64,000 nt of DNA, from contig JAJZQJ010000002.1 of NCBI GenBank assembly GCA_021851895.1, positions 5,046-69,045 on the forward strand. The letters run 5' to 3'. The translations under genes and the position numbers were made by a program. Position 1 is the first letter of the stretch; every line of letters starts with the position of its first letter. Below the pieces are notes generated by a model. It ran no database searches and was not told the DNA's origin. It saw nothing but the letters and a program-made list of their open reading frames with translations. Below, piece after piece: positions 1 through 64,000 of this stretch. The stretch is from a bacterium. Lineage in GTDB: Bacteria > Patescibacteriota > Minisyncoccia > Phycocordibacterales > UBA6899.

Positions 1-1
1 T

Positions 2-334
2 AAGCATGATTCTTACCAAGAAGAATGCGAACTTGTTGAGGTGATTGTGGACACATTGTCTCTCGGGGTTGGGGTGAGCAAGGAGCTTGTTTGGAATTCT
101 CTAGTGCAAGCATACATGTCTGGTTTAGACATTACCTCACCCGAATTCTTAGAAAACATGGGAGAGACGCTTAATTCTGACCTATTTTCTTCTGTTGCTT
201 TTGCGCGCATCACGAATCTGTGGGATGCGGTATATAACAGAAGATCAACGAATATTCCTGACCTAGTTCAGAAGTTTAAGGAACTAAAGGAGACTCTTGA
301 GCATGAAGATCATGCAAAAAAAGAAACTGAATAG
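2..334 (+). CDS. C-terminal fragment of an unknown protein whose reading frame runs in from upstream of the window
   Basis: The frame is open from nt 2 with no upstream stop and ends at TAG 332-334. The track ORF 41..334 begins at an internal GTG. No recognizable motifs. Confidence 0.3.
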   Translation, partial: KHDSYQEECELVEVIVDTLSLGVGVSKELVWNSLVQAYMSGLDITSPEFLENMGETLNSDLFSSVAFARITNLWDAVYNRRSTNIPDLVQKFKELKETLEHEDHAKKETE

Positions 335-531
335 TTTGTATTGCTTAGCACAAATGGGCATATGTCACTGTGCTACGTCGTGAGAAGGGATAATCTCGTT
401 TGGGATCAAGGGAATGGCCCCCTTGATCCCCGATATCATCTCACGATTTCAGCAATGGCTAAAAAGGACGCGCAGGCGTTCTTTTCATTTGCCTTTCTCG
501 GTCGCAAACAAGGCAGCAGCGATAGAATACA

Positions 532-560
532 TTGACATAATACAAATACTATATTATAAT
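532..560 (+). promoter_or_regulatory. consensus sigma70-type promoter (TTGACA-17nt-TATAAT) upstream of ORF 610
   Basis: TTGACA at 532-537, a 17-nt spacer and TATAAT at 555-560. GGGAGG RBS at 600-605, 4 nt before ATG 610. Confidence 0.6.
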
Positions 561-609
561 ATTCTCGACAAGATCTTTAAATTTCACGCACTCTTTTTGG
601 GAGGTAGCA

Positions 610-1161
610 ATGATTCTCGTCGAATACCGTCGTTTTAACGGCGCCGAGGCGCCCGTCATGGTCCACACAAGGACGAGCGCCGATGCGCTCACGAGTCTCG
701 TCAAGTACGAGATCGGGTTTGGTGGTCGCATTATCGAGGTCACCGCGACGCGCGTCGTGGTTTCCACGACGGTGCTGGGCTGCAAGGATGTCGTCATCTT
801 TTCCGGAGATGTGGAGGAGATGCGCCGCCTCGTGCTCGCCGCGCAGGCTGCCACCTACGTCTTCTCCGAGAAGGAGAGCGTACGCGCACTCGCCGAGGGG
901 ACCATCGACGCGATGAAGCAGTGTGGTGCCGATGAGCATGGGCGCATGCGTCCCTTCCTCTCCGCGCACCTCGCGCCCCTCATTGCTGGAGGTGCGGTCG
1001 GGAAGATCGCGCTCTTCGCTGCGATGGAAGTTGAGGATGATTCCGCGCTTCGCCGTCTTTCTCCGCTTTCGCTCGACCAGCTCGTCGAGCTCGCCGAGGT
1101 TGCTGCGTCCACGGGGGCCACGCTCATGGAGTGCGCTACTGTTCTCGGCTGCGTCGCGTAG
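610..1161 (+). CDS. hypothetical protein (GC-rich gene)
   Basis: 183-aa ORF with a strong RBS and a consensus promoter upstream. Balanced amino-acid composition, whereas antisense ORFs are R/S-rich. No recognizable domain. Followed by a hairpin and T-run at 1176-1204. Confidence 0.5.
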   Translation: MILVEYRRFNGAEAPVMVHTRTSADALTSLVKYEIGFGGRIIEVTATRVVVSTTVLGCKDVVIFSGDVEEMRRLVLAAQAATYVFSEKESVRALAEGTIDAMKQCGADEHGRMRPFLSAHLAPLIAGGAVGKIALFAAMEVEDDSALRRLSPLSLDQLVELAEVAASTGATLMECATVLGCVA

Positions 1162-1175
1162 CTGCCAAAGGTTTT

Positions 1176-1204
1176 CCAGTTGTCCTCAACAACTGGTTTT
1201 TTCT
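1176..1204 (+). terminator. intrinsic terminator (CCAGTTGT..ACAACTGG + T-run)
   Basis: 8-bp GC-containing stem followed by TTTTTTCTTTT. Confidence 0.55.
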
Positions 1205-1310
1205 TTTCCAATATCGTGGTGCATGCATGCTATACTTTGTACATGAAAAGAGTCTCGTGTGATCAGGAGGCAGGGGGAGTGCGTTTGAATTTTGGTCGAA
1301 TGCAATAGAT

Positions 1311-2510
1311 ATGAAAAAACATTCCTTATTCACACTTTTGCGTACGGCGCTCTATATAGGTGCGACGGGGTATGGAGGCCCTGCGATCATCATGCAAATG
1401 AAAAAGCACATGGTCGATGAACGCGCATGCGTCACTGAGTCAGAATTTTTTGAGACGCTCGGACTCGCACAAATACTTCCCGGATCGACTGGTGTATCGG
1501 TAATGAGTGGTCTTGGGTTTCGTAAATATGGTTTGATCGGCGGTCTTCTTGCTCCGCTTTTTTATGTCCTGCCCGCGACAATAGCGATGCTCATCCTTTC
1601 ATGGGCATATTTTCGTTATGGGCATTTGTCGATCGTATCAACATTATTTCTCGGCCTCGGCGCGCTCGTCGTTGCGTTGCTCCTCAACGCAACCATTGGT
1701 CTCGGGAGCTCGGTGTTTGGCACTCGGTGGCCTGTCGATTGGAGGGCGCCGCTCATCGCAACATTCGCTTTCGTCGAAGTTGTATTCTTTGATTTCAATA
1801 TCATCGCGATGATTCTCGTTTCTGGGCTACTCGGACTCCTTCTCTACCGTTTGCCGGGTATCCATCGTACACATGGCAAGGATGCTTTAGGTGAAGTGCT
1901 TTCTGCTCCAACGCCGACACGAAAAATCGGCTTGCAGCGGTATGATCCATTGATCATATTTGGAATTGTCTTCCTCTTTGTGACACTGCTCACCGTGCCG
2001 GCTTTTAGCAACATCGTGATGACATTTTTCGGAATCGGCAGCATTGCGTTTGGTGGTGGGTTTGCGGCGATTCCAATCATGCAACATCAGATCGTTGGTG
2101 GTATGCATTGGCTTGATCTCCCTGATTTCATTAATGGAATCGCACTTGGGCAAATCACTCCAGGACCCGTCTTCATCACGACAACTTTCGTCGGTTACCG
2201 CGTTGCGGGTATATGGGGAGGCATCGTCGCGACTTTTGCAGTATTCTTGCCGTCTATCTTTCTTATTATGGGGGTATCGAACTTTCATAAACAGGTATTG
2301 TCTTCGGTTTCCGTGCGCTCTATCGTGAGTGGTTTCCTTTCGGGATTTATCGGCCTACTCGCAGCGATCACGCTGCAGTTCGGCGGCGAGATGTTGATCT
2401 CTTGGAAGGCGTGGTACATCTTTGCGGGTTCCGTAGTGTGGATCATACTCCTTAAAAAGAATCCGGGTTGGGCGATCATTGGTGCCGTGGGGCTCGCTTT
2501 GCTGCTCTAG
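1311..2510 (+). CDS. chrA: chromate ion transporter (CHR family, two CHR domains)
   Basis: 399 aa with about 12 TM segments. Duplicated CHR signature regions (GYGGPA.., GFGGGFAAIPIM.., ITPGPV) typical of ChrA. Confidence 0.8.
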   Translation: MKKHSLFTLLRTALYIGATGYGGPAIIMQMKKHMVDERACVTESEFFETLGLAQILPGSTGVSVMSGLGFRKYGLIGGLLAPLFYVLPATIAMLILSWAYFRYGHLSIVSTLFLGLGALVVALLLNATIGLGSSVFGTRWPVDWRAPLIATFAFVEVVFFDFNIIAMILVSGLLGLLLYRLPGIHRTHGKDALGEVLSAPTPTRKIGLQRYDPLIIFGIVFLFVTLLTVPAFSNIVMTFFGIGSIAFGGGFAAIPIMQHQIVGGMHWLDLPDFINGIALGQITPGPVFITTTFVGYRVAGIWGGIVATFAVFLPSIFLIMGVSNFHKQVLSSVSVRSIVSGFLSGFIGLLAAITLQFGGEMLISWKAWYIFAGSVVWIILLKKNPGWAIIGAVGLALLL

Positions 2511-2532
2511 TACGGACTGTTATACTATCTCT

Positions 2533-3396
2533 ATGCGAAATGCACGTACAAAACATATCCTTGAGAGCATCATCCTCATTGTTGCACTCGTCTGGATAGG
2601 GCTCTATCTCCTTGCAGGGGAGAAGACCGAACTTGAGAAAGCGACCCCGTCTGCTCCAGTCAACGTCGTGCCCGTTCCTGCTGCAACGAGTTCCGTTGAT
2701 CTTCCTGCTCCAACAACAAAAACACCGCCAGTGCAGCCTATTGTGAAGGATACGGTTACGCTTGCCATGGGGGAGACCGCGGTCTTAAGCGGTATTTCTA
2801 TCACTCCCTCAGAAGTCATTGAGGACAGCAGGTGCCCACTCGGTGTTATGTGTATTCAGGCGGGGCGGGTCCGATTGCGCGCTATTTTGAATATTGGTTC
2901 GGAGACTGGTTCACCGATATTTTTAGTTGGAGAGCCCGTACTTACAGATAATGGTACGGTGACGTTGATCGGAGTAGACCCGATCAAACGACGCGATGTC
3001 GAAATCGGAAATTCTGATTACCATTTCACTTTTAAGGTAACGGATGAGCACATGGTCTACTTGAATGCGGCGACGAGTACTGTTGTTGTCGCGACACCGC
3101 AACCGGGTGCTGTTGTGGGGAAGACGTTTACTGTAAAAGGGCAAGCATGGGGGAATTGGTTCTTCGAGGGGTCATTTCCCGTCGTCCTGCGTGACCAAAT
3201 GGATACGGTTATCTCCACGGGTATCGCCAAAGCAGATACTGATTGGATGAAGGATGCGTTCGTGCCATTTACCGCGAAAATTGTCGCGCCGAATACCTAC
3301 TCAGGACCCGCGACACTTGTTTTAAAAAAGGATAATCCATCAGGCCTCCCCGCAAATGATGCTTCAGTTGCGTGGTTGGTCCATGTGGAATACTAA
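2533..3396 (+). CDS. membrane-anchored secreted protein with Pro/Thr-rich linker and C-terminal Gmad2-like immunoglobulin-like domain
   Basis: N-terminal TM anchor and a PT-rich linker. The C-terminal about 110 aa resemble the GerM/Gmad2 Ig-like domain. The ATG at 2533 is preferred over the track's TTG at 2479, which overlaps the chrA end. Confidence 0.5.
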   Translation: MRNARTKHILESIILIVALVWIGLYLLAGEKTELEKATPSAPVNVVPVPAATSSVDLPAPTTKTPPVQPIVKDTVTLAMGETAVLSGISITPSEVIEDSRCPLGVMCIQAGRVRLRAILNIGSETGSPIFLVGEPVLTDNGTVTLIGVDPIKRRDVEIGNSDYHFTFKVTDEHMVYLNAATSTVVVATPQPGAVVGKTFTVKGQAWGNWFFEGSFPVVLRDQMDTVISTGIAKADTDWMKDAFVPFTAKIVAPNTYSGPATLVLKKDNPSGLPANDASVAWLVHVEY

Positions 3397-3417
3397 ACGG
3401 CGAGCGCCGTTTTTTAT
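3395..3417 (+). terminator. intrinsic terminator
   Basis: GC hairpin ACGGCGAGCGCCGT followed by a TTTTTT run. Confidence 0.5.
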
Positions 3418-3513
3418 ACCACTTTGACAACATAAACTATATATTATGTAATTTGACAGATATAAAATATACTGTAGAAAAGGATTAGCGTTCTTTTTCT
3501 GACAGGAGGCTTC

Positions 3514-5259
3514 GTGCCGAGGCAGTTACGTTTCATACGGATTTCGAACAGTCGCAATACGTGGTATATCGTTTCGATATCGACCATATTTGCGATGATC
3601 GTTATGGCTGTCTTCGAATTCTCGCAGCGAGCCATTCATCCCGACATCACTTATACGGAGTCGCGAATCTACACCATCTTTTTTGTTGGTGCGATCGTAG
3701 GTTTGGTCGCCTATTACATCAAGCAGCGAGAAAACAGTTTTATCGCTGAAAAGAATAGGGCACAGCGCACGCTCCGTGAAAACGAAGTGCGTTTTCAAAA
3801 GTTGGTCTCGCACGTCCCAGGTGCGGTCTATCAATTCCGGCGCGACCCTTCCGGGAAATACTCGGTGCCATTCGCAACGGAGGGCCTCACCGAACTTTTT
3901 GGTTGCAGCCCGGAGGAGGTGAGAGATTCCTATGATCCGATCGCCGCAATCGTCGTTCCCGACGATCTTCCTGGCCTTCTCGAGTCGTTTGAGCTGTCTG
4001 CGGCGAGTCTTTCGATGCGCCAGCATGAATTCAGGGTAAAGATTCCGGGTCAGCCGATGAAATGGCTACTGAGTCACTCGACTCCCGAGTGTATTGAAGA
4101 TGGTAGCGTGCTTTGGCATGGTCATGTCGCCGATATCACGAAATATCGCCTCGCGGGTGAAGAGCGGATGCGCTTACAAAAACTCGAATCACTCGGAGTG
4201 CTCGCAGGGGGTATCGCGCATGATTTCAATAACATTTTGACCGCGATTATGGCCAACGCTTCTATGGCGAACCTCACCGCGCGCGACGAGGTGCAAAACG
4301 ATTCGCTTTCCGCAATCGTCAAGGCATCGGAGCGAGCCGCAGGTCTCACTCAGCAATTGCTCGCATTTGCGCGGGGTGGTATACCCTCTACGCAAGTCGC
4401 TTCGATCGCTGACGTGATAAAGGACTCTGCTGAGTTCATTCTCGGTAAGAGTTCGAAATCCGTCTGCGAGATGGATATTGCGGATGATCTTTGGTTGGTC
4501 GACATCGACGGATCGCAGATCGCACAGGTCATACAGAATCTCGTATTGAACGCCGATCAAGCGATGCCTGATGGGGGAAAGATAAAAATTCTTGCAAGGA
4601 ATGTCACTAACCCTCCATCGATCTCTGAAAAAGGGGATTTCGTTCACATCTCGGTCATTGACAAGGGTATCGGGATCCCTAAAGAATCCTTCGACAGTAT
4701 TTTCGAGCCCTACTTCACCACGAAGGGTGCGGGCTCGGGTTTGGGTCTTTCTGTCGTGTTTCGTATCATCGAGAAGCATAAAGGGAGGATCGTGGTGAGC
4801 TCGAAGCAGGGGAAGGGGAGTACGTTCTGTATCTTCTTGCCTGCGGACCATTCGAAGTCGAAGCCTGTTCCGACGATTGATGACGACGCATCTGTTTCGA
4901 AGACATACAAGATCCTTGCGATGGATGATGATCTGATGATGCAGGAAGTGCTGAATGAGGCCCTTTCGATGCTCGGACATCGTGTGACCATGACGGGGAA
5001 TGGAGATGAGGCGATCGATGCGTATCGGACGACCGCTTTCACGGGAGAGCCTTTCGATCTCGTCATCTTAGACTTGACCATCCCCGGAGGGATGGGCGGA
5101 GAAGAGACGCTTCGTCGACTCCTCGAGATCAATCCTGATCTCGTTGCGATCATTTCGAGTGGCTATGCTGACCGAATTCCAACCGGTTTCAAGGCCGCGC
5201 TCCCCAAGCCATACAACCTGAAAACCCTCAGTGGGGTGATCAGGGCTGCCATGCTGTAG
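3514..5259 (+). CDS. hybrid sensor histidine kinase (2 TM, PAS, HisKA, HATPase_c, C-terminal receiver domain)
   Basis: H-box GIAHDFNNILTAI; N/G1/G2 boxes (NLVLNADQAM, DKGIGIP, GSGLGLSV). C-terminal REC domain with DLVILDLTIPGGMGG. AGGAGG RBS 9 nt before GTG 3514. Confidence 0.8.
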   Translation: MPRQLRFIRISNSRNTWYIVSISTIFAMIVMAVFEFSQRAIHPDITYTESRIYTIFFVGAIVGLVAYYIKQRENSFIAEKNRAQRTLRENEVRFQKLVSHVPGAVYQFRRDPSGKYSVPFATEGLTELFGCSPEEVRDSYDPIAAIVVPDDLPGLLESFELSAASLSMRQHEFRVKIPGQPMKWLLSHSTPECIEDGSVLWHGHVADITKYRLAGEERMRLQKLESLGVLAGGIAHDFNNILTAIMANASMANLTARDEVQNDSLSAIVKASERAAGLTQQLLAFARGGIPSTQVASIADVIKDSAEFILGKSSKSVCEMDIADDLWLVDIDGSQIAQVIQNLVLNADQAMPDGGKIKILARNVTNPPSISEKGDFVHISVIDKGIGIPKESFDSIFEPYFTTKGAGSGLGLSVVFRIIEKHKGRIVVSSKQGKGSTFCIFLPADHSKSKPVPTIDDDASVSKTYKILAMDDDLMMQEVLNEALSMLGHRVTMTGNGDEAIDAYRTTAFTGEPFDLVILDLTIPGGMGGEETLRRLLEINPDLVAIISSGYADRIPTGFKAALPKPYNLKTLSGVIRAAML

Positions 5260-5286
5260 AACGTTTCTGTACCATAATGAGAAACA

Positions 5287-5309
5287 TATTCGTTTCAGCC
5301 CGCATTGCG
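5287..5309 (+). terminator. intrinsic terminator (AGCCCGC-ATT-GCGGGCT + T6)
   Basis: Perfect 7-bp GC stem with a T-run. TTGACA -35-like hexamer immediately downstream at 5311-5316. Confidence 0.6.
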
Positions 5310-5343
5310 GGCTTTTTTGTTTGACAGCATACTTTTTGGGTGG

Positions 5344-5386
5344 TAAGTTTTACTAATAATTAGATAAACTAATTATCTAAACTTAC
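5344..5386 (+). promoter_or_regulatory. nested palindrome (candidate MarR operator) abutting the marR start codon
   Basis: Outer inverted repeat GTAAGTTT (5344-5351) / AAACTTAC (5379-5386). Inner inverted repeat TTAGATAA (5360-5367) / TTATCTAA (5373-5380). marR ATG at 5388. Confidence 0.5.
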
Positions 5387-5387
5387 T

Positions 5388-5801
5388 ATGACTACAGAAA
5401 AAGATCTCGAGGATATCATCCTTGGCTTTCACCGAAAGCTCATCGAGGAGCTTCAAAAGGAGGCTGAGCGTTTGCATATTACTCCATCACAGCTGCAGGT
5501 CCTGCAGTGTATCTCGGAAAGGGAACATCCAACGATGAAGGATATTGCGAACGAATTGCGCATCACTCCTCCATCAGTAACGACGATCGTCGAATCATTG
5601 CATGATCAAGGTTTCGTGCGAAGGGAAGAGGATCAGAACGATCGTCGCGTTGTGCGCATTTCGATCACGCCAAAGACGTACAAGATGTACTCCTCGCTTA
5701 AAGATGCGAAATTCATCGTGCTGAAGAATCTCTTTGCAAAGTTGAGTGAAGAAGATAGGTCCGCACTCAGTAAGATCATAACCAAGATCATCAATACATA
5801 A
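5388..5801 (+). CDS. MarR family transcriptional regulator
   Basis: 137 aa. Winged-HTH region ITPSQLQVLQCI...MKDIANELRITPPSVTTIVESLHDQGFVRREEDQNDRRVVRISITPKT is typical of MarR. Confidence 0.8.
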   Translation: MTTEKDLEDIILGFHRKLIEELQKEAERLHITPSQLQVLQCISEREHPTMKDIANELRITPPSVTTIVESLHDQGFVRREEDQNDRRVVRISITPKTYKMYSSLKDAKFIVLKNLFAKLSEEDRSALSKIITKIINT

Positions 5802-5805
5802 TCAT

Positions 5806-6891
5806 ATGAAACATAAGATATTACACATACTCAATAAACCTACGCAAGTGATCGGTGTCACCGCGGTGCTCGCGCTGATCGCAGGTGCTTTTATTTATCG
5901 TTACGTCGGTGTTGCACCAGAGGTGCATATCGAGGAGGGGATAAAGAAGACCGCATCGCTTGTTGGAGGCTACCGTGATGGCGATGAGGTCAATCTCGCG
6001 TTTCCAAAAGGCGGACGCGTTAATGAGGTCACTGTAAAAGTCGGTGATCACGTCCATAAGGGTGATGTGCTCGCACAGCTCGATGCGATCGATGCCGAAG
6101 GTATGGTCAATCAAGCACGCGGCGCACTTGCAGTAGCGCAGGCAAATTACGAGAAGACATTAAGCGGTGCGACGGGTGCAGATATCGATGTCCTGAAGGC
6201 AGCCGTCGATAGAGCTCAGAGTAATCTCGACAAGACAAAGGAGACACAAAATATCGCAGTAAAGAATGCATATTTCAATCTCTTGAATTCAACCATTCAA
6301 GCATTTCCATCAGATGGAACGAGTGATGATTCCGCTCCAGTGATTTCGGGAACATACAATCTCGGCACCGTAGGCGATATCAATCTCGAATTCTTCCATA
6401 GTACAGGGGGAAGCGGTGTCGCATTCCGTGCTTCAGGTATGGCTACGGGCACGGGTCAGATCAATCTTATCAACGAGCAGCCCATTGGTGATTCTGGCCT
6501 TTATGTGAAATTTAAGGACAGTATGCAGATCCAGAATGAACATTGGACGATCAGTATACCAAATAAGAAAGCGCCAAATTATCTCGCAAATCTTAATGCC
6601 TATCAGTCTGCGTTCCGCGTACGTGACCAGATGGTCTCAGATGCACAAGCTGCACTCGAGCAGGCAAAGAGTGTGCTCGTTGCAAGGCAGGCAGCAGCGC
6701 GCCCAGAGGATGTTGCTATTGCTCGCGCAGGCGTTGAAGCTACACAGGGTGCACTCCATATCGCAGAGGGTGCATATAACAACAATTTCATTTACGCGCC
6801 CGAGGATGGTGATGTCACTATGGTGAATATAAAGTCTGGTGAGATCGCGGTCATGAATCAGCGCATCATTACGATGATCGTAAAGAAGTAA
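5806..6891 (+). CDS. periplasmic adaptor / HlyD-family membrane fusion protein
   Basis: N-terminal TM anchor, biotin-lipoyl-like hairpin (VTVKVGDHVHKGDVLAQLD) and coiled-coil segments. In an operon with the MFS DHA2 transporter. Confidence 0.55.
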   Translation: MKHKILHILNKPTQVIGVTAVLALIAGAFIYRYVGVAPEVHIEEGIKKTASLVGGYRDGDEVNLAFPKGGRVNEVTVKVGDHVHKGDVLAQLDAIDAEGMVNQARGALAVAQANYEKTLSGATGADIDVLKAAVDRAQSNLDKTKETQNIAVKNAYFNLLNSTIQAFPSDGTSDDSAPVISGTYNLGTVGDINLEFFHSTGGSGVAFRASGMATGTGQINLINEQPIGDSGLYVKFKDSMQIQNEHWTISIPNKKAPNYLANLNAYQSAFRVRDQMVSDAQAALEQAKSVLVARQAAARPEDVAIARAGVEATQGALHIAEGAYNNNFIYAPEDGDVTMVNIKSGEIAVMNQRIITMIVKK

Positions 6892-6901
6892 TCTGACATA
6901 T

Positions 6902-7558
6902 ATGGAAGAACACAACAATAAGGGAGATGAACTCCTTAAGAAGAACGTCGTACGGAAGCCATGGATGAAAAGCGTCGTCGGTATCGTACTTATTCTCGTT
7001 GCCCTCGCGGCATTCACCTATTGGAGAATGGAATGGAAGAGGGTAAGTATCGAGAATGCATCGATCGAGGCCCCGATCATCGATCTTTCAGCCACTGCAC
7101 CAGGAATCCTCTCAGAGATCTATGTCTCTTCGGGAGATACTGTTCCTGCAAATACCGCGGTTGCAAAGGTGGGCAATGAGCTCATATTCACGAAGATCGC
7201 AGGACTCATTGTGAACGTCAATCGCCAGGAAGGACAATACTTCAACCCCGGTGTTCCTGTCGTGTCGATGATCGACACAAAGGAAGAGAAGGTGCTCGGA
7301 AAGATCGATGAGGATAAGGGCCTCGTTGATCTCAAGGTGGGGCAGCCTGCAACCTTCACTGTCGATGCATTTGGTAGTAAGCGATTCGAGGGATATGTTT
7401 CCTCGATCAGTCCAATGTCGAATCAAAGCGGCGTCATGTTTAACATCTCGGACAAACGCGAGATAAAACAGTTCGACGTCAAAGTGACGTTTGACGGTGC
7501 GCGCTATCCGATGCTGAAGCAAGGCATGTCTGCGAAGATCACTGTCTATACGAATTAA
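6902..7558 (+). CDS. HlyD family secretion protein (short EmrA-like adaptor)
   Basis: N-terminal TM anchor. Lipoyl-like motif (IYVSSGDTVPANTAVAKVG) and beta-barrel region (VGQPATFTVDAF...ISP). Confidence 0.6.
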   Translation: MEEHNNKGDELLKKNVVRKPWMKSVVGIVLILVALAAFTYWRMEWKRVSIENASIEAPIIDLSATAPGILSEIYVSSGDTVPANTAVAKVGNELIFTKIAGLIVNVNRQEGQYFNPGVPVVSMIDTKEEKVLGKIDEDKGLVDLKVGQPATFTVDAFGSKRFEGYVSSISPMSNQSGVMFNISDKREIKQFDVKVTFDGARYPMLKQGMSAKITVYTN

Positions 7559-7561
7559 TGT

Positions 7562-9046
7562 ATGACTGAACGATCTCAAGAAAAATTGAAGTGGATGGTT
7601 TTGCTGACCGTTATAGTGGGAACATTCTTGGGAAGACTCGATCAGACGATCGTGAATCTCGCATTGCCAAAGATGATCGATTCGTTCGGCATCACAGTTG
7701 CTTCCGCGGGGTGGATATCAACCGCATATATCCTCGCGAATGCGATCTTTGTGCCGATCTGGGGGAAACTTGGCGATACTCTGGGGCGTAAGAAGGTTTA
7801 CCTCATTGGTTTCTCGATCTTCATTTTTGGTTCAGTGCTCGCGGGATTCGCATGGAACTTAAGTTCCATGATCGTCTTTCGCATCATCCAGGCGATAGCC
7901 GGTTCCGCTGACTATCCGACCGCGATGTCGATCATCGCGGTGACCTTTGCGGAAGGGAAGGATCGCGCGAAAGCGCTTGGCATCTGGTCCGGCTCTTTTG
8001 CTGCTGCAGCAGTTTTCGGGCCTCTTCTCGGCGGCCCGTTGATCGATACGTTTGGTTGGCGTTCGGTCTTCCTTGTGAATCTTCCGATCGGCATCCTCGG
8101 TATCGTTATGGCAATGCGTTATATCAATGAGTCTCGTTCCGAAATCCGTTCGAAGCATTTCGATTGGTGGGGTGCGATCACGCTTGGCGCATCGCTCTCT
8201 GCGCTCGTCTTAGTGCTCGATAAGGGGCTCAGTTGGGGTTGGCTCTCAATGAACAGCATGCTTTCCTATGTTGCGACGATACTTTTCCTTTGGCTCTTTA
8301 TATTCATAGAGCACCATTCGGAGGAGCCGATCGTCGACCTGAAATTCTTTAAGATCCCTGCATTCGTCAACGTGCTTATGAATAACTTTATTGTATTCAT
8401 GGGCATGATGGGAAGCATGTTTCTTCTTCCCGTCTTCGCGCAGACGTTCCTGGGTTATTCTGCAACGGAGACCGGCTTCTTATTCATGCCGATGGTCGTT
8501 GCCATGATGTCCGCATCGATCTTGGGAGGCAATCTCACTGGAAAAGTGTCCTCGCGCATGGTCATCTTTTGGAGCACCTTGATCGCAGCGATCGGTACCT
8601 TCATGTTTATTGGCATCGATGCGAAATCGACCGCCGCTGATCTCATCTTGCCACTCATGGTAATGGCGTTTGGTCTTGGCCTCGGTATGGCGCAGCGAAC
8701 GAATATCATCGCTTCGCTTGTGGATCCACACGAGATCGGTATTGCTTCGTCGGTCCTTGCGCTCGTGCGTAACATCGCGGGAGCATTCGGCATCGCGCTC
8801 TTTGCAACGTATCTCACGAAGTCGATAGAGAACAACGTGCTTATCATCAATCACTTCAGTACGCTGCGCGCGCATGATCCTGCGACAATAGCGACGTATG
8901 TGCAGCTGGTGATCTTGAAGGCGCAGATCAATGCCTATAAGGATGTCTATATACTCGCAGCACTCGTCATATTTATCGGTGCGATCGTTGCATTATTCCT
9001 TCGCGTCAAAAACGAGGATACTACGGCAGTCGTCCACGTCGAATAA
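7562..9046 (+). CDS. MFS transporter, DHA2 (EmrB/QacA) family, 14 TMS
   Basis: 494 aa. N-terminal signature LLTVIVGTFLGRLDQTIVNLALP and GKLGDTLGRKK motif. 14 predicted TM helices. Confidence 0.8.
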   Translation: MTERSQEKLKWMVLLTVIVGTFLGRLDQTIVNLALPKMIDSFGITVASAGWISTAYILANAIFVPIWGKLGDTLGRKKVYLIGFSIFIFGSVLAGFAWNLSSMIVFRIIQAIAGSADYPTAMSIIAVTFAEGKDRAKALGIWSGSFAAAAVFGPLLGGPLIDTFGWRSVFLVNLPIGILGIVMAMRYINESRSEIRSKHFDWWGAITLGASLSALVLVLDKGLSWGWLSMNSMLSYVATILFLWLFIFIEHHSEEPIVDLKFFKIPAFVNVLMNNFIVFMGMMGSMFLLPVFAQTFLGYSATETGFLFMPMVVAMMSASILGGNLTGKVSSRMVIFWSTLIAAIGTFMFIGIDAKSTAADLILPLMVMAFGLGLGMAQRTNIIASLVDPHEIGIASSVLALVRNIAGAFGIALFATYLTKSIENNVLIINHFSTLRAHDPATIATYVQLVILKAQINAYKDVYILAALVIFIGAIVALFLRVKNEDTTAVVHVE

Positions 9047-9049
9047 AAT

Positions 9050-9079
9050 AAAAACATGCACCATGGGTGCATGTTTTTA
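9050..9079. terminator. bidirectional intrinsic terminator between MFS (+) and dgkA (-)
   Basis: AAAAACATGCACC-ATGG-GTGCATGTTTTT, a perfect hairpin flanked by A- and T-runs. Confidence 0.65.
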
Positions 9080-9466
9080 TTTGATGATATGAGGAACGAA
9101 TATGATGAGGCCTACGGCAAGTGCGATGATCGCAGTGATGAGTACTGCCCCTGCAGCAACGTCTTTGGTGTCCCTGGCATAGGGGTGTTCGTCAGGGGAG
9201 GTGAGGTCGATATCGATCTCTATTGCGGTATTGAAAGCCTCTGCGGCGATGACCATGCCGGAAGTCATGATGAGGAGTATCCATTCGATCTTCGAGATCT
9301 TGAAATACCACGCGAGGCAAAGCGCGAGCACAAAAGCAATGAGATGGATCCAGGCATTGTGTGTGCTTTTAATGAAGACCACAATGCCTCTCCCTGCATG
9401 AGTGAAGCTCTTTGCGCGCCTAACGATAGAGAAACGCTTTTTTTCTGAGAGAAGTCTTTCGTGCAT
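9077..9466 (-). CDS. dgkA: diacylglycerol kinase / undecaprenol kinase (DgkA family)
   Basis: About 129 aa with 3 TM helices. Motifs RAKSFTHAGRGI and EAFNTAIE are characteristic of prokaryotic DgkA. The start is set at ATG 9466, which lies 6 nt downstream of TGGTATAAT (leaderless pattern). The track ORF extends to 9532. Confidence 0.7.
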   Translation of the reverse strand: MHERLLSEKKRFSIVRRAKSFTHAGRGIVVFIKSTHNAWIHLIAFVLALCLAWYFKISKIEWILLIMTSGMVIAAEAFNTAIEIDIDLTSPDEHPYARDTKDVAAGAVLITAIIALAVGLIIFVPHIIK

Positions 9467-9500
9467 GCTGCTATTATACCAAAAGGAGGGGGTGTGAGAA

Positions 9501-10028
9501 TTGCTGACCGTATCGTATAATAGTGCTATCATCCTTTATATGAATACATTCTTCATTTTCGGAGCGAAGTATCTCATCTTTCTACTCGGACTACTTGCGC
9601 TCTACTGGTTTCTTAGGTCTACAAAAGATGACCAACGTAAATTATTTCGATTCGGCGTTGTTTCTCTTCCGATAACATACATATTCGGCACTATTGGGGG
9701 CATGCTCTATAATAATCCGCGTCCGTTCGTTACAGAAGGTATTACGCCGCTGATTGCACATACGGCAAATAATGGTTTTCCATCGGATCATGCGCTTGCA
9801 GCCTTCGCTATTGCAGCAGTGTTCTTTGCTGTCGATCGCAAGAAAGCAACCGTGCTATTCGCGCTCGCAGTGATTGTGGCATTCTCGCGTGTCTTTGTCG
9901 GAGTGCATCACTACCTTGATGTCGAAGCGAGCCTCGTCTTCGTCATTCTTGGATGGCAGTTCACGAGCTTCTTTTTGTCGCGTTTCGGTGATCTCATCTT
10001 TAAAAAGCCGGTCGCTCAGTCGAAGTAA
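9501..10028 (+). CDS. PAP2-family phosphatase (undecaprenyl-diphosphatase-like)
   Basis: PAP2 motifs KX6RP (NNPRPF), PSDH and SRVFVGVHHYLDV. AGGAGG RBS 11 nt before TTG 9501. Alternative ATG at 9540. Confidence 0.75.
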   Translation: MLTVSYNSAIILYMNTFFIFGAKYLIFLLGLLALYWFLRSTKDDQRKLFRFGVVSLPITYIFGTIGGMLYNNPRPFVTEGITPLIAHTANNGFPSDHALAAFAIAAVFFAVDRKKATVLFALAVIVAFSRVFVGVHHYLDVEASLVFVILGWQFTSFFLSRFGDLIFKKPVAQSK

Positions 10029-10030
10029 AT

Positions 10031-10052
10031 AAAAGACCCATAGGGGTCTTTT
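10031..10052. terminator. bidirectional intrinsic terminator between PAP2 (+) and HK (-)
   Basis: AAAAGACCC-ATAG-GGGTCTTTT. Confidence 0.6.
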
Positions 10053-11727
10053 ATTCTATGAGTGTGACTTCGCCAGAGCGTGGCTCCATGCCTTCAAGGG
10101 GTATGCTGACGGAGAATGTCGTCCCTTTACCTTCTTCACTCTCGAACCAGATCTTACCGCCCCAGTCTGAGGCAAGTGTTTTTGCGAAAGAAAGTCCGAG
10201 GCCTGAACCATCTGGTGATGCGATGATCGCTTTTTCGGAACGGAAGAACTTTTCGAAGACACGCTTGCGTTCCTCTTGTGCAATGCCTATGCCGTGATCG
10301 GTCACATGAACTACTGCAGTGTCGTCGCTACGTTCAAGCGCTACATTGATCGTGTCTCCTGGGGCACCATAGAGCTGTGCATTCATAAGAAGATTCAAGA
10401 ATACCTCCCGTGCATAGTCGGGGTCCAACGTGATCATCGGAATAGTATCTCCTGCAATATGCACGGTCTGTTTTTTATTGTTGAGGCGGGGGAGGAGTTC
10501 GGTGACTGCATGTTCGATAACCGTCTTTATGTCGAGAGGAACAGGATTGATGCTGACGCGATTCGTTTCAACACGTGCGGTGCGAAGGAGAAAGTTCACG
10601 AGATTGGTCATCTGCGCGAGACTTGTCTCGATTTGCGAGACATATTGCTGCTGTGAGGTATTCAGTGTTCCTGCGTCGCCGCTTTGAAGCATCTCAATGA
10701 ACCAGCGCATCGTCGTGAGCGGGGTTCGCAATTGGTGTGATGCTGTCGATATGAAATTCGCTCGTGCTTCATCGAGTGCGAGATCGTCGCTGATATTACG
10801 AAAGGTGATGATGACGCCTTTGCGTTCTTGCGTTTGCTCATTAATGATCGGTGCTGCGATACTTGAGGCATAAATGATCCTTCCGTCTTTGCGGACACTC
10901 GAGAGCACGGGGAGGTTGACTGTTTTATCGATATTGACGATCGCGTCACGAAATTCCTGAGAGAGCTCATTACCCTCGCGATCACGCAAGTGCAGCGCGT
11001 CAACGGGTTTTTTGTTGAAGAGGTCTTCTTTCTTCTCTCCGGTCATGTTGACCGTAACGTCGTTCACGATCTTAATGAGGCCATTTTCGTCGAGCACGAT
11101 GACACCTTCACCGATGGACGAGACAAGCTGGTGATAGGTTGCGCGTTCTTCCTCTGCAGTCTTTGCATACATGTTCGCGTTCTCGAGTGCTTTCGCGAGA
11201 TCATTAGCCTGCCGCGTGATCTTCTCTTCGGATTCACGTGCATCCTCAAGGAGGTTGAGCATCGCGCGCTTCGTATCCTCAAGCTCTGCAACGGTACCTT
11301 CTTCGGTCATGAGACGTACGCTCGCCTCATCGGGATGCGCGAGATAGAGGATGATGTCTGAAGGGGAGTCAGTGAGCCGCTCTTGATCTGTGTAGTCTCC
11401 GAATGTTGACTCGGTGATCTTGAGTTTTGGAAAATGTCGCTGCTTGTACGAAAGCAGTCCAACAACGTCCTCGCGTTGTTCGTCGTCGGGATACACGATG
11501 ACTTCCTTTTGTCCGTTTTCAGCGGCGAGCGTAAGATAGAGTTCCGCGAGCTTTATATAGGTCGCTCTCGTGTCATCATAGGCGATATGAATGAACGGTG
11601 TATTCGTTTTTGCGAGGAGGCCATGGGAGACCGAAAGCACGCCAACGATCCTCGAGAAGATGGGCATGACGTGGGGAGCGAACGCACCTCCGAAAATGGC
11701 ATGTTTGATGATGATATTTTTCGCCAT
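10051..11727 (-). CDS. sensor histidine kinase (N-terminal KdpD/Usp-like domain, coiled coil, PAS, HisKA, HATPase_c)
   Basis: H-box FISTASHQLRTPLTTM. G boxes (DHGIGIAQEE, GSGLGLSFAK). The start is set at ATG 11725-11727, preceded by TGCTATACT + 9 nt (leaderless pattern). The track start 11766 lies inside the upstream terminator hairpin. Confidence 0.75.
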   Translation of the reverse strand: MAKNIIIKHAIFGGAFAPHVMPIFSRIVGVLSVSHGLLAKTNTPFIHIAYDDTRATYIKLAELYLTLAAENGQKEVIVYPDDEQREDVVGLLSYKQRHFPKLKITESTFGDYTDQERLTDSPSDIILYLAHPDEASVRLMTEEGTVAELEDTKRAMLNLLEDARESEEKITRQANDLAKALENANMYAKTAEEERATYHQLVSSIGEGVIVLDENGLIKIVNDVTVNMTGEKKEDLFNKKPVDALHLRDREGNELSQEFRDAIVNIDKTVNLPVLSSVRKDGRIIYASSIAAPIINEQTQERKGVIITFRNISDDLALDEARANFISTASHQLRTPLTTMRWFIEMLQSGDAGTLNTSQQQYVSQIETSLAQMTNLVNFLLRTARVETNRVSINPVPLDIKTVIEHAVTELLPRLNNKKQTVHIAGDTIPMITLDPDYAREVFLNLLMNAQLYGAPGDTINVALERSDDTAVVHVTDHGIGIAQEERKRVFEKFFRSEKAIIASPDGSGLGLSFAKTLASDWGGKIWFESEEGKGTTFSVSIPLEGMEPRSGEVTLIE

Positions 11728-11754
11728 TACTATACTAGTATAGCATGAGGTGAT

Positions 11755-11785
11755 TAAAAAACGCATCTGAGGATGCGTTTTTTAT
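11755..11785 (-). terminator. intrinsic terminator downstream of the pilin-like gene
   Basis: AACGCATC-TGAG-GATGCGTT flanked by A5/T5. Confidence 0.55.
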
Positions 11786-12309
11786 TAGCAGTGATCGTTT
11801 GGATTCACGTAATTGAGGAAGAATTCATAGTGAGGAAGGGGGAGTGATTCATAGCGAAAGAGACCGGTACCGAGATTGCCGTCATCGTAGAGTTTGTCAT
11901 AGATGACTGCGATATCCGATGGCATTGTGATGCCGATATAGTAATAGTTGCTCGGAGTGGGGTTGCCAGGGGTGCCCGTATAGCCGAGATAGTAGTCTGT
12001 TCCGAATGGGGTCTTTGGCCAAGGATAGTATTCTTCTACGGCGACTTTTTCATGTGCATCGGTCATATCGTTTGCTGCCATATCGCTATCGATGCACGGG
12101 GATATGGTGTGTTGTGTACGATAGGTTTCCACGGCACGCTCAATCTGTGCGAAGTCTGCGCTCATACGCGCGACAAAAGCACGTTCGCGAGCGCGCATGA
12201 GGGCAGCGAGTACGACTGAAGAGAGGAGGGCGATCACTGAAATAACAACGAGAAGCTCTACGAGCGTGAAGCCACGAGATCGATTGCTGTAGGTGGAGGG
12301 CAAACGCAT
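11785..12309 (-). CDS. prepilin-type N-terminal cleavage/methylation domain protein (type IV pilin / pseudopilin-like)
   Basis: Class III signal MRLPSTYSNRSRG|FTLVELLVVISVIALLSSV. The ATG at 12307-12309 is preferred over the track's TTG at 12318, which lies inside the promoter motif. Confidence 0.8.
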   Translation of the reverse strand: MRLPSTYSNRSRGFTLVELLVVISVIALLSSVVLAALMRARERAFVARMSADFAQIERAVETYRTQHTISPCIDSDMAANDMTDAHEKVAVEEYYPWPKTPFGTDYYLGYTGTPGNPTPSNYYYIGITMPSDIAVIYDKLYDDGNLGTGLFRYESLPLPHYEFFLNYVNPNDHC

Positions 12310-12342
12310 GGTATACAAAGTATAGCATGAAATAAATATATG

Positions 12343-12366
12343 AAAAAAGAGGCCCGAAGGCCTCTC
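12343..12366 (-). terminator. intrinsic terminator after the histidine-phosphatase gene
   Basis: AGAGGCC-CGAA-GGCCTCT with a flanking A/T run. Confidence 0.55.
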
Positions 12367-12372
12367 GACTGA

Positions 12373-13260
12373 TCAAAGGATACGCGGATGTTGCTCGATG
12401 AACGCACGCATTTCCTCAGGAGTGCGACAGCTGTGGCGGATTTCGCGCCACGGACCGAACTCGGTCGGGTGCTCTCTGGTCGTTTCGCGAACGCGTTCGA
12501 AGTAGAAGGGGTTGTTCGCCTTCGGGTTGTCTTCGTCGAGTTCATCCACGTGGTAGTGAATGATCGCACCATTATCCGGAATGCGGTCGCGCCAGAGGTA
12601 TTTGCCGTTGGTGTCGAGACTCGTTTTGTTCTCCAAGACGGACATACACGCGAGGATGAAATCTCCATGCGTGACGATGAGCGGGCTCTTGAACTTGCGT
12701 GCATGAACATCGCGCAAGATGTCGCCAGCACGTCCCTGAGTGACGACGAACGGTTCACCATTCGGCGGAACCCAAGTGAAGATGTCTTCGATCATGCGAA
12801 TTTCGATGACCTGTCCATCAGGTAGTCTGAGTTCGCGCGTGATCTCGCCCTCGCGTCGCTTGCGATGTTCCTCAACGAGATCCATATGCTTCCAGCCGGG
12901 CTGCTCGAGGTCGCCCCAGAAACGCTCGCGAATGCGACCGGTGACCTGCCATCCGAGGTAGCGGTCCTCTGGTTTGAAGTAGCCACCCTTTTCGTTGAAG
13001 ATGAGGGCGGTCTCGATGGCGCGGTCCATGTCAGAGCAGTAGCACCAATCGAAGTAGGGGAATTGCGAGCGAAGGAATTCTCCGATCGCAACGCCCATGT
13101 CTGCGCCTTCTTGCGTGAGGCGGTACTGCGGATGGGGGACATGTCGAAGGAGTTCCCCCATGGTGAAGGTGTGGCTCTCCACGATCTCGTGAATCGCTTT
13201 GTTCGCGACAGAGGGAAGATGACGGACGAGGATGAGATCACGAGCAGGACGTTTGCACAT
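12373..13260 (-). CDS. histidine phosphatase superfamily protein (phosphoglycerate-mutase-like), GC-rich gene
   Basis: LILVRH.. near the N-terminus, CYCSDMDRAIETA and a C-terminal IVTHGDFI. AAGGAG RBS 7 nt upstream of the ATG. The RH is followed by L rather than G, so activity is uncertain. Confidence 0.5.
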   Translation of the reverse strand: MCKRPARDLILVRHLPSVANKAIHEIVESHTFTMGELLRHVPHPQYRLTQEGADMGVAIGEFLRSQFPYFDWCYCSDMDRAIETALIFNEKGGYFKPEDRYLGWQVTGRIRERFWGDLEQPGWKHMDLVEEHRKRREGEITRELRLPDGQVIEIRMIEDIFTWVPPNGEPFVVTQGRAGDILRDVHARKFKSPLIVTHGDFILACMSVLENKTSLDTNGKYLWRDRIPDNGAIIHYHVDELDEDNPKANNPFYFERVRETTREHPTEFGPWREIRHSCRTPEEMRAFIEQHPRIL

Positions 13261-13429
13261 ACGTGCGCTCCTTGTAGGGAAGAACGTTATCTACGTTGAA
13301 ACTACCGTAAAATCTTGGAAAAGCAAGCATGTCTCGATCCTATTCTCATTGTCACTTTCGATTGCTGTAGCTACTTTTCCATGCTAGCATCGTTGCAGAA
13401 TAATACTTTTTGTTCCTTGAGGAGGAAAC

Positions 13430-14878
13430 ATGGACAGGAACCGGTTTCTCGCCGATCCAAGGGGTGCCATGCTTGCACTTTTCGGTGCAAGCGAAGCGAA
13501 TATCGTCGCCGTCGTGCGCGATGCGCTTTCGGGCGCCGATGATGGTGAGTTGTTCGTCGAGTGCACTTTTACCCGCGGTATCTCCTTCGAAGGAGGGAAG
13601 GTCGAGTCGCTTTCATACACAGAGAGTGGCGGAATCGGCCTGCGCCGTGTTGTCAAAGAAGCGCAGTATTACGCGTCGGGGAACGAGTTTTCTCTGAGTG
13701 CGGTGCGCGACTTCGGTGCACGACTGCGTGCAGCTTCTGGCGACGGGGAATTCATCGAAGATATCCCTGCTGTGCAAACAAAGCAGCACTATGATGCGGT
13801 GGATGTCTTTGCTCATTCAGTCGAAGAGATCATCGAGCGACTCCGTGCGCTCGACCGTGAGGCGCGTGCATTCACTTTCGAGAAATGCCCGTCGATCACT
13901 GTCGAGGATACAGAGCTCAGCATCGTGTCACAGATGAAGTGCGTGCTCATCGTTCGACCTGACGGATTCGTCGCAAGTGATATTCGTCCGATGTTGCGTT
14001 TCTCCGCTTCTGTGCGTTGCGCCGATGGCGAGAACACTGAGTGGGGAACAGTGCGGCTTGCGGGCCGTCGTTCCTTCGATGACCTGCTGACCAAGGATGT
14101 GCTCTCGCGTACCGCGAGAGAAGCTGCCGAGTTGGCGTATGACCTCATTTTCGCGAAGCCCTGTCCGTCAGGCAGCATGCCTGTTGTGATCGGTAACGGT
14201 TGGGGTGGAGTGCTCGTGCACGAAGCCATCGGGCATGCGCTTGAAGGCGATGCGATCCGAGAAAAGGATTCCGTTTTCGTCGGCAAGCTCGGTACGCAAG
14301 TGGCGAGCCCGATCGTGACCATCGTCGACGATGGCACGCTCTATGGTCTGCGTGGGTCACTCACCTTCGACGACGAAGGCACACCGACTGAGCGTTCGGT
14401 GCTCATCGAGAATGGTATGCTCAAAGCGTTCATGAACGATCGCCTGAGCGCGCGAGTGCTTGGGCTTCCGCAGACGGGGAGCGCGCGGCGTGAGTCGTAT
14501 CGCTTTCCTCCGATCGTGCGCATGCGCAATACGTTCGTCGAGGCTGGCAACGATGACCCCAAGAGCATCATCGCGGATACGGCGTACGGTCTCTATATCA
14601 AAGATTTCTCTGGAGGGCAGGTGGATTCCCGAACAGGGAAGTTTACCTTCACCGCAGACATCGGTTACGTCATCGAAAACGGTGCTCTCGCGCACGCAGT
14701 GCGCGGAGTCACCCTCATCGGTGATTGCAGAGAAGCACTTCTCTATATCGATCGCGTGGGCAATGACCTTGACCACGGGAGCGGTAATTGTGGGAAGTCT
14801 GGTCAATCCGTTCCGGTGTGTGTGGGGCAGCCCACAGTGCGCTTGAACGGTGGTGTCACTGTCGGTGGAACGGTCTGA
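13430..14878 (+). CDS. tldD: TldD metalloprotease
   Basis: 482 aa. HEXXXH motif in VLVHEAIGHALEGD and a conserved TldD C-terminal region. GAGGAGG RBS. Confidence 0.85.
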   Translation: MDRNRFLADPRGAMLALFGASEANIVAVVRDALSGADDGELFVECTFTRGISFEGGKVESLSYTESGGIGLRRVVKEAQYYASGNEFSLSAVRDFGARLRAASGDGEFIEDIPAVQTKQHYDAVDVFAHSVEEIIERLRALDREARAFTFEKCPSITVEDTELSIVSQMKCVLIVRPDGFVASDIRPMLRFSASVRCADGENTEWGTVRLAGRRSFDDLLTKDVLSRTAREAAELAYDLIFAKPCPSGSMPVVIGNGWGGVLVHEAIGHALEGDAIREKDSVFVGKLGTQVASPIVTIVDDGTLYGLRGSLTFDDEGTPTERSVLIENGMLKAFMNDRLSARVLGLPQTGSARRESYRFPPIVRMRNTFVEAGNDDPKSIIADTAYGLYIKDFSGGQVDSRTGKFTFTADIGYVIENGALAHAVRGVTLIGDCREALLYIDRVGNDLDHGSGNCGKSGQSVPVCVGQPTVRLNGGVTVGGTV

Positions 14879-14888
14879 GGAGGATGAG

Positions 14889-16220
14889 ATGGACAAGATG
14901 AACATGATCGCGACCGCGCAAGCTCTCCTCGATGCAGCCAAGCGAGAGGGGGCGAGTGATGCACGTTGCGTCGTCGCCAGTACCCGCAATGAGCGGCTGA
15001 CGATACGCGAGAGCAAGGTCAGTGGATATTCTCCGAAGACAAGCTACAGTCTCGTGCTCACCGTTTTCTGTGGTGATCGGCGTGCGGTCGTCAAAGGCGT
15101 GTCCTCGGATGCGAAGGCGATCGAGACGCTCGCGCGCGAAGGCGTTGCGCTTGCGCGCGTAAGTGGTGCGCATGAGTTCGATGGTGTGCCGGGGCCGGAA
15201 TATTGGCCGTGCACCTCCGAGGAGTTCGATGAATTGCAGGAAGGACTTTCCTGCGTCGACCGCGGACCCATTCCGGATTTCCACGTGCTCAAAGGGTACG
15301 CAGAGGAATTGCACGATCTTTCCCTCGCGAATGAGGGAGTCGTGCGCGTGGAAGTCAGTGTCATTTACCTGAAAAGTGCGCAAGTATTCGCGACGACGGC
15401 GGGCTTCACCGCTTTCGAAGAGGGCTCCACGTGGAGCGTCTTCGCTGAGGTAGTCGGAGACGATAACGGTGAGATCATCGTTGGCGTCGACGGCTCGCGT
15501 GCCTGCACGAGAGCAGCACTTCGCCCATTCAAAGCTGTCGCAGCAAGAGCGTATCACAACATGTGCGAGCGCAGAGGCGCGGTGCGTCCGAAGTCGGACA
15601 CTATCCACGTCATCCTGCGTTCTGATGTTGCAGAGAGAGCCATCGATACGATGATCGATGCACTGGATGCCGATGCGGCATTCCGCAAGAAGACGTATCT
15701 CCTGGGGTCGATCGGCGAACGCTGCATGAGTGAAGCGCTGACGATCACGGATTTCCCGCGCATCAAGTACTCTCCGTTCGCGGGACTCTTCGATAATGAC
15801 GGCGTTGCCACGAAGGATCGTGTGCTTGTCGATCGCGGTGTTCCGACGGGATGGATCGGTGGCTATGAGGAGTGTCGCAGGCTCGGTATCGAACCGACTG
15901 GTAACTCCTCAGGCTGCTCTCAAGTGTTCGTGAATCCTGGCTCGATGAATCTCGATGAGCTCTGCGGAAAGTTTCCCCGCGTGCTCGTCGTGACTGATTT
16001 CTGCGGCAGAGGTTTCGACCCGGAGACTGGAGAGGTTTCTGTGGGTGTCGAAGGATATATTATCGACAAAGGGAAGCGCGAGGTTGTCCATGAGGCGATC
16101 ATCGCCGGCACCTTGCAGGAGATGCTGAAGCAGTGCATCCCCGCGAACGATGTCGATACCGAAGGGCCGATTCACGTCCCCTCACTCTATGTGGGGGAGA
16201 TGCGGCTCTCGGGGGTTTAA
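14889..16220 (+). CDS. pmbA: PmbA/TldE family metalloprotease partner of TldD
   Basis: About 443 aa, PmbA-like throughout. GAGGAGG RBS 5 nt before ATG 14889. The track start 14850 overlaps the tldD end. Confidence 0.8.
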   Translation: MDKMNMIATAQALLDAAKREGASDARCVVASTRNERLTIRESKVSGYSPKTSYSLVLTVFCGDRRAVVKGVSSDAKAIETLAREGVALARVSGAHEFDGVPGPEYWPCTSEEFDELQEGLSCVDRGPIPDFHVLKGYAEELHDLSLANEGVVRVEVSVIYLKSAQVFATTAGFTAFEEGSTWSVFAEVVGDDNGEIIVGVDGSRACTRAALRPFKAVAARAYHNMCERRGAVRPKSDTIHVILRSDVAERAIDTMIDALDADAAFRKKTYLLGSIGERCMSEALTITDFPRIKYSPFAGLFDNDGVATKDRVLVDRGVPTGWIGGYEECRRLGIEPTGNSSGCSQVFVNPGSMNLDELCGKFPRVLVVTDFCGRGFDPETGEVSVGVEGYIIDKGKREVVHEAIIAGTLQEMLKQCIPANDVDTEGPIHVPSLYVGEMRLSGV

Positions 16221-16282
16221 TTGCAAAGCTCGCTACGGCGAGCTTTTTCTATGGCACTCAGATATGGTATACTTTGTATAGT

Positions 16283-16594
16283 ATGCCACAAGTAAGAAAA
16301 GAAAAACGCACGTACGCAGATCGTAGGGAATACCTTAAGCGTGCAGTTTCTGAACGTAGGAGAAAACTGAAGCTCATGCTGATAGAGTATAAGGGTGGAA
16401 AATGTGCCCGTTGTGGATATTTCTCATGCCCTGCGGTTTTTGATTTACATCATCTCGACGAGTCAAAGAAGGATTTTGGTTTTGGGGTAGGGGGTATTAC
16501 TCGATCATGGGATAGACTAAGGACAGAGGCTGACAAATGCATTCTTCTCTGTGCAAATTGTCATAGGGAATTACATGCAGAAAATGCAAGATGA
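16283..16594 (+). CDS. HNH endonuclease (small, free-standing)
   Basis: 103 aa with CARCGY...DLHHLD...N...CANCHRELH (a zinc-finger HNH motif). The ATG at 16283 lies 9 nt downstream of TGGTATACT. The track's upstream extension overlaps pmbA. Confidence 0.75.
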   Translation: MPQVRKEKRTYADRREYLKRAVSERRRKLKLMLIEYKGGKCARCGYFSCPAVFDLHHLDESKKDFGFGVGGITRSWDRLRTEADKCILLCANCHRELHAENAR

Positions 16595-16624
16595 AATAGA
16601 TAAAATTAGGCATTTTATACTACT

Positions 16625-16652
16625 TGCAAACGGCAAACAATTTTGCTATTAT
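16625..16652 (+). promoter_or_regulatory. promoter for the tRNA gene (TTGCAA - 16/17 nt - TGcTATTAT)
   Basis: -35 TTGCAA at 16625-16630 and an extended -10 TGCTATTAT at 16644-16652. Confidence 0.5.
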
Positions 16653-16706
16653 GCTATTCACTCTAAGGCAAGAGCCGCTAATATTCTTAGAGTAATTGAA
16701 ACACAT

Positions 16707-17036
16707 TCCGGTGTAGCTCAGCGGTAGAGCAGTACGCTGTGGCGTTAAACGCAGCCCATTTCAGTAATGAAATGGTGAACAACGAGGTGAATTGCTGGAA
16801 ACCCTAACGAGAAAGACGAGGGCGATCAGCAGCCAAGCTTTGCGAGGAATCGCACTGAAGGTTCAGAGACTATCCGAAAGGAGTACTGAATATGCAAATA
16901 TTTGGGAAGCGCCTCGCACCCCACTCTTATAAAGCCGCAAGGCTTAACGAAGAAGGGTGATGATATAGTCCTCCCACTACGAAAGTAGTGAACATGAGTA
17001 ACGTATTGGTCGCAGGTTCGAATCCTGCCGCCGGAG
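16707..17036 (+). tRNA. tRNA-Asn(GUU) split by a group I intron; exon 1 16707-16740, exon 2 16999-17036
   Basis: Acceptor stem TCCGGTG/CGCCGGA (one G-U pair); D arm GCTC-AGCGGTA-GAGC; anticodon stem GTACG/CGTAT. The spliced anticodon loop is CTGT|TAA, giving anticodon GTT. T arm GCAGG-TTCGAAT-CCTGC, discriminator G73. Confidence 0.7.
16741..16998 (+). ncRNA. group I self-splicing intron (IC3-like, no ORF) inserted between anticodon positions 35/36
   Basis: Conserved R element GTTCAGAGACTA (16861-16872) and S element GATATAGTCC (16961-16970) form P7. P-like AATTGCTGGAAA and Q-like GATCAGCAGCC are present. P1: exon GCUGU pairs with IGS GCAGC, with a terminal U.G. P10: intron CGUUA pairs with 3' exon UAACG. 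The intron ends in G. Confidence 0.7.
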
Positions 17037-17037
17037 C
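17019..17037 (+). repeat. att-like core, copy 1 (inside the tRNA 3' end, from the T-loop to the discriminator)
   Basis: CGAATCCTGCCGCCGGAGC, identical to 17229-17247. Confidence 0.6.
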
Positions 17038-17049
17038 AGAAAACATTAA

Positions 17050-17082
17050 TCCATGAAGCGAAGCTTCATGGATTTTTGTTTT
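17050..17082 (+). terminator. intrinsic terminator after the tRNA
   Basis: TCCATGAAGC-GA-AGCTTCATGGA followed by TTTTTGTTTT. Confidence 0.6.
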
Positions 17083-17228
17083 CCTCCGCCGCAGGATTCG
17101 AAGGGCGGAGGCCGCGAAGCCGGCCGCTGAGGTTCCGACCGAAGCGGTCGACGCCGAGCCCTGGCCCTACCTGCACCCCCTATTTCTCAAGCCGAAGGCG
17201 CTAGAGAAAAACGGAGGTGACAGAGGGG

Positions 17229-17247
17229 CGAATCCTGCCGCCGGAGC
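17229..17247 (+). repeat. att-like core, copy 2 (direct repeat of the tRNA 3' end, 210 bp downstream)
   Basis: 19/19 identity with 17019-17037. The flanks differ, so this is not a full tRNA copy. Confidence 0.6.
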
Positions 17248-17252
17248 CAATC

Positions 17253-17287
17253 AAAAAACGAGACACGAAGGTGCCTCGTTTTTTTGC
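17253..17287. terminator. bidirectional intrinsic terminator
   Basis: AAAAAACGAGACAC-GAAG-GTGCCTCGTTTTTTT. Confidence 0.55.
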
Positions 17288-17327
17288 TTTCACGATAATT
17301 CGAGATAAAGGATCTGTGATAGAGAAC

Positions 17328-17540
17328 CTACTTCTTTGTGAGCTGCATGGAGATGTATGCGAGATACACCGCTGCGATACCAACGAGACCATAGACGATT
17401 CTTGCGATCATCGACATCGCGCCAAAAAGGGTAGCGACGAGATCGAAATCGAACAGGGCGACCAGTCCCCAGTTCAGTCCACCGACAATGACAAGCACGA
17501 TAGCAAGCCAGTCGAGCGTATTGAGTTTGTTCATGTTGTT
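17328..17540 (-). CDS. DUF378-like small membrane protein
   Basis: 70 aa from MNNMNKLN.. onward. WLAIVLVIVGGLNWGLVALF is typical of the DUF378 family. The track's N-terminal extension to 17669 is doubtful. Confidence 0.55.
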   Translation of the reverse strand, partial: NNMNKLNTLDWLAIVLVIVGGLNWGLVALFDFDLVATLFGAMSMIARIVYGLVGIAAVYLAYISMQLTKK

Positions 17541-17656
17541 CATTATTAATGCACGAGTGCGCTCTTCGACCACATGCGCATTAGTATGATTATAACACGA
17601 AAGTATAGTATGGTAATATAATGATATCGTTAACATGGTATTAACATAGAGATCGT

Positions 17657-18118
17657 ATGTCATTTCCACTTCTCGACAGCATCGGTTTATTTCTCATGCT
17701 CTCAGGTTTCATCATCGGGCTCGGTGCAGTGACGGTCATCGACATCCATGGCTTTCTTGGTCGCACATCCTCATATTGGACTGAGGCGACCACGCGAACG
17801 CATAAAGTTACGAAGCCCATGATATGGGCCGGCATCTTTCTCTCTATCGTCGGTGGCGTCATATTCTATCGCAATCAGCCGTTCGCGGGGATTCCTGCGG
17901 CGCATGCGCTCATCGTCGTCGCGCTCCTCTTTAATGGATATTTCCTGTCCTGCAAAGTGAGTCCATTTCTCTTAGCTCGTGAGAGCGAAGGGAAGTCGGG
18001 GGAATTACTCCCGAGTGCATGGCAGCATAAGATCATGGTGAGCCTCATCGTGTCTGACATCGGCTGGTGGGGAGGACTCGTTCTCCTCGTTGTGTACCTC
18101 ACGAGTCGTTTATCATAA
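17657..18118 (+). CDS. hypothetical membrane protein (4 TM)
   Basis: 153 aa with four hydrophobic helices. No motif recognized. Confidence 0.4.
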   Translation: MSFPLLDSIGLFLMLSGFIIGLGAVTVIDIHGFLGRTSSYWTEATTRTHKVTKPMIWAGIFLSIVGGVIFYRNQPFAGIPAAHALIVVALLFNGYFLSCKVSPFLLARESEGKSGELLPSAWQHKIMVSLIVSDIGWWGGLVLLVVYLTSRLS

Positions 18119-18212
18119 ATGGGTGCCAGCGCGTAGGCACAAGTGCTTCGTGTATTGCGCTCCTCTTGTCCGTCGCTCTTTCTGTTCCGCTGCGGGAGTA
18201 TTTATGTGTAAT

Positions 18213-18242
18213 GAAAAACCGGGCGCAAATTGCGCGCCCGGA
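18213..18242 (-). terminator. intrinsic terminator for the GC-rich membrane-protein gene
   Basis: CCGGGCGC-AAATT-GCGCGCCCGG preceded by A5 (a T-run on the minus strand). Confidence 0.65.
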
Positions 18243-18257
18243 GTTTATTCTAATGTG

Positions 18258-20135
18258 CTATTTCTTCTGCTCACGGAGCAGCTGGAGCATCTTCTGCTTC
18301 TCGGCGTCCGTGAGGTTTTCCATCTGACTCGTCGCTTCACGAGCGTCCTTGATGACCGCGTCGGCCTCCGTGGAGACTTTGTGCTGGGCATCGAAGGACT
18401 CTTGGACCTTCGTCTTCGCGAGGGTGAGACCCTGGCACTTGATCGAGTTCAGTGCGATGACCGACTCGTCGTTCTCGAGGAACGATACGGTCACGATGTC
18501 GCCGACGTGGAGCACAGGCGCGACGCGCACGGCTTCATCGGTTCCGCGGGTGGCGAACAGGCGATCGTTCACGCCCTCAAGCGTGAAGTAGAAGGTCTTG
18601 TTCCCGCCGATGACGGTGTCGCCGGTGCGCGTGATGCGCACGGGACCGAGGGTCTTCTTCGCGAGCGCCTTGCCACTCGCCGCGACGGCGTTGCCGTCGC
18701 TCGCGAGCTTCTGGCGGTACGACTCGAGCGCGGTCGTGAGATCACTCTCGATGACGAGCGTATTCACGTTCTCCATAGAGACGAGCGCGACCTTCTGGAA
18801 GAAGGACTGCTCGTTGCTCACGATAGGGATGACCCAGGTGGCCTTGCCGAAGATGTTGTATGGCGTCGGGTGCGTGGGGTGCCAGGTCGTCGCATTCGCG
18901 CCGAGCTGACTGCTCACGGCCTTCATCGCACCGTCTTCGGTCGTGCCACGCATCGGATAGTACTCGGCGCCAGCGATACCCTTGCGGGAGTCGATCAGCA
19001 TGAGTCCGATGAGGGAATCATCCTTCGCATTACTGCTCGTGATGCCGACGCTCCAGTAGAGCTTGTCGCCGAGCTTCACGAGCCACAGGTCGCCCGCAGG
19101 CTTCACGCGGTCATGGTCGTCCCAATTGATGAAACCATGGACGAGGTTGCCCCAGTCGACGATCTGTTCCTTCGCTTGCGCCATGGGGCGGACGCGATCG
19201 ATCCACGAGGGAATCGTGCCGTCCTGCTTGTACTCGCAAGAACCGGTTTCGGGATCAGCGATGATGACGCCGACGGTCTGTTCGCCCCAGAAGCCGATGG
19301 TGGGAGTCATGACGCCGTACGTGTAGTACGGATGCCAGTTCTCGTCCACCTCGAAGGTGACGTCACTTCGGTTCGCCCAGGGAATGTCCTTGTAGACCTT
19401 GCGGTCCAGGTTGTCCCCGAAGACCGCGTTCGGTGTGTACCGAATGGCGAACTTCTTGCCGAGGGCATCCTCGGTGACGAGGGTCGCCTCACGGTTCGGG
19501 TCCTGCGCCGACACCCTGATGTAGCCGGGGATGATGTTGTCGTTGAGACTCGCGAAGTCCGTTGCGTAGTCGAGGGGGAAGATCCACCAGAGTTCGCCGC
19601 GGACCTCTTGGACGGCTCCGTGTTCGAAATCGACATCGAACAGCGACCCGAGGGATTTCCCGTCGGCATTCTGTCCGAGCGCTTTCTTCGCGATGGTGTG
19701 CGCCGTTGCCGCGGAGACCAAGCGGATGTGCTTGGTGTCGGCGAGGGGCACGTTTTCGTTGAAGCGCTGCTTCATCGAGACGTTCCCGATCACGTTGCGG
19801 TACGCTTCCGCATTGAACATCGGACTTGTGCCGATGGCCATGCCGAAGAGGCCGACGAGGATGAGGACGGGGACGGCAATCCCCGCGTGGGGATGGAAGT
19901 CGAAGTATTCGTCTTTTTCGAAGCTGAAGACGAGGCCGAGCACCGCGCCGGTGAGGACGAGGAGCCAGGACTCCGCGAAGCGGAACCCGACCGTGGGGAG
20001 GGCGAAGTACCCGCCGCAGAGGACGAGCAGGAAGGAGAGGCTGCCAGCGGTGATGTACCGCCACGGCGTCTTGATCTTCGCGAGGCCGATGGTGACGATC
20101 GCTGCGATCGCGGCCAGGATGGCGAGGGTGAGCAT
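18258..20135 (-). CDS. large membrane protein: N-terminal TM helices + about 520-aa extracytoplasmic domain (strongly GC-rich gene)
   Basis: 625 aa with hydrophobic N-terminal helices, then a soluble domain with balanced composition and a charged coiled-coil tail. The opposite-strand 695-aa ORF is R/D/G-rich, typical of an antisense artefact. Confidence 0.55.
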   Translation of the reverse strand: MLTLAILAAIAAIVTIGLAKIKTPWRYITAGSLSFLLVLCGGYFALPTVGFRFAESWLLVLTGAVLGLVFSFEKDEYFDFHPHAGIAVPVLILVGLFGMAIGTSPMFNAEAYRNVIGNVSMKQRFNENVPLADTKHIRLVSAATAHTIAKKALGQNADGKSLGSLFDVDFEHGAVQEVRGELWWIFPLDYATDFASLNDNIIPGYIRVSAQDPNREATLVTEDALGKKFAIRYTPNAVFGDNLDRKVYKDIPWANRSDVTFEVDENWHPYYTYGVMTPTIGFWGEQTVGVIIADPETGSCEYKQDGTIPSWIDRVRPMAQAKEQIVDWGNLVHGFINWDDHDRVKPAGDLWLVKLGDKLYWSVGITSSNAKDDSLIGLMLIDSRKGIAGAEYYPMRGTTEDGAMKAVSSQLGANATTWHPTHPTPYNIFGKATWVIPIVSNEQSFFQKVALVSMENVNTLVIESDLTTALESYRQKLASDGNAVAASGKALAKKTLGPVRITRTGDTVIGGNKTFYFTLEGVNDRLFATRGTDEAVRVAPVLHVGDIVTVSFLENDESVIALNSIKCQGLTLAKTKVQESFDAQHKVSTEADAVIKDAREATSQMENLTDAEKQKMLQLLREQKK

Positions 20136-20380
20136 GTATGCTCCTGTGTTGTGCCGGATATCGATCCGGTGTGTTGAAGGGAAAGAGCTTCGGCTGTCCG
20201 AAACTGGGAGATATTATACAATATTTTTATAGATTTGTAAATAGTATCGATGTGAGGGTTTTTCTCGCTTAAAATATTCCCCGGAACTTGCGAAAAGACA
20301 TCCTGATCTGACACGGAAGGGTCCTATCGGAGTTTTCGCATGTCCTGTGCGGAAAACTGAGAAATTTAGAGCTGAATTTA

Positions 20381-20413
20381 TTCACAATACTATATAAAAT
20401 GATATTATTGTGA
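20381..20413 (+). promoter_or_regulatory. inverted repeat TTCACAATA-N15-TATTGTGAA overlapping the radC promoter/start
   Basis: 9-bp perfect arms at 20381-20389 and 20405-20413. The right arm ends 2 nt before ATG 20416, and the AT-rich spacer is -10-like. Confidence 0.5.
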
Positions 20414-20415
20414 AC

Positions 20416-21093
20416 ATGAAACTAAAGGAATTGCATCGTGTCGAGCTTCCACGAGAGAAGTTGGTGAAATATGGCCCCAAGCGTCTCCAATCTGAGGAGT
20501 TGTTTGCAATAATTCTTGGCTCTGGTATTAAAGGGGTCAATGTTCTTACGCTTGCACGTACTGTACTCAAGCACATAGAGAAGAACAAAAATGAGACGAG
20601 CTTAGAAAGTCTCCTGAAGATTAAAGGGTTAGGGACGACTAAGGCGTTGCAGATTATTTCAATATTAGAAATATCTCGTAGGCTACAAGAAAAAGAGAAA
20701 GTAGAAATACTTTCCGCAAAAGATGTTTGGCAGCAGTGCGCAGATTTCCGTGGATCCAAGAAAGAGCACTTCGCCGCCTTCTATCTCGATACACAAAACC
20801 GCCTCATTGAAAGGCAGATCATTTCCGTTGGTACGCTCGATTCTTCTCTCGTCCATCCCCGTGAAGTCTTCGAGCCAGCACTCCGACTTTCTGCTGCATC
20901 GGTCATCGTCGCACATAATCATCCATCTGGTGATCTTGTGCCTTCGGGCGAAGACTTAAGGTTAACGAAACGCCTTAAAGGGGCGGGGGAGTTAATAGGC
21001 ATTAACGTCCTGGATCACATTATCTTGTCTGGCTCAGAACACGGAAGCATAGCTGAGTCAATTGACGATGTACTTAGTGAGAGTATGCTGTAG
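20416..21093 (+). CDS. radC: RadC-like JAB/MPN domain protein (UPF0758)
   Basis: N-terminal HhH-like region plus a JAMM motif (SVIVAHNHPSGDLVPSGED). Confidence 0.8.
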   Translation: MKLKELHRVELPREKLVKYGPKRLQSEELFAIILGSGIKGVNVLTLARTVLKHIEKNKNETSLESLLKIKGLGTTKALQIISILEISRRLQEKEKVEILSAKDVWQQCADFRGSKKEHFAAFYLDTQNRLIERQIISVGTLDSSLVHPREVFEPALRLSAASVIVAHNHPSGDLVPSGEDLRLTKRLKGAGELIGINVLDHIILSGSEHGSIAESIDDVLSESML

Positions 21094-21095
21094 TA

Positions 21096-21686
21096 ATGAA
21101 GCATGGCTGCGCTAAATTAGAGGAAGTCGCGGAAATCATTACAGGTTACTCCTTCCGAAAGAGCATAGAGCCTGATCCCAATGGTCAGATTTTTGTGGTG
21201 CAGGCAAAAGATATCGTAAATGGTGAAATAATTCAGTCTACCGAAAAGCTCACACGCATTCTTGAGGAGCCAAACCATCCAGCATATCTTCAGCGTGATG
21301 ATCTCTTATTGCTATCAAAAGTCTACCCTGGAGCGCAGTTTCGTACGACAATATATCAAGGTTTATCAGGGAAGGTTTTAGCAAGTTCTTCGATTCATGT
21401 GATCCGACTCAAGAATGATTCGGTGCTCCCAGAATACTTATTCATGCTCTTTTCTTCTGGTTTTACGCAGAAGTGGTTGCAAGAAAATTCAAGCGGTGTG
21501 AATACTCCGACGATGCCGCGCGCCACTCTTGGCACACTCACTATCCCAATCATTAGCATTGAGCAACAAAAAGCATATATTTCGCTGTCAAAAGAAATGA
21601 AAAACATGCAGCGTTTGCTCCAAGAGAAAGCTGACCTTATTGCTATCGTACAAGAACAGACACTTGTAAGCTTGATCACCTCGTAA
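21096..21686 (+). CDS. hsdS: type I R-M specificity subunit, half-size (single target-recognition domain)
   Basis: 196 aa. N-terminal KLEEVAEIITG, a TRD, then a conserved coiled-coil region (IPIISIEQQKAYISL...). The start overlaps the radC stop (TAATG). Confidence 0.7.
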   Translation: MKHGCAKLEEVAEIITGYSFRKSIEPDPNGQIFVVQAKDIVNGEIIQSTEKLTRILEEPNHPAYLQRDDLLLLSKVYPGAQFRTTIYQGLSGKVLASSSIHVIRLKNDSVLPEYLFMLFSSGFTQKWLQENSSGVNTPTMPRATLGTLTIPIISIEQQKAYISLSKEMKNMQRLLQEKADLIAIVQEQTLVSLITS

Positions 21687-21706
21687 AGATATAAAACAAA
21701 TTACGT

Positions 21707-22546
21707 ATGGCACAAACAATTTTTGAACAAATCAAGAAGGTAAATGAGTTCGGCGGAGAATATTGGCAGGCGCGTGAGCTCGCAAAGGTTCTTGAATATG
21801 CTGACTTTGGGAATTTTGAAAATGTCATTAAAAAGGCAATGGACGCCTGTGAGGCAAGTGGGCAGGAGGTTGCGGACCATTTCGGTGCTCTCACCGAGAT
21901 GGTCGAAATTGGGTCAGGAGCAAAGCGAGAAATGTCAAGTTATGCACTTTCACGCTATGCCTGTTATCTCATAATCCAGGGCGCAGATACGACGAAGATT
22001 ATTATCGCGAAAGCGCATACATATTTTGCCATACAGACAAGAAGGCAAGAAGTAGCCGACCTCCTTGTCGAAGACAATAAGCGTGTCTTCCTGCGTGAGG
22101 AGATGAAAAAGCATAATAAGAATCTGGTCAGTGCGGCAAAGGACGCAGGTGTGACCAATTATGCGAATTTCCAGGATGCAGGATATATGGGACTTTACGG
22201 TGGTATGCGCCAAAAAGACATTCTCGCGCGCAAGCGTCTCTCCGTGAAAGAGGGCATCCTCGATCACATGGGAAGCGAGGAGCTCGCTGCGAATCTTTTC
22301 CGCGCCACACAAACAGAGGCGAAATTACGACGAGACAACATTAGGGGCCAAATTAAGGCAAATCAAACGCACTATGATGTTGGAGGTAGAGTGCGTGCAA
22401 CCATTAAAGAATTAGGAGGAACGATGCCAGAGAAGTTGCCAAATCCAGGTCCGATAAAGGATTCCGTTAAGCGCATTAAGAGCTCAGCGAAGGCCAAGAG
22501 CATTGTTGAGGGGAAAGTAGTTGCGAGGAAAAAGAAAAAAGCGTAA
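21707..22546 (+). CDS. dinD: DNA-damage-inducible protein D (DinD)-like
   Basis: 279 aa. The segments YWQARELAKVLEY.DF.NF..V...A..ACEASGQ...DHF and SRYACYLIIQ..D..K...A..YFAIQTRRQE match the DinD family as recalled from memory. Confidence 0.55.
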   Translation: MAQTIFEQIKKVNEFGGEYWQARELAKVLEYADFGNFENVIKKAMDACEASGQEVADHFGALTEMVEIGSGAKREMSSYALSRYACYLIIQGADTTKIIIAKAHTYFAIQTRRQEVADLLVEDNKRVFLREEMKKHNKNLVSAAKDAGVTNYANFQDAGYMGLYGGMRQKDILARKRLSVKEGILDHMGSEELAANLFRATQTEAKLRRDNIRGQIKANQTHYDVGGRVRATIKELGGTMPEKLPNPGPIKDSVKRIKSSAKAKSIVEGKVVARKKKKA

Positions 22547-22568
22547 TGCTTAAGAAAAAATAAACATC

Positions 22569-24083
22569 ATGTCTACAAAAACATTCAATCAAGAGGAGCT
22601 CAATAAAGTACTTTGGGCAGCGGCTGATTCCTCTCGAGGTAAGGTTGACGCAAGTATCTATAAGGATTATGTGCTCACGATGCTCTTCTTCAAGTACATG
22701 AGTGATCTGCATAAGAAGACTTATGCAGAGTACCTTAAGCGTTTCGACGGAGATATTGATCGCGTTGAGGAGAAAATGCGTCTCGACCGCTTTGTGCTCC
22801 CCGAGACAGCAACTTTTGAAGCAGTATATGCACAGATAGAGAAGGACAACATCGGCGAAATCATCAATATCGCGCTTAAAGAGGTGGAGGCTGAGAACAG
22901 GGGGAAGCTTGATAAGGTCTTTGCCGTAGACTTCAATTCCGAAAACACCCTCGGTAAGCTCGATGAGCGTAATCGTATGCTGCGTAATTTGCTCAAAGAT
23001 TTCGCAAAGGTGGACTTCAGTGAGGCTGATGAAGACATTGTGGGAAATGCATACATGTATATGATTGAGCGCTTTGGCTCAGCGGCAGGGAAGAAAGCAG
23101 GAGAGTTCTTTACCCCCCGCTCTATCGCTTCGCTCGTCGCACGTCTTGCTGCACCAAAAGCAGGAGATCGTATCGCCGATATGGCCTGTGGGTCAGGCGG
23201 CCTCCTTTTGCTCGCAGGTGAGGAAGTCGAGAAGACTGGCTCAAAGAATTATGCTCTCTATGGTCAAGAGCTTACTGGTACTACCTACCAGCTCGCGCGT
23301 ATGAACATGTTCCTACATCAGAAGGATTCGGCACGCATTGAATGGGGCGATACGCTCAATAGTCCGCTCCTTGTGGAGAACGATCAGCTCATGCGCTTTG
23401 ACGTCTCTGTTGCAAATCCTCCCTTCTCGCTCAAGAAGTGGGGTGCAGAGAATGCAGAGAATGATAAGTACAATCGTTTCTGGCGCGGAATACCACCGAA
23501 GGACAAAGGAGACTATGCCTTCGTAACCCATATGGTTGAAACCACGAAGCCAAAGTCGGGTCGTGGTGTTATCGTCGTGCCCCATGGAGTGCTCTTCCGT
23601 GGTGGAGCGGAAGGGAGAATTCGTGAAGCATTGCTCAAGGAAAATATCATCGATGCAGTCATTGGGCTTCCTGCTGGGCTTTTCCAAACGACAGGTATCC
23701 CCGTCGCAATCCTTATATTCGATCGCTCTCGAGAAGTGGGGGGTGCGAACGAATCTCGCAAAGATGTGCTCTTCATTGAAGCCTCGAAAGAATTCAAGGC
23801 AGGCAAAGCGCAAAGTACCCTCACTGATGAGAATGCGGCAAAGATTATTGATACGTACAAGGGGAGAAAAGAAATCGAAAAGTTCTCTCGTAAAGTCTCG
23901 CTTAAAGAGATCGAGGAGGAAAATGACTTTAATCTAAATATCACTCGATATGTCGATACCTTTGAAGAGGAGGATGAAATTGATATTTCTGCAAATCTCA
24001 AAGAGTTATCTAAGGTAAACGCTGAATTGAAGGAGGTCGAGAAGAAGATGGAGGAGTATTTAAAGATGCTTAATATCGCATAA
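22569..24083 (+). CDS. hsdM: type I R-M N6-adenine DNA methyltransferase subunit
   Basis: 504 aa. N-terminal HsdM helical domain, AdoMet motif I (DMACGSGGLLL) and motif IV NPPF (VANPPFS). Confidence 0.9.
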   Translation: MSTKTFNQEELNKVLWAAADSSRGKVDASIYKDYVLTMLFFKYMSDLHKKTYAEYLKRFDGDIDRVEEKMRLDRFVLPETATFEAVYAQIEKDNIGEIINIALKEVEAENRGKLDKVFAVDFNSENTLGKLDERNRMLRNLLKDFAKVDFSEADEDIVGNAYMYMIERFGSAAGKKAGEFFTPRSIASLVARLAAPKAGDRIADMACGSGGLLLLAGEEVEKTGSKNYALYGQELTGTTYQLARMNMFLHQKDSARIEWGDTLNSPLLVENDQLMRFDVSVANPPFSLKKWGAENAENDKYNRFWRGIPPKDKGDYAFVTHMVETTKPKSGRGVIVVPHGVLFRGGAEGRIREALLKENIIDAVIGLPAGLFQTTGIPVAILIFDRSREVGGANESRKDVLFIEASKEFKAGKAQSTLTDENAAKIIDTYKGRKEIEKFSRKVSLKEIEEENDFNLNITRYVDTFEEEDEIDISANLKELSKVNAELKEVEKKMEEYLKMLNIA

Positions 24084-24086
24084 AAC

Positions 24087-25100
24087 ATGGCAAAGGTAAA
24101 ACAGGCAACAAAAACTTGGGAAGAGCTCGAGAAATTAAGACTCGAATTCGAACAGAGGCTCTTTCCGCAGGTTAAAGCAAAAATTGATGAAATAGAAGCC
24201 TATAGAGATACTCTTCTCGATGACAATGAAAAGAAGTCATTAAGCACGACTATTTCTGAGTTGTCGGATAAAATCACCGAACTAGAGGAGTCCTTCAAAG
24301 AAAAATTCAGTGACATAGAAACTTTGCATGAGAGGATTTTTCACGGGGATGAGGAGAATGATGCGTTGTCTGATCAGGTTGATGAGTTTGTAAATAAAGC
24401 AAAAGGAGAGCTTGCTGGCTTGAATACAAAACACGCTGATATTAATAGGTATCATGAAAAGGTATTTGGTGAGAAGGATGCTTCTGGAAAGTATTCAGGT
24501 GGGCTCGCGTCAGAGCTAGAAAAGTATGGAAAGAAGTATGAAGCCCTATTTGGCCAAATAGAAGGCTTATTGCCAGGTGCTACAAGTGCTGGTCTTGCTC
24601 AGGCATTTAGCGATAAGGTTGATGAATACAAGAAAGAGGCTTCAAAGTGGAAGTGGATTACTTTTGGCTCCTTGTGTATCGCAGTCGTTCTTAGTATCGT
24701 CTCATACTGGCTTGATCGTGGTCAGGTGCTCTCGTTTTCATTTGTCATGATCCGGCTTGCACAGAAATTGCCTTTTGTTTTGTTTGCAGTTTGGCTGGTT
24801 GTATATGCAAATAATCGACGTGCAGAAAATAAAAAACTCGAAGAGTCATATAAGCATAAAGAGGTAATCGCGAGATCTTTTGTGGGCTATAGGAAGCAAA
24901 TTGAGGATCTCGATCTCGACACTGAAGATAATAATTTACTTATTTCGCTCACGACAGGATTACTTGATGCCATCATGATCAATTCATCAGATTTCTTAAC
25001 AGCGACTGGCGAGAAGAGTCCGATTCATGAAATGCTTGATAAAGCTGCAGATACTGCGAGTGCCGCAGTATCTAGCCCTGTAATTTCTATAAAGAAATAA
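24087..25100 (+). CDS. coiled-coil / 2-TM protein of unknown function embedded between hsdM and hsdS (candidate membrane effector)
   Basis: 337 aa. About 190 aa of heptad-rich helical N-terminus, then two adjacent TM helices (WKWITFGSLCIAVVLSIVSYWL; LPFVLFAVWLVVYANN) and about 100 aa of C-terminus. ATG 3 nt after the hsdM stop and 3 nt before the hsdS start. Confidence 0.6.
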   Translation: MAKVKQATKTWEELEKLRLEFEQRLFPQVKAKIDEIEAYRDTLLDDNEKKSLSTTISELSDKITELEESFKEKFSDIETLHERIFHGDEENDALSDQVDEFVNKAKGELAGLNTKHADINRYHEKVFGEKDASGKYSGGLASELEKYGKKYEALFGQIEGLLPGATSAGLAQAFSDKVDEYKKEASKWKWITFGSLCIAVVLSIVSYWLDRGQVLSFSFVMIRLAQKLPFVLFAVWLVVYANNRRAENKKLEESYKHKEVIARSFVGYRKQIEDLDLDTEDNNLLISLTTGLLDAIMINSSDFLTATGEKSPIHEMLDKAADTASAAVSSPVISIKK

Positions 25101-25103
25101 TTC

Positions 25104-26246
25104 ATGGAACTAGCGAAACAAAAAATTCCGTCCACTTGGCAAAAACTTCGCCTCGGTGATTGTCTGACAATAAAGCATGGTAAATCACAAAAAGAAATTG
25201 AAGTAGTCGATGGTAAATATCCCATCCTTGCTTCAGGTGGAGTTATAGGGAGAACTAATACTCCACTATATAGTAAGCCATCAGTATTAATCGGTAGAAA
25301 AGGGACGATTGATAAGCCTAGATACATGGATACTCCTTTTTGGACGGTAGATACGCTATTTTACAGTCAGGTAAAGGACAACTCTGTACCCAAGTATTTG
25401 TTTTATGTATTCAATTTCATTGACTGGTATGAATACAATGAGGCTTCGGGAGTCCCAAGTCTTTCGTCGAGCACTATTTCCTCAATAGAAGTTCTACTTC
25501 CTCCTCTCCCTGAACAAAACCGCATCGTTTCGGTTCTTGAAACCTGGGATAAGGCAATTGAAAAACTTTCTCGAAAGATTGAAATTAAGAAGGAAATCAA
25601 GAGGGGATTGATGCGGGGCTTACTGACTGGCAAGCTCAGGGTAACAGGTCGCGGTGGGAGTTGGGATGTCTATAAAATCGGTGACATAATTGTTGAAAGT
25701 CGAATTCCTTCCAAGAGTTTTGATGTTACTAAAAGGATTAGTGTGCGACTAAATATGAATGGCGTAGAGAGTAGGGAAGTGCGAGGTACTGAGGCTGAGG
25801 GCTCGACCATGTTTTTCGTTAGGAGCGCTGGTCAGTTTGTTTATGGAAAGCAAAATTTATATAAGGGAGCGATGGGGATTATTCCAGAACAGCTTAATGG
25901 TTATGAGAGCACTCAAGATATCCCCTCTTTTGATTTCAGGGAAGGATTTGATTCTAAGTGGTTCTTGTATTTCATGGGCAGAGAAAGTTTTTATTCGCAA
26001 CTTGAAGATATTGCAACTGGTTCAGGGTCCAAGCGAATTCATCCACGAGATTTATTTAAAATTAAGATTCGGGTACCTAAATATGACGAACAGTTAGCAA
26101 TTGCATCTGTGCTATCGGTTGCCGATTCGGAAATCCGCATACTTACCCAAAAACAGCAGTGTCTAGAGAGGCAGAAAAAGTTTCTCCTTAATAATCTTGT
26201 CACTGGAAAAATTCGTACTCCAGAAAACCTACAATATGCTAAATAA
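25104..26246 (+). CDS. hsdS: type I R-M specificity subunit (two TRDs)
   Basis: 380 aa. Two TRDs separated and followed by conserved regions (LLPPLPEQNRIVSVLE...; VPKYDEQLAIASVL...). Confidence 0.85.
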   Translation: MELAKQKIPSTWQKLRLGDCLTIKHGKSQKEIEVVDGKYPILASGGVIGRTNTPLYSKPSVLIGRKGTIDKPRYMDTPFWTVDTLFYSQVKDNSVPKYLFYVFNFIDWYEYNEASGVPSLSSSTISSIEVLLPPLPEQNRIVSVLETWDKAIEKLSRKIEIKKEIKRGLMRGLLTGKLRVTGRGGSWDVYKIGDIIVESRIPSKSFDVTKRISVRLNMNGVESREVRGTEAEGSTMFFVRSAGQFVYGKQNLYKGAMGIIPEQLNGYESTQDIPSFDFREGFDSKWFLYFMGRESFYSQLEDIATGSGSKRIHPRDLFKIKIRVPKYDEQLAIASVLSVADSEIRILTQKQQCLERQKKFLLNNLVTGKIRTPENLQYAK

Positions 26247-29200
26247 AGTCCATTTTGATGAAGCGCGTCAGGTACAGTTGCCCGCAGTAGAGTTGCTCAT
26301 AAGCCTTGGTTATGAGTATATTTCGGTGAGCGAGGCGCTGCGTGAGCGTGGGGGAGATGAACGTAACGTAATACTGCGTGATATCGCGCGTGCGAAGTTA
26401 ATGGAAATTAATAGCTATGAGCTCGATGGTGAAAAGATGCAATTCACTCCTCGCGATGTGAATGAGGCTATTGATGAGCTCGAAAACCTTCCATTTGAGG
26501 GACTTCAGAAGACCGCACAAAACATTTACCGCATGATCATGCCGACGAGTGGCGGGAAGACTGTCGAGGTGCGTAAGGGAGACTCGAAAAACTTTCGTTT
26601 CATCGATTTTGCGGAACCCCATAATAATGCTTTTCATGTGACGGTAGAATATACCGTCGTTGGTAAAGAAGAGATCCGCCCGGATATCGTTTGTTTTGTG
26701 AATGGTTTTCCTATTGCGGTTATCGAAAGCAAGAAGCATACGGTATCGGTGGAAGAAGCACTAGAGCAGATGGTGCGCAATCAAGGCGTCGAATATGCTC
26801 CAAAACTATATACCTTTGCACAGATACTTGTGGGCTCAAATGGTACTGATTTCCGCTATGGTACAACCGGCACTGGCGAGAAATTTTATGCAGTCTGGAA
26901 AGAAAAGCCTAGAGAGAAAGGAGAGGCGGATCTTGAGCGACTTGATGCGCGCGTAAAGGAATTAATTGCTCAGCCGATTGCCGTAGGTGTGTATCAAGAA
27001 TTGCTCAATGACTTGAGCCGAGGCCAATCACATCATGAGCAACTTTGCGATCGCCCTATTACTGCGCAAGATCGCAGTATCGTCGCACTCTTTACGCCAG
27101 AGCGCTTACTTGATCTCACAAAGCACTTTGTGATTTTCGATGCAATGGAGAAGAAGATTGCACGCTATCAGCAGTATTTTGCTATTGAGAAGATGCGTCG
27201 CCGTGTGATGGAGAAGGAGGCCGCACCTGAGGGCGGCGAGCGTCGCCGTGGCGGTATCGTCTGGCATACACAAGGGTCTGGAAAGTCGCTGACGATGGTG
27301 CTCTTCGTGAAGGCGCTTATAGAGGATGAGCATATTAAGAATCCTCGTGTCATTATTGTTACCGACCGCAGAGATCTTGATAGGCAAATCAAGGGAACGT
27401 TTGAGAATTGTGGACTCAAGAAGGACGTCGTCCAGGCAAAGACGGGACAGCACCTGCTTGATCTTATTCAAGAGAAGAATCTTGGAGTCATCACCACTCT
27501 CGTGCAAAAGTTTGAGAGCGTCGCGAAGAAGCGTGAAGATTTTGTTGACCCCGATGAGAACATCTTTGTGCTCATCGATGAGGCGCATCGTACCCACGGC
27601 GGTATGGCGAGCCTTGAGATGTCCCGCACAATACCGAATGCTTGCTATATTGCCTTTACGGGTACGCCACTCATGCGCGAGGAGAAGGAGAGCTGGAGGC
27701 GTTTTGGGGCATATATTGACAAATATACCATTGATGACGCCGTGCTCGATGGTAATGTGCTCCCACTGATCTATGAGGGACGCTTTGTGCCGCTTGTGCA
27801 GAATGCAAAGAAGATTGATGAGCTTGTTGATCGTGTAAAAGAGCGTGCAATACACAAATACCAGTCCAATGGTGAAGAAGATAAACGCGAAGAGGAGTCG
27901 GTAAATCGCGAAGCGTTGGTCAATAATCCACAGCGCCTCCGTGAAATAGTCCATGATATTGAATCGCATTATAAGATGGAGCTGCAGGGGACAGGACTTA
28001 AGGCGCAAGTTGTTGCTCCCAGCAAATTTGCGGCAGTAAAAATGCAACAAATGTTTCTCGAGAGCGGGTTGGTGAAGTCTGCGGTCGTTGTCTCAGATGA
28101 GTCGGGGATTGTTCATGAGGATGACTACCGAAGGCAGGAAGTTGTCGATTTCTTGGATAAGATAAAAGATACTCATTCGAGTATTGAAGAATATGAGAAA
28201 GAAGTGATTCGCGACTTCAAGGATAATGCAGATGGTGTCGAAGTGCTTATCGTTGTCCATAAGCTCCTCACGGGTTTTGATGCCCCAAGAAATACCGTGC
28301 TTTACCTCGCAAAGAGTTTGAGGGACCATGACTTACTTCAAGCAATTGCTCGTGTGAACAGGCTTTGCGATAAGGGCAAGAAGCAGAAAACATCAGGGTA
28401 TATTATTGATTATTCCGAGAATGCACAACACCTCAAGAGTGCGATGCAGCTCTTTGGGAACTACGAGGAGGACGATGTGCACGGCACGCTTGTGGACGTG
28501 GGAGAGAAGATGCAGGAACTGGCACAAGCATATGCGGCCATACATGATATTTTTCGTGGCGTGCATGGGGCGAAGACGGTAGAACCGTTCATGGAGGTGC
28601 TCAAGGCAGAGGATACACGCGTGGAATTTAATGCCGCAGTAAATACATACACAAAGCTCTTCAGTGAATGTCTTGCGTTGAAGGATTTCAATGAGAACTT
28701 CAAAGATATTGATCTGTATAAGCGAGAGCTCAGAAAGTTCGTCGAATTAAGAAAGCTTTCGCGGTTCAGATACGGCGAGCGAACGGACTTTAATGAGTAC
28801 AAATTTGCGTTGATGCGTATCCTTGATCAGTATGTTGATACCGAAGGAGGCGTGGAGCGTCTTACTGAAAAGATTGATGTTCGCGATATTGCTCAGGTGC
28901 GTAAGGCTGTTGAAGAGATCGTAGATAGCAAGGAGAAGGCTGAGGCGATTGCGACACAGGTGAATAAGACTATTCACGACCGTGAGGCTGAGGATCCTGT
29001 CTACTATAAGTCACTCTCGGAACGAGTTGAGGAAATTATACGAGCGATGCGAGAGGGGAGAATGCAAGACCTCGTTGCCCTTGAAGGGCTCGAAGAATTG
29101 CTCATTGCCGCAAATGAGAAGAAGCAGGCCTCAGTACCAAGTCAGATTGAAGCTGAACATGGAGCAGATCTATTTTATCGAAATTTACTTCCACATTTTG

Positions 29201-29454
29201 AGCGTTTTCATCTTATCTCAGATCAAGAGGTGATGCTTTCATTGAGTGTCTTTAAGATTATTAAAGAATTTGCAATAGTCGATTTTGAGCATAACGTCGA
29301 TGTACAGCGCCGCATGCGTAGTGCGCTTGATGACTACTTGTATGATGGTTTCCCTTCCGAGTGGAATGTTTCGCTATCTTCGAGAGAAAGGGGAGACATA
29401 GTTGCCGCAATGGTTGAACTCGCAAAACACAATCATGAGCTCTTTAGTGCATAA
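26236..29454 (+). CDS. hsdR: type I R-M restriction subunit (helicase/endonuclease)
   Basis: About 1072 aa. N-terminal nuclease region, SF2 helicase motifs (GSGKSLTM Walker A; DEAH: LIDEAHRTHGG; motif VI QAIARVNR). The ATG at 26236 overlaps the hsdS stop. Confidence 0.9.
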   Translation: MLNKVHFDEARQVQLPAVELLISLGYEYISVSEALRERGGDERNVILRDIARAKLMEINSYELDGEKMQFTPRDVNEAIDELENLPFEGLQKTAQNIYRMIMPTSGGKTVEVRKGDSKNFRFIDFAEPHNNAFHVTVEYTVVGKEEIRPDIVCFVNGFPIAVIESKKHTVSVEEALEQMVRNQGVEYAPKLYTFAQILVGSNGTDFRYGTTGTGEKFYAVWKEKPREKGEADLERLDARVKELIAQPIAVGVYQELLNDLSRGQSHHEQLCDRPITAQDRSIVALFTPERLLDLTKHFVIFDAMEKKIARYQQYFAIEKMRRRVMEKEAAPEGGERRRGGIVWHTQGSGKSLTMVLFVKALIEDEHIKNPRVIIVTDRRDLDRQIKGTFENCGLKKDVVQAKTGQHLLDLIQEKNLGVITTLVQKFESVAKKREDFVDPDENIFVLIDEAHRTHGGMASLEMSRTIPNACYIAFTGTPLMREEKESWRRFGAYIDKYTIDDAVLDGNVLPLIYEGRFVPLVQNAKKIDELVDRVKERAIHKYQSNGEEDKREEESVNREALVNNPQRLREIVHDIESHYKMELQGTGLKAQVVAPSKFAAVKMQQMFLESGLVKSAVVVSDESGIVHEDDYRRQEVVDFLDKIKDTHSSIEEYEKEVIRDFKDNADGVEVLIVVHKLLTGFDAPRNTVLYLAKSLRDHDLLQAIARVNRLCDKGKKQKTSGYIIDYSENAQHLKSAMQLFGNYEEDDVHGTLVDVGEKMQELAQAYAAIHDIFRGVHGAKTVEPFMEVLKAEDTRVEFNAAVNTYTKLFSECLALKDFNENFKDIDLYKRELRKFVELRKLSRFRYGERTDFNEYKFALMRILDQYVDTEGGVERLTEKIDVRDIAQVRKAVEEIVDSKEKAEAIATQVNKTIHDREAEDPVYYKSLSERVEEIIRAMREGRMQDLVALEGLEELLIAANEKKQASVPSQIEAEHGADLFYRNLLPHFERFHLISDQEVMLSLSVFKIIKEFAIVDFEHNVDVQRRMRSALDDYLYDGFPSEWNVSLSSRERGDIVAAMVELAKHNHELFSA

Positions 29455-30169
29455 ACAAAACATACGACATAAAGGTGAAGTCTTTGAGTACCAAGTGTGG
29501 CGTTCTGGTCGTAAAACTCTCGCCCTCACGGTAACTCCTGCCATGGAGCTTATTGTGCGTTCTCCTTTTGAAAAGAGCCTAGAGGAGATTGAGAATTTTC
29601 TCATGCGTAAAATACAATGGGTTCGAAAGCAGCTCGCATTCTTCGGCACACAGGAGCCTGCTCAGGTTGAACGTCGATATATTTCCGGGGAAGCGCATTA
29701 TTATCTTGGGAGGCAGTATATGCTCGAAGTTGCTGAAAGTCATCGAGAATATGTAAGTGTTTCTCGTGAGCGTATTATGCTTTATCGTAGGTCCGAGAAT
29801 TCTCGTGATTTGATGGGAGCAAAGCAATTATTTCTGAAGTGGCAGAGTGAGATGGTTGCGAAACATCTTAATGAGCGATATCGTGCAATGTCACGACTCT
29901 TTGATTATAAGGACATACCAACTATGGAGATCAAAGCCATGGAAAAGCGTTGGGGGAGTTACCGTGTGAAGACAAAATCAATCGCGCTTAATGCAAAGCT
30001 GATCCATGCTCCACTCGATGCCATTGATTATGTTATCGTGCATGAACTTTGTCATCACGAGCATCATGATCATGGTAAGGAGTTTTATAAGCTTCTAAGT
30101 AGAAAGATGCCAAACTGGCAGGTTGAAAAGAAGAAACTTGAGCGATACGGCGCTCTTGTGTGCGGATGA
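29435..30169 (+). CDS. DUF45/YgjP-like zinc metallohydrolase (WLM/SprT-like), overlapping the hsdR 3' end
   Basis: HELCHHEHHDHGKEFY motif (HEXXH...H). This family is commonly encoded next to hsdR. The ATG at 29435 lies 20 nt inside hsdR. Confidence 0.7.
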   Translation: MSSLVHKQNIRHKGEVFEYQVWRSGRKTLALTVTPAMELIVRSPFEKSLEEIENFLMRKIQWVRKQLAFFGTQEPAQVERRYISGEAHYYLGRQYMLEVAESHREYVSVSRERIMLYRRSENSRDLMGAKQLFLKWQSEMVAKHLNERYRAMSRLFDYKDIPTMEIKAMEKRWGSYRVKTKSIALNAKLIHAPLDAIDYVIVHELCHHEHHDHGKEFYKLLSRKMPNWQVEKKKLERYGALVCG

Positions 30170-30171
30170 GT

Positions 30172-30196
30172 AAAAATGGGGTCATGCCCCATTTTT
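30172..30196. repeat. REP-like palindrome AAAAATGGGG-TCATG-CCCCATTTTT (also acts as a terminator)
   Basis: Same family as the hairpins flanking the RAYT gene at 35882 and 36665. Confidence 0.55.
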
Positions 30197-30257
30197 CTTG
30201 CAACTCATTTGCATCTCCATGGTATAATACCCATATTCTTGTCTCTTCTGCCCTGTT

Positions 30258-30938
30258 ATGAAACTCTCGAAATCTTCACATTTCCGGCCACTTGGGGAGG
30301 ACCGTTCACTGCATCAGCATCAACGGCAAATGCTCCATATGCTCGCTGCTATCGAGGCGTCGCGCGCTGAGCTTTCGCGACTTCGCGCGGAATTGCGGAA
30401 GGTGGGAGAGGAGTCAGTGCGCGATCCGCTTACTAATCTACTCAATACGCGTGGTCTCGAGCGTGCTTGGGAGCGTTTTGCGTCCGCATTCACTCGTGGT
30501 CACTATAGGGAGGTCGCGATCGCTTTCATCGATCTCAATGGTTTCAAGTTCGTGAATGATTATGCGGGACATGATGTTGGTGACGGTCTTTTGCGTGCGT
30601 TTGGTGTGCGGCTCTCTGAAACATTACGCCCGACCGATATCGTTGCTCGTGTTGGTGGGGATGAGTTCGTACTCGTGCTCCCTGGTGTTGGAGAGGGCGG
30701 TGCTCGAGCGCTCGTCGATCGCATTCGTATGCGCTCTGCAGATCTTTATATGGATCACCCGGATTGTATACGTGTCGCGAAAGCGAGCGGTGCTGGTAGA
30801 GTGCTCGACTTCTCTTCGGGAGCTATCGATGTCCGACATCCTGATACACTTCCGCCGCTCTCGCATCTACTTAAAGCGGCGGAGGGACGTGTTGAGAAAT
30901 TCAATGCGCGTCGCCAGCTTTTCGATGTGCATGCATAG
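30258..30938 (+). CDS. GGDEF-domain diguanylate cyclase (short coiled-coil N-terminus), GC-rich
   Basis: DPLTNLLNTRG, IDLNGFKFVNDYAGHDVGD and RVGGDEFVLVL (GGDEF motif). Confidence 0.8.
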   Translation: MKLSKSSHFRPLGEDRSLHQHQRQMLHMLAAIEASRAELSRLRAELRKVGEESVRDPLTNLLNTRGLERAWERFASAFTRGHYREVAIAFIDLNGFKFVNDYAGHDVGDGLLRAFGVRLSETLRPTDIVARVGGDEFVLVLPGVGEGGARALVDRIRMRSADLYMDHPDCIRVAKASGAGRVLDFSSGAIDVRHPDTLPPLSHLLKAAEGRVEKFNARRQLFDVHA

Positions 30939-30991
30939 ATAAAAGAAAAACTCCTCAGTGGAGTTTTTTCATTTCAACGAATAAGTTTTCG

Positions 30992-31294
30992 TTAGAAGAT
31001 CTTGATGAGTACGATGAGTGTTGTGGTGATGATAGCGAAGCCAAATATCGTCTTCCCGAGAAAAGTGAATGCTGACTGCTTTTCTCCATCGAGATAGAGC
31101 ATGATCGGTTTGCCGAAAAAGAGGTATCCCATGACTGCCGCAGAGAGTGTGACGAGTGAGAGTGCGGCGATGGAATCAAGGAAGGTGTCGCGAGTATTCT
31201 GTTTTCCGATCGTATGGATCACGGTAGCAACCGTGATGATATAGGCTTCGGCGAAAAGGCTATTGATATAGGGATTATGGGATAGTTTTTGCAT
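30992..31294 (-). CDS. small hypothetical membrane protein
   Basis: 100 aa with 3 hydrophobic helices. Confidence 0.4.
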   Translation of the reverse strand: MQKLSHNPYINSLFAEAYIITVATVIHTIGKQNTRDTFLDSIAALSLVTLSAAVMGYLFFGKPIMLYLDGEKQSAFTFLGKTIFGFAIITTTLIVLIKIF

Positions 31295-31389
31295 AAGCGT
31301 TGTTTCATTATGGAGAACACTGCCAAAGTAGAAAAGTCACTGTTTGCCTGGTACCGGCATACTGATAGAATAGAGTAAACAAATAGCCT

Positions 31390-31953
31390 ATGTCTTCTAA
31401 GAAACTTACAAAAACACAAAGTGAGGCGCTGCTCACTGTATTACACGCGCGTTTTGAGAAGCACTCAAAGCGACATAAAACAATAAAGTGGGCTGCGGTC
31501 GAGGCGCGACTCCGCGCGCACGGAGAAAAATTGTGGTCGCTTAGTGAGATGGAGCGTACTGAAGGTGAGCCTGATGTCGTTGGCTTTGATAAAAAGTCCG
31601 GCGCATACGTATTTATGGACTGTGCTCCAGAGAGTCCGAAGGGGAGGAGGGGTGCGTGTTACGATCGCGAAGGACAAAAGTTGCGAGAAAAAGATGGCTT
31701 ACACCCCGGCAGTGCGATGGATATGGCAAAGCTGATGGGTATCGAGATGCTTTCCGAGGAAGAGTATCGTACCTTGCAGGCACTGGAGGCATTCGATCAA
31801 AAGACATCGAGTTGGGTCCGCACACCTGAAGCGATTCGTAAGAAAGGGGGAGCACTTTTCTGTGATCGTCGCTATGATCATGTATTTCTCTATCATAATG
31901 GTGCTGAGTCGTTTTATTCCGCAAGAGGATTCCGCGGAGTACTGCACGTATAA
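31390..31953 (+). CDS. conserved hypothetical protein (DUF4256-like, assigned from memory)
   Basis: 187 aa, soluble and conserved-looking (GEPDVVG...GAYVFMDC..ESPKGRR..CYDRE). Followed by a terminator hairpin at 31953-31975. Confidence 0.4.
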   Translation: MSSKKLTKTQSEALLTVLHARFEKHSKRHKTIKWAAVEARLRAHGEKLWSLSEMERTEGEPDVVGFDKKSGAYVFMDCAPESPKGRRGACYDREGQKLREKDGLHPGSAMDMAKLMGIEMLSEEEYRTLQALEAFDQKTSSWVRTPEAIRKKGGALFCDRRYDHVFLYHNGAESFYSARGFRGVLHV

Positions 31954-31975
31954 AAACAGGCAATGCCTGTTTTTG
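31953..31975 (+). terminator. intrinsic terminator AAAAACAGGCA-ATGCCTGTTTTT
   Basis: Perfect palindrome with A/T runs. Confidence 0.6.
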
Positions 31976-32011
31976 TTTGTACTTTGGTTTTGAATTGTTT
32001 ACAATGTTCTT

Positions 32012-32611
32012 ATGAAGAAGATTCTTGTTATCAAGGGCCACCCAAGAGATATCTGTTTTTGCAATCAGCTCGTTGATCAGTATATCGAAGGTGCGAAGAA
32101 AGAGTATGCGGAAGTGAAGGTGCTTAACATTCATGAATTGCAGCTCGAGCCGTGGCTCAAGTATGACTGGGACCGCAATCACGATTCGATACCATTCTCT
32201 GATGATTTGAAGCAGGCGCAAGAGCTCATTAAGTGGAGCGACCATATCATGATCGCCTATCCGACGTATTGGGCGGGACCACCAGCGATCGTAAAATTGT
32301 TCATTGAGGTCATTGTTACTTCTGGTTTCGCTTTCAAATACTATCAACCATTGTGGGGGATCATTCCACGCTGGCATCGACTTCTTAAGGGTCGTACGGC
32401 GACGATCATCTCGACGATGGATGCGCCGCCCATATTCATGAACGTCGTTGATCGCGACCCGGGCGGTAAGATGATGTTCGATGTGCTCAGTTTCGTTGGC
32501 ATAAAGCTGAAGCATAAATACTATTTCGGTTCCGTCATCCTTAGAGTCAAGAAGATGCATGATGTGTGGCTCAAGAAGGCATTCCGCGCAGGAGAGAATG
32601 ACGCACGATAA
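32012..32611 (+). CDS. NAD(P)H-dependent oxidoreductase, flavodoxin-like fold (quinone reductase family)
   Basis: MKKILVIKGHPR... N-terminus is typical. TACAAT -10 sits 6 nt upstream of the ATG. Confidence 0.65.
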   Translation: MKKILVIKGHPRDICFCNQLVDQYIEGAKKEYAEVKVLNIHELQLEPWLKYDWDRNHDSIPFSDDLKQAQELIKWSDHIMIAYPTYWAGPPAIVKLFIEVIVTSGFAFKYYQPLWGIIPRWHRLLKGRTATIISTMDAPPIFMNVVDRDPGGKMMFDVLSFVGIKLKHKYYFGSVILRVKKMHDVWLKKAFRAGENDAR

Positions 32612-32676
32612 AACGAGGCATATCCTCGTTTTTTCATATACTGTCATTATAGTTACTCCGGGTGTATAATTACATT

Positions 32677-32913
32677 ATGGATACTTCATTAAGTTTTGCG
32701 CTCCCTGTGTGGGTACAGGCGCATCAGTCATTATCATTCGTGGCGATCATTTGGAGTATGTTCTGGGCAGGGCTCGCGCTTTGGCATACTGCGAAGAGAG
32801 GGAAGGTTGGTTGGTTCCTCGTCTTCATGCTCGTGCATACATTGGGTTTGCTCGAGATCATCTATCTCTTCGGCGTGCTCAGATTGAAATTTGCCGATCT
32901 TTTTAAGAAATAA
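32677..32913 (+). CDS. small hypothetical membrane protein (2 TM)
   Basis: ATG 32677 lies 6 nt downstream of TGTATAAT. 78 aa. Confidence 0.4.
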   Translation: MDTSLSFALPVWVQAHQSLSFVAIIWSMFWAGLALWHTAKRGKVGWFLVFMLVHTLGLLEIIYLFGVLRLKFADLFKK

Positions 32914-33008
32914 AAACGGGAAATGGCCCGTTTTTTGATTTTTGAAAGACCATACATCTCGTGACTTACATAGATGCGATTTGTGCTCAATTATGTTATA
33001 CATAGCAC

Positions 33009-34166
33009 ATGATGAAAGTTGCATTCATTCATAATGAGAAGAAGATCGGAACCGGAGCTCATTACATCAACGATCTCATGGCACTTCGCCTTAAGGAGGC
33101 TGGTGTTGATCTGAAAAACTTCTACCCATCAGTCTCGCTCGATGGCCCGGTCCATATGGGTGGCTTAAGGAATATCCTCTTTTTCTACTCCTTGCTCGAG
33201 AAGCGACAGAAGATACTCAAATATGATCTCATTCAGGGGACGACATACACGCCGCTCCCGTTTCTTTCCTTTCCTATTCCTGTCATCTCCCATTTTGGGT
33301 CAACGACGAAGGGATTTTTAGATGCGACGCCGCTTGCGAGCAAGATGAAGGAAGATACGAAGGACATCTGGTACCGACTCAAGAAGGATGGAGCTATTAA
33401 AGAGCTTAACCTCATGACGCGCCGACCGCTTCGTGATATTGCGGAAATCGAGGAATATGTCGCTAAGCGTGCTGATGCGGTCGTTGCAACTTCGCAGAAT
33501 GTGAAAAATGAACTGCTTGCAATGGGTGTCAAAGAAGAGCGGGTTCATCTCATTCATAATGCAATAGAGGACTATTGGTTTGAGGCGGCGGATCTGCCGA
33601 TGACTGATGCGCCACAAATCGTCTTTCTTGGTCGTCTTGGTGGAGATGCATTCAATTTGAAGTTGAAGGGTCTCGATCGTTTGATCGATGCCTATCAGCA
33701 CTTCAAAGATATCGGAAAGACGACGATATGCATGACGACGAATAAGCCACTCGTGAATTGGTTTTTGACACACCTCTCCAGCCATTCACTTTTCGTGAAT
33801 GTACAGAAGGACAAGATACCCGATATCGTGAGGAAGATGCGGGGGAGCATCCTCTTTATCACTTCTCGTTATGAAGGATTCTCGTTGAGTCTTATCGAAG
33901 GTATGTCGCAGGGGCTTGTGCCCGTAGCGTACCCAGTCGGTGTGGTTCCAGAGATCATACGGAACGGCGAGAATGGTTTCATTGTTCATTCGCAGAAAGA
34001 GGCCATTGAGAAGATCACTCTTTTGCTCCGCGATAAGGAATTGCGTGAGCGTTGTTCGCGGGAGGCGGAAAAGACCTCAAAAGAATTCAAAGGAGTGTTC
34101 ATTGCTGAGAAGTTGATGAAATTATATGAGGAGGTCGTGCATTCGAGTAAGAAGAAGGAACAATAA
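33009..34166 (+). CDS. glycosyltransferase family 4 (GT-B fold)
   Basis: C-terminal ITSRYEGFSLSLIEGMSQGLVPVA...GENGFIV motif typical of GT4. Confidence 0.8.
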   Translation: MMKVAFIHNEKKIGTGAHYINDLMALRLKEAGVDLKNFYPSVSLDGPVHMGGLRNILFFYSLLEKRQKILKYDLIQGTTYTPLPFLSFPIPVISHFGSTTKGFLDATPLASKMKEDTKDIWYRLKKDGAIKELNLMTRRPLRDIAEIEEYVAKRADAVVATSQNVKNELLAMGVKEERVHLIHNAIEDYWFEAADLPMTDAPQIVFLGRLGGDAFNLKLKGLDRLIDAYQHFKDIGKTTICMTTNKPLVNWFLTHLSSHSLFVNVQKDKIPDIVRKMRGSILFITSRYEGFSLSLIEGMSQGLVPVAYPVGVVPEIIRNGENGFIVHSQKEAIEKITLLLRDKELRERCSREAEKTSKEFKGVFIAEKLMKLYEEVVHSSKKKEQ

Positions 34167-34255
34167 AACGGGGGAGCGCCCCGTTTTTTCATGTTTGCAT
34201 TATGGAGATTTCGGCGTAATATGCCCTAAAGGTATGTACATCATAAGGAGGTGCT

Positions 34256-35032
34256 ATGCACCCGCTGCGGCCCTACATCGGAATCACTGATTTCATGAAT
34301 GCGAAGCAAGTGGAGCTCATGCGCAAAGTATTTCTCAAGCATGCACCCGCGCATTCTGCGCGCGTACTCCACGTTGGCGTAATGATGAGCTATAAGACGC
34401 TCAACGATATCGAGACCAAGTGGTCGAAGGCTTTTCCTGATAAGGAATCGATCATCGATATCTTCTGGTCCGACGATGTCTTCAACTGCTTGCACTACGC
34501 TGACTACGATCACGCAAATGATTTCGCGCTCGATCTTGCGACTGCGATCGCTTATGGAGGAAGCCACCTGCACGGATTGCAGCTCGATATGGTATGGCCG
34601 AACCCGAGCGATATTTTTCAGGCGATACAGTTTTCGGGTGTGGCCCCTGAGATCATCTTGCAGGTAGGAAAGAATGCAATCGAGGCAGCAGGTAATGATC
34701 CTAAACAGGTCGTTGACCGACTTGGGGATTATCATGGCCTCGTTCACCGCGTACTTCTCGACAAGAGCATGGGGAAGGGGCTCGGCATGGATGCAGAGGG
34801 CCTGCTTCCTTTCGCTCGCGCGATTCGTGAAGCATTCCCGGACATGGGGATCGGCGCAGCTGGCGGCCTCGGGCCAATGACGATGGACCTCGTCACTCCG
34901 CTCCTTGCGGAGTTCTCCGATCTTTCCATCGACGCCCAGGGACGTCTGCGTCCAAGTGGTAATGCCCTCGATCCGATCGATTGGGGTATGGCGGGGGAAT
35001 ACCTCCGCAAGGCGATCGAAATGACGCGATGA
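34256..35032 (+). CDS. hypothetical protein (GC-rich gene; possible alpha/beta-barrel enzyme)
   Basis: 258 aa. AAGGAGG RBS 5 nt upstream. Balanced composition, whereas the antisense 264-aa ORF is R/S-rich. Confidence 0.45.
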   Translation: MHPLRPYIGITDFMNAKQVELMRKVFLKHAPAHSARVLHVGVMMSYKTLNDIETKWSKAFPDKESIIDIFWSDDVFNCLHYADYDHANDFALDLATAIAYGGSHLHGLQLDMVWPNPSDIFQAIQFSGVAPEIILQVGKNAIEAAGNDPKQVVDRLGDYHGLVHRVLLDKSMGKGLGMDAEGLLPFARAIREAFPDMGIGAAGGLGPMTMDLVTPLLAEFSDLSIDAQGRLRPSGNALDPIDWGMAGEYLRKAIEMTR

Positions 35033-35118
35033 CATGATAACGGGGCAGTGCCCCGTTTTTGCTTGCTCTCTGCATTTTACTCCTGTACTATCACCTTAGA
35101 GTATTTGAAGGAGCTACT

Positions 35119-35448
35119 ATGCGAGCGCGGAAGACGATTCCTGTCAGCAAGATCCCTGATACCATCCGAACGCTGCTTGACAGTGAGTTCGGTATGCTCG
35201 AATTGAGCAGTGAACGCTCCGTGCACCGATTGCATGATGAACAAGATGGGACAGGGCAGGGCGAACTGCACGTCTCCTTTCTCCCGAATGGAGACATGGT
35301 CGTCTCTATTACGGGGGATGAAGAGCAGGTTTCACCCGCGCTACGCTTTCGTACTTATGAGGGCGGGGGACACTCGCTGCGCACACGCAACGCACTGTTC
35401 ATCCTCCTTGAGGCGATTCGTCTCGACAATCTCTATAACCCTATTTGA
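35119..35448 (+). CDS. hypothetical protein
   Basis: 109 aa from MRARKT... GAAGGAG RBS 6 nt upstream. Confidence 0.4.
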   Translation: MRARKTIPVSKIPDTIRTLLDSEFGMLELSSERSVHRLHDEQDGTGQGELHVSFLPNGDMVVSITGDEEQVSPALRFRTYEGGGHSLRTRNALFILLEAIRLDNLYNPI

Positions 35449-35466
35449 TGCACAACACCCCTTCGG

Positions 35467-35874
35467 GTGTTTTTGTTTTTGGTGTACACTATACTCATGG
35501 AAACCATAATGAAAGGAGCACAAGTGCAATCAGAGCGAGCGCTCCAGTATTTTGAACTTCCTATTTATCCATTGCGCGCTCCCGATCATGCGAAGTACAT
35601 CATCGCGCAAAATGAGAAAGGAGAAGAGTATCTGATCGCTGTTTCCTTGCGAGATTATCCGAATGATCTCTATCATGACGATATCTTGCGCGAGGCACGT
35701 CTTGTCTTGGGTAAGACCCTGCGCTGTATTGGTGGTGGACGATTAAAGCCAGGAGAGCATGGCGAATGGTTCGTTACAGGGAAAAGTACGGTCTTCGGAG
35801 AAGATCTCGACAAAGAACGCACCGCTGCAACATTTACGCAGCATTTCAAGGGCACACGGTTCATCGTCGGATGA
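35467..35874 (+). CDS. hypothetical protein
   Basis: 135-aa ORF. The probable start is an internal Met (METIMKGAQ...). Confidence 0.35.
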   Translation: MFLFLVYTILMETIMKGAQVQSERALQYFELPIYPLRAPDHAKYIIAQNEKGEEYLIAVSLRDYPNDLYHDDILREARLVLGKTLRCIGGGRLKPGEHGEWFVTGKSTVFGEDLDKERTAATFTQHFKGTRFIVG

Positions 35875-35881
35875 GTATATG

Positions 35882-36690
35882 AAAATGGGGTCTGACCCCA
35901 TTTTTCTTCGTTTTGTGTGGTATAATGTTGAACACTTACTATATAATATATATTGCATATCAAATGGCACGTCAGCATCGCCTCGATCTCCCTGGTCGCG
36001 CATTCCACATCATGAATCGCGCAGTTGGACGCTTGCAGTTATTCAACAATCCTCAGGATTACTTATTGTTTTTAAAAGTCTTTAGGGAGACATGGGAAGT
36101 CAATCCCATCACTATCTATGCGTACTGCGTCATGCCAAATCACTTTCATGTGCTTGTACGTGCTCAGGCGGAAGGGGATATTTCCCGCTTCATGCAGCGC
36201 CTCGCGACGACCTATACTCGTAGGCTACATTTGAAAACAGGGACTGTGGGAGGTGGGCCAGTATTCAAAGGGCGTTATAAATCAATTCTTGTTGATGACG
36301 AATTTGTTTTTAATACGATGTTGCGATATGTGGAGCTGAACGCCGTGCGCGGACAACTCGTATCTCGAGCAGAAGAGTGGGAGTGGGGCAGTGCATACGC
36401 GAGAATAAAGAATGATATGGCATTTGCTCAGATCCTTGCTGAGTTGCCTGAAGAAATACCGAAATCGGCTGATGCCTATCTCGAGTGGTTGCGTGAAGAT
36501 GTTGAAGATCAATCCATTAAGCAAATTCGTGAGTCGATCAAGAAGGGCAGGCCGTATGGCCGCCCGAGTTGGGTCGAGCTCATGGCTGAAGAGCACAATC
36601 TTGCATATACAATGCGTGGCCAAGGTCGGCCAACTATTAAATAACATTACAACACACATTTTAACAAAAAATGGGGTCAGACCCCATTTT
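35882..36690 (+). mobile_element. REP-RAYT-REP unit: REP-associated tyrosine transposase flanked by inverted-repeat hairpins
   Basis: AAAATGGGGTCTGACCCCATTTT (35882-35905) and AAAAAATGGGGTCAGACCCCATTTT (36665-36690) bracket the IS200-like Y1 transposase gene. Confidence 0.65.
35964..36644 (+). CDS. REP-associated tyrosine transposase (IS200/IS605-like Y1 HuH transposase)
   Basis: HuH motif YAYCVMPNHFHVLV. Catalytic Y region (ELNAVRGQLV..EEWEWGS) is typical of RAYT. Confidence 0.8.
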   Translation: MARQHRLDLPGRAFHIMNRAVGRLQLFNNPQDYLLFLKVFRETWEVNPITIYAYCVMPNHFHVLVRAQAEGDISRFMQRLATTYTRRLHLKTGTVGGGPVFKGRYKSILVDDEFVFNTMLRYVELNAVRGQLVSRAEEWEWGSAYARIKNDMAFAQILAELPEEIPKSADAYLEWLREDVEDQSIKQIRESIKKGRPYGRPSWVELMAEEHNLAYTMRGQGRPTIK

Positions 36691-36708
36691 CTGCTATAAT
36701 TTGATAGT

Positions 36709-37086
36709 ATGAAAAAATTCAAAATAACATTCTGGACCACTACGATGATCATCGCGCTCTTTGAGGGCGGTGGCTCCATACTGACGTATGGTTCGCCGAT
36801 GGCGGTCGCGGGAATAACGCATCTCGGTTATCCTGTTTACTTCGTAACGCTGATCGGTGCCTTCAAGGTACTTGGTGCACTCGCGCTCGTCATTCCGCAG
36901 GTGCCGGTTCGGGTGAAGGAGTGGGCATTTGCAGGTTTCGGTATCGATTTCATTTCTGCATCGGTCAGTATTGCGGTGGTCGACGGACTTGGCTTCGGCG
37001 CGTTCTTCCCGCTCATCTTCCTCGGTCTCCTTATTGCATCAAATGTAAGCCATCACAAACTGCTCGATGTGCAAAAAGCACAGTAA
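36709..37086 (+). CDS. DoxX family membrane protein
   Basis: 125 aa, 4 TM, DoxX-like. ATG lies 8 nt after TGCTATAAT. Confidence 0.65.
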   Translation: MKKFKITFWTTTMIIALFEGGGSILTYGSPMAVAGITHLGYPVYFVTLIGAFKVLGALALVIPQVPVRVKEWAFAGFGIDFISASVSIAVVDGLGFGAFFPLIFLGLLIASNVSHHKLLDVQKAQ

Positions 37087-37087
37087 G

Positions 37088-37112
37088 AAAAAACGGGGAT
37101 ACCCCGTTTTTT
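37088..37112. terminator. bidirectional terminator AAAAAACGGGG-ATA-CCCCGTTTTTT
   Basis: Member of the ACGGGG..CCCCGT hairpin family. Confidence 0.6.
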
Positions 37113-37470
37113 ATTGGAACAACCCTAGCTTGAAGACGACGAGAAGGTATAGTGATGCAAGCAAGAAGAATACCGCCATTCCGAGTCCTATCGCTTTATA
37201 TGCACCGAATTTTGGCGCAAGTATGATCACGGTGATCATGTAGGGTACCCAAGATACAAATGTTCCATATAGTACGAATTTCGCATTCTGGCTCACTGCG
37301 AGACCGCCTCCCGTTTGTCCAATGAAGATATAAGAGATGAGGGTGAAGACGGGCATGAGTGCGAGGAAGCCGGAGAGGAGTCGTGAACCGCTCTGATCAA
37401 GGACGACGATGAGCGTCGTGAAGAATCCACCGGAAATGAAATAGATGAGCATGTTGGTCATGTGGTGCAT
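37111..37470 (-). CDS. hypothetical membrane protein
   Basis: About 119 aa from MHHMTNM..; 4 TM. The track's N-terminal extension overlaps the decarboxylase gene. Confidence 0.4.
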   Translation of the reverse strand: MHHMTNMLIYFISGGFFTTLIVVLDQSGSRLLSGFLALMPVFTLISYIFIGQTGGGLAVSQNAKFVLYGTFVSWVPYMITVIILAPKFGAYKAIGLGMAVFFLLASLYLLVVFKLGLFQ

Positions 37471-37516
37471 TATAGCAAAGAAAAACCCGCGGTTGAAACC
37501 GTGGGTGTGGTAGTGT

Positions 37517-38704
37517 TCACTTCGGCAGAATCGCAGTCCGAAGCGGAGCGAATCCGTTGAAGTTGACGGCGGCGTAGCTTGCCGTGTAGGCGCCCGTCGA
37601 GAGCAGGTAGATGCGGTCGCCTTCCTTGAGGGAGGCGGGAGCCGCATACAGATCCTTCTGGTACATGATGTCCGCGCTGTCGCAGGTGGGGCCCGCGATG
37701 ATCACATCGCCCCAATCCTCGCCACTTTCGTGTGCGTGATCGGGGAAGTAGATCGGGTAGCGGATGGCTTCGCCCTCAGTCTCGGCGAGTCCGCCGAAGC
37801 GGCCGATGTCGAGGAAGAGCCAGCGTACGGGATCGTTGTTCGACTTCTTGCTGATGCGGACGACCTCGGTGCAAAGCACACCAGCATCACCCGCGAGGGA
37901 GCGGCCGGGCTCGACGATGATGTCGAGGTCGTCGATCTTGAAGTCCTCGCGGAGGTACTGCATGACCGAGGACCCGTACTCTTCCTGGGTCTGCGTCGGC
38001 TTGAGGTACTCTGCGGGGAATCCTCCGCCGATGTTAATGCACTTCAGCGCGATGTCCTTCTCATGGAGGAGGGCGTCGAACAGGTGCTTCACCTGGGCGA
38101 GAGCAGTGTCCCACTGGCCGATGTCGCGCTGCTGGGAGCCGACATGGAACGCGATGCCGTACGGCACGAGTCCCAATTCTTTGGCCTTCACAGCGAGGCG
38201 GAACGCCATGCCGGGATGGCAGCCGAACTTGCGGGAGAGGGGCCAGTCGGCACCCTTTCCGTCGAGGATGATCCTGAAGTTGACCTTGGCGCCCGGGGCG
38301 CACTCGGCCAGGTTGATGAGGTCCTCCTCGGAGTCAGAGGTGTACAGCGTGACCCCATGCGTGAACGCGAACGCGATGTCCGCGCGCTTTTTGATGGGGT
38401 TGCCATAGCTGATCTTCTCACCGGTGATGCCGAGCGCGAGCAGCTGCTCGATCTCGGGCCGCGAGGCGACGTCGAAATTCGAGCCGCGCTTCGCGATCGA
38501 GGTGATCACCTCGTCCATCGGGCACGCCTTGATGGCGTAGAAAATGCGCGTGCCCGGCATCGAGCTCACCAGACGATCGTAGGCCGCATTGATGCGGTCA
38601 AGGTCGATGATGAGCAGCGGCGTCTGTTGCGTCTGCGCGAACTTCTGGATGTTCTCGAAGTCGAGCTGCGGAAGCAGCTGGGCCGCGCGGTTCTTGTTCT
38701 CCAC
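37517..38704 (-). CDS. PLP-dependent decarboxylase, fold III (ornithine/lysine/diaminopimelate decarboxylase family), strongly GC-rich
   Basis: FYAIKACP (PLP-lysine motif), a GGG loop (INIGGGFP) and C-terminal beta-domain motifs (GPTCDSAD..GAYT). Confidence 0.8.
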   Translation of the reverse strand: MENKNRAAQLLPQLDFENIQKFAQTQQTPLLIIDLDRINAAYDRLVSSMPGTRIFYAIKACPMDEVITSIAKRGSNFDVASRPEIEQLLALGITGEKISYGNPIKKRADIAFAFTHGVTLYTSDSEEDLINLAECAPGAKVNFRIILDGKGADWPLSRKFGCHPGMAFRLAVKAKELGLVPYGIAFHVGSQQRDIGQWDTALAQVKHLFDALLHEKDIALKCINIGGGFPAEYLKPTQTQEEYGSSVMQYLREDFKIDDLDIIVEPGRSLAGDAGVLCTEVVRISKKSNNDPVRWLFLDIGRFGGLAETEGEAIRYPIYFPDHAHESGEDWGDVIIAGPTCDSADIMYQKDLYAAPASLKEGDRIYLLSTGAYTASYAAVNFNGFAPLRTAILPK

Positions 38705-38850
38705 TGGAGCTCCTTGTAGGGGAAAGAGCGGACAAGGAAATCTTGTCGTTCGGGGGATACAGTAGCATATATTTCAAAACATGCAAGTTGAAATATGTCA
38801 AGAAATGGGGAAAACATAACCCTATCTCTCCGCGATGCTATACTAAGTAT

Positions 38851-39336
38851 ATGATAAAACAAGCAGTATTTGCTGGCGGATGTTTTTGGGGTCTCGAGGA
38901 GCTCATTCGGAGACAAAAAGGGGTGGTGGATACCGAGGTTGGTTATGCGGGCGGGACAGAACCAGATCCTACGTATGAGCATCATCCTGGTTATGCTGAG
39001 TCGGTTGCGATCTCCTATGATGATACGAAGACCTCATATCGAGAATTACTCGATTTCTTCTTTCGCATACATGATCCAACAACACCGAACAGGCAAGGAG
39101 GAGACATCGGATCCTCTTATCGCTCTGCGATTTTCTATGGTGATGAGATAGAAAAGAAAGAGGCTGAAGATTTTATTCTGCTCGTCAATAAATCGGGGAG
39201 ATGGAAAGATCCCGTGGTGACAACGCTTGAACCCCTTACAAAATTTTACAAAGCAGAGGAGTATCACCAGGATTATCTCGAGAAGAATCCAGGCGGATAT
39301 ACTTGCCACTTTATTCGTTTTGGTAGCTATCTTTGA
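38851..39336 (+). CDS. msrA: peptide-methionine (S)-S-oxide reductase
   Basis: GGCFWG active-site motif. ATG lies 6 nt after TGCTATACT. The track's upstream extension is unlikely. Confidence 0.9.
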
Positions 39337-39722
39337 TCATGCAATTGAATGAACTTTCACCAGAAGAGCATAGGGTGATCATCGATAAAGGTACAGAGTT
39401 ACCTTTTAGTGGAGAATATGATCAGAAGTTCGACAGTGGCATCTATGTGTGTCGCCAATGTGATACGCCACTCTATCGTTCCGAAGATAAATTTGATGCA
39501 CATTGCGGTTGGCCTGCTTTTGATGCTGAAATAGAAGGAGCGATCATCCATCATCCTGATCCCGATGGAGAGCGCACGGAGATCGCGTGTGCTCGATGTG
39601 GGGCACATTTGGGCCACGTTTTTCTGAATGAGCAGTTCACTCCAAAGAACGTGCGCCATTGTGTGAATTCGTTGTCATTGAAATTCGTACCCGGCGGGGA
39701 TACTGAATCCCTTGCCAAGTAG
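39333..39722 (+). CDS. msrB: peptide-methionine (R)-S-oxide reductase
   Basis: CxxC...CxxC zinc site and RHCVNS catalytic motif. Overlaps the msrA stop (ATGA). Confidence 0.9.
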
Positions 39723-39748
39723 GTTGGAAGCCCTTACTCTTATGTCAT

Positions 39749-40150
39749 ATGCTGAAAGATTTCAAACAATTCTTGCTTCGTGGTAATGTCGTCGATCTTG
39801 CCGTCGGTGTCGTTGTCGGAGCTTCGTTTGGCGCCGTGGTCACTGCGCTTGTCGCTGATGTGCTCACACCCTTTATTGCGGCCATTGCAAAAGTGCCCGA
39901 TTTTTCTGGTATTGCATTCACGCTTAATGGGAGTAAGTTTCCCATCGGCCATTTCATGAATGCGCTTGTGTCATTTATCTTGGTATCGACCGCAGTATTC
40001 TTTTTTGTCGTTAAGCCGATGAATCATCTCATTGCTCGGTCCCGAAAGGAGGTTCCTGCTGATCCGACGACAAAAAAGTGCACAGAATGTCTTAGTGAGA
40101 TCCCTATTGAAGCAAAGCGATGTGCACATTGTGCACAGGTGCAAATATGA
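39749..40150 (+). CDS. mscL: large-conductance mechanosensitive channel with a C-terminal CxxC..CxxC extension
   Basis: N-terminal FKQFLLRGNVVDLAVGVVVGASFG. Two TM helices. The tail CTECLSEIPIEAKRCAHCAQ has 4 Cys. Confidence 0.85.
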   Translation: MLKDFKQFLLRGNVVDLAVGVVVGASFGAVVTALVADVLTPFIAAIAKVPDFSGIAFTLNGSKFPIGHFMNALVSFILVSTAVFFFVVKPMNHLIARSRKEVPADPTTKKCTECLSEIPIEAKRCAHCAQVQI

Positions 40151-40311
40151 AGAACAGGCATGATAAAAAACCGCTGCCAATGGCGGTTTTTTGCATTGCG
40201 CCAAATATTACAACACGAAATGGCATTCTGTCTTCATCACAAAAACTTCATCTGGGTGTCATAATATAATAAGCATGAGTAGCTCTCGTAGTTACTCCTT
40301 AATTTATATTT

Positions 40312-40890
40312 ATGCAGATCATCGTACTTATTTTACTCACGCTCTCAGGGGGACTTTCCTATATTGCAAAGAGCGCGCTTCCTGGTGACATGCTCTATCC
40401 TGTGAAGACGGGAATAGACGAACCCATCGAAGAGGCTTTGGCGTTTGGTCCTGAGGCGAAAAGTGCCGTTCACGTCAGTCATGCCCTTGAGCGCCTTTCC
40501 GAGATCGCACAGTTGCAATCAGCGGGTAAGCTTTCTCATCGTGACGAGGTCTTCACAAAATTCGCTTTTGAAAATGAACTCAGTAAAGTGAACGCTGATA
40601 TTGAAACATTAAATACAATAAAGAACTACCGAGTCGCACGAGAGGTCGAGAAGACCATGCGCGAAGGAATGCAAAGAAGTCCGGTGCTCGCGACACTCTA
40701 TGGCAATCAACAGGCAACGAGCAGCGATAAGAATATCGCTGACGGTGCTTTGGTGGAAGGTCAGCAGGATAGACCGACAACCCCTACGACTGCACCAGTG
40801 CTTTCCTCTACGACGAAATACGTCCCCAAGCTCTTACCGCCCCGAAATAATATCTCTCGCGGAGATGATAATGAGGAGGAAGACGACTAG
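40312..40890 (+). CDS. secreted hypothetical protein (DUF5667-like; acidic C-terminus)
   Basis: Signal peptide, then the LPGDMLYPVK motif. Low-complexity PTT and D/E tail. Confidence 0.4.
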   Translation: MQIIVLILLTLSGGLSYIAKSALPGDMLYPVKTGIDEPIEEALAFGPEAKSAVHVSHALERLSEIAQLQSAGKLSHRDEVFTKFAFENELSKVNADIETLNTIKNYRVAREVEKTMREGMQRSPVLATLYGNQQATSSDKNIADGALVEGQQDRPTTPTTAPVLSSTTKYVPKLLPPRNNISRGDDNEEEDD

Positions 40891-40902
40891 AAGTACATAC
40901 AC

Positions 40903-41481
40903 ATGAAAAAATATTTTCTTTCTATATTCACCATATTGTCCTTTGTGGGCTACGCGCTCTATGAGCGTCAGGTAAACCCTGCACCGCCACTTATCGACAA
41001 TACGATCACTGCAACTGCAGGAAATGGACGGCCAGGACGAACCCTGGCAGTAACTGATATTGTCACACCTCCTACGGTGACGACGAACACTCCGACGCCA
41101 GAGGGTAGGGTGCCAAAGCCTATTCCAACTCCAGTAACTCCCGTGACGAAGCCTGCGCCTACACCTGCGCCGACACCAGCACCCGTTGCTCTTGGAAAGT
41201 TTAAGGATGGCACATATGATGGAGACATTGCTGATGTTTATTATGGTCTCGTGCAGGTGCGCGCGGTCGTACAAGGCGGTAAGCTCGTCGATGTCGTCTG
41301 GCTTAATTATCCGCAGGATAACCAGACCTCACTCAGTAAGAGTGCCCGAGCACGTCCTCTATTGACCGCAGAAGCTATCGCAGCACAAGATGCTCAGGTG
41401 GATCGTGTTTCTGGTGCATCCGCAACGAGCGGCGGTTTCGTAGATTCTCTTGCGTCTGCATTGCTCCAGGCAAAAGCATAG
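40903..41481 (+). CDS. secreted FMN-binding domain protein (NqrC/RnfG-like FMN_bind)
   Basis: Signal/anchor, PT-rich linker, then GKFKDGTYDG...VQVRAVVQGGKLVDV...VDRVSGASATSGGF, typical of the FMN-binding domain (covalent flavinylation target). Confidence 0.65.
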   Translation: MKKYFLSIFTILSFVGYALYERQVNPAPPLIDNTITATAGNGRPGRTLAVTDIVTPPTVTTNTPTPEGRVPKPIPTPVTPVTKPAPTPAPTPAPVALGKFKDGTYDGDIADVYYGLVQVRAVVQGGKLVDVVWLNYPQDNQTSLSKSARARPLLTAEAIAAQDAQVDRVSGASATSGGFVDSLASALLQAKA

Positions 41482-41484
41482 CTT

Positions 41485-42231
41485 ATGAAAATGATGCGTA
41501 CCTACATGACGATGCCATGCATCGTCGAGATAGTCGACGCGAATGCTGATGTGAAAGACATCGAGGCAGTCTTTGATTATTTCCAACATACCGACGAGTC
41601 ATTCAGTTATTTCAAGCCCACAAGCGAGCTTTCCGCGATAAACTCAGGGAAGTTGAAGCTCGAGGATGCAAGCGCTGAAATGCGCGAGATCTTTGCGCTT
41701 TGCGAAAAGACCAAGGAGCAAACCGATGGATTCTTCGATATTCTGCAGCCTGACGGAACATATAACACCTCAGGGCTTGTGAAGGGACTCGCAGTGCATC
41801 GTGGCGCCGAGATCTTGCGCAGGCGCGGATACAAGAATTTTTGCGTTGAGATCGCAGGCGATATGGAGGTCTCTGGACACAATGAAGACGGTACGGATTG
41901 GGTGATCGGCATACAGAATCCATTCAATAGATACGAAGTCATCAAACGCGTCGCGTTGACCAATAAAGGTATCGCGACCTCTGGTGTTTATGAAAGAGGG
42001 AGCCATATTTATAATCCAAAGGACTGGACGGATAAGATCGAGAAGATCGTCGGACTTACGGTCATCGGCCCGAATGTTTATGAGGCGGATCGTTTTGCGA
42101 CCGCGTGCTATGCGATGGGGGAGGAAGGCATATACTTCCTCGAGTACCTCGATGGTTTCGAGGGCTATCTCGTCGGTAGTAATGGAATCGCGATGATGAC
42201 GACAGGATTCGCAAAATACATAATTACTTAA
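41485..42231 (+). CDS. apbE: FAD:protein FMN transferase (ApbE/Ftp family)
   Basis: 248 aa with ApbE-like motifs (ALTNKGIATSGVYERG; GLVKGLAV). Confidence 0.75.
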   Translation: MKMMRTYMTMPCIVEIVDANADVKDIEAVFDYFQHTDESFSYFKPTSELSAINSGKLKLEDASAEMREIFALCEKTKEQTDGFFDILQPDGTYNTSGLVKGLAVHRGAEILRRRGYKNFCVEIAGDMEVSGHNEDGTDWVIGIQNPFNRYEVIKRVALTNKGIATSGVYERGSHIYNPKDWTDKIEKIVGLTVIGPNVYEADRFATACYAMGEEGIYFLEYLDGFEGYLVGSNGIAMMTTGFAKYIIT

Positions 42232-42238
42232 CGAAACT

Positions 42239-43762
42239 ATGATGAAATTCATCGACAGTATTCTCAATCGTTTCACCATGTATAGGGTCGTGCTCTATTA
42301 TCTCATAGGGCTTTTCGTCATCGCACTCCTTTTTGGTGCGTTTGGGATAATAGCGTATAACCCCGCTTATCTGCTTGCAGAGGCAGCGTTCATCATCGCA
42401 GTGAGCTGGCTCACAAATGAGATCTTTTCGCGAGCGTTCAATGCACCAACAAACGTCGAGTCGGTGTATATCACCGCACTCATTTTGACGCTGCTCATCA
42501 CTCCTGGAAAACCTATGGAGATGATGGGTATGTACTTCTGGTCAGCAGTGATCGCGATGGCCGCAAAATATATCTTCGCGTTCAAGAAGCAGCATATATT
42601 CAATCCTGTCGCGATTGCCGCGGTCATCATGGCCTTCGCGACCAATCAGGTTGTCGATTGGTGGGTGGCCGGCACACCAGTGTTGTTTCCATTCGTATTC
42701 TTCGGTGGCTTGCTCATTGTGCGTAAGTTGAAGCGCACTGAAACGCTGGCCGCATTCTTTGGTGTTTTCGCGTTCGTGACCGTGGCAAATATCGTGATCA
42801 ATGGAGGCAACCTGCTCACAACAATAGTAAATGTGTTCTTACGCTCGCCGATCTTCTTCCTCGGTTTTGTGATGCTCACAGAGCCGCTTACCGCTCCGAC
42901 ACGCAAGATCCCTCGTATTGTTTATGGAGCACTTGTTGGTGCACTTGCGGTCCCGAGTGTGAAATACTTCGGCATGAATACGACGCCAGAACTCGCGCTC
43001 GTTATAGGAAACGTCTTTGCATTCAGTATCACTGCGCGAGATCGCGTCATGCTGTCTCTAAGGAAGGCACAGTCGCTCGCGCTGAATACTTATGAATTCA
43101 TCTTCCATCCTGATAGGGTGCCGAAGTTTCATCCGGGGCAATATATGGAATGGACGTTACCGCACGAGAAGAGCGATTCACGCGGCACGCGACGTTACTT
43201 CACGATCGCCTCATCGCCTACAGAGAAGGATTTCTTGCTTGGCATAAAAGCGTTCCCTGAAGGGAGTTCATACAAGAAAGCATTATTGCAGATGGGAGGA
43301 GGCGAGATGATGACTGCAGCACAGGTTGCTGGCGATTTCATTCTTCCGAAAGACCCAAAGAAGAAGCTCGTATTCATCGCAGGCGGTATCGGCATCACTC
43401 CATTTCGCAGTATGCTGAAGTATCTCGTCGACATGAATGAGCACCGCGATATTGTTGTCTTCTATTTGAATAAGGTTGCGGGGGAGATCGCATACACTGA
43501 TGTGCTCGAGGAGGCGTCAAATAAGCTCGGCATACGTACCGTCTTCGTGCTTACTGATCCCGGCGCGGCAAAGGGACATGTGTGGGCTGAGGGCGGACCT
43601 TGTGATGCGGCGATGATACAAAAGTACGTCCCTGATTTCAATGCACGAACATTTTATATATCTGGTCCTCATGGTATGGTCGATGCATTCGAGCGGATGC
43701 TCACGACAATGGGTGTTCCGAAAAAACAAGTCACCGTCGACTTCTTCCCAGGATTCGCTTAG
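42239..43762 (+). CDS. membrane-anchored FAD/NAD(P)-binding oxidoreductase (polytopic N-domain fused to ferredoxin-reductase-like domain)
   Basis: About 290-aa multi-TM N-domain. The C-domain has RRYFTIASSP (FAD RxYS) and FIAGGIGITPFRSM (NAD GxGxxP). Confidence 0.6.
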   Translation: MMKFIDSILNRFTMYRVVLYYLIGLFVIALLFGAFGIIAYNPAYLLAEAAFIIAVSWLTNEIFSRAFNAPTNVESVYITALILTLLITPGKPMEMMGMYFWSAVIAMAAKYIFAFKKQHIFNPVAIAAVIMAFATNQVVDWWVAGTPVLFPFVFFGGLLIVRKLKRTETLAAFFGVFAFVTVANIVINGGNLLTTIVNVFLRSPIFFLGFVMLTEPLTAPTRKIPRIVYGALVGALAVPSVKYFGMNTTPELALVIGNVFAFSITARDRVMLSLRKAQSLALNTYEFIFHPDRVPKFHPGQYMEWTLPHEKSDSRGTRRYFTIASSPTEKDFLLGIKAFPEGSSYKKALLQMGGGEMMTAAQVAGDFILPKDPKKKLVFIAGGIGITPFRSMLKYLVDMNEHRDIVVFYLNKVAGEIAYTDVLEEASNKLGIRTVFVLTDPGAAKGHVWAEGGPCDAAMIQKYVPDFNARTFYISGPHGMVDAFERMLTTMGVPKKQVTVDFFPGFA

Positions 43763-43768
43763 TTGTAA

Positions 43769-43797
43769 AAATTCGAGGCATTGCCTCGAATTTTTGT
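43769..43797 (+). terminator. intrinsic terminator TTCGAGGCA-TT-GCCTCGAA + T-run
   Basis: Perfect 9-bp stem followed by TTTTTG. Confidence 0.6.
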
Positions 43798-43817
43798 TCA
43801 GGTGTATACTATGAATA

Positions 43818-44171
43818 ATGTCTATGAAAAAATATTTTCAAGAAATTCGCGAATATTTAAATGACAACCCTGAGGGCTATTGGTTCAAAGCGAAGCTCTA
43901 TGGTTGGGGCTGGACTCCTGCACGTAAGGAAGGTTGGTGGACGATAGGCATATTCATTTTGCTCATCATAGTGCTCTCCATGCAACTACAGCCACATATG
44001 GAATTACGGCAGATGCTCCCGACATTCTTTCTCCCATTGTTCTTACTTATCATCGCATTGACGGTGATCATGTTTGCAAAAGGTGAGCGACCTCGCTGGC
44101 AATGGGGTGTACCAAAGAAAAAAAGTAACCGATCAACTGATTCAGAAAATAACGAAAATACCCCTGTATAA
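43818..44171 (+). CDS. small hypothetical membrane protein
   Basis: 117 aa, 2 TM. ATG lies 7 nt after TGTATACT. Confidence 0.4.
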   Translation: MSMKKYFQEIREYLNDNPEGYWFKAKLYGWGWTPARKEGWWTIGIFILLIIVLSMQLQPHMELRQMLPTFFLPLFLLIIALTVIMFAKGERPRWQWGVPKKKSNRSTDSENNENTPV

Positions 44172-44316
44172 GGGGATTTTTTGTCTCATGAGACCTTCAT
44201 CTCCTCTTTGTATGATTTCACAAGCATAGGAGAGTGCCTTATAGGAACGATTCACATTTTCCTATCGATGCCATCGATCGTGGTGGTAGTTTATCATCTA
44301 ACTCACTAACATAATA

Positions 44317-45144
44317 ATGAATAAAAGATATTTATCCTTTTTTGTTTTGATGGGCCTTGCGCTTGTTGCCGGCACAGCGCAAAAGGCGTCTGCGGAAGAT
44401 GTTACAACAGGAGATACTCGAGCACAAATCGGACATCACGAGGGCTTTGAGCGTGGACCTGGCATTTGGAAAACGCAAAATGGTGTATTTGGTGTGGTCA
44501 CGGGCGTGAGTGGCTCGGCGATCACGCTTGATGCAACGCAGCGACAGAACGTGGCTGCCGCAGTAAAGACATATACTGTGGACACTACTAATGCGAAGTT
44601 TATAAAAAACGGAGCAGAAAGTACACTCAGTGCGATCGCAATGGGCGACCATATCATGGTCCAGGGTACAGTGAATGGACAGAATGTGACTGCGACTCTC
44701 GTCCGCGACGGAATGGAATTTGGAGGCCCGCGAGAGGGTGTGGGGATGGCGACAGGTACGCGCGCGTCTCGTGGTCGTGGGATAGAGCATTCGGCAGTCG
44801 CAGGGCTTCCTACGGGTAATGGGCAGCCGGTCATTGCGGGAACAGTGACTGAAGTACGTGGGAATGCGGTGACGATCACCAATCGCGGGAATATCCCATA
44901 CACTGTTGACGTGACGAATGCGAATATTCAAAAAGCAGGAGCTACATCTACGGCTTCAGGTATTGCTGTCGGTGATAACGTGATTGTGCAGGGTTCAGTA
45001 TCAGGGACTACGATCACCGCAACTTCGTTTATCGATCGAGGGGTGATGCCAACAGTACAGGCCAACGCAAATGACGCACCTGCTCCGCAATCTCGCGTGG
45101 GGATATGGGGGCATGTGAAAAATTTCTTCAGTCGATTCTTCTAA
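44317..45144 (+). CDS. secreted protein with two internal about 70-aa repeats (DUF5666-like)
   Basis: Signal peptide. Repeat 1 VVTGVSGSAITLDAT...HIMVQGTVNGQNVTAT and repeat 2 VIAGTVTEVRGNAVTITN...NVIVQGSVSGTTITAT. Confidence 0.5.
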   Translation: MNKRYLSFFVLMGLALVAGTAQKASAEDVTTGDTRAQIGHHEGFERGPGIWKTQNGVFGVVTGVSGSAITLDATQRQNVAAAVKTYTVDTTNAKFIKNGAESTLSAIAMGDHIMVQGTVNGQNVTATLVRDGMEFGGPREGVGMATGTRASRGRGIEHSAVAGLPTGNGQPVIAGTVTEVRGNAVTITNRGNIPYTVDVTNANIQKAGATSTASGIAVGDNVIVQGSVSGTTITATSFIDRGVMPTVQANANDAPAPQSRVGIWGHVKNFFSRFF

Positions 45145-45195
45145 GTTTGCAAAAGGAGCATTCGTGCTCTTTTTGTTTTGCGCTATACTATGTAT

Positions 45196-45501
45196 ATGAA
45201 CCTACTTGAACTACAAGAATGGGTCAGGGCTGATTGGGAACAGCATTCACCTGTGAGGCCCGATCCACATATGCAGCTGCTTTACCTCTTTGAAGAGCTC
45301 GGTGAAATGGCCGAGGCGATCCGTCAGAGATCGGGGCAAAAAGAACATGCGACACACACGACTGATCTTGGAGAAGAGATGGGCGATGTGCTCGTCGCAC
45401 TTGCAACGGTTGCAAATAATTATCAGGTCGATCTTGAAGAGGCTTTCGAGAAGGCGAGGGCGAAGATCGAAGCACGACATAAGTTGGGCACTGAAGCATA
45501 A
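45196..45501 (+). CDS. MazG-like nucleotide pyrophosphohydrolase (single-domain)
   Basis: EELGEMAEA...EEMGDVL..LA motifs. ATG 45196 lies downstream of GCTATACT. Confidence 0.6.
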   Translation: MNLLELQEWVRADWEQHSPVRPDPHMQLLYLFEELGEMAEAIRQRSGQKEHATHTTDLGEEMGDVLVALATVANNYQVDLEEAFEKARAKIEARHKLGTEA

Positions 45502-45523
45502 AACCGGCATATGCCGGTTTTAA
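45500..45523. terminator. bidirectional terminator AAAACCGGCATATGCCGGTTTT
   Basis: Perfect palindrome between convergent genes. Confidence 0.6.
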
Positions 45524-46374
45524 TTTGGAAAGATATCGCGAAGCTCCGTTGAGTCGAAGAATGCCTTGCCAAGTTCACCATAGGTATAATCTCTTCCGCC
45601 GGTTGTGATGATGGCGCCACCCGGAGTTGGGTGATCATGAGGCGTAGAGTGTTTAAAACCGATGTTGAAGAGGGTGACGATCGTTCCAGGATCTTTTTCG
45701 ATATCGAATCCTGATCTTTTCCATTGCGCTGCGATCTCTTTTATGAAGAGTGCGGTATAGAGGTAGGAGTAACGGTGATTCTTTGGATCAGTCAGGCGAT
45801 CATAGAGCGTCTTGTCGTGGTCTTCTCCAGGCGCATAGGCGATAAGTGGCGCATATTCGGGGCCTGGATAGAAGGGGGAGGTGGGGTCGTTCGCATATTG
45901 TTCTATCTCGAGCGCAGTATCCTGTTTGATGCCCGAGACACCGAGGGAGAATTTTGATAGTGAACCAAGAATCTTGAGTGGCTCAAAATAGCGCTTGAAT
46001 ACCTCACGCTCCGCGGTGAAGAATCGGGTTTGCTCGGGTACGACGATCGCAGCAATGAGTCGTGGTGATACTCCTACGTCCTTCGCAGTGTCTTCAATGA
46101 TCTGCTTATCTTTCGTGAGCCCACCACTTACCACCTGCCATTCACGCGTTTCGTTCCAGTTGCAGATAGTTGCGCCATTTGTACATGATCGTTCATCCTG
46201 ACCAGTTCTCGTATTCGACGAGCTTGTCGCAAAGAAATCGTTTCGCGCGTTTATCGATCCTCGTACGTTAAAAATGCCGAACTGCATGCCGACGAAAACG
46301 AATGAAAATATAAAACCGATGAGTGCGAACATGAGTATGATCGCGATGCCGACAAGTCGAAGATTTTTTCGCAT
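45520..46374 (-). CDS. membrane-anchored hypothetical protein
   Basis: 284 aa from MRKNLRLVGIAIILMF.. The ATG lies 7 nt downstream of TTGCCC-17-TGCATAAT (leaderless pattern). The track's 103-aa N-terminal extension looks non-coding. Confidence 0.45.
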   Translation of the reverse strand: MRKNLRLVGIAIILMFALIGFIFSFVFVGMQFGIFNVRGSINARNDFFATSSSNTRTGQDERSCTNGATICNWNETREWQVVSGGLTKDKQIIEDTAKDVGVSPRLIAAIVVPEQTRFFTAEREVFKRYFEPLKILGSLSKFSLGVSGIKQDTALEIEQYANDPTSPFYPGPEYAPLIAYAPGEDHDKTLYDRLTDPKNHRYSYLYTALFIKEIAAQWKRSGFDIEKDPGTIVTLFNIGFKHSTPHDHPTPGGAIITTGGRDYTYGELGKAFFDSTELRDIFPN

Positions 46375-46470
46375 CGGAGTGATTATGCAATATTCGGTGA
46401 TTTTGGGCAAGCGAGACGTGCGGGTGTCGTCGTGTGCTATACTATTGTCATATAGGTAACATGAAATGAT

Positions 46471-46818
46471 ATGGAGCAGGGTAAAACACACATAGGGTTG
46501 GGCGTGCACGAAGGGAGTGTGCTCCACGGCAAAAGAGGGGTACTTCTTCTCGTCAGCTCGTTGTTCATACTCTCTTTGCTCCTTACGGTCATTGGCTTGT
46601 TGTTCTCTGGAGGTGGGATATGGGCACTCGTGTTCATCGTTCTTTGGCTCTTGTTTCTGGTGTACCTTTTTCGATTCTCTCAAGGATATTTCGGTCTATG
46701 GAAGATCTCGCTTGTTTTTTTGGTGTATGTCATATTGCTTTCGTTTTTGTTTTTCTCTGCACTTTCACACAATACTCCGGCGGGTGGCGTGCAAGTATCA
46801 TCGGCCACTCGACCTTGA
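46471..46818 (+). CDS. small hypothetical membrane protein
   Basis: 115 aa, very hydrophobic. Weak support. Confidence 0.3.
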   Translation: MEQGKTHIGLGVHEGSVLHGKRGVLLLVSSLFILSLLLTVIGLLFSGGGIWALVFIVLWLLFLVYLFRFSQGYFGLWKISLVFLVYVILLSFLFFSALSHNTPAGGVQVSSATRP

Positions 46819-46879
46819 GTGCTGGTTGATAAAATATGATTTTCGAGTAATCTGGTGAAAGCTCGTTCTTGGAGATTCT

Positions 46880-47425
46880 ATGTACTTCGTCATTGGTTCA
46901 ACGAACCCTTCGAAGATCTGCGCACTGACCGAAGTTCTTGTTGAGTACGATGAATTCAAGCATGCCTCACTGAGCTCCGTGAAGACGGCGTCAGGTGTCT
47001 CGGAGCAGCCCATGTCGCTCGAAGAGATTTGCCTTGGTGCGAGGAATAGGGCGTATGAAGCTTTTCATTCAAGGGCGGGCGCCGCTGATTACGGGGTCGG
47101 CTTAGAGAGCGGTCTCATCTTGGTGCCTGGGACAAAGACGGGCATGATGGCCACCTCGGCATGCATGATCTATGACGGGGTAGTGTTTGCTCCCGGTCTT
47201 TCTTCTGCCTTCGAATGTCCGGCAAAGGTCATTAGGCTCGTTAAGGAAGGCGGCTTAGATCTCAATCGCGCTTTCCACGATGCGGGATTGAGCAATAATC
47301 TCAAACTTGGAAACGAAGGTGGGGCGATCGGAGAGCTCTCTAAGGGGCATGTGAGTCGTTCGCAGTACATGATGCAAGCGATCCGTATGGCGCTCATTCA
47401 TCTGCAGAATCCCGAATTGTATTGA
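46880..47425 (+). CDS. inosine/xanthosine triphosphatase (YjjX family, non-canonical purine NTPase)
   Basis: N-terminal VIGSTNPSK and overall YjjX-like sequence. Confidence 0.7.
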   Translation: MYFVIGSTNPSKICALTEVLVEYDEFKHASLSSVKTASGVSEQPMSLEEICLGARNRAYEAFHSRAGAADYGVGLESGLILVPGTKTGMMATSACMIYDGVVFAPGLSSAFECPAKVIRLVKEGGLDLNRAFHDAGLSNNLKLGNEGGAIGELSKGHVSRSQYMMQAIRMALIHLQNPELY

Positions 47426-47477
47426 CCCAAGCGGCCGCTTGAAGGCCGCTTTTCAATTGCATGGTATAATATTCTAT

Positions 47478-47873
47478 ATGAAAGGATATGTAACCAACAT
47501 CGAAGAGCTCACTCGAGAGAACGAGGATTTTCGTCGAGTACTCTATACGAGTCATAATGGACAGCTCGTCCTCATGACGCTGCCTCGTGGTGTGGAGATC
47601 GGCGAGGAGATCCATGATGAGTCGGATCAGTTCTTCCGCATCGAAGAGGGAGAGGGTAAGGTTATCATCAATGATACTCCTCACGACATAAGTGATGGAA
47701 GTGTTGTCATCGTGCCAAAGGGTGCGAAACATAATGTCATCAATACAGGAGTAGGACCACTTCGTCTCTATTCGCTCTATATGCCACCACATCATCGCGA
47801 TGGTGTCGTGCATCACAGCAAGGCTGCTGCGGAAGAAGACGAAGAGCATTTCGATGGGGTGATCTCAGAGTAA
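47478..47873 (+). CDS. cupin domain protein
   Basis: Two-motif cupin core (G(X)5HxH-like EIGEEIHDESDQFF ... VIVPKGAKHNVINTG). ATG lies 7 nt after TGGTATAAT. Confidence 0.6.
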   Translation: MKGYVTNIEELTRENEDFRRVLYTSHNGQLVLMTLPRGVEIGEEIHDESDQFFRIEEGEGKVIINDTPHDISDGSVVIVPKGAKHNVINTGVGPLRLYSLYMPPHHRDGVVHHSKAAAEEDEEHFDGVISE

Positions 47874-47904
47874 TCGATGCGGCCACTGGCCGCATCAACT
47901 GTTT

Positions 47905-48429
47905 ATGCAAAGAAAAAAGCTCGTTCATGTGCACGATAAGATGCAGTCTTCGTATGTATATCATCTGACTGCGGGGGTGGGTAGGGGATTTGCAGAAGAT
48001 TTTCGACCCGATCTTACTCCAAGGGAGATGCTCGCTCTTGGCGTTTTTGGTGGCCGCTATATGCGTGACTGTAAAGACGAGTTCCCAAAAAGTTGGTTCG
48101 CTCGTGCGCGCTTCCATGAGGAGGGAGTTCCCGGCCATGACTCGAAGCTTAATTATTTCGGTATCGATGCAAGCCAGCCGCTTCGCGAATGGAGAAAGAA
48201 AGGTTGGATCGATGAAGCGCATGACCCACGTGGTTGGTTCCAGTGGTATTGTCGCTATTACATGGGGAGGCGTTTACCGGATATCGATGAACGACAAATA
48301 AAGCGTTGGAAAGCAATGCGACGTCATATCGCGCAAATCGCTCGTCATTGCACGCAGGGCGACCTCGCTTGCCACAAGAAACAGCGACAGGCATTGCTCC
48401 ATTGGGCGTACGATAGCCGAAAGTTCTAG
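47905..48429 (+). CDS. hypothetical protein
   Basis: 174 aa, basic and W-rich. No motif recognized. Confidence 0.4.
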   Translation: MQRKKLVHVHDKMQSSYVYHLTAGVGRGFAEDFRPDLTPREMLALGVFGGRYMRDCKDEFPKSWFARARFHEEGVPGHDSKLNYFGIDASQPLREWRKKGWIDEAHDPRGWFQWYCRYYMGRRLPDIDERQIKRWKAMRRHIAQIARHCTQGDLACHKKQRQALLHWAYDSRKF

Positions 48430-48506
48430 TCGGACTCTTTACTGTACGTGAAAAATGTGCTATCGTGCATTTACGATAAACCCGCAAGGGCTTTTCTTTT
48501 TCTTAT

Positions 48507-49961
48507 ATGGCAACGAACGAAGTCGTTTTACGTTTTGATGAAGTCAATTTTGAATATGCCCACAATAAGCCCATTTTAAGTGAGGTTTCTTTTTCGGTGC
48601 GTAAGGGATCGAAGATAACGCTCATGGGGCAGAATGGTGGTGGAAAAAGTACGATCTTTGGTTTGATCACTGGACGTTTGAAACCCGAGGATGGCGATAT
48701 TCATATCGGTAGGGGGATGTCCGTTGCTATCGCACGTCAGGTCATACCACGTGACGAGCTCGAGCTCACCGTGCGTGAGTTCTTTGAGCGCTGCTTCGCA
48801 CAGAAGGTCTATGCCATCGACCCAAAGATCGATGCGGTGTTGGAGGTGGTCAATCTTCATGCACCTCTCGATCGAAAGATCAGTGCACTTTCTGGAGGAC
48901 AGCAAGCGCGCCTGCTGCTCGCTTCAGCGCTCATACAGGATCCAGATATCTTGCTTCTTGATGAGCCAACGAATAACCTCGATCACGCAGGTATCGAACA
49001 TCTCACACAGTTCCTGAAGGATTTCAAGAAGACATTGATCGTCATTTCGCATGATGCTGATTTTCTTAACGCGTTTTCTGACGGCGTTCTCTACCTTGAT
49101 ATCTATACGCGAAAGATAGAGCAGTATGTAGGAAACTATCACAATGTAGTTCGCGATATCGCAGCCCGTGTCGAGAAAGAGAACATGGCGAATGCGCGTC
49201 TTGCGAAGAAGATATCAGAGAACAAGGAGAAGGTGAATTTTTTTGCGCAGAAGGGTGGTAACATGCGTAAACTCGCAGCACGCATGCGCGAAGATATCGA
49301 GGAGATGGAAGATGAAAAGGTTGAGGTTCGAAAGGAGGACCGCACCATAAGGAAGTTCGTCATTCCTGCTCAAGAAGATCTTTCCGGTCCGCTGCTCACC
49401 ATCTCATCGTTTACGATGATGAAGCATCATAAAGTCGTGCAAAGGACGGCAAACATCATATTGAAGAAAGGGCAGCATCTTCAGCTCGTCGGGCCAAATG
49501 GAATCGGAAAGACGACATTACTCGAAACGATCGCAAGTGGACGATCCGAGGGTGCGCGTTTTGCAGACGGTGTGCGCATCGGATATTACCGACAAGACTT
49601 CTCTACACTCAGTCCTGATGAGACTGTCTATAAGGCTCTCGAGCGAGCGTTCGTTGGGAGGCCGATCGATGAGGAATTGCGACGCGTTGCAGGTGGTCTG
49701 TTGCTTTCAGGGGCCATCATGGAAACAAAGATCCGCTCATTGTCAGAGGGCCAGAAGGCACTCGTCTGTTTCGCACAGCTCATATTGCAGAAACCCGGAG
49801 TACTTATTGTTGATGAGCCGACGAACCACGTGAATTTTCGTCATATTCCAGTCATTGCCGCTGCGCTGAGTGAATATAAGGGTGCGCTCGTACTCGTATC
49901 ACATGTACGTTCATTCGTGGAACAAATCAGAATCGATGAGGTATTCGACCTCGATAAGTGA
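48507..49961 (+). CDS. ABC-F family ATPase (two tandem ABC domains, no TMD)
   Basis: Walker A GQNGGGKST and GPNGIGKTT. Signature LSGGQQARL and LSEGQKALV. Confidence 0.85.
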   Translation: MATNEVVLRFDEVNFEYAHNKPILSEVSFSVRKGSKITLMGQNGGGKSTIFGLITGRLKPEDGDIHIGRGMSVAIARQVIPRDELELTVREFFERCFAQKVYAIDPKIDAVLEVVNLHAPLDRKISALSGGQQARLLLASALIQDPDILLLDEPTNNLDHAGIEHLTQFLKDFKKTLIVISHDADFLNAFSDGVLYLDIYTRKIEQYVGNYHNVVRDIAARVEKENMANARLAKKISENKEKVNFFAQKGGNMRKLAARMREDIEEMEDEKVEVRKEDRTIRKFVIPAQEDLSGPLLTISSFTMMKHHKVVQRTANIILKKGQHLQLVGPNGIGKTTLLETIASGRSEGARFADGVRIGYYRQDFSTLSPDETVYKALERAFVGRPIDEELRRVAGGLLLSGAIMETKIRSLSEGQKALVCFAQLILQKPGVLIVDEPTNHVNFRHIPVIAAALSEYKGALVLVSHVRSFVEQIRIDEVFDLDK

Positions 49962-50054
49962 AACCGCGCCGCTAAGGGGCGGTTTTCTCTTAGATTGCAT
50001 CCTCGGCGTGGTATCATTAGGATGTTCAGCATTTGCTGTATAGACGAATACAAC

Positions 50055-52697
50055 ATGAAAATCCATTATTTCGATGAAATCCGGTCATTTATATTCCGTA
50101 CGCATGTTGCAGGAGTGAAGCCGAAGGAGCATATTTTGACTACACTTACCGAGGCCGCAGAACGGTCTGCTGGGGTCATCATGAAAGAACTCGCTACAAG
50201 TGAGCGGGGGCTTACAAGCAAAGAGTTCCGATCGGCCTTTAAGGGGTTTGGCCCGAATATCATCGTTCGAGAAAAACGTAAGGCATGGCCGATACGACTT
50301 TTTAAGATCATGCTCAATCCGCTCGTGCTCCTACTCCTTGTGTTGGGTGGTGTCTCTTTTTTCACCTCAGACATTGCGACGGGTACGATCATCTTTGCGA
50401 TGGTTTTCATCAGCGTGTCCATTCGTTTCGTTCAGGAGAATCAAGCCTATAGCTCCGCGCAGGCGTTGCGCAAGATGGTGCATACGACATGCTCGGTGAT
50501 CAGAGATGGTGTACAGAAGGAGATCAATATCGATCACGTCGTTCCCGGAGATATTGTGCAGCTCAATGCGGGTGATATCGTCCCCGCTGACTCGAGGATC
50601 ATTTCTAGTAAGGACTTGTTCGTGAATCAGTCGCTCCTTACTGGTGAGGCACTTCCCGTTGAAAAACATGCGACATTGCCGGAAGGGTTCAAGGCAGAGA
50701 GTCCGCTTGAGTATCAGAATATCTGTCTTATGGGTTCAAATGTCGAGAGTGGCACCGCGCTCGTTGTTGTCATTTCGACTGGTAGTGCCACGTTCTTCGG
50801 TAGCCTCGCAAAGGACATCGTCGGCGAGAGAGAGATAACGAGTTTCGATAAGGGCATCAATAGATTCACTTGGCTCATGATGGGATTCATGGGGATCATG
50901 GTTCCCGTTGTATTCCTCATTAATGGTCTGGATAAACATGATTGGGGAGAGGCGTTCCTCTTTGCGGTCTCTGTGGCTGTCGGGTTGACCCCCGAGATGC
51001 TTCCTGCGCTTGTTACCGTCAATCTTAGTAAGGGGGCGATCGCCATGGCAAAAAAGAAGGTTATCGTAAAGCACTTAAGTTCCATCCAGAATTTTGGCGC
51101 GATGAATGTACTCTGCTCGGATAAAACAGGTACGCTGACGCGCAATGAGGTCGTCCTCATAAAGAATATCGATATCGACGGTAAGGCAAACGATGCGGTG
51201 TTGCGTTCGGCGTTTCTCAATAGCTTTTATCAGACGGGTTTCAAGAACCTGCTCGATGGAGCGGTCTTGAAGCATGGAAAGGATAAGGAAATCGAGCATC
51301 TTAAGGATGAATACAAGAAGGTCGACGAGCTACCGTTTGATTTCGTTCGCCGCAGAGTGTCGCTGATAGTGGAAAATGGTCAGCATCGTCAGTTCCTCTA
51401 TTGTAAGGGCGCATCTGAGGAGGTTGTTGGTCTCTGTAATAAATATGCCCTTGATGGTGAGATCAAAGATCTCGATCCCTCGAGTACCGCAAAGATCTGG
51501 GAGCTTGAACGTTCATTGAGTAGTGAGGGCTATCAGGTGCTTGCTGTTGCAGAACGCGAAATCGATACTCCGAAAGTGAGCTACACGAAGGAAGATGAGC
51601 ATGATCTCGTTTTGCTCGGCTTCATGGCGTTTCTCGATCCCGCAAAGGAATCCGCAACTGAAGCGATCGAGCAGCTGACGAAATACGGTGTATCTGTGAA
51701 AATTCTCACTGGAGATAATGAGCTCGTCACGAAGAAGATCTGTCATGATGTGGGGCTCGATGAGCATGCGGGTGTTTTGCTCGGCGGTGATATCGAAAAG
51801 ATGAATGATAACGAGCTCGATGCGGTAGTCATGCAGACGACGATCTTTGCAAAACTTTTACCAGACCATAAGCGTCGCGTCGTAAAATCTCTGCAGCGCA
51901 ATGACTGCGTCGTTGGTTTCATGGGGGATGGCATCAACGATGCACCGGCGCTCCGTACTGCGGATGTGGGAATCTCTGTCGATACTGCAGTCGACATCTC
52001 TAAGGAATCTGCAGATATCATCCTCTTGGAGATGAGCCTCTCGGTGCTCGGTGACGGTGTCGTCGAAGGTCGTAAGGTCTTCGGTAACATCATGAAATAC
52101 ATTAAAATGGGTGCGAGCTCGAATTTCGGAAACATGTTCAGTGTGCTCGGTGCAAGTATTCTACTCCCATTCTTGCCGATGACGCCCGTGCAGATCATCA
52201 CAAATAATCTCCTCTATGATTTCTCTCAGACGACGATTCCGACAGATAACGTCGATGATGAGTATGTGGAAAAACCAAGGAAGTGGCATATCAGCGATGT
52301 GGGGAGATATATGTTGTTCATCGGGCCGATCAGTTCGCTGTTCGATTATATGACCTTTGCGATCATGTGGTTCGTGTTCCACGCACAGTCTGCTCCGTCA
52401 CTCTTGCAGACAGGTTGGTTCGTTGAATCATTGGTTACGCAAACACTTATTGTGCATGTCATACGCAGTAGGAAGATCCCGTTCTTCCAGACATGGCCAA
52501 GTCGTCCTTTGTTCATATCGACACTTCTCGTCATTTTGAGTGGTATCGTACTGACATTCTCTCCGATCGCACCGCACCTCGGGATGCAGCGTTTGCCTAT
52601 GCTCTATTGGCCGATCTTGTTTGGTATGATGGTTTCGTATATGTTGCTTACACAGCTTGTAAAGACGTGGTACATTCGAAAATTCGGATACAATTAA
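50055..52697 (+). CDS. mgtA: magnesium-translocating P-type ATPase
   Basis: DKTGTLT phosphorylation motif, TGES, GDGINDAPAL, VAVGLTPEMLPALVT. Collinear with MgtA family sequences throughout. Confidence 0.9.
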   Translation: MKIHYFDEIRSFIFRTHVAGVKPKEHILTTLTEAAERSAGVIMKELATSERGLTSKEFRSAFKGFGPNIIVREKRKAWPIRLFKIMLNPLVLLLLVLGGVSFFTSDIATGTIIFAMVFISVSIRFVQENQAYSSAQALRKMVHTTCSVIRDGVQKEINIDHVVPGDIVQLNAGDIVPADSRIISSKDLFVNQSLLTGEALPVEKHATLPEGFKAESPLEYQNICLMGSNVESGTALVVVISTGSATFFGSLAKDIVGEREITSFDKGINRFTWLMMGFMGIMVPVVFLINGLDKHDWGEAFLFAVSVAVGLTPEMLPALVTVNLSKGAIAMAKKKVIVKHLSSIQNFGAMNVLCSDKTGTLTRNEVVLIKNIDIDGKANDAVLRSAFLNSFYQTGFKNLLDGAVLKHGKDKEIEHLKDEYKKVDELPFDFVRRRVSLIVENGQHRQFLYCKGASEEVVGLCNKYALDGEIKDLDPSSTAKIWELERSLSSEGYQVLAVAEREIDTPKVSYTKEDEHDLVLLGFMAFLDPAKESATEAIEQLTKYGVSVKILTGDNELVTKKICHDVGLDEHAGVLLGGDIEKMNDNELDAVVMQTTIFAKLLPDHKRRVVKSLQRNDCVVGFMGDGINDAPALRTADVGISVDTAVDISKESADIILLEMSLSVLGDGVVEGRKVFGNIMKYIKMGASSNFGNMFSVLGASILLPFLPMTPVQIITNNLLYDFSQTTIPTDNVDDEYVEKPRKWHISDVGRYMLFIGPISSLFDYMTFAIMWFVFHAQSAPSLLQTGWFVESLVTQTLIVHVIRSRKIPFFQTWPSRPLFISTLLVILSGIVLTFSPIAPHLGMQRLPMLYWPILFGMMVSYMLLTQLVKTWYIRKFGYN

Positions 52698-52716
52698 AAA
52701 ACCGCAATGCGGTTTT

Positions 52717-54843
52717 TTAATTTCTCGTATTCTCAAGGGGGAGGGCGACGCGCACAGTCGTTCCTTTTTCATTAAGGCTCGTGATCACCATTGTTCCGCC
52801 ATGTTGCTTTATGGTTCCTTGTGCAATCGCAAGTCCGAGACCGAGGCCTTGTTCGACGTCCTCTTCGTGATGTGCATTGAAGAGCGGCGTGCCAATACGG
52901 TCGATCATCGTGCCAGGGATACCAATACCGGTATCGCGCACGACGAAGATCGCTTGTTCATTATTTGCCGAGAGTGAGATGAATATTTCCTTCGGACCGT
53001 CTTCACTGAGATAGCGAAAAGCATTCTCAATGATCTGTGCAAGAGCATTATGAACGCTCATGCTGTTGCCGTTACAGCGTACATTTTCGGCAATATCATA
53101 ACGGAGGGAAACGCCATTCTTATTCGCGATATCCTGTGCGCCATCGATCAATCCATGCACAATTGCACTGAGCTCAAAAGTCCGACTTGGGGTAAATGGA
53201 GCACTCTTTGCTCTTGTGAATGTAAGCAATCCTTTGGCGATCTCCTCGATTCTGTTCGTTAATTGCAATGCGTCCTCGAAAATAACATGTGTTTCACTGT
53301 TGGTTTCGTGTGGCTGCTCGAGCGCTTCACGGAGAGACTCCGCAGCATTCATCACCTTAAGGGCAAGTCCATAGAGCACATCGCGCTCCTCTTCTTGCGT
53401 GTGTCGTATCGCAAGGGTTCTCCTCGCGACTTCTTCTTCGAGTGCCTTCGTAACCTCATTAGCATGATCGATGATCGATGCGCGTATCAGAAGAGGAGAC
53501 AGAATGCGTGCTGCCGTTGCGAGCATGAGTGCGTCACGCTTTGTGTATCCTCCTCCATCGGTCTTCTTTCCGAGCGCGAGGATACCGATGACGTGTTGAT
53601 GGTGGGTGATCGGCACGATGACTTGCGCATCAAGCGCTCGCGCGAGCGCGCTCACCGCCAAGCGATGCGGATCACTTTCGTTCGGCATCGTGATCGAGAG
53701 TCCATCGATGATATATGTTGCGGGTGGATTGACGGTACAGGTTCGTATGTCCGCTATCTTTGCGACATGCGCCGCAATATCTGGTGAGATCTTCTCTGCG
53801 AGTATGATCCTAGTGAATGATGAGCGGAGTGATTCTTCGAAGATGTTGCCGAGTATGGTTGTGATCTCGTCGACTGAGGTGGTATGGGCGAGCGCTTCTA
53901 CGAGCCCTCTGGTTGCACCGATCACTTCGACATTGCGCCTGTCTTTCTGGAGAAGTATGGATTCACCAAAGACTCGTATGGATGGCCCTAAGACGAAGAT
54001 GGTGATCGCGGTCGCCGTCGCAGCAATGATATGGTTGACGATCGACTCAGCGCTACCGAGCGCAAGGAGGAGTGATATGCTTGAGAATATGACGATCGTC
54101 GCAGCCGCGAGTGAAAGTCGTCCCGTGATGATGCCGAAGATGTTTCGTGAATCGACATAGTGCTCGCGCGAAGTGATCCAGACGATGATCGTAGCGAGCA
54201 TCATGGAGAATGCTGGTCCGACGCTATTCAAGTAGGGAAAATCGAGAAAATTAGGGAGAAAGACGTTCGTGATGAAACTACCGCCAAAGGTGATGAGTGA
54301 TGCCGTCGCTATCCAGTGTAGTCGCTGTCTTGTCTGGATGTTCTGCTCATGGACTTTTTTAAAATAGAGGATGGCCGTAGGTATGATGCCTGCGAGCAGT
54401 GCATAGAGTGAAAACCACGAGAGCGCTCCATTGCGAATGAGCGAGAGATAACCATGGCTATCTATCACAAGACCATTAATGAATAGCCTCGGAATGAGCG
54501 ATGCGATGCCAACGATGACTCCGGGGATGAGGAAGAAGAAGTAGTGCTTTTTGTAGTGCTCCTCTGGATAAACGAGCGCAAACCATGCAAAGCCAGTGAG
54601 GGCGACTATTGTAGAGAAGAATGCAAAGTGTGCAGCGGGGAGAAAAGCACTGAGGAGTAGAGTGAGGATACTGCCCGTCCAGCCGAAGAGTCCGATGAGC
54701 ATAAAAGCCAGTCCGTAATCTGATGGTCTATTTCGTGAATTACGATAGAGCGCGACAAGGCCCCAAATGTTCACTACGAGCGTTAGTAGGAGGATCGCCT
54801 TTTGTCCGGCGAGGAAGGTGGAGATTGTTTCAGAGGTAAGCAT
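52717..54843 (-). CDS. multi-TM sensor histidine kinase (about 8 TM N-domain, GAF-like, HisKA, HATPase_c)
   Basis: HATPase N box ENAFRYL, G1 DTGIGIPG and G2 GLGLGLAIAQG. A polytopic N-terminal sensor domain. Confidence 0.75.
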   Translation of the reverse strand: MLTSETISTFLAGQKAILLLTLVVNIWGLVALYRNSRNRPSDYGLAFMLIGLFGWTGSILTLLLSAFLPAAHFAFFSTIVALTGFAWFALVYPEEHYKKHYFFFLIPGVIVGIASLIPRLFINGLVIDSHGYLSLIRNGALSWFSLYALLAGIIPTAILYFKKVHEQNIQTRQRLHWIATASLITFGGSFITNVFLPNFLDFPYLNSVGPAFSMMLATIIVWITSREHYVDSRNIFGIITGRLSLAAATIVIFSSISLLLALGSAESIVNHIIAATATAITIFVLGPSIRVFGESILLQKDRRNVEVIGATRGLVEALAHTTSVDEITTILGNIFEESLRSSFTRIILAEKISPDIAAHVAKIADIRTCTVNPPATYIIDGLSITMPNESDPHRLAVSALARALDAQVIVPITHHQHVIGILALGKKTDGGGYTKRDALMLATAARILSPLLIRASIIDHANEVTKALEEEVARRTLAIRHTQEEERDVLYGLALKVMNAAESLREALEQPHETNSETHVIFEDALQLTNRIEEIAKGLLTFTRAKSAPFTPSRTFELSAIVHGLIDGAQDIANKNGVSLRYDIAENVRCNGNSMSVHNALAQIIENAFRYLSEDGPKEIFISLSANNEQAIFVVRDTGIGIPGTMIDRIGTPLFNAHHEEDVEQGLGLGLAIAQGTIKQHGGTMVITSLNEKGTTVRVALPLENTRN

Positions 54844-54966
54844 GACTTTTCCTTACTTACTATAATGTCATATTAATGCTTATGGTCAATACCAATACCC
54901 ACCGAAATGTAAGCAGTTCATGAAGATGATAAATAAAAACCCGTCGTCTTGCGACGGGTATGACAT

Positions 54967-55617
54967 TTAAGAGCCGATAAGTGCGCAACAGGCCTCAATG
55001 GATTCATGGAGGCTGATGCCGAGGGTCAGTAAAAGGCTCGTCATGATCTCGTCTTTCACTCGCTGTGCAGGAGCTGTTGGGACCGTGTACGCGTTCCGTC
55101 CGACGCTGAAATAGCGCTCAAGTTTCGCGCGGAATTCAGGTTCGATGTGCTCAGGTGTCACACGGCCGAAGTTGGTGAAGGGCACTCCGAAGAGTTTCGA
55201 GAAACGGGGGAGAAGTCGATCCCCGATAAAAACAAGATGCTCGATATCATGGAAGTTTGCTATAAGCGTTGCGGTAATAAGTATGACCGCGGCGAGTTGT
55301 CCTGTTTGTTTTGCAAGTATTGGCGGCGCCTCGATCGCGAGCGCACCAAGCTCTGCAATGCGCTCGCGCGTATCCTTTGGTTCGATGTTTTGGAGTATTG
55401 GATACTCGAAAAAGCGCTCAAAGAAGAGCGGCTGGTGGGTTGTTGCATTGAAGAGGCCGACGCAGGCTATGGGTTTGTCTTCAAGGAAGATCGCTGCGAA
55501 TGCGTCCGGATTCGCGGGGTTAATAACTTCGAGGCGCTTGGTGTAGACGCTGCTCGCGAAGGCGCGCACGTCGGGGAAGAGGGGGTCATCGGGAAAGACC
55601 GCGTGGAGGGTGAGCAT
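54967..55617 (-). CDS. hypothetical protein, possibly GNAT-fold N-acyltransferase (LuxI/N-acyl amino acid synthase-like); weak
   Basis: 216 aa. Segment RIAELGALAIE resembles the E-x-S-R-F-A-V core of acyl-transferases in that fold. Low certainty. Confidence 0.3.
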   Translation of the reverse strand: MLTLHAVFPDDPLFPDVRAFASSVYTKRLEVINPANPDAFAAIFLEDKPIACVGLFNATTHQPLFFERFFEYPILQNIEPKDTRERIAELGALAIEAPPILAKQTGQLAAVILITATLIANFHDIEHLVFIGDRLLPRFSKLFGVPFTNFGRVTPEHIEPEFRAKLERYFSVGRNAYTVPTAPAQRVKDEIMTSLLLTLGISLHESIEACCALIGS

Positions 55618-55831
55618 GATAGTCTCCTTTCTTGGTTGTTTTTGAAGAGCTTCTATACTGATTGTAACCTATGTATTACATGGATGTACCTTAAAAATAT
55701 GTTAGTTATGTGGATAACTTTTATGTATATGAAATAATTCATATAAATAAAGATATTTTTCATGCCTATGGGACAAGTGCGGTGCATTGCCTGTGGATTA
55801 CGTCGTGGTGTTTGTTGTGTATGATTGCGTT

Positions 55832-56548
55832 ATGAGTACGGCAAGACAGGCTAAAACGCGCCTTCGCGCGCATGTGAGTAGGGAGCGCGCCTTGGGCGCA
55901 AAAAGGTTCTTTAAGACTGCTAGAGGTGAATATGGATATGGGGATCGATTTATTGGCGTCACTGTCCCTGATATCCGCAGGGTCGCAAGAGAGTTCTCCG
56001 ACCTGCCGGAGCGTGAGGTGGAGGGGTTGCTTTCAAGTGGAATACACGAAGAACGTTCGCTCGCACTCATCATTCTTGTGAACCGATTTGAGCACGCCGA
56101 TGAAAAGACGAGAGGTGTTCTTTTTGCGCTTTATCTATCATTACGGTCCTATGTGAATAATTGGGATCTGGTGGATATCTCAGCTGCGCGTATCCTTGGT
56201 GAGCATGCCCGTCAAAATGTTGGCGCTTATAAATTACTTCAGGATTATGCCCGAAAAGGTACTCTTTGGGAAAGGCGTATGGCTGTTGTCGCTACACATG
56301 CATTCATAAAAAATGGAAGTAGTAAGGAAATATTTTCCATAGCGAGAATACTCATGCATGATTCAGAAGATCTCATACAGAAAGCAGTGGGTTGGATGCT
56401 TCGGGAGGTTGGAAAGAATATTTCTCTCACAGAGCTTGAATGTTTTCTTGATGAAAATGCGAGCGTGATGCCTCGCACGATGTTGCGCTATGCCTTAGAG
56501 CATATGAGCGCAGTGAAGAAGTCTGCGTACATGAAACATACGCGCTAG
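55832..56548 (+). CDS. DNA alkylation repair protein (AlkC/AlkD-like HEAT-repeat glycosylase family)
   Basis: Family-typical segments (KRFFKT..GEYG.GDRFIGV.VP..R.VA; NWDLVD; WERRMAVVAT..FI; KAVGWMLREVGK). Confidence 0.7.
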   Translation: MSTARQAKTRLRAHVSRERALGAKRFFKTARGEYGYGDRFIGVTVPDIRRVAREFSDLPEREVEGLLSSGIHEERSLALIILVNRFEHADEKTRGVLFALYLSLRSYVNNWDLVDISAARILGEHARQNVGAYKLLQDYARKGTLWERRMAVVATHAFIKNGSSKEIFSIARILMHDSEDLIQKAVGWMLREVGKNISLTELECFLDENASVMPRTMLRYALEHMSAVKKSAYMKHTR

Positions 56549-58659
56549 TGCGCGTATGATCGGTCGAGTAGTCCGCCAAAGTCCTCACTTGTATCCATGG
56601 TAAGCGTTATCAGTGTCTCTGCACTGTAGTCGTTTCTTAAAAGCACGCGTACCGTTCCTCCATTGCGTTTGATGATCGCGCGCACCTCGCTGTCATCACT
56701 TGCGGAAAGACATCGACGTTGTGCATCAAGCTCGTGGTCAGGGAGGACCCCAGAACTTGGATCAAAGGATTGCCTGACGTCTATCTCGACATCCTTGTCG
56801 TTTGGGGTGACCTTAAAGGTGATGTATTCACGGTGAAAACATTCCGTATGGAGCATCGCATCGAGTAATCGGACGAATGCCTCGTAAACTTGTTGTTGGT
56901 CGCAAGAAGCATAAATTGTTTCGGGAAGTTCAAAGGTGAGCTTTCCGTGCGTATTTCTCGTGCGGGCCTTGTAGTCATCCGCAAGTTTGTGGAAGAGTGA
57001 GGAGAGGTCAGTGCGCGTCACTGTCGGTCGTGCTTGTTCTCTTTCGAGTTCAGTAAGTCGTTGATCGAATTCAAGATGTATCTTCTCGAGCGATTCCTCC
57101 GCAGGTGGTAGCGATTTGATGCCGAAGAGTTTCATTCGGTCCATTTTTTGTCTGAGGAGGTGGAGCGCATTGTGCCCGTGAATATGTAGCGTCCTGAGGA
57201 GCTGTGTGATCTTCATGTTCTTTCGCGCTGCTTGCTCGCAGAGTTTGCGCGCCTCATTATCATTTGACGTCGTAAGCATGCTGATCTTCGCTCGGAATGT
57301 CGCCTCGGCGAGCGCAGAGGAGAGGGGGACAAGGAGGCGTTCGATCAAATTGATATCTTGCTTGGAATATCCTCTCTTGTCGACGCGTTCACTCAGTAAG
57401 AGCAATCCATAGAGCGTATGTTGTGATGAGAGTGTGACGATGAGCGAAGCGCCATAAATGTTCCGCAATTGTTCGGCGAGTTTCTCTCTTTTTGTAGGTA
57501 CACCGATTTCACTTTGCGCAGTCGTCTCAAGGACAAGTATCGTGGGTTCTACAGTGAGGTCGGGATCATGTGATCGTATGTGTTCAAGAAGGTCGACTTC
57601 ATGTTCATTCGTCTCTTTGTCGGTAATGAGAAGAGAGCGCTCGGTGCTGAAAATATCCTTACAGAGTTCAGTTGTTTTTTGGGTGATTTCGGCTATCGAG
57701 TATTGTTCTTCGAAGAGTCGTATTGAGAATGCAGCTATTTTTTGTTCTCTGAGTTTTTCTCTTGGGCCCGCCGCGAGTTTTGTTGCTGCATTTTCAAAGA
57801 ACGGTGCTATACGGAGCGAGAGGAGGAGTGTAATGAGGAATGCAGTGTGATAGGTGAGCACATTATGACCGCGCGCTATTGGTCCAACGATGAGTAGTGC
57901 GATGAGGTAGATCACTCCAGCGAGAAGGAAGAGTGAGATTTTGCTGATGACAGTATAAAAGACGTATTTCGTATCAACGTAGTAATATTGTTCAACGATC
58001 TTTATTGTGATGAATGCATATGCGAAAGCGAAAACAGGGCTGAAATCAGTCATTGTTGTGATGCCGAGGAAGCCTGACAGTATGATGCCAGAAAAAAGCT
58101 GTATGACGGTGAACGCAACGATAGAAAAGGAGATGAACGTGAGCTGTTGTTTGAGTGTCGCATTCCGTGTTTCTTTGTGCCGTGAATAAAGCGTACTAAT
58201 TGCAAGGCCAAGGTATATGAAGAAAAGCATTGGCACGATGAAGAATCCAGGACCGCTCACGACTCCGAGTAAGCCATCCGCGCGATAACTGAAGTCATTG
58301 AAGAGCGTTCCAGGAATGAAAGAAAGGACACTGGCGATGATCGCTGGGGCGGAAAGGAGTGCAAGTACGCGCTGTGGTTTGTTGTCGGGGAAGACATATA
58401 CAAACCATAAGATCGACACAGAAAAAAGCATACTGCTCGCATAGAGAGTTTCAAGGATAATAGGGTGTTCGATCCAGAGGCTAAGGAGCGTGGCGAGTGT
58501 CCAGGCGCCGCTGCTTACGATGATCCCGGCCATCGCATAAGTGCCCTGTGTGTGCACTTTACGGAAGGCGGTCTTCAAAAAGAGTGCAACGCTTCCGAAT
58601 AGGGTGAGCATCAGCACGATCTTCAGGATGACAATGGTGATCTCAGTGGTGTCATTCAT
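56545..58659 (-). CDS. multi-TM sensor protein paralogous to 52717-54843, with a degenerate kinase/ATPase C-terminus
   Basis: About 8 TM N-domain similar in architecture to the neighbouring HK. The C-terminus lacks clear G1/G2 boxes. Confidence 0.5.
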   Translation of the reverse strand: MNDTTEITIVILKIVLMLTLFGSVALFLKTAFRKVHTQGTYAMAGIIVSSGAWTLATLLSLWIEHPIILETLYASSMLFSVSILWFVYVFPDNKPQRVLALLSAPAIIASVLSFIPGTLFNDFSYRADGLLGVVSGPGFFIVPMLFFIYLGLAISTLYSRHKETRNATLKQQLTFISFSIVAFTVIQLFSGIILSGFLGITTMTDFSPVFAFAYAFITIKIVEQYYYVDTKYVFYTVISKISLFLLAGVIYLIALLIVGPIARGHNVLTYHTAFLITLLLSLRIAPFFENAATKLAAGPREKLREQKIAAFSIRLFEEQYSIAEITQKTTELCKDIFSTERSLLITDKETNEHEVDLLEHIRSHDPDLTVEPTILVLETTAQSEIGVPTKREKLAEQLRNIYGASLIVTLSSQHTLYGLLLLSERVDKRGYSKQDINLIERLLVPLSSALAEATFRAKISMLTTSNDNEARKLCEQAARKNMKITQLLRTLHIHGHNALHLLRQKMDRMKLFGIKSLPPAEESLEKIHLEFDQRLTELEREQARPTVTRTDLSSLFHKLADDYKARTRNTHGKLTFELPETIYASCDQQQVYEAFVRLLDAMLHTECFHREYITFKVTPNDKDVEIDVRQSFDPSSGVLPDHELDAQRRCLSASDDSEVRAIIKRNGGTVRVLLRNDYSAETLITLTMDTSEDFGGLLDRSYAH

Positions 58660-58740
58660 AGAGGATGAGACTTATACTTTACTTTAGTATACCATGAGCC
58701 CTCGGAAGATGAAAAAAGACGCACAAGGTGCGTCTTCCTT

Positions 58741-59472
58741 TTATTCGAGGTGGGCGAGATCTCCACTCCAGAGTCGCCATCCTACATATGGCCCCGAGAA
58801 GCGATGGTATTTCCCATGGGTGAACTTCACGATGCCCGAATTTCCCATATAGGCAGGCATTCGTTCAAGTATCTCGGAGGTGACTGCGTCCCCATGAATC
58901 GCAACATTGAATAAATAGGTACAAAAATTTCCGTGTGATACAACCGCGATGCAGTCGTCGTCCATTTCAAGAAGGTGGGCGAGCGCACGCGATGCCCTGT
59001 TTCGTGCTTGCGTAAATGTTTCCCCATCTTCGTAGGTGAAAAGGGGATCATGGTATCGCTTTATAAGGGAACCGATCGTGCTTAGCGCATCGGGGTGATC
59101 GACGTTGAGTCCCCAAATACGTGATGGGTGCAGACATTCATGGAAAAGGGGTGAATATTCTACGGGCACTCCAGTCGCTTTCGCGATCGCTTCGGCGGTC
59201 TCTCTTGCACGGAGGAAGTCGCTTGATACTATCTTCGTGAAAGCAAATTTGCTTTTTGCGCGCGCGAGGCGCGCGGCAAGGAGCTCAACCTGCTGTTTCC
59301 CATTCGTATTGAGTGGTTCGTCAGGACTCTGTATTGTTTGTGTTAGGTTCGAGTTAGTCTGCCCATGTCGTATGAAGAAGATCGTCTTTTCACACACCGT
59401 CGCTCCTTGAAGATTCTCAGTCGATACTAGTCGATGTTGAGCTCTCGCGCAAGCATCATGTAAGATGATCAT
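58741..59472 (-). CDS. histidine phosphatase family protein (phosphoglycerate mutase-like)
   Basis: IFFIRHGQTNSN (RHG motif), SDFLRARETA and VVSHGNF. Confidence 0.7.
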   Translation of the reverse strand: MIILHDACARAQHRLVSTENLQGATVCEKTIFFIRHGQTNSNLTQTIQSPDEPLNTNGKQQVELLAARLARAKSKFAFTKIVSSDFLRARETAEAIAKATGVPVEYSPLFHECLHPSRIWGLNVDHPDALSTIGSLIKRYHDPLFTYEDGETFTQARNRASRALAHLLEMDDDCIAVVSHGNFCTYLFNVAIHGDAVTSEILERMPAYMGNSGIVKFTHGKYHRFSGPYVGWRLWSGDLAHLE

Positions 59473-59679
59473 CTTCGAGTATGCGTTGCTCTTCGTGTGA
59501 AAAAATTTTCTTTCGATAAAAAGTTATCCACACTAAAATCTTTTTCATCATTGTTCTTCACTCCAATGTGCGGGATAATAAAGTAAAGAGTGTCCTTGTG
59601 CTTGCACAGTGAGACTCTCCTCGCTTACTCGTGGTCAGCGTAAGCTCTTTATCATCGTACACACTTCTCAAAAAATATC

Positions 59680-59796
59680 ATGGCAGTAGCAAAGAAGAAG
59701 GCAGTCAAGAAGGTTGCTAAGAAGGCGGTCAAGAAGGTCGCTAAGAAGGCAGTCAAGAAGGTTGCTAAGAAGGCAGTAAAGAAGGCAAAGAAGTAA
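59680..59796 (+). CDS. 38-aa lysine/alanine-rich repeat peptide (MAVAKKKAVKKVAKKAVKKVAKKAVKKVAKKAVKKAKK); not in the ORF track
   Basis: ATG..TAA ORF built from about 3.5 tandem 24-nt repeats (59701-59793). Followed by a strong terminator at 59816-59840. Confidence 0.4.
   Translation: MAVAKKKAVKKVAKKAVKKVAKKAVKKVAKKAVKKAKK
59701..59793 (+). repeat. tandem 24-nt repeats (about 3.5 copies) encoding (A-V-K-K-V-A-K-K)n
   Basis: GCAGTCAAGAAGGTTGCTAAGAAG, repeated with 1-2 substitutions. Confidence 0.6.
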
Positions 59797-59815
59797 TTCT
59801 TTCTCTCACATATTT

Positions 59816-59840
59816 AAAACCGCTCCTCGTGAGCGGTTTT
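59816..59840 (+). terminator. intrinsic terminator AAAACCGCTC-CTCGT-GAGCGGTTTT
   Basis: Perfect 10-bp stem with a T-run. Confidence 0.65.
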
Positions 59841-60238
59841 AAATATGTTCCGTTTTTCGCATCGCTGCTTTGCAGCAATGAGCGGTGCTGCGCACCCGCT
59901 TGCGAAAAACTGGTTTCTACTGCTTTGGTTTGGCCCCGGTTATTTTGCCAGGGGAGGCCTCACGCTTCGCTCTCGCGGTACCATTGTACCGCTTCAAGCT
60001 CCAGCGAGGCCTCCTCTGCCAAAATTCCTCGGGGTTTCATGGGGCAGGGCGGGTGCGATTCGCGCAGGAGCATGATTTTATGTTTGTCGTAGATACGGAG
60101 GGGGTTCATGGGTTTGGGCGTGTAAAATGCGCACAAAATACTCGGGGTTTGATTAAGAGGGAAAAGGCGGAGCAGTGCATTTTACATTACGATTATCCAT
60201 GTTAGTCTTCTCTAAGACATAACACCACCAAGGAGAGC

Positions 60239-62278
60239 ATGATGAAATATACCAACCATAACGGACTGACGCTCCCTTTGTGGGAGTCCTTTACAACCGA
60301 AGGTTTCCTCGATGAACTCAAGGAGTTCCATCAGAAGGGGCTTGCACTTGCAGACGAGGTCGCGGCGCTTCCTGCTCCGACTTTTGCTGATGTCGTGAAT
60401 CGTTTCGAGGAGCTCGACGTTATCCGCAATTTGCACGTGCGCACGCTTTCACACATGAAGAGCGTTTCGCTTGATGCCTATCCAGGAATCGATAAGATCG
60501 AGAGCGATTGTTACGCGCAAGAAAGCGCATATGAGTCAAATATCGATTTTCACAAAGGCCTCTATCAGGCACATCTGTACGTGCGAGCACATGAATATGA
60601 AAGACTCGATGCAGAGCAGCGCTACATCATTGATGAGCGCATCAAACAGTTCGAGCAGAACGGTGTTTCGCTCCCAGAGCAGAAACAGGCTCGCTTGCGC
60701 GAACTCTATGAGGAGATCGCGCGTGATCAGAGTCTTTTCGAGACGAATGTCGTCGGTGCAACCGATGGCTGGTCACTGTCAGTGCACGATCGCGAGCGAC
60801 TCAATGGCGTCCCCGGGGACGTTATCCGGGCCGCAGCGCAGTTAGCAAAAGAGAAGGATGTTGAGGGTTTCCTCATTTCCCAAAAGACGAATGTTGTGCT
60901 CACCGTTCTTGATTACGCTGAAGATCGTTCACTGCGTGAAGAGCTTTGGCGTGCATTCAGTACGCGAGCCTCCGAGCTTGGTCCGGCTGGTGCTGAGTTC
61001 GACAATACTCCCGTGATGGAGCGATTGCTTCGAAACAGGAATGAATCCGCCGTACTCCTTGGTTTCTCCTCTCATGCGGAGCATTCATTGCAGCCCAAGA
61101 TGTCTGGTTCTGTCGGCGTCGAAGGGGTCACGAATTTTCTCGCGACGCTTGCAGGTGCATCGCTTCCGAAGTCCTATTCCGATCGCACTATACTGCAGGA
61201 CTTTGCAGCGCAGGAGCTCGGTATCACCGACATTCAGCCCTGGGACATCGGTTATGTTTCCCGTGTGTACAAGGATCGTTTTCTCGCCATTGACGACGAG
61301 GAGATCAGGGATTACTTACCTGCGGGTAAGGTCATTGATGGCCTACTCGGCCTTATCCAGCGTTTCTATGGCTGTACACTCAGGGAGTCAAAGGTAAGTG
61401 TTTGGCATCCGAGTGTTCGCTTTTTCGAACTATGCGACGAAAGTGGGGAGGTCTTCGGTGGTTTTTACATCGACCTACTCGCCCGTCCTGGAAAGCGAGG
61501 CGGCGCATGGATGAACGACCTAGGTTGGCGACTCGACCATGATGGAATAAAACAACTTCCCGTCGCCTTCCTCTGCTGTAATTTCCGTACGCCAAGTGGT
61601 GGTGGAGAACCCTATCTCACTCATGATGACGTCGTCACGACGTTCCATGAGACGGGGCATGTGTTCCATCACCTTCTCGCACGAGCGCACTATTTCGATT
61701 CCGCGATGATGTATGTCGAGTGGGATGCGATCGAATTGCCTTCACAGCTCATGGAGCATTGGGCGTGGAGTAAGGATATGCTGCGCGACATGTCTGCGCA
61801 CAAAGACACTGGAGCACAGCTCCCTCGCGAACTCATCGATAAGATGATCGCTGCGAAGCATTATCTCGCAGGTCTTGTCTATGGGCGTCAGTTCGGCCTC
61901 GCGCTTTTCGACTGGAATTTGCACAAGAAGGAACCTGTCGCCATCGACGGGATCATGTCTTGCTTCAGAGATGCGATGTCTCACACGAGCGCTTCTCCAG
62001 TGCACGAAGGTGCCCGTGGGCCGCATAATTTCACGCATGCTTTTGGTGGCGGATACGATGCAGGTTACTTTAGCTATTCATGGGCGAATAGTCTCGTTGC
62101 CGACGTTGCTGCGGCATTCGATGATGCAGGAAAGGATGGTGAAGTTGCAGTAGCGCTTCGTTATCGAGACGAGATCCTTGCACCAGGCGCGAGTCGTCCG
62201 ATCGCTGAGTCGTTCCGTGCGTTCCGAGGCCGTAATCCTGACCCGAAGTATCTCATTCCGTATATCGGTTTGAATTAA
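60239..62278 (+). CDS. M3 family metallopeptidase (oligopeptidase A / dipeptidyl carboxypeptidase-like)
   Basis: 679 aa with HEXXH (FHETGHVFHHLL) and a downstream E. GGAG RBS. Confidence 0.85.
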   Translation: MMKYTNHNGLTLPLWESFTTEGFLDELKEFHQKGLALADEVAALPAPTFADVVNRFEELDVIRNLHVRTLSHMKSVSLDAYPGIDKIESDCYAQESAYESNIDFHKGLYQAHLYVRAHEYERLDAEQRYIIDERIKQFEQNGVSLPEQKQARLRELYEEIARDQSLFETNVVGATDGWSLSVHDRERLNGVPGDVIRAAAQLAKEKDVEGFLISQKTNVVLTVLDYAEDRSLREELWRAFSTRASELGPAGAEFDNTPVMERLLRNRNESAVLLGFSSHAEHSLQPKMSGSVGVEGVTNFLATLAGASLPKSYSDRTILQDFAAQELGITDIQPWDIGYVSRVYKDRFLAIDDEEIRDYLPAGKVIDGLLGLIQRFYGCTLRESKVSVWHPSVRFFELCDESGEVFGGFYIDLLARPGKRGGAWMNDLGWRLDHDGIKQLPVAFLCCNFRTPSGGGEPYLTHDDVVTTFHETGHVFHHLLARAHYFDSAMMYVEWDAIELPSQLMEHWAWSKDMLRDMSAHKDTGAQLPRELIDKMIAAKHYLAGLVYGRQFGLALFDWNLHKKEPVAIDGIMSCFRDAMSHTSASPVHEGARGPHNFTHAFGGGYDAGYFSYSWANSLVADVAAAFDDAGKDGEVAVALRYRDEILAPGASRPIAESFRAFRGRNPDPKYLIPYIGLN

Positions 62279-62410
62279 CATGAAACACCCCAATTGGGGT
62301 GTTTTTTATAGTGCCCATGTCAAAATTCTCTAGAGCATGTTCTGGTGTAGATGACGATTGACGATGACTTGGTCGATGCTATCGTTAAGAGAGACCAGAA
62401 GGGAGGCACT

Positions 62411-64000
62411 ATGCAGTATCGACGTTTTGGAAGCCTGCGACTCCCCGTATGGAGTACATTTTCAACAGAGGGAATCATTCCGGAACTCGAGAAGTTGATC
62501 CGCGAAGGCATGTGTCTTGCATGGCGAGTATCTACGAAAAAAGATCCCCGATTCGAGGATTTAGTGACGCGCTTCGAAGAACTTGAAGAGCGCATCTGGC
62601 GTCTCGTGAGCCCACTGTATCTTTTGTGTGATACCGATATAGCGCGCTATCAAGGGATTGAGTCGGTCAAGAGTACTGTTGAGGGTATGATGTCTCGCTA
62701 TACGGTGAGCTTGAATCTTCGACGCGGGCTGCTTCGCGTTGCGAACAACATCATTTCGCGACCCGGTTTTGGCAGGCGACCTGCTGAAGATAGATTCATC
62801 ATCGAGCGACTTGCAGTAACGATCAAAGAATCAGGAGGAGGTCTTTCGCGCCAACAAAAGCGAAGACTTCATGATCTTTCACTGCGTCTCGTTGCACTCG
62901 AAAGTCTTTATCAGAGAAACGTCATAACGTCCATCGATTGTTGGACGCTCGATGTGCACGATGAGCAGTCGCTCGTCGGGATCTCTTCTGATGTCCTTCT
63001 CGCTGCGAAGTCTCGAGCGATGTCTCTCGGAAAAGAAGGATATGCGTTTAGTCTGCAACATCATGATTATCTTTCTATCATCGAATTTGCGGCATCTCGT
63101 GAATTGCGCAGGAAGATGTGGCGTGCCTATAACTCTCGTGCATCAAGGACTGGGCCAGGCGGCCCAGAGTGTGATAACGGACGGGTCATGTGCCAGATCT
63201 TGAAAGTGCGTGATGAGATCGCAAAGTTGCTCGGTTATGCGAATTTCATAGAACAGAATATCGGTTCCACGATGGCAGAGAAGCCATATGTGGTTGAAAC
63301 ATTTCTCGCTCACCTTGCAAAGGCTACGAAGAAAAAGTGCAAAGAAGACAAGAGTGTGCTTAGGAGATATGCCAGGGAAAAACTTGGAATAAGAGAGCTT
63401 CGTGACTGGGATATCGCATTTGTTGAGCGTTGCATGCGTGACGAACTTTTTCACATTAACGATGATCAGTTCCGCGAATACTTCACTGAAACCTCGATCA
63501 CGAAGGGTCTTGCAAGCCTTTTGGAACGTCTTTTCAATTGTACTATGGTTGAAAAAGAAGTACCGACTTGGCACGAAAGCGTTCGCTTTTTCGAAGTGCA
63601 AAATACTAAAGGGAGAGCGATTGGAGGTTTTTACCTCGATCTCTATTCACGTCCAGGAAAGGCAACTGATGCCTGGGCGGTAAGTATCATGATGCGCTAT
63701 CAGCGACGAGGGCGCCTGCAGCGACCGGTCGTCGGAATCTGCGCAAATGTGCGGAATCCGCCTGAAGGAGAAGTCGCAACTTTTACCCATCGCGATATCT
63801 GTGAGATCTTTCATGAATTTGGTCACGCGATGCATCTCTTGCTTGGGACGAACAAGCATCGCGATAGTAGTGGCTATTATGTTGAGACGGACGTGGGCGA
63901 AGTGCCCTCGATGCTCCTTGAAGAGTGGGGCTGGAAGAAAGAGATGCTTCGATTGATCTCTGGACACAAAGATGATGGTACAAAGATTCCCGAGGCGATG
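62411..64000 (+). CDS. second, divergent M3 family metallopeptidase paralog (3' end beyond the window; missing from the ORF track)
   Basis: Open frame from ATG 62411 (GGGAGG RBS 5 nt upstream) to the window end. HEXXH motif FHEFGHAMHLL. N-terminus aligns with 60239's (LPVWSTFSTEG vs LPLWESFTTEG). Confidence 0.75.
   Translation, partial: MQYRRFGSLRLPVWSTFSTEGIIPELEKLIREGMCLAWRVSTKKDPRFEDLVTRFEELEERIWRLVSPLYLLCDTDIARYQGIESVKSTVEGMMSRYTVSLNLRRGLLRVANNIISRPGFGRRPAEDRFIIERLAVTIKESGGGLSRQQKRRLHDLSLRLVALESLYQRNVITSIDCWTLDVHDEQSLVGISSDVLLAAKSRAMSLGKEGYAFSLQHHDYLSIIEFAASRELRRKMWRAYNSRASRTGPGGPECDNGRVMCQILKVRDEIAKLLGYANFIEQNIGSTMAEKPYVVETFLAHLAKATKKKCKEDKSVLRRYAREKLGIRELRDWDIAFVERCMRDELFHINDDQFREYFTETSITKGLASLLERLFNCTMVEKEVPTWHESVRFFEVQNTKGRAIGGFYLDLYSRPGKATDAWAVSIMMRYQRRGRLQRPVVGICANVRNPPEGEVATFTHRDICEIFHEFGHAMHLLLGTNKHRDSSGYYVETDVGEVPSMLLEEWGWKKEMLRLISGHKDDGTKIPEAM

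Follow-up and report, generated by a model that had tools for sequence, protein, structure and literature searches.

A folded, recombinase-less cassette between two copies of the tRNA-Asn(GUU) 3' end in a Patescibacteria genome: a candidate footprint of site-specific integration

Partial tRNA copies beside tRNA genes are the standard footprint of integrative elements, and in this respect the bare observation reported here is an ordinary one. Integrases reportedly leave attL and attR sites at tRNA genes, and a class of sites with a T-loop sublocation is said to go back to work by Reiter in 1989 and Williams in 2002. The CIMEs of Streptococcus, which are kilobases long and derive from known ICEs, are bounded by att sites and have no recombinase of their own. 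The attC sites of integrons and the attP(+) hairpin of CTX phage (XerCD) are recombination sites in folded form, and integron cassettes are recognized by an integrase and attI nearby, by RYYYAAC/GTTRRRY cores and by a uniform cassette orientation. Downstream of the E. coli tyrT gene, the 3' repeats each begin with the last 19 nt of tRNA-Tyr. The tycheposons of Prochlorococcus integrate at tRNA genes, by tyrosine as well as large serine recombinases, and present partial tRNAs, degenerated remnants and stacks in which newer elements push older ones outward (Hackl et al., 10.1101/2020.12.28.424599).

The locus considered here, in a stretch of 64 kb (64,000 nt; the window) from a Patescibacteria genome, shares with the tycheposons the apparent integration at a tRNA gene and the partial tRNAs and, through other loci with this tRNA, the stacking, the degenerated remnants and both recombinase types. 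The tycheposons differ in being kilobases long, in bearing integrase and replication genes and in their host phylum, and a conserved 150-200-nt palindromic cassette is not described for them (10.1101/2020.12.28.424599). As in att repeats of the T-loop class, the repeat is the 3' part of a tRNA from the T loop onward, with a tRNA seemingly rebuilt at one junction, a fragment left at the other and a replacement terminator that the element would have supplied. Unlike them, it has 191 bp between the copies, no integrase, an extra copy of the core in inverted orientation and a folded interior that is conserved. CIMEs and MITE-like derivatives are similar in their att-type flanking repeats, lack of an own recombinase and tandem placement, but no autonomous partner with the same ends was found here and mobilization is presumed. 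A MITE of the DDE-derived kind, which would be known by terminal inverted repeats, a short target-site duplication and many dispersed copies, was rejected: inverted arms are present, but the 19-nt flanking repeat copies a specific target, and the window holds a single copy.

The likeness to attC and attP(+) is a comparison of mechanism only. Inverted target-like copies surround a variable structured spacer, structure is kept more than sequence, and arrayed cassettes each end in such a site. The locus is a member of neither family, and its identity as an integron cassette or attC was rejected, since no tyrosine recombinase, and no integron integrase, was found near the site and the cargo genes are oriented both ways. 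With tyrT it has in common that the tRNA 3' end is repeated a short way downstream of the gene. However, the tyrT units are homologous throughout the tandem, whereas here 19-24 nt are common and the interior is foreign; a tyrT-like tandem repeat was rejected because just the 24-nt family is common to both units. The features of the locus are as follows.

16624..16652, + strand: promoter-like site ahead of the tRNA gene, TTGCAA-17-TATTAT with TG (consensus scan only)
16707..16740, + strand: 5' exon of tRNA-Asn(GUU), ending CUGU, splice site after U35 (ARAGORN on the joined exons)
16741..16998, + strand: group I intron at anticodon-loop position 35/36 (Rfam RF00028)
16999..17037, + strand: 3' exon of tRNA-Asn with discriminator G17036 and C17037, then AG (sequence, ARAGORN)
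17019..17037, + strand: repeat copy 1 (D1), attL-like core, the tRNA 3' end from the T loop (exact 19-mer)
17038..17084, no strand assigned: left end of the insert: AGAAAAC and then a bidirectional terminator, made of a 12-bp hairpin (GAA loop) and T/A runs (terminator scan)
17085..17102, + strand: inverted arm (I) CCTCCGCCGCAGGATTCG, imperfect reverse complement of the tRNA 3' end (inverted repeats I3, I1)
17103..17228, + strand: GC-rich structured interior, the W-type module, with right-end motif GTGAC (GC, fold, nhmmer)
17229..17249, + strand: repeat copy 2 (D2) with CA, CGAATCCTGCCGCCGGAGC-CA, attR-like core (exact 19-mer, then CA)
17253..17284, no strand assigned: second hairpin terminator with A and T runs on either side (I4, 93% complementary; scan positive on the - strand)

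ARAGORN finds no tRNA in the unspliced window because the tRNA-Asn(GUU) gene is split by the group I intron, and tRNA-Asn(gtt) is called only once position 16740 is joined to 16999. The intron matches RF00028 at 16736-16991 (74.5 bits, E 1.4e-18), with U16740 and G16754 as the P1 wobble pair (by eye). The promoter-like site sits between the end of an HNH ORF (16594) and the start of the tRNA (16707). This class of intron in the tRNA-Asn of Patescibacteria has already been published (PMC13011429). Since the intron hides the tRNA from standard finders, predictors of islands and att sites that depend on tRNA calls will miss the locus.

The 19-bp duplication claimed in the preliminary description is exact at both positions: CGAATCCTGCCGCCGGAGC occurs on the + strand at 17019-17037 and at 17229-17247, 210 bp apart from start to start. 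The chance expectation for matches in the window is 0.02, and two matches were obtained in none of 100 shuffles. Further copies, for which the same description proposed a search of the rest of the genome, are absent from the 64-kb window even at up to three mismatches. In register, the repeat widens to 24 nt with 92% identity (AGGTTCGAATCC... versus AGGGGCGAATCC...); the block of identity starts midway through the T loop (T-loop C) and continues to C74, and the sequences past the two copies are not homologous beyond the 24 nt. The left junction is an intact tRNA and the right one a bare fragment. At copy 2, ARAGORN reports no cloverleaf, Rfam at E up to 1 reports no tRNA in 17038-17330, and no more than three of five T-stem pairs are possible (by eye). 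The flanks of the second copy are thus non-tRNA, as had been claimed, and the second (pseudo)tRNA that would account for the repeat otherwise is detected by neither program.

Copy 1 reads GAGCAG, CCA not being encoded after the 3' exon, and copy 2 reads GAGCCA; each is followed by its own, different terminator. Copy 2 is probably the displaced original 3' end of the tRNA with its encoded CCA. The terminator at 17253-17284, which is conserved in the close relative L003 (see below), would be the native terminator of the tRNA and presumably also serves the convergent DUF378 gene.

The reading that we favour, with slightly more confidence than doubt, is that the two 19-mers mark where site-specific integration took place at the 3' end of tRNA-Asn(GUU), the element being miniature or decayed. 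The ancestral gene would have ended ...CGAATCCTGCCGCCGGAG-CCA, followed by the terminator at 17253-17284. An incoming element would have brought its own copy of the last 19 nt of the tRNA, and recombination inside this 19-nt block would have rebuilt the tRNA from element DNA. The rebuilt gene would now be trailed by CAG and by the bidirectional terminator of the element, the original 3' end having been displaced 210 bp downstream. The unit may be a miniature element that is not autonomous and is moved in trans, or else an element that has lost its interior by deletion. The predicted empty site has GGTCGCAGGTT before CCTGCCGCCGGAGCCAATCAAAAAACGAG, the tRNA being directly followed by CCAATCAAAAAACGAG, and the predicted circle or attP junction is GTGAC(AGAGGGG)CGAATCCTGCCGCCGGAGCAGAAAACATT. 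In this scheme the repeat, the cassette family, its defined ends, the hot spot and the recombinases at this tRNA end elsewhere are observed, whereas we infer the direction of events, the mobility of the unit and the recombinase involved. Two points count against a plain att scar: the inverted arm would be superfluous, and compensatory changes in the internal hairpins are not predicted by it. The searches described below, which gave no recombinase in the window, no empty site and no free form, also weigh against the scheme, as does the single copy in 64 kb.

A local duplication by slippage or unequal crossing-over, with no mobile element at all, might be considered instead. The copies are just 210 bp apart, each continues into an A-rich stretch and then a terminator hairpin whose loop is of the CGAAG type, and no recombinase was found in the window by tblastn or by Pfam on 10 ORFs. 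However, such an origin is quite improbable, given that homology after the copies stops at the 24 in-register nt, that the interior is 67% GC, unlike local DNA, and that the same interior and ends are found behind tRNA-Asn in unrelated contexts.

The insert between the copies comprises 191 nt, namely a terminator hairpin and a 144-nt GC-rich segment, without an ORF. The terminator that had been noted between the copies was recovered by the scan at 17048-17074, with positive results on the + and - strands; it lies within inverted repeat I2 (17039-59 with 17063-83), which is 90% complementary. The GC content is 66.7% in the 144-nt segment and 73.6% in 17085-17171, as compared with 31-39% in the adjacent intergenic DNA. 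Because the whole window has 49% GC, the AT-rich surroundings with which the insert had been contrasted are limited to the immediate spacers, the GC-richness of the insert itself being borne out.

The hairpin CCTCCGCC-GCAGGATTCGAAG-GGCGGAGG of the preliminary description is present at 17085-17113 but is better described as an inverted copy of the tRNA end. The 15 nt of 17088-17102 have 93% complementarity with 17017-31, and the 28 nt of 17073-17100 have 71% with 17229-56. To the right of this arm the W-type interior contains a helix interrupted by a GGA/GA internal loop and two hairpins, of which one is GC-rich and the other long and variable (17172-17221). In the minimum-energy fold, the inverted arm pairs with copy 2 and closes a branched structure of 165 nt, with z-scores relative to shuffled sequence of -8.3 on the + strand and -8.9 on the - strand.

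Judged by its sequence, the insert is a member of a recurring, strongly folded cassette family in Patescibacteria. Among about 99 metagenomic loci with the same tRNA 3' 30-mer and at least 250 nt of downstream sequence, 13 (~13%) carry AGGATTCGAA 55-88 nt after the tRNA and then a direct copy of the tRNA end, against an expectation by chance, by our own estimate, of ~0.26 loci for the 11-mer within 1 kb. The 13 loci have the same layout: a terminator, an inverted copy of the tRNA end, 60-130 nt of hairpins, a direct copy and a terminator. Each family member has the inverted copy at its left edge, and the unit can therefore fold on itself. With nhmmer, the W-type module was matched in the window (17085-17246) and in L003, L036, L103 and L040. 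Its ends are defined: in all five members the boundary falls between D1 and (A/T)AGAAAC on the left and between GTGAC and CGAATCC on the right, the window unit reading AGAAAAC...GTGAC. The family alignment A3 of this type has 89% of its cells paired and includes eight pairs with double changes. At least three unrelated interior types have just the arms in common.

The same unit of ~150-200 nt recurs elsewhere as a self-contained cassette, and the W-type interior with its ends occurs behind tRNA-Asn in unrelated genomic contexts. One locus (L036) has two to three tandem units, and in two others (L041, L092) units lie 1-4 kb apart with cargo between them, each closed by a copy of the tRNA end. 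The DNA downstream of this tRNA is a hot spot with a hypervariable flank, many pairs of loci being 80-100% identical upstream of the tRNA and unrelated downstream. The term decayed remnant, which had been offered for the insert, is too simple: between the repeats lies a structured module that is conserved, has an inverted arm and defined ends and shows compensatory changes.

The only close relative is L003, where the site is occupied by a variant of the unit. Across 16999-17171 one of 173 nt differs (by eye), with 17038..17084 identical, while in the flanking coding DNA identity is 80-90%. In place of 17172-17228, L003 has a hairpin of quite another kind, and its counterpart of copy 2 differs by one substitution and is interrupted by a further, reduced unit that sits inside it. 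This mosaic pattern, as read from the two sequences, fits exchange better than slow decay. An empty site syntenic with the window was not found by blastn among 120 tRNA-Asn loci, and the neighbouring PmbA protein identified no relative among GTDB species representatives. It had been suggested that conservation of the arrangement as core genome in all relatives would speak against an integration scar. The arrangement is carried by ~13% of the sampled loci, yet the sole close relative has it.

The comparison with L003 also bears on whether copy 1 is the boundary of a large island that takes in the GC-rich genes and the restriction-modification operon downstream, as the preliminary description allowed. 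Restriction-modification and RadC genes do lie 3-13 kb downstream, and serine-recombinase elements at tRNA-Asn elsewhere carry defence cargo. Nevertheless, this is a very remote prospect. The window has no further 19-mer at up to three mismatches, copy 2 is just 210 bp away with a native-looking flank, the genes for DUF378 and a 153-aa protein just downstream are syntenic in L003, the unit is self-contained elsewhere, and no recombinase was found by tblastn or by Pfam on 10 ORFs.

Recombinase genes are found at this very tRNA end elsewhere. In nine other loci such a gene abuts the end of tRNA-Asn and is encoded antisense, running into the tRNA end. Eight of them specify large serine enzymes (Pfam Resolvase, Recombinase, Zn_ribbon_recom) and one a tyrosine enzyme (Phage_integrase). 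Additional recombinase-bearing cases at tRNA-Asn are L134, L138, L139 and L142, and truncated recombinase remnants occur in L038, L061, L105 and L116 (partly by eye). In the window itself, neither tblastn with nine recombinases nor Pfam on 10 further ORFs revealed a recombinase, in agreement with the earlier statement that no integrase is nearby. Since no recombinase gene accompanies the unit, it is at most a non-autonomous or decayed member of an element family. Of the earlier attribution to attL/attR of a tyrosine-integrase element, the att form at a tRNA gene holds; the tyrosine type is less secure, eight of the nine recombinases at this site being serine enzymes and one a tyrosine integrase.

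The serine recombinase clades at tRNA-Asn join the element right after GAGCCA, whatever the acceptor sequence, and so would give rise to no 19-nt repeat; they appear to cross over at the extreme 3' end. Identity of the unit with a large serine recombinase element was rejected on this ground and because the gene is absent from the window. A related proposal is that the unit is what remained of such an element after its gene dropped out between flanking inverted repeats. These two repeats, formerly on either side of the gene, would have collapsed into the 40-nt palindrome made of tRNA end, terminator and inverted arm. In L078, L134, L137 and L090 the recombinase gene does lie between inverted repeats of ~50 bp, the far one terminating in a complement to the final 5-7 nt of the given tRNA. 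The L090-type element also has a recombinase-less copy in L093, collapsed to a hairpin, that retains the right-hand sequence. The left end of the window unit, GGAGC-AGAAAACATTAA, resembles that of L078, GGAGC-CAGTCAGAAAATTGCAA, and its complement reads ...CFL-LRRQDSN in the recombinase frame (partly by eye). However, the left-end similarity is short (~9/14 nt), the inverted arm of intact elements is 5-7 nt rather than 15-20, and their conserved right-hand region is not homologous to the window module (nhmmer, L134-L137). Moreover, a direct copy of the tRNA end was not found for intact elements, over distances of up to 9.8 kb, and a junction after GAGCCA leaves the start of the repeat in the T loop unexplained. 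We therefore consider this proposal improbable.

Intact elements with a W-type or B-type module at their far end were not found in nine loci that represent two recombinase clades. A free or attP form was sought in IMG/VR by six pattern scans (the predicted attP junction, the insert core, two arm-gap-arm patterns and the right ends of the W and B types). The single match was a chance one inside a GC-rich ORF.

The conserved fold may serve folded-DNA recognition or act in a read-through RNA, or it may reflect palindrome upkeep. With respect to RNA, the module might be a functional structured RNA in which the inverted and direct arms form a 12-20-bp helix mimicking the stacked acceptor and T stems of tRNA-Asn, this tRNA-like helix closing a junction that bears the conserved hairpins. 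Such an RNA would be produced by read-through from the tRNA promoter or as the 3' end of cargo transcripts, and the repeat would owe its origin to the need for a tRNA-Asn-like 3' end (for processing, stability or as a decoy) and not to recombination. The fold is indeed far more stable than that of shuffled sequence (z about -8), and in 10 of 12 family members the better fold is that of the + strand (the sense of the tRNA), with a total of -813 versus -741 kcal/mol. In the B-type alignment, 16 pairs have both partners changed, compared with 8.0 +/- 2.0 in shuffles (0/500 reach 16), and slid controls give at most nine double-changed pairs; helix P5 is represented by four different 4-bp stems under a constant UGUAA loop. 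In the W-type alignment, the eight double-changed pairs are matched by 4/500 shuffles and the GGA/GA internal loop is constant. The B type also has a hairpin exactly at the place of the D and anticodon arms of a tRNA, a terminator follows every module, and conservation between the window and L003 is higher in 17038-17171 than in the self-splicing intron next to it.

Several observations weigh against the RNA. Between the module and the strong terminator upstream of it the scan revealed nothing promoter-like, and the module is thus insulated by bidirectional terminators on both sides. No covariance model of Rfam 15 matched over the module in the window or in eight other module-bearing loci. The inverted arm is degenerate without compensation in the window, L103 and L040, the module is present in just ~13% of loci, at times tandem or nested, and at least three unrelated interiors between common arms suit a recombination site better than a single RNA. 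It must also be noted that the alignments are small (five and seven sequences) and that the structures were derived from those same sequences. On balance we regard a functional RNA as unlikely.

By analogy with the folded sites mentioned above, the inverted arm, the hairpins and the direct arm might together be a working recombination site in folded form, a suggestion that we put forward as speculative. If it were true, the arms would rebuild a duplex copy of the T-arm and acceptor end of tRNA-Asn, and recombinase-less cassettes and cargo genes would be captured serially behind this tRNA. This would amount to an integron-like cassette platform, seeded by a tRNA, in genome-reduced Patescibacteria. 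In a variant of the idea, the cassette may carry an RNA that mimics the tRNA acceptor.

Other identities were excluded. A tmRNA or permuted tmRNA, prompted by GGAUUCGAA and the acceptor-like 3' end, was negative by ARAGORN and Rfam, the sole Rfam trace being an 18-nt T-arm match at E 0.1; moreover, the unit lacks the necessary length and an encoded tag, and a related locus has a standard tmRNA. A structured unit abutting a target-identical 19-mer also prompted guide-RNA readings. Retron, bridge-RNA, omega-RNA and CRISPR-transposon homing guides were rejected, there being no adjacent gene for a reverse transcriptase, recombinase or TnpB-like protein and the would-be guide being sequestered in the closing stem. 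Finally, the inverted arm as a symmetric half-site of a serine-recombinase attP predicts spacerless abutting arms, which are not seen.

For the integration footprint that we favour, it is the filling that is less ordinary than the repeat, being apparently a 150-200-nt, recombinase-less palindromic unit whose structure is conserved. The unit recurs, stacks and bears cargo behind tRNA-Asn, in Patescibacteria, whose genomes are very small and whose mobile DNA, with its enzymes, has been little mapped. Should the units prove to be mobile in trans, they would form a site-specific parallel to MITEs, and their presence would mark a hot spot of gene exchange in the phylum. In the DNA examined, copies of the module lie almost exclusively behind tRNA-Asn, with one copy in the 64-kb window. 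A GTDB scan for an inverted arm, a gap and a direct arm returned three chance matches and one true match, in a Patescibacteria MAG (L131). As a side observation, the module breaks at least one assembly (L002).

The 19-mer CGAATCCTGCCGCCGGAGC occurs exactly at 17019-17037 (copy 1) and again at 17229-17247 (copy 2), as the preliminary description stated, and no further match is found in the window at up to 3 mismatches. Its chance expectation in the window is 0.02 and no shuffle contained two matches. In register, the similarity between the copies is 24 nt long. Copy 1 spans the T loop, acceptor strand and discriminator up to C74. Because a tRNA-Asn(GUU) is obtained by joining 16740 to 16999, copy 1 is a genuine tRNA 3' end, which bears out the earlier reading of the repeat. 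AG comes directly after copy 1. Copy 2 runs on into CA, giving GAGCCA, with a second terminator on its 3' side that is shared with a convergent DUF378 gene. Neither ARAGORN nor Rfam finds a cloverleaf at copy 2, so that it is not part of a second (pseudo)tRNA.

The tRNA-Asn(GUU) gene (16707-17037) is interrupted at position 35/36 by a 258-nt group I intron, 16741-16998 (Rfam match at 16736-16991, 74.5 bits). Only the 16740/16999 join gives a clean tRNA; U precedes the splice site and G is the last intron base. ARAGORN reports no tRNA gene anywhere in the 64-kb window, its silence on this one being due to the interruption. Introns at position 35/36 of Patescibacteria tRNA-Asn have been reported earlier, with splicing demonstrated (PMC13011429), and the present intron belongs to this known class. 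A free-standing ORF (16283-16594, + strand), 112 nt upstream of the tRNA, ends with an HNH-like motif, CANCHRELH. It has no Pfam match at 1e-3 and is not in L003, the sole close relative; at 10 other loci, homologs 50-63% identical adjoin or sit within tRNA-Asn. The ORF may encode a relative of homing endonucleases tied to the intron.

The segment between the copies comprises the following elements.

Elements of the insert
Directly after copy 1: left insert end, AGAAAAC, then a 12-bp hairpin with a terminator score on both strands
17085-17102: inverted arm, imperfectly reverse-complementary to the tRNA end, at the left edge of the GC-rich segment
144 nt up to copy 2: GC-rich segment, 67% GC, flanked by spacers of 31-39% GC

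When it pairs with copy 2, the inverted arm closes a branched fold of 165 nt (z about -8 for each strand); pairing with the tRNA's own end forms a 40-nt palindrome surrounding the terminator.

Searching metagenomes with the final 30 nt of the tRNA as query returned at least 120 loci. One layout is common to 13 of the ~99 with enough downstream DNA. In it, a spacer of 38-52 nt with a terminator hairpin comes after the tRNA. The arm (G)CTCCGGCG..GCAGGATTCGAA, reverse-complementary to the tRNA end, is next; 60-130 nt of hairpins follow, and the tRNA end repeated in direct orientation and a further terminator complete the unit. The module interiors are of at least three types. That of the window (W-type) is also present in L003, L036, L103 and L040 (nhmmer E 1e-19 to 1e-38), and all members share its ends, (A/T)AGAAAC next to copy 1 and GTGAC just ahead of copy 2. 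L036 has tandem units and L003 nested ones; in L041 and L092, 1-4 kb of unrelated genes separate the units, and the module terminates each block. The insert is thus better seen as a miniature cassette with defined ends, from a family that recurs, than as random decay, and it is unlikely to be the edge of a larger island, the other alternative of the preliminary description. The layout is not universal among the tRNA-Asn loci, as core genome would be, and the sole close relative carries a variant.

The general idea of the preliminary description is the simplest account of all the evidence: the 19-mers would be junction repeats from site-specific integration at the tRNA-Asn block running from the T loop to the 3' end. 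Copy 2, with its CCA and terminator, would be the original tRNA end, displaced. Searches for an empty site, an excision junction or an autonomous partner with the same ends found none among the matches listed, with one close relative to compare.

A plain scar of simple integration would account for neither the inverted arm nor the conserved fold. These would be compatible with a functional RNA or with a site working in folded form, both of which we consider unlikely. In an alignment of seven sequences of B-type, another interior class, 82% of cells are paired versus 72% in shuffles, and 16 pairs have both sides changed versus 8.0 +/- 2.0 (0/500 shuffles as high; at most 9 in slid controls). 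One 4-5-bp helix keeps a constant UGUAA loop on four different stems. The W-type alignment (five sequences, two near-identical) has 89% of cells paired versus 81%, and eight double-change pairs, equalled by 4/500 shuffles. The tRNA-sense strand gives the better fold in 10 of 12 units. With so few sequences, which also supplied the structures themselves, we read both alignments as favouring a predicted conserved fold without proving an RNA. An independent RNA gene is made less likely by the lack of a promoter-like site between the strong terminator and the module, and by the bidirectional terminators that fence the module on both sides. Rfam has no family for the modules of the window or of eight other module-bearing loci.

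Recombination has a hot spot at tRNA-Asn: in many pairs of loci, the DNA upstream of the tRNA is 80-100% identical and the downstream DNA has nothing in common. A large serine recombinase (Resolvase, Recombinase, Zn-ribbon) lies antisense directly after the tRNA in eight loci and a tyrosine integrase in one. Of the att-like scar of a tyrosine-integrase element proposed earlier, the integration junction would hold, with a tyrosine integrase only one candidate for the enzyme. The recombinase frames extend into the tRNA, their C-terminal ...LRRQDSNLRP being the complement of the tRNA end; several loci have truncated remnants alone. Within Patescibacteria these serine recombinases form very large clades, of over 7000 and of over 1700 proteins. 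Their ORFs run antisense into the tRNA 3' end at tRNA-Asn, tRNA-Arg (GCG) or tRNA-Leu (CAG), as in L073, L078, L088, L090, L094, L101, L113, L122 and L134-L143.

One clade is always at tRNA-Asn, with defence cargo: N6_N4 methyltransferase, ResIII helicase, DUF4365, ThsB-like TIR and BglII endonuclease (L138 1-9700, L139 1-9600, L142 1-9900). Its element sequence starts directly after GAGCCA, whatever the acceptor sequence; therefore, its enzymes would not make a repeat that begins within the T loop. In L078, L090, L134 and L137 the recombinase gene lies between near-perfect inverted repeats of roughly 50 bp that include the gene's own last ~45 coding bases; the far repeat (L078 type) finishes with 5-7 nt complementary to the very end of the tRNA. 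The repeats may serve in regulation or inversion, or as transposon-like ends. L093 is a collapsed element of this kind (L090 type) without the recombinase gene. Loss of a recombinase gene can thus produce an arrangement of tRNA end, hairpin and inverted arm. With nhmmer, the window's module interior was not found in these intact recombinase elements. In L022/L123 and L093, additional partial tRNA 3' halves, whose acceptor sequences differ (for example GGTCGTAGGTTCGATCCCTACCCGGGGAG), lie 20-50 nt past the intact tRNA-Asn, further signs of serial integration.

L003 was the only syntenic relative recovered, its coding DNA being 80-90% identical to the window. It shares the intron-containing tRNA, the terminator and the first 87 nt of the module, with a single mismatch, counted by eye, in the 173 nt that begin at the 3' exon. 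A wholly different long hairpin replaces window 17172-17228, and its copy 2, with one substitution, is interrupted by about 105 nt that hold an additional tiny D|AGAAAAC...GTGAC|D unit. The same contig as the window was independently assembled from another run (L002, Logan SRR13189623) with a breakpoint inside the GC-rich segment, at 17141, which suggests palindromes troubling assembly or population heterogeneity.

Homologs of an adjacent 153-aa membrane protein (17657-18118, + strand) place the window in Patescibacteria. It lacks a Pfam family; its 2633 homologs, 73-80% identical and spread over many Patescibacteria classes, show unusually high conservation for an uncharacterised protein. At 18090-20177 (local GC 0.60), the gene annotated on the source contig is read from the + strand (657 aa). 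An ORF on the - strand, 18258-20135 (625 aa, hydrophobic N-terminus), looks more protein-like; this ORF, the only one of the two scanned against Pfam, gave no match.

What the first reader, a model, noticed from the sequence alone, without database searches (positions are those of the whole stretch)
20381..30196. Type I R-M operon carrying four extra passenger genes in a single tightly packed transcription unit
Eight same-strand genes run from 20416 to 30169 with 0-22-nt gaps or overlaps: radC, hsdS(half), dinD, hsdM, a coiled-coil/2TM protein, hsdS, hsdR and DUF45/YgjP. The unit is bounded by a palindromic operator-like site upstream and a REP-like hairpin downstream. It follows the GC-rich membrane-protein gene and the tRNA/att region. 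A canonical type I system needs only hsdR, hsdM and hsdS. Accessory genes inserted between hsd genes are, in known cases (prrC, rloC, abi genes), second-line abortive-infection or anti-restriction-counter modules. Here four such passengers are stacked.
Basis: partly seen in the sequence, partly recalled or inferred. Interest (0 to 1): 0.7.

Follow-up and report, generated by a model that had tools for sequence, protein, structure and literature searches.

The report
Type I restriction operon with cargo
This is an intact type I restriction-modification operon from a probable Patescibacteria genome; it carries two embedded cargo genes, one of them from a large unnamed membrane-protein family that sits inside such operons in 25 of 41 lineages examined, so it is a new example of a known pattern rather than a new kind of system.

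Summary
Eight same-strand genes (20416-30169) are packed with gaps of 2-22 nt or overlaps of 11-20 nt. HMM searches identify them as RadC, a one-TRD half HsdS, DinD, HsdM, an unnamed coiled-coil/2-TM protein ("X"), HsdS, HsdR and a YgjP/DUF45 peptidase.

The interpretation of four stacked abortive-infection passengers is only partly supported.
- **YgjP** directly follows hsdR in 4 of 5 sampled plasmid systems and in related metagenomic loci. It is a conserved fourth gene of this subfamily, not cargo.
- **RadC** looks like a resident gene. In 7 of 8 Paceibacteria contexts its downstream side holds RM systems of several types, and in 8 of 8 it holds RM or toxin-antitoxin genes. This points to a hotspot.
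- **The half HsdS** most likely adds a second, palindromic specificity.
- **True embedded cargo** is DinD (PADLOC candidate PDC-S13, 57.6% identical to E. coli DinD) and X.

X is the interesting part. It has no Pfam or PADLOC family and about 1,500 clusters at E<=1e-10. Its core is two TM helices followed by NRRAENKKLEESYKHKE. It is linked to hsdM/S/R in 25 of 41 distinct lineages. No function was tested.

Embedding of defence genes in type I RM is already published (PrrC, TgvAB, guilt-by-embedding).

The parts
20381..20414 (+). Perfect 9-nt inverted repeat TTCACAATA-N16-TATTGTGAA overlapping a promoter-like -35 TTCACA / extended -10 TGTATTAT. A transcript starting about 7 nt after the -10 would begin at the radC ATG, making it leaderless (inference).
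   Evidence: Sequence and promoter scan, 10 of 12 matches. Not conserved in L029 or in any other of the 77 loci. An operator role is unproven.
20416..21093 (+). radC, full length: UPF0758 N-terminal HhH domain plus RadC JAB domain, with the HNHPSG motif intact. Best read as a resident gene at the edge of the hotspot that heads the transcription unit.
   Evidence: Pfam and NCBIfam. Nearest relatives are 60-78% identical and all Paceibacteria. RM or TA systems lie directly downstream of radC in 8 of 8 contexts.
21096..21686 (+). Half-size hsdS: one target-recognition domain plus one conserved helix, 196 aa.
   Evidence: PF01420, E 1.9e-10. PADLOC Specificity_I profile positions 199-388 of 392, E 9.5e-18. 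No DNA repeats shared with the full hsdS and no significant similarity to it. An intact counterpart sits at the same position in L029, 36% identical.
21707..22546 (+). dinD-type gene (Bro-N domain plus DinD C-terminal region). Embedded cargo; matches PADLOC candidate PDC-S13.
   Evidence: NCBIfam PRK11525, 3e-106. PADLOC PDC-S13, 2e-105. Also matches the N-terminus of an HsdS profile, which reflects DinD-HsdS fusions. 57.6% identical to E. coli DinD.
22569..24083 (+). hsdM, N6-adenine methyltransferase. DMACGSGG and NPPF motifs are present.
   Evidence: PF02384, 2.5e-97. PF12161. TIGR00497, 273.6 bits against a cutoff of 242.75. Motifs read from the translation.
24087..25100 (+). X, 337 aa. 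Variable N-terminal coiled coil, a conserved LLPGATSAGLA..F helix, two TM helices (about 190-210 and 219-241), then the near-invariant NRRAENKKLEESYKHKEV.ARSF.GY. Member of an unnamed family; embedded cargo.
   Evidence: No Pfam, NCBIfam or PADLOC family. Alignment A1. Hydropathy and conservation. AF2 model is all-helical, pLDDT 67.7. No PDB fold match. Genomic context.
25104..26246 (+). hsdS, full length with two TRDs.
   Evidence: PF01420, two stretches, 2.5e-28. Many PADLOC Specificity_I profiles.
26236..29454 (+). hsdR, 1072 aa from the ATG at 26236. PD..E.K nuclease motif, Walker A GSGKS and DEAH box are present. Overlaps hsdS by 11 nt.
   Evidence: HSDR_N, SWI2_SNF2, ResIII and T1R_D3-like domains. 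TIGR00348, 489 bits. Closest solved structure is EcoR124I HsdR, E 4e-39.
29435..30169 (+). YgjP/DUF45-type zinc metallopeptidase with an HELCH (HExxH) motif. Overlaps hsdR by 20 nt. A conserved fourth gene of this R-M subfamily.
   Evidence: PF01863, 5.8e-49. The same position after hsdR is seen in L002, L008 and L029 and in 4 of 5 sampled plasmids.
30172..30200 (+). Hairpin AAAAATGGGGTCATGCCCCATTTTT. Terminator-like, and one of three near-identical extragenic copies in the window.
   Evidence: Fold of -27.5 kcal/mol, z -6.2. Other copies at 35884 and 36670, with 0 expected by chance. Sequences.

Best explanation
**What it is.** The locus is an intact type I R-M operon of the hsdM-hsdS-hsdR-peptidase subfamily. 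Its HsdR is closest to type IC EcoR124I. It sits immediately downstream of the resident radC gene of a probable Paceibacteria (Patescibacteria) genome. In relatives, that position is occupied by other R-M and toxin-antitoxin cassettes.

**Core function.** This follows from family knowledge and was not tested here. HsdM2-HsdS methylates a bipartite site. With HsdR, the complex translocates and cuts unmethylated DNA.

**Additions to the core.**
1. A half-size HsdS. As a homodimer it would give the same M and R subunits a second, palindromic specificity (inference from precedent).
2. A YgjP-type zinc peptidase translationally coupled to hsdR. This is a conserved companion. It plausibly controls or removes HsdR, for example in restriction alleviation (speculative).
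3. Two exchangeable cargo genes in the slots around hsdM: a DinD-type protein and X.

**Proposed role of X.** X most likely acts as an autonomous or R-M-guarding membrane effector. Its variable cytoplasmic coiled coil would be the sensing or partner-binding part. The invariant 2-TM + NRRAENKKLEESYKHKE module would be the output at the membrane (inference; about 0.3 for this specific mechanism).

**Transcription.** All eight genes are probably transcribed from the promoter-like site at 20381-20408 to the hairpin at 30172-30200. This is inferred from spacing only.
For: - **Gene identities and intact catalytic motifs:**
- **No room for internal promoters:** the largest gap is 22 nt. The number of promoter-like sites does not exceed shuffles (15 against 14.6). 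The end hairpin is strong.
- **Same block in L029:** RadC-halfS-M-X-147aa-DUF3644-S-R-YgjP. HsdM is 71% identical, HsdR 53%, RadC 54%, YgjP 42%, X 41% and halfS 36%. Nothing else is shared in the flanks.
- **L002 and L008:** M-X-S-DinD-R-YgjP.
- **YgjP after hsdR in plasmids:** Sulfitobacter, Klebsiella, Zymomonas and Komagataeibacter. Other cargo (DUF3800; YecA plus a cold-shock-domain protein) sits between S and R.
- **RadC hotspot:**. RadC identity between the window and L029 (54%) is below HsdM identity (71%) and below RadC identity to many other Paceibacteria (60-78%). This fits vertical inheritance of radC and horizontal exchange of the cassette.
- **X embedding:** X is linked to same-strand hsdM/S/R within 4 kb in 25 of 41 distinct lineages. 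It occurs in Patescibacteria and Proteobacteria.
- **X also stands alone:** beside a recombinase and Rep gene, between IS110 copies, in Tn7-like cargo, and next to a DUF4435 + AAA ATPase pair.
- **Homodimeric half-S precedent:** PMC3874165.
- **DinD-HsdS fusion that stays active:** PMC4996451.
- **Embedding as a marker of defence genes:** bioRxiv 10.1101/2024.01.29.577857, PMC11411939 and PMC12707154.
Against: - No transcript, methylation or phage data exist for this locus.
- X has no detectable enzymatic or known effector domain. Its structure model is only moderate (pTM 0.28), so the effector idea rests on context and topology.
- The M-X-S order with 3-nt spacers would also fit a stoichiometric structural partner of the methylase.
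- The half HsdS shows no significant similarity to the conserved helices of the full HsdS. Its compatibility with this HsdM is therefore not shown.
- The YgjP-HsdR functional link is positional only.
- RadC could still have a real functional tie to R-M. The tight spacing (2-46 nt) to four different R-M types is striking.
- The host taxon is inferred from nearest relatives only.
Confidence: 0.7

Rival explanations
1. All non-hsd genes (radC, dinD, X, ygjP) are second-line abortive-infection or anti-anti-restriction modules stacked in one operon, each firing when the R-M system is inhibited.
For: - All are co-oriented and tightly packed.
- PrrC shows that such guards exist inside type I loci (PMC12707154).
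- DinD matches a PADLOC defence candidate.
- X is strongly enriched inside type I loci.
Against: - YgjP is present in this position in most sampled systems with no other cargo. It behaves as a system component.
- RadC precedes unrelated R-M types and TA modules, and looks vertically inherited.
- None of the four has a recognised toxin or effector domain apart from the predicted metallopeptidase and JAB folds.
- No phenotype data exist.
Confidence: 0.12
2. X is not a separate defence module. It is a structural accessory of the R-M enzyme: a membrane tether whose coiled coil holds the methylase/restriction complex at the inner membrane, for example near DNA-entry sites in these small, presumably competent cells.
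For: - The usual order is hsdM-X-hsdS, with 3-4 nt gaps or small overlaps. This suggests co-translation with M and S.
- Both termini are predicted to be cytoplasmic, and there is a long coiled coil.
- From my own knowledge, not checked here: type I enzymes have been reported to associate with the membrane.
Against: - X occurs without any R-M gene within 8-10 kb in several lineages and on plasmids and transposons.
- Its position varies: after S in L026, and 3 kb away in L016, L018 and L039.
- The most conserved part is the membrane-proximal motif, not the coiled coil that would have to bind M/S.
Confidence: 0.15
3. DinD and X are selfish hitchhikers or mobile-element genes, for example serving plasmid or transposon biology or acting as addiction modules. 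They accumulate in R-M operons because insertions there are tolerated, and they contribute nothing to defence.
For: - Both are found on plasmids beside partition, integrase, TA or transposition genes.
- The window DinD is 57.6% identical to the E. coli protein, which indicates recent cross-phylum transfer.
- Payne et al. state that more than half of embedded genes have no assigned role.
Against: - Both ORFs are intact and translationally coupled.
- X keeps a near-invariant 30-residue motif across phyla, which indicates strong purifying selection.
- 25 of 41 lineages embedded in the same kind of system is far above what random tolerated insertion would give.
Confidence: 0.15

Closest known systems
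EcoprrI-PrrC (type IC R-M locus with the embedded anticodon nuclease PrrC) and the C. jejuni rlo genes
   Same: An accessory gene is nested between hsd genes of a type IC-like operon. It is co-oriented and tightly spaced. Homologues also occur outside R-M loci. PrrC is the paradigm of an R-M guard (PMC12707154).
   Different: X has no ABC-ATPase or nuclease domain. It is a 2-TM membrane protein. It usually sits between hsdM and hsdS rather than between hsdS and hsdR. No trigger or activity is known.
Embedded defence candidates of Payne et al. 2024 ('guilt-by-embedding'; PADLOC PDC systems), including PDC-S13
   Same: The DinD-type gene matches PDC-S13 at 2e-105. The whole locus is an instance of the published pattern of genes embedded in type I R-M.
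   Different: X matches none of the 5027 PADLOC v2 models. Here two cargo genes plus a half hsdS are combined. The host is a Patescibacteria MAG rather than a RefSeq genome.
TgvAB inside the Vibrio cholerae VPI-2 type I R-M operon
   Same: Cargo lies inside a functional type I operon, and the proposed relation to the R-M system is one of complementary protection (PMC11411939).
   Different: TgvAB is a GmrSD-like type IV nuclease pair with proven anti-phage activity. DinD and X are unrelated to it and untested.
hsdM-hsdS-hsdR-SprT/YgjP peptidase operons on proteobacterial plasmids (e.g. Zymomonas pZZ6.03, Komagataeibacter pKNA09, Klebsiella IncF plasmids)
   Same: Same gene order. The peptidase gene abuts or overlaps the end of hsdR. 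HsdR is of similar length, about 1070-1100 aa.
   Different: The window version adds radC and the half hsdS upstream, and carries cargo around hsdM. Peptidase identity to these plasmid proteins is only 32-37%.
Truncated or half HsdS of EcoDXXI and NgoAV
   Same: A single-TRD S polypeptide that can dimerise and specify an interrupted palindrome (PMC3874165).
   Different: Here the half S is an additional gene alongside a full-length hsdS, and it is conserved as such in L029. Its activity is untested.

Membership tests
Type I restriction-modification system | HsdM with HsdM_N and N6_Mtase domains, AdoMet-binding motif and NPPF catalytic motif | tested here: met
   PF02384, 2.5e-97. PF12161, 8.4e-19. 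TIGR00497, 273.6 bits against a cutoff of 242.75. DMACGSGG and NPPF read in the translation.
Type I restriction-modification system | HsdS with two target-recognition domains separated by conserved helices | tested here: met
   PF01420 matches in two stretches, 2.5e-28. Full-length matches to PADLOC Specificity_I profiles.
Type I restriction-modification system | HsdR with an N-terminal PD-(D/E)xK nuclease and an SF2 motor (Walker A, DEAH) | tested here: met
   HSDR_N, 8e-37. SWI2_SNF2, 4.2e-74. TIGR00348, 489 bits against a cutoff of 284.55. Motifs PDIV...IESKK, GSGKS and DEAH read.
Type I restriction-modification system | Sequence-specific methylation and ATP-dependent restriction activity | not testable with these tools
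   Requires a methylome and restriction assays.
Type IC family (EcoR124I-like) | Close sequence relation and subunit complementation with EcoR124I, EcoDXXI or EcoprrI | tested here: inconclusive
   EcoR124I HsdR is the best solved relative (E 4e-39), but the best stretch covers only the motor domain, residues 285-511. The M-S-R gene order fits. Complementation cannot be tested.
PrrC/RloC anticodon-nuclease guards | N-terminal ABC-type ATPase (AAA_13) plus C-terminal anticodon nuclease domain | tested here: not met
   X has no Pfam or NCBIfam domain above noise, and no other gene in the operon carries AAA_13. X is therefore not a member, although it might work in a similar way.
DinD (NCBIfam PRK11525) / PADLOC PDC-S13 | Full-length match to the DinD equivalog model above the curated cutoff | tested here: met
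   355 bits against a cutoff of 242. PDC-S13, 2e-105. 57.6% identical to E. coli DinD over 87% of its length.
DinD (NCBIfam PRK11525) / PADLOC PDC-S13 | SOS (LexA) regulation, RecA-filament inhibition, anti-phage activity | not testable with these tools
   The gene has no promoter region of its own (20-nt gap). The biochemistry and the phenotype are untested.
YgjP-like / DUF45 metallopeptidase (PF01863) | Domain match plus an HExxH zinc-binding motif | tested here: met
   PF01863, 5.8e-49, covering profile positions 1-206 of 207. HELCH read in the translation.
RadC (NF000642 equivalog) | UPF0758 N-terminal HhH domain plus a RadC JAB domain with the HxHPSG metal site | tested here: met
   215.9 bits against a cutoff of 180. 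PF04002, 7.2e-40. PF20582, 3.2e-17. HNHPSG read.
SLATT-type 2-TM effector domains | Match to the Pfam SLATT families | tested here: not met
   No SLATT family appears in the lists returned when all 22 members of A1 were scanned at E<=5. Those lists show the best 25 families for the window protein and the 25 families matched by most members. Ten more distant members gave no Pfam hit at E<=0.001.
Phase-variable hsdS shufflon / inverton | Inverted or direct repeats shared by hsdS copies, plus a nearby site-specific recombinase | tested here: not met
   There is no repeat longer than chance between 21096-21686 and 25104-26246. There is no significant protein similarity, E 0.34. No recombinase lies in the operon or its immediate flanks.
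REP-like repeated extragenic palindrome | Near-identical palindromic hairpins repeated in intergenic regions | tested here: met
   Three copies at 30175, 35884 and 36670, with 0 expected. Each follows a + strand gene and carries a T-run, so they also fit intrinsic terminators. A RAYT transposase was not looked for.

The most novel reading that the evidence does not exclude
X founds a new, widespread family of type I R-M-embedded membrane effectors. The family has about 1,500 clusters at 50% identity (E<=1e-10) and is especially common in Patescibacteria. In this reading X guards the R-M enzyme: its variable coiled coil senses loss or inhibition of the HsdM/HsdS complex (or a phage product), and the invariant 2-TM + NRRAENKKLEESYKHKE module then disrupts the membrane to abort infection. 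This would be a PrrC-like logic with a membrane output. A second reading that the evidence does not exclude is that the downstream side of radC is a dedicated defence-island hotspot across Paceibacteria.
Probability: 0.25. Interest if true: 0.7.

Novelty: new variant of a known kind. Interest (0 to 1): 0.45.

Why it matters
Patescibacteria have tiny genomes, usually lack CRISPR, and are thought to rely on R-M systems. Knowing what else rides inside those operons shows how these cells defend themselves.

The unnamed X family is large and has no Pfam or PADLOC model. It is embedded in type I R-M in most lineages examined, which makes it a ready candidate for the kind of functional test that validated other embedded systems.

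The radC-downstream hotspot, if general, would give a simple anchor for mining defence cargo in uncultured Paceibacteria.

The conserved hsdR-YgjP coupling offers a testable lead on how type IC-like systems, which are not controlled by ClpXP, achieve restriction alleviation.

Tried and rejected
- **Shufflon or phase variation of hsdS.** Rejected: no shared repeats and no recombinase.
- **Island bounded by tRNA/att.** ARAGORN found no tRNA. An intron-split tRNA and an 18-nt repeat exist, but both lie upstream of the operon and no integrase is present. This does not explain the locus.
- **Conserved operator.** The palindrome is not found in any related locus. Left open as unproven.
- **Naming X.**
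  - Pfam, NCBIfam, PADLOC and PHROGs gave only coiled-coil noise. The one exception was a weak hit to PHROG 30912, of unknown function, E 4.7e-07.
  - The AF2 model has pLDDT 67.7 and pTM 0.28.
  - Foldseek against PDB found nothing at E<0.2.
  - The AFDB library was unavailable.
  - IMG/VR has no relative.
- **X as PrrC/RloC or SLATT.** Rejected on domain content.
- **RadC as mobile cargo of the cassette.** This was considered because homology between L029 and the window starts exactly at radC. It was rejected as the main reading after relatives showed unrelated R-M types in the same place, and RadC identities pointed to vertical descent.
- **Literature on a DUF45/COG1451 link to type I R-M.** Searches found nothing usable. 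Makarova 2011 is not held.
- **Taxonomic marker in the window.** The large ORFs scanned are kinases, a P-type ATPase and an M3 peptidase, none useful for placement.

Full report
**1. The observation**

ORF listing shows eight + strand genes from 20416 to 30169.
- Coordinates: 20416-21093, 21096-21686, 21707-22546, 22569-24083, 24087-25100, 25104-26246, 26236-29454 and 29435-30169.
- Spacing: gaps of 2, 20, 22, 3 and 3 nt, then overlaps of 11 and 20 nt.
- The start codons I use are the ones the metagenome gene caller chose on the identical contig (L001).
- Identities from Pfam, NCBIfam and PADLOC, in order: RadC; a 196-aa one-TRD HsdS; DinD (Bro-N domain, PRK11525 at 355 bits, PADLOC PDC-S13 at 2e-105); HsdM; a protein with no family ("X"); a two-TRD HsdS; HsdR; and a YgjP/DUF45 zinc peptidase.
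- Catalytic motifs are intact in the translations: DMACGSGG and NPPF in HsdM; PD..E.K, GSGKS and DEAH in HsdR; HExxH in YgjP; HNHPSG in RadC.

**2. Boundaries**

*Upstream.*
- The 9-nt perfect inverted repeat TTCACAATA-N16-TATTGTGAA (20381-20414) is present.
- It coincides with the best + strand promoter-like site in the intergenic region: TTCACA-16-TATTAT with a TG extension.
- A start about 7 nt after the -10 would fall on the radC ATG, which would make the mRNA leaderless. This is inference.
- The motif is not conserved upstream of the orthologous block in L029, nor in any of the 76 other loci fetched. An operator role is unproven.

*Downstream.*
- AAAAATGGGGTCATGCCCCATTTTT folds at -27.5 kcal/mol, z -6.2.
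- It is one of three near-identical extragenic hairpins in the window, at 30175, 35884 and 36670, with none expected by chance.
- Each copy follows a + strand gene and is flanked by A and T runs. It is a repeated terminator-type hairpin, so "REP-like" is descriptively fair.

*Other claims in the finding.*
- The GC-rich gene upstream (18258-20135) is on the minus strand and diverges from the operon.
- ARAGORN finds no tRNA in the window. Rfam finds a group I intron at 16736-16991 (74.5 bits) that splits a tRNA gene.
- Splicing at U16740 and G16998 gives a 73-nt tRNA-Asn(GUU) that ARAGORN accepts.
- An 18-nt exact repeat of the tRNA 3' end lies 210 nt further on.
- Both repeat copies are upstream of the operon and no integrase is nearby. 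The R-M block is not bracketed by att sites.

**3. Related loci**

*X family and its hosts.*
- X has about 190 word-index homologues.
- By full HMM search it has 2,892 clusters at 50% identity at E<=1e-3, 1,497 at E<=1e-10 and 385 at E<=1e-30.
- Named hosts are mainly Patescibacteria: Saccharibacteria, Gracilibacteria, Moraniibacteriota, Falkowbacteria and Peribacteria. A few are Proteobacteria.

*Closest counterpart, L029.*
- Gene order: RadC - half HsdS - HsdM - X - 147-aa ORF - DUF3644 - HsdS - HsdR - YgjP.
- Identities to the window: HsdM 71%, RadC 54%, HsdR 53%, YgjP 42%, X 41%, half S 36%, HsdS 31%.
- No other gene in the L029 flanks matches anything in the 64-kb window.
- This is the same architecture, with DinD absent and different cargo in another slot.

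*Other embedded and standalone cases.*
- L002 and L008 carry (MerR-)HsdM - X - HsdS - Bro-N/DinD-like - HsdR - YgjP. L008 is from a Saccharibacteria MAG; the taxon of L002 (GCA_964419765.1) was not reported. Their core enzyme is more distant (HsdM 41-45%, HsdR 29-31%) but X is equally similar at 41-44%.
- An Arenicellales chromosome has HsdM - HsdS - X - HsdR of the EcoEI type.
- I pooled genome and metagenome loci and clustered X at 90% identity. Of 41 distinct lineages, 25 have a same-strand hsdM, hsdS or hsdR within 4 kb, most often in the order M-X-S. Several of the remaining 16 have flanks too short to judge.
- X also occurs alone: beside a serine recombinase and a Rep gene, and between IS110 copies.
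- Distant homologues (hhalign probability 98-99%) share the KLE(E/Q)xYxHKE..A.SF..YK core. They occur on Campylobacter conjugative plasmids next to a DUF4435 + AAA ATPase pair, and in Tn7-like cargo on Acinetobacter and enterobacterial plasmids.

**4. What X looks like**

- Alignment A1 shows a variable N-terminal coiled coil with mean column conservation of 0.45.
- Next comes a conserved FY.KVFG / LLPGATSAGLA..F segment.
- Two hydrophobic helices follow, at about 190-210 and 219-241.
- Straight after the second comes the near-invariant NRRAENKKLEESYKHKEV.ARSF.GY, with conservation of 0.87.
- Lys/Arg residues flank both TM helices on the N- and C-terminal sides, and the loop between them is short. 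Both termini should therefore be cytoplasmic. This is inference from the positive-inside rule.
- AlphaFold2 gives an all-helical model of moderate confidence: pLDDT 67.7, pTM 0.28.
- Foldseek against PDB finds nothing.
- No Pfam, NCBIfam or PADLOC model matches X or ten diverse relatives. The only database hit is a weak one to PHROG 30912, of unknown function.
- X is therefore a member of a large, unnamed family.

**5. The other "passengers"**

*YgjP.*
- tblastn finds homologues on 499 plasmids.
- I sampled five across the ranking. Four show M-S-(cargo)-R-YgjP with the peptidase abutting or overlapping hsdR: Sulfitobacter, Klebsiella, Zymomonas and Komagataeibacter. The fifth is a degraded fragment among transposases.
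- YgjP is thus a regular fourth gene of this subfamily, not an exotic passenger.
- Some of these operons carry other cargo between S and R: DUF3800, or YecA plus a cold-shock-domain protein. That slot is evidently a common landing site.

*DinD.*
- The window protein is 57.6% identical to E. coli DinD, but only 31% identical to the Bro-N proteins of L002 and L008.
- DinD genes also stand alone on plasmids next to partition, integrase or TA genes.
- dinD fused to hsdS, with the S subunit still active, is documented in Bibersteinia (PMC4996451).
- A dinD/RhuM CDS between type I core genes is listed in PMC9881135.
- One PADLOC HsdS profile contains a DinD N-terminus.
- DinD-like genes are therefore known type I R-M cargo and a published, untested defence candidate.

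*Half HsdS.*
- It aligns to the C-terminal half (TRD plus distal helix) of full-length S profiles.
- It shares no repeats and no significant similarity with the full hsdS, so a shufflon is excluded.
- It is kept intact at the same position in L029.
- Truncated S subunits dimerise and specify interrupted palindromes: EcoDXXI and NgoAV (PMC3874165).
- A second specificity for the same M and R subunits is the simplest reading. This is inference.

*RadC.*
- The nearest relatives (60-78% identity) are all from Paceibacteria.
- I examined eight distinct contexts, with these contents downstream of radC:
  - this operon;
  - the L029 operon;
  - HsdM-RhuM-AAA_13-...;
  - a MutH-domain protein plus a C5 methylase;
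  - a type IB HsdR-Fic-HsdM-AAA_15/21-HsdS operon;
  - a type ISP/IIG-like enzyme about 2 kb away;
  - a Phd/ParE pair followed by HsdM-DUF3800-HsdS about 3 kb away;
  - a Phd/ParE pair only.
- That is 7 of 8 with R-M within about 3 kb, and 8 of 8 with R-M or TA.
- RadC is less similar between the window and L029 (54%) than HsdM is (71%), and less similar than RadC is to many other Paceibacteria.
- The simplest reading is that radC is a vertically inherited resident gene whose downstream side is a hotspot for defence cassettes. A general functional tie between RadC and restriction is not excluded.

**6. How it most likely works**

*Shown.*
- An intact type I R-M gene set with all motifs.
- Operon-like packing.
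- Conservation of the M-X-S and R-YgjP junctions in independent systems.

*Inferred from family knowledge.*
- M2S methylates. R2M2S translocates and cleaves unmethylated DNA.
- The half S adds a palindromic specificity.

*Speculative.*
- YgjP acts on HsdR. Type IC EcoR124I shows restriction alleviation that does not use ClpXP, by an unresolved mechanism (PMC3874165).
- DinD acts with the S/M complex, following the Rosetta-stone logic of the fusions.
- X is a membrane effector or guard.

For X, the pattern of a variable N-terminus and an invariant membrane-proximal module fits a sensor-plus-effector protein. So does its frequent embedding combined with standalone copies on mobile DNA. The alternative, a membrane tether for the enzyme, fits the M-X-S coupling but fits the standalone copies poorly.

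**7. Comparison with what is known**

- Embedding of accessory defence genes in type I R-M is established.
  - PrrC in EcoprrI and the rlo genes (PMC12707154).
  - TgvAB (PMC11411939).
  - The systematic "guilt-by-embedding" survey, which produced the PDC candidates, including the one that DinD matches (bioRxiv 10.1101/2024.01.29.577857).
- Type I R-M on genomic islands of Patescibacteria has also been reported (PMC12455944).
- What is new here:
  - the X family and the strength of its association with type I R-M;
  - the combination with a conserved extra half hsdS;
  - the radC-adjacent placement.
- X fails the membership tests for PrrC/RloC and SLATT.

**8. Verdict**

There are two true cargo genes, not four. 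YgjP is a conserved component, RadC is a resident flank, and the half S is an R-M part.
- Novelty: a new variant of a known kind.
- Interest is moderate (0.45), carried by X and the radC hotspot. No function has been tested.

Noticed in passing
window 16709-17038 (+): A tRNA gene is split by a group I intron (Rfam RF00028, 74.5 bits, 16736-16991). Splicing at U16740 and G16998 gives a 73-nt tRNA-Asn(GUU). ARAGORN finds no tRNA in the raw window because of the intron.
   Followed up: partly
window 17020-17037 and 17230-17247: An exact 18-nt direct repeat of the tRNA 3' end (GAATCCTGCCGCCGGAGC; 0.04 expected by chance). The copies are 210 nt apart, with a terminator-like hairpin and a GC-rich stretch between them. 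It looks like an att scar, and no integrase is nearby.
   Followed up: partly
window 18090-20177: The metagenome gene caller annotated the + strand ORF here (L001, 657 aa, no Pfam). The - strand ORF 18258-20135 (625 aa, hydrophobic N-terminus, ordinary composition) looks like the real gene. It has a strong divergent promoter-like site at 20241-20213 (11 of 12 matches).
   Followed up: no
loci L029, L068, L070-L077 and window 20416-21093: In Paceibacteria the region directly downstream of radC holds R-M systems of at least four kinds (type IC-like, type IB, MutH-type nuclease plus C5 methylase, type ISP/IIG) or Phd/ParE toxin-antitoxin pairs. This suggests a radC-anchored defence hotspot.
   Followed up: partly
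window 35880-35905 and 36667-36692: Two more copies of the hairpin AAAATGGGGTC(NNN)CCCCATTTT flank the ORF at 35913-36644. Together with the copy at 30172 they form a family of near-identical terminator-like palindromes.
   Followed up: partly
window 21707-22546: The DinD-type protein is 57.6% identical to E. coli DinD over 87% of its length. That is far closer than it is to the Bro-N proteins in the related loci L002 and L008 (31%), and it suggests fairly recent cross-phylum transfer.
   Followed up: partly
L002 3671-5395: In this related system HsdM carries an N-terminal MerR-type HTH domain (574 aa). This hints at autoregulation by the methylase, and the window HsdM lacks it.
   Followed up: no
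L068 2214-9485: Downstream of a RadC that is 78% identical to the window protein lies another type I operon. It has embedded RhuM and AAA_13 genes (AAA_13 is, from my own knowledge, the ATPase family of PrrC/RloC) and a 401-aa protein with no family.
   Followed up: no
L062 1568-7032 (Campylobacter novaezeelandiae plasmid pCNZW441b1): A distant X homologue (401 aa) lies directly after a DUF4435 protein and an AAA ATPase. From my own knowledge that pair resembles the PARIS system, which senses anti-restriction proteins.
   Followed up: no
window 24001-26000: GC content drops to 0.40 over X and hsdS, against about 0.49 for the window as a whole and 0.58-0.60 for the genes at 14-16 kb and 18-20 kb. 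This is consistent with foreign origin of the variable middle of the operon.
   Followed up: no

Follow-up and report, generated by a model that had tools for sequence, protein, structure and literature searches.

The short specificity gene at positions 21096-21686 of the window, the whole 64,000-nucleotide stretch of bacterial DNA that was analysed, is an intact member of a large cross-phylum protein family whose genes are near-obligately linked, in both directions, to one clade of HsdM proteins. The product of this gene (short S) and its relatives evolve vertically under purifying selection, while the recognition domains of the full-length HsdS proteins (long S) encoded beside them are swapped. 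The locus is ordinary within its family, and the family is a poorly characterised, very widespread variant of type I systems. On comparative evidence, we see about an even chance that short S has a constant accessory or assembly role, as a dedicated HsdM-coupled subunit in a type I system of type IC-like character, and is not a spare or switchable specificity.

In the window, the genes radC, short S, dinD-like, hsdM, orf337, full hsdS, hsdR and sprT/ygjP-like follow one another in this order on the + strand as a tightly packed operon, with successive intergenic gaps of 2, 20, 22, 3, 3, -11 and -20 nt. The original prediction that two specificity genes share one operon, the second being a complete HsdS of 380 aa, was confirmed: both genes are on the same strand, and the full hsdS (25104-26246) matched Pfam Methylase_S in two stretches (E=2.5e-28), corresponding to two target-recognition domains (TRDs) and two conserved helices, the latter bearing the EQ..IA..L / K.GLM..LLTG-type motif common to the long S proteins of the clade. 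The half-size gene had also been placed upstream of hsdM, which is correct, but it does not lie directly upstream, because a dinD-like/Bro-N cargo gene (21707-22546; NCBIfam DNA damage-inducible protein D, E=3e-106; Pfam Bro-N; PADLOC PDC-S13, E=2e-105) is inserted between the two and leaves a gap of 882 nt. This makes the window unusual, as short S normally abuts hsdM in relatives, where DinD-like genes are found at other operon positions. The dinD-like protein also matched the first 268 of the 717 positions of the PADLOC 'Specificity_I' model, which shows that DinD-HsdS fusions exist.

The hsdM gene (22569-24083, 504 aa) was identified by Pfam N6_Mtase (E=2.5e-97), HsdM_N and TIGR00497. Among solved chains, its product is nearest to PacII M1/M2 (7vru, 2e-91), then to 3lkd and then to EcoR124I HsdM (7bst, 3e-61), and we therefore consider it type IC-like. 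The hsdR gene (26236-29454, 1072 aa, start taken from the gene call) matched Pfam HSDR_N, SWI2_SNF2, ResIII and T1R_D3-like domains and TIGR00348 (E=2e-146). Its end is overlapped by the last gene of the operon, encoding a YgjP/SprT-like zinc metallopeptidase (29435-30169; Pfam YgjP-like, E=6e-49), which recurs in the last position after hsdR in many related loci.

The cargo gene orf337 (24087-25100, 337 aa) encodes a protein with a predicted coiled-coil N-terminal part and a hydrophobic C-terminal part, for which searches of Pfam, NCBIfam and PADLOC returned no Pfam family and only weak SMC-like coiled-coil matches. A homologue of 494 aa (E=2e-16) lies within the hsd operon of Cellvibrio sp. 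OA-2007 (L026, 4878-6362), and orf337 may be an embedded abortive-infection-type effector. Relatives' operons carry DinD-like, KilA-N, RhuM, AAA_15, Fic, SLFN, Abi and NucS genes at varying positions. At the other end of the operon, the radC-like JAB gene (20416-21093, start from the gene call; Pfam RadC, E=7e-40; NCBIfam RadC) ends 2 nt before short S. As RadC lies upstream of short S in only 2 of 81 loci, namely the window and L002, we regard radC as a neighbour rather than a core part, and rejected a functional pairing of RadC with short S. Locus L002 (radC-like gene at 1547-2194) shows the same radC/short-S adjacency, with an Mrr-like nuclease gene upstream.

Short S is a 196-aa protein, encoded from ATG to TAA on the + strand, with one TRD-like globular domain and one long C-terminal helix. 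Pfam, structure prediction and Foldseek agree on this half-size layout of one TRD and one conserved helix, as originally proposed. Pfam matched the protein once, to Methylase_S (PF01420, E=1.9e-10, residues 7-160), and an AlphaFold2 model built on ten homologues (pLDDT 91.8) has a globular domain at residues 1-153 and one helix of ~40 residues at 155-195, which extends ~38 residues past a conserved Q and equals the long-S helices in length. When this model was searched against the PDB with Foldseek, the top match was the half-S homodimer Esub1 (8vsr/8vsq; E about 1e-10, TM 0.68-0.72), followed by the HsdS chains 1yf2, 2y7c, 7vru and 3okg; by sequence, the profile of the short-S family matched 1yf2 at 2e-22 and Esub1 at 1.6e-17. 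Short S thus has the architecture of the HsdS/Methylase_S superfamily (PF01420), a TRD fold followed by a long conserved-region helix, but with one domain and one helix in 196 aa it is not a canonical type I HsdS, which has two TRDs and two conserved helices per chain.

The copy in the window departs from its relatives in several respects. Of the 40 family columns with the highest conservation it still matches 29 (family median, 31), but KV replaces a conserved RG, and I replaces the hinge proline. Its pI of 6.2 makes it an acidic outlier against a family median of 9.2-9.4, a median at which a role of the family as DNA mimic or acidic decoy was rejected. Together with the dinD insertion, the acidic pI and the lost RG and hinge proline might reflect relaxed constraint at the window locus.

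It had been suggested that the half-size gene could serve as a recombination reservoir, and a frameshifted remnant had been named as the case that would refute the proposal; neither idea was borne out. BLASTP found no significant similarity between short S and the full HsdS (E=0.34), and the proposed alignment of the two genes for recombination-prone repeats, extended to direct and inverted repeats over 20300-30300, gave only imperfect matches of 14-19 nt at chance level. The two genes have the same orientation, and on the identical public contig the genes called up to 10 kb away in each direction include no recombinase. Phase-variable loci with more than one hsdS, such as the SpnD39III-type invertons and those of a REBASE survey (PMC7394358), need inverted repeats that the hsdS copies have in common and, as a rule, a recombinase, whereas the window locus has neither. 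Regions shared with the long hsdS, as expected of half-HsdS genes derived by truncation (the NgoAV and EcoR124I deletion type), were likewise absent: the short-S helix is 0.21-0.23 identical to the long-S helices of the same locus, while the two long-S helices are 0.33 identical to each other. A reservoir role was therefore rejected, as was a frameshifted remnant, since relatives are intact, of ~190 aa and under purifying selection.

Family membership was established from a seed alignment (A1) of ten proteins aligned over their full length; all homologues in this first set are 182-196 aa long. The window protein, like the family at large, is a full-length profile match within the size range of ~180-240 aa. 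A profile search of 1.84 billion representatives returned at least 1177 clusters (50% identity) at E<=1e-30, and the best 150 of these 1177 representatives are all 180-240 aa proteins with single full-length matches; a further profile search, at E<=1e-10, retrieved 2154 clusters. Independent members scored 112-158 bits against the family HMM. When each species was represented by a single genome, a scan found 80 loci spread over many phyla, including Bacteroidota, Verrucomicrobiota (among them Akkermansia), Planctomycetota, Desulfobacterota, Gammaproteobacteria, Spirochaetota, Bacillota and candidate phyla, and ORF and HMM analysis found the short single-domain gene in 81 loci. The family probably comprises thousands of systems, including those on Acinetobacter, Vibrio and Photobacterium plasmids and in Akkermansia and Bacteroidota genomes.

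Linkage to hsdM was apparent from the first four distant homologues (25-42% identity), in each of which the short gene directly precedes hsdM in an operon that also holds a full hsdS and hsdR, with KilA-N, AAA_15, RhuM, Bro-N, Fic and SLFN genes as variable members. In the genome loci with at least 300 nt downstream, hsdM was the next hsd gene on the same strand in 73 of 75, a score that considers only ORFs matching hsd, RadC, DinD, orf337 and YgjP queries, so that unrelated genes may lie between. Where hsdM was found, the two genes overlap or are separated by no more than 21 nt in 64 of 76 loci. With at least 9 kb of downstream sequence (42 genome loci), a long hsdS was present in 39 and hsdR in 38, and the three loci lacking long S are degraded, with a truncated M, a split R or no M. 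The usual order in relatives is short S, hsdM, (cargo), long hsdS, (cargo), hsdR and sprT/ygjP-like, to which the window conforms apart from the inserted dinD. The same order is found on the annotated plasmids pAP2044-1 of Acinetobacter pittii, pCECT7223 of Vibrio atlanticus and pAQU1 of Photobacterium damselae, the last with the short gene annotated as hypothetical; matches on Klebsiella plasmids turned out to be ordinary long S and were rejected as family members.

The linkage also holds in the reverse direction. Eighty metagenome loci were anchored on HsdM proteins 48-70% identical to that of the window, and 68 of them had at least 650 nt upstream; a short single-domain S was found just upstream of the anchoring HsdM in 65 of the 68. 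Among the 34 metagenome loci with long flanks, 33 carry both S types, one (L117) carries long S only and none carries short S only. In total, short and long S occur together in 72 of the 76 loci with enough flanking sequence (39 of 42 genome and 33 of 34 metagenome loci).

Two related arrangements were noted in passing. On a Bacteroides finegoldii plasmid (L091, 8935-10991), a family short S (156 bits) is followed by an intact HsdM-like methylase of 490 aa with no long hsdS or hsdR nearby; the two genes may form a methylase pair that stands alone, or may be what a deletion has left. Methylase-half-S fusions occur in Corynebacterium glutamicum p48A (L095, 5433-7475), where the fusion gene directly precedes a second hsdM, a long hsdS and hsdR, and in Streptomyces goshikiensis (L094, 6120-8609). 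The S parts of these fusions scored 59-72 bits, outside the short-S family, and their use as Rosetta-stone evidence was rejected.

The two kinds of specificity gene evolve differently. Over 54 loci, the median pairwise identity was 0.60 for HsdM and 0.28 for short S. In pairs whose HsdM proteins are at least 85% identical (n=31), the short-S TRD was on average 73% identical and long S only 37%, indicating that long S is domain-swapped and short S is not. Column-wise identities over 40 loci were 0.29-0.39 for the TRD and 0.28 for the helix of short S, compared with 0.15-0.18 and 0.40-0.48, respectively, for the long-S units. The pattern of canonical HsdS, with hypervariable, swapped TRDs and conserved helices, is therefore reversed in short S, and the EQ..IA..L...KKGLMQ.LLT-type motif shared by the long-S helices is missing from the short-S helix. 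In eight closely related pairs, dN/dS was 0.08-0.18 for short S and 0.02-0.05 for HsdM. As the family is basic like long S and retains the TRD scaffold motifs, sequence-specific DNA binding by its members is plausible.

We propose that short S would pair through its single exposed 40-residue helix, most probably as a homodimer like those of Esub1 and engineered half-S proteins, and that it would bind HsdM; both co-translation with HsdM and binding to it are suggested by the abutment or overlap of the two genes. It would then act as a constant accessory or assembly subunit that the methylase or endonuclease needs for accurate and efficient action at the asymmetric site specified by long S, and would supply no variable or switchable second specificity. 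Given that neither S type is found without the other in the clade, apart from the exceptions above, each is probably irreplaceable by the other. More tentatively, and with somewhat less than even probability, this widespread type I clade may consist of four-component machines in which an invariant half-S-like subunit, co-translated with HsdM, is obligate beside the variable S.

The closest functional precedent is the hsdRSMS type I variant of Staphylococcus xylosus TMW 2.1023 and TMW 2.1324, in which a 191-aa hsdS_short directly precedes hsdM (Schiffer et al. 2023, PMC10030836). The staphylococcal hsdS_short is fully conserved among strains with differing motifs, has nothing in common with hsdS_long and is never found inside one. 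When hsdSMS was expressed in Escherichia coli, the expected non-palindromic motif was methylated at 0.93-0.98 and no extra palindromic motif appeared, while hsdMS alone gave degenerate low-fraction motifs or none (PMC10030836). In that study complementation failed and there was no control for HsdM protein levels, which leaves room for a polar or translational effect on HsdM.

We compared this locus (NZ_CP066727.1) with that of the window. Both encode a short S of ~190 aa with one TRD-like domain and a helix, and a long hsdS after hsdM; in both the S. xylosus system and the window's family, short S shares no region with long S and is conserved while the long-S TRDs vary. The gene orders differ, being R-S_short-M-S_long on plasmids or SCC elements in staphylococci and S_short-(dinD)-M-(orf337)-S_long-R-sprT-like in the window, and the functional tests come from the staphylococcal system. 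S. xylosus HsdM, also type IC-like, is 39% identical to the window HsdM. Membership of the window short S in the staphylococcal hsdS_short family was rejected by all three comparisons: BLASTP of the staphylococcal protein against the short-S family was not significant; its score against the family HMM was 53 bits, within the range of ordinary long-S units (20-67) and below that of true members (112-158); and hhalign gave 107 against the short-S family and 106-107 against canonical N- and C-terminal units. The window system thus resembles hsdRSMS in every comparative respect, yet, judged from the protein sequences, its short S appears to belong to a different lineage. As the staphylococcal protein is not a specific relative, the functional analogy may not transfer; as it is no closer to the family than ordinary TRD units are, the same half-S solution may have arisen at least twice.

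A second locus of similar composition is BlihIA of Bacillus licheniformis DSM13 (749489-756576), likened to the window by its gene content and not by sequence, which encodes one full and one half HsdS with a single TRD. Both HsdS forms were recovered together with His-tagged HsdR on purification, and RTAC N5 GCT, which is asymmetric, was the only motif detected (PMC12429846). The BlihIA half HsdS does not appear among the 120 matches listed for the second profile search. In the literature searched, the layout is treated for S. xylosus and BlihIA, and neither account describes how the layout is spread across phyla, the linkage in both directions or the differing evolution of the two S types presented here. 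A search for methylomes of short-S family hosts (Akkermansia and others) found nothing usable.

The main alternative, which we consider less likely, is that short S provides a fixed second specificity: an S-like body would form from two copies held together by their helices and, joined by two HsdM (and HsdR), would both methylate and restrict a symmetric bipartite site, so that a system would combine a variable long S with a slowly drifting short S. This comes close to the original proposal of a palindromic second specificity through homodimerisation, which is mechanistically possible. Half-S proteins produced by truncation homodimerise and recognise palindromic sites in EcoR124I and EcoDXXI deletions and in NgoAV, all type IC-like (PMC3874165), a half HsdS of Staphylococcus aureus is likewise functional as a homodimer (PMC6158711), and in Lactococcus the addition of a truncated single-domain S (TRD1-S.Lcr033I) to a full system yielded an extra palindromic motif and greater phage resistance (PMC12418389). 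The window short S, with its single TRD and one helix as long as those of long S, could in principle homodimerise in the same way; the family's basic character and retained scaffold motifs, its tight linkage to hsdM, which suggests a partner of HsdM, and the stand-alone pair in B. finegoldii are all consistent with such a role. However, the truncated and engineered half HsdS proteins are derived from a normal long S and share its conserved regions, whereas the short-S family forms a separate lineage, whose helix is its own and less conserved and whose TRD is not shuffled.

Other points also count against a second specificity. Its TRD is not swapped, unlike the TRDs of the neighbouring long S; the conserved-region motif through which long S presumably docks HsdM is missing from its helix; and operons with short S, M and R and no long S would be expected, none of which was found intact among the 76 loci. 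No palindromic motif was detected in S. xylosus (PMC10030836) or in BlihIA (PMC12429846), each of which has one non-palindromic motif. As these two systems are analogues and not demonstrated relatives, the palindromic proposal is weakened but not refuted.

It is improbable, in our view, that short S is instead a regulator whose homodimer, by itself or together with HsdM, would occupy a symmetric operator or titrate HsdM or HsdR, and would so control expression or delay restriction in a new host in the manner of a C protein or a restriction-alleviation factor. Such a role would fit the position of short S as the first hsd gene in most related loci examined (the window and L002 having radC ahead of it) and its constant, non-shuffled, DNA-binding-like domain. 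Its closest solved structure, Esub1 (SpyM3_0890) of Streptococcus pyogenes, is a crystallographic half-S homodimer (8vsq/8vsr) that was proposed to be transcription-factor-like and shows no clear HsdM binding (PMC11754733), but its gene lies at a distance from the hsd genes, the protein contains an inserted helix that binds paratox, and its identity to the window short S is just 19%. The toxicity of staphylococcal hsdS_short when over-expressed alone (PMC10030836) and the regulatory hybrid dimer on which the BlihIA authors speculate (PMC12429846) point in the same direction. Against regulation, overlap or near-abutment with hsdM suits a stoichiometric partner at least equally well, and in classical systems neither S nor M alone binds DNA (PMC3874165). 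A promoter and terminator scan of the operon gave signals at or near background, and in the window the 2-nt gap after radC leaves short S no promoter region of its own.

Finally, it is highly improbable that short S is what remains of an older, decayed hsdS, or that it is a silent cassette with which the full hsdS can recombine: half-size hsdS fragments do occur in shufflon-type loci, e.g. in Prevotella intermedia, and the window copy departs from some family consensus positions, but its reading frame is intact and matches a family of ~190-aa members over its full length, the relatives' dN/dS values are low, similarity, repeats, inverted orientation and a nearby recombinase are all lacking, and the position of the gene is conserved over many phyla.

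The standard teaching is that type I enzymes are R2M2S machines made from three genes, and an additional hsdS is usually read as a phase-variation cassette or as debris. In the short-S family, a constant half-size S-like protein is linked to hsdM as tightly as the classical subunits are. If short S is an obligate accessory subunit, a fourth component would have to enter the structural model of type I assembly, implying an architecture or an assembly checkpoint beyond M2S and R2M2S, and predicting motifs from the number of hsdS genes would over-count specificities. Expressing hsdM and long hsdS alone in a methylation strain is a common trick against restriction barriers; with an obligate short S, such strains would fail for these systems, as in S. 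xylosus. If short S instead confers a fixed symmetric specificity, these systems would combine a stable mark with a variable one.

Two further features lie upstream of the operon in the window. A tRNA gene at 16708-17037 (+) is interrupted by a group I intron at ~16741-16998 (Rfam RF00028, 74.5 bits, full model); ARAGORN did not report any tRNA for the window. The exons are compatible with tRNA-Asn(GUU), with U1-A72, G73 and, after splicing at U16740/G16998, the anticodon loop CUGUUAA, although the splice junction is ambiguous and Thr-AGU is an alternative. In bacteria, tRNA-Asn is not known as one of the tRNAs that usually host group I introns. In a segment of 60% GC, two long ORFs overlap in antisense, one of 695 aa at 18090-20177 (+) and one of 625 aa at 18258-20135 (-). 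Neither has a Pfam match; the public gene call is on the + strand, while the translation of the - strand, with N-terminal hydrophobic helices, looks more protein-like.
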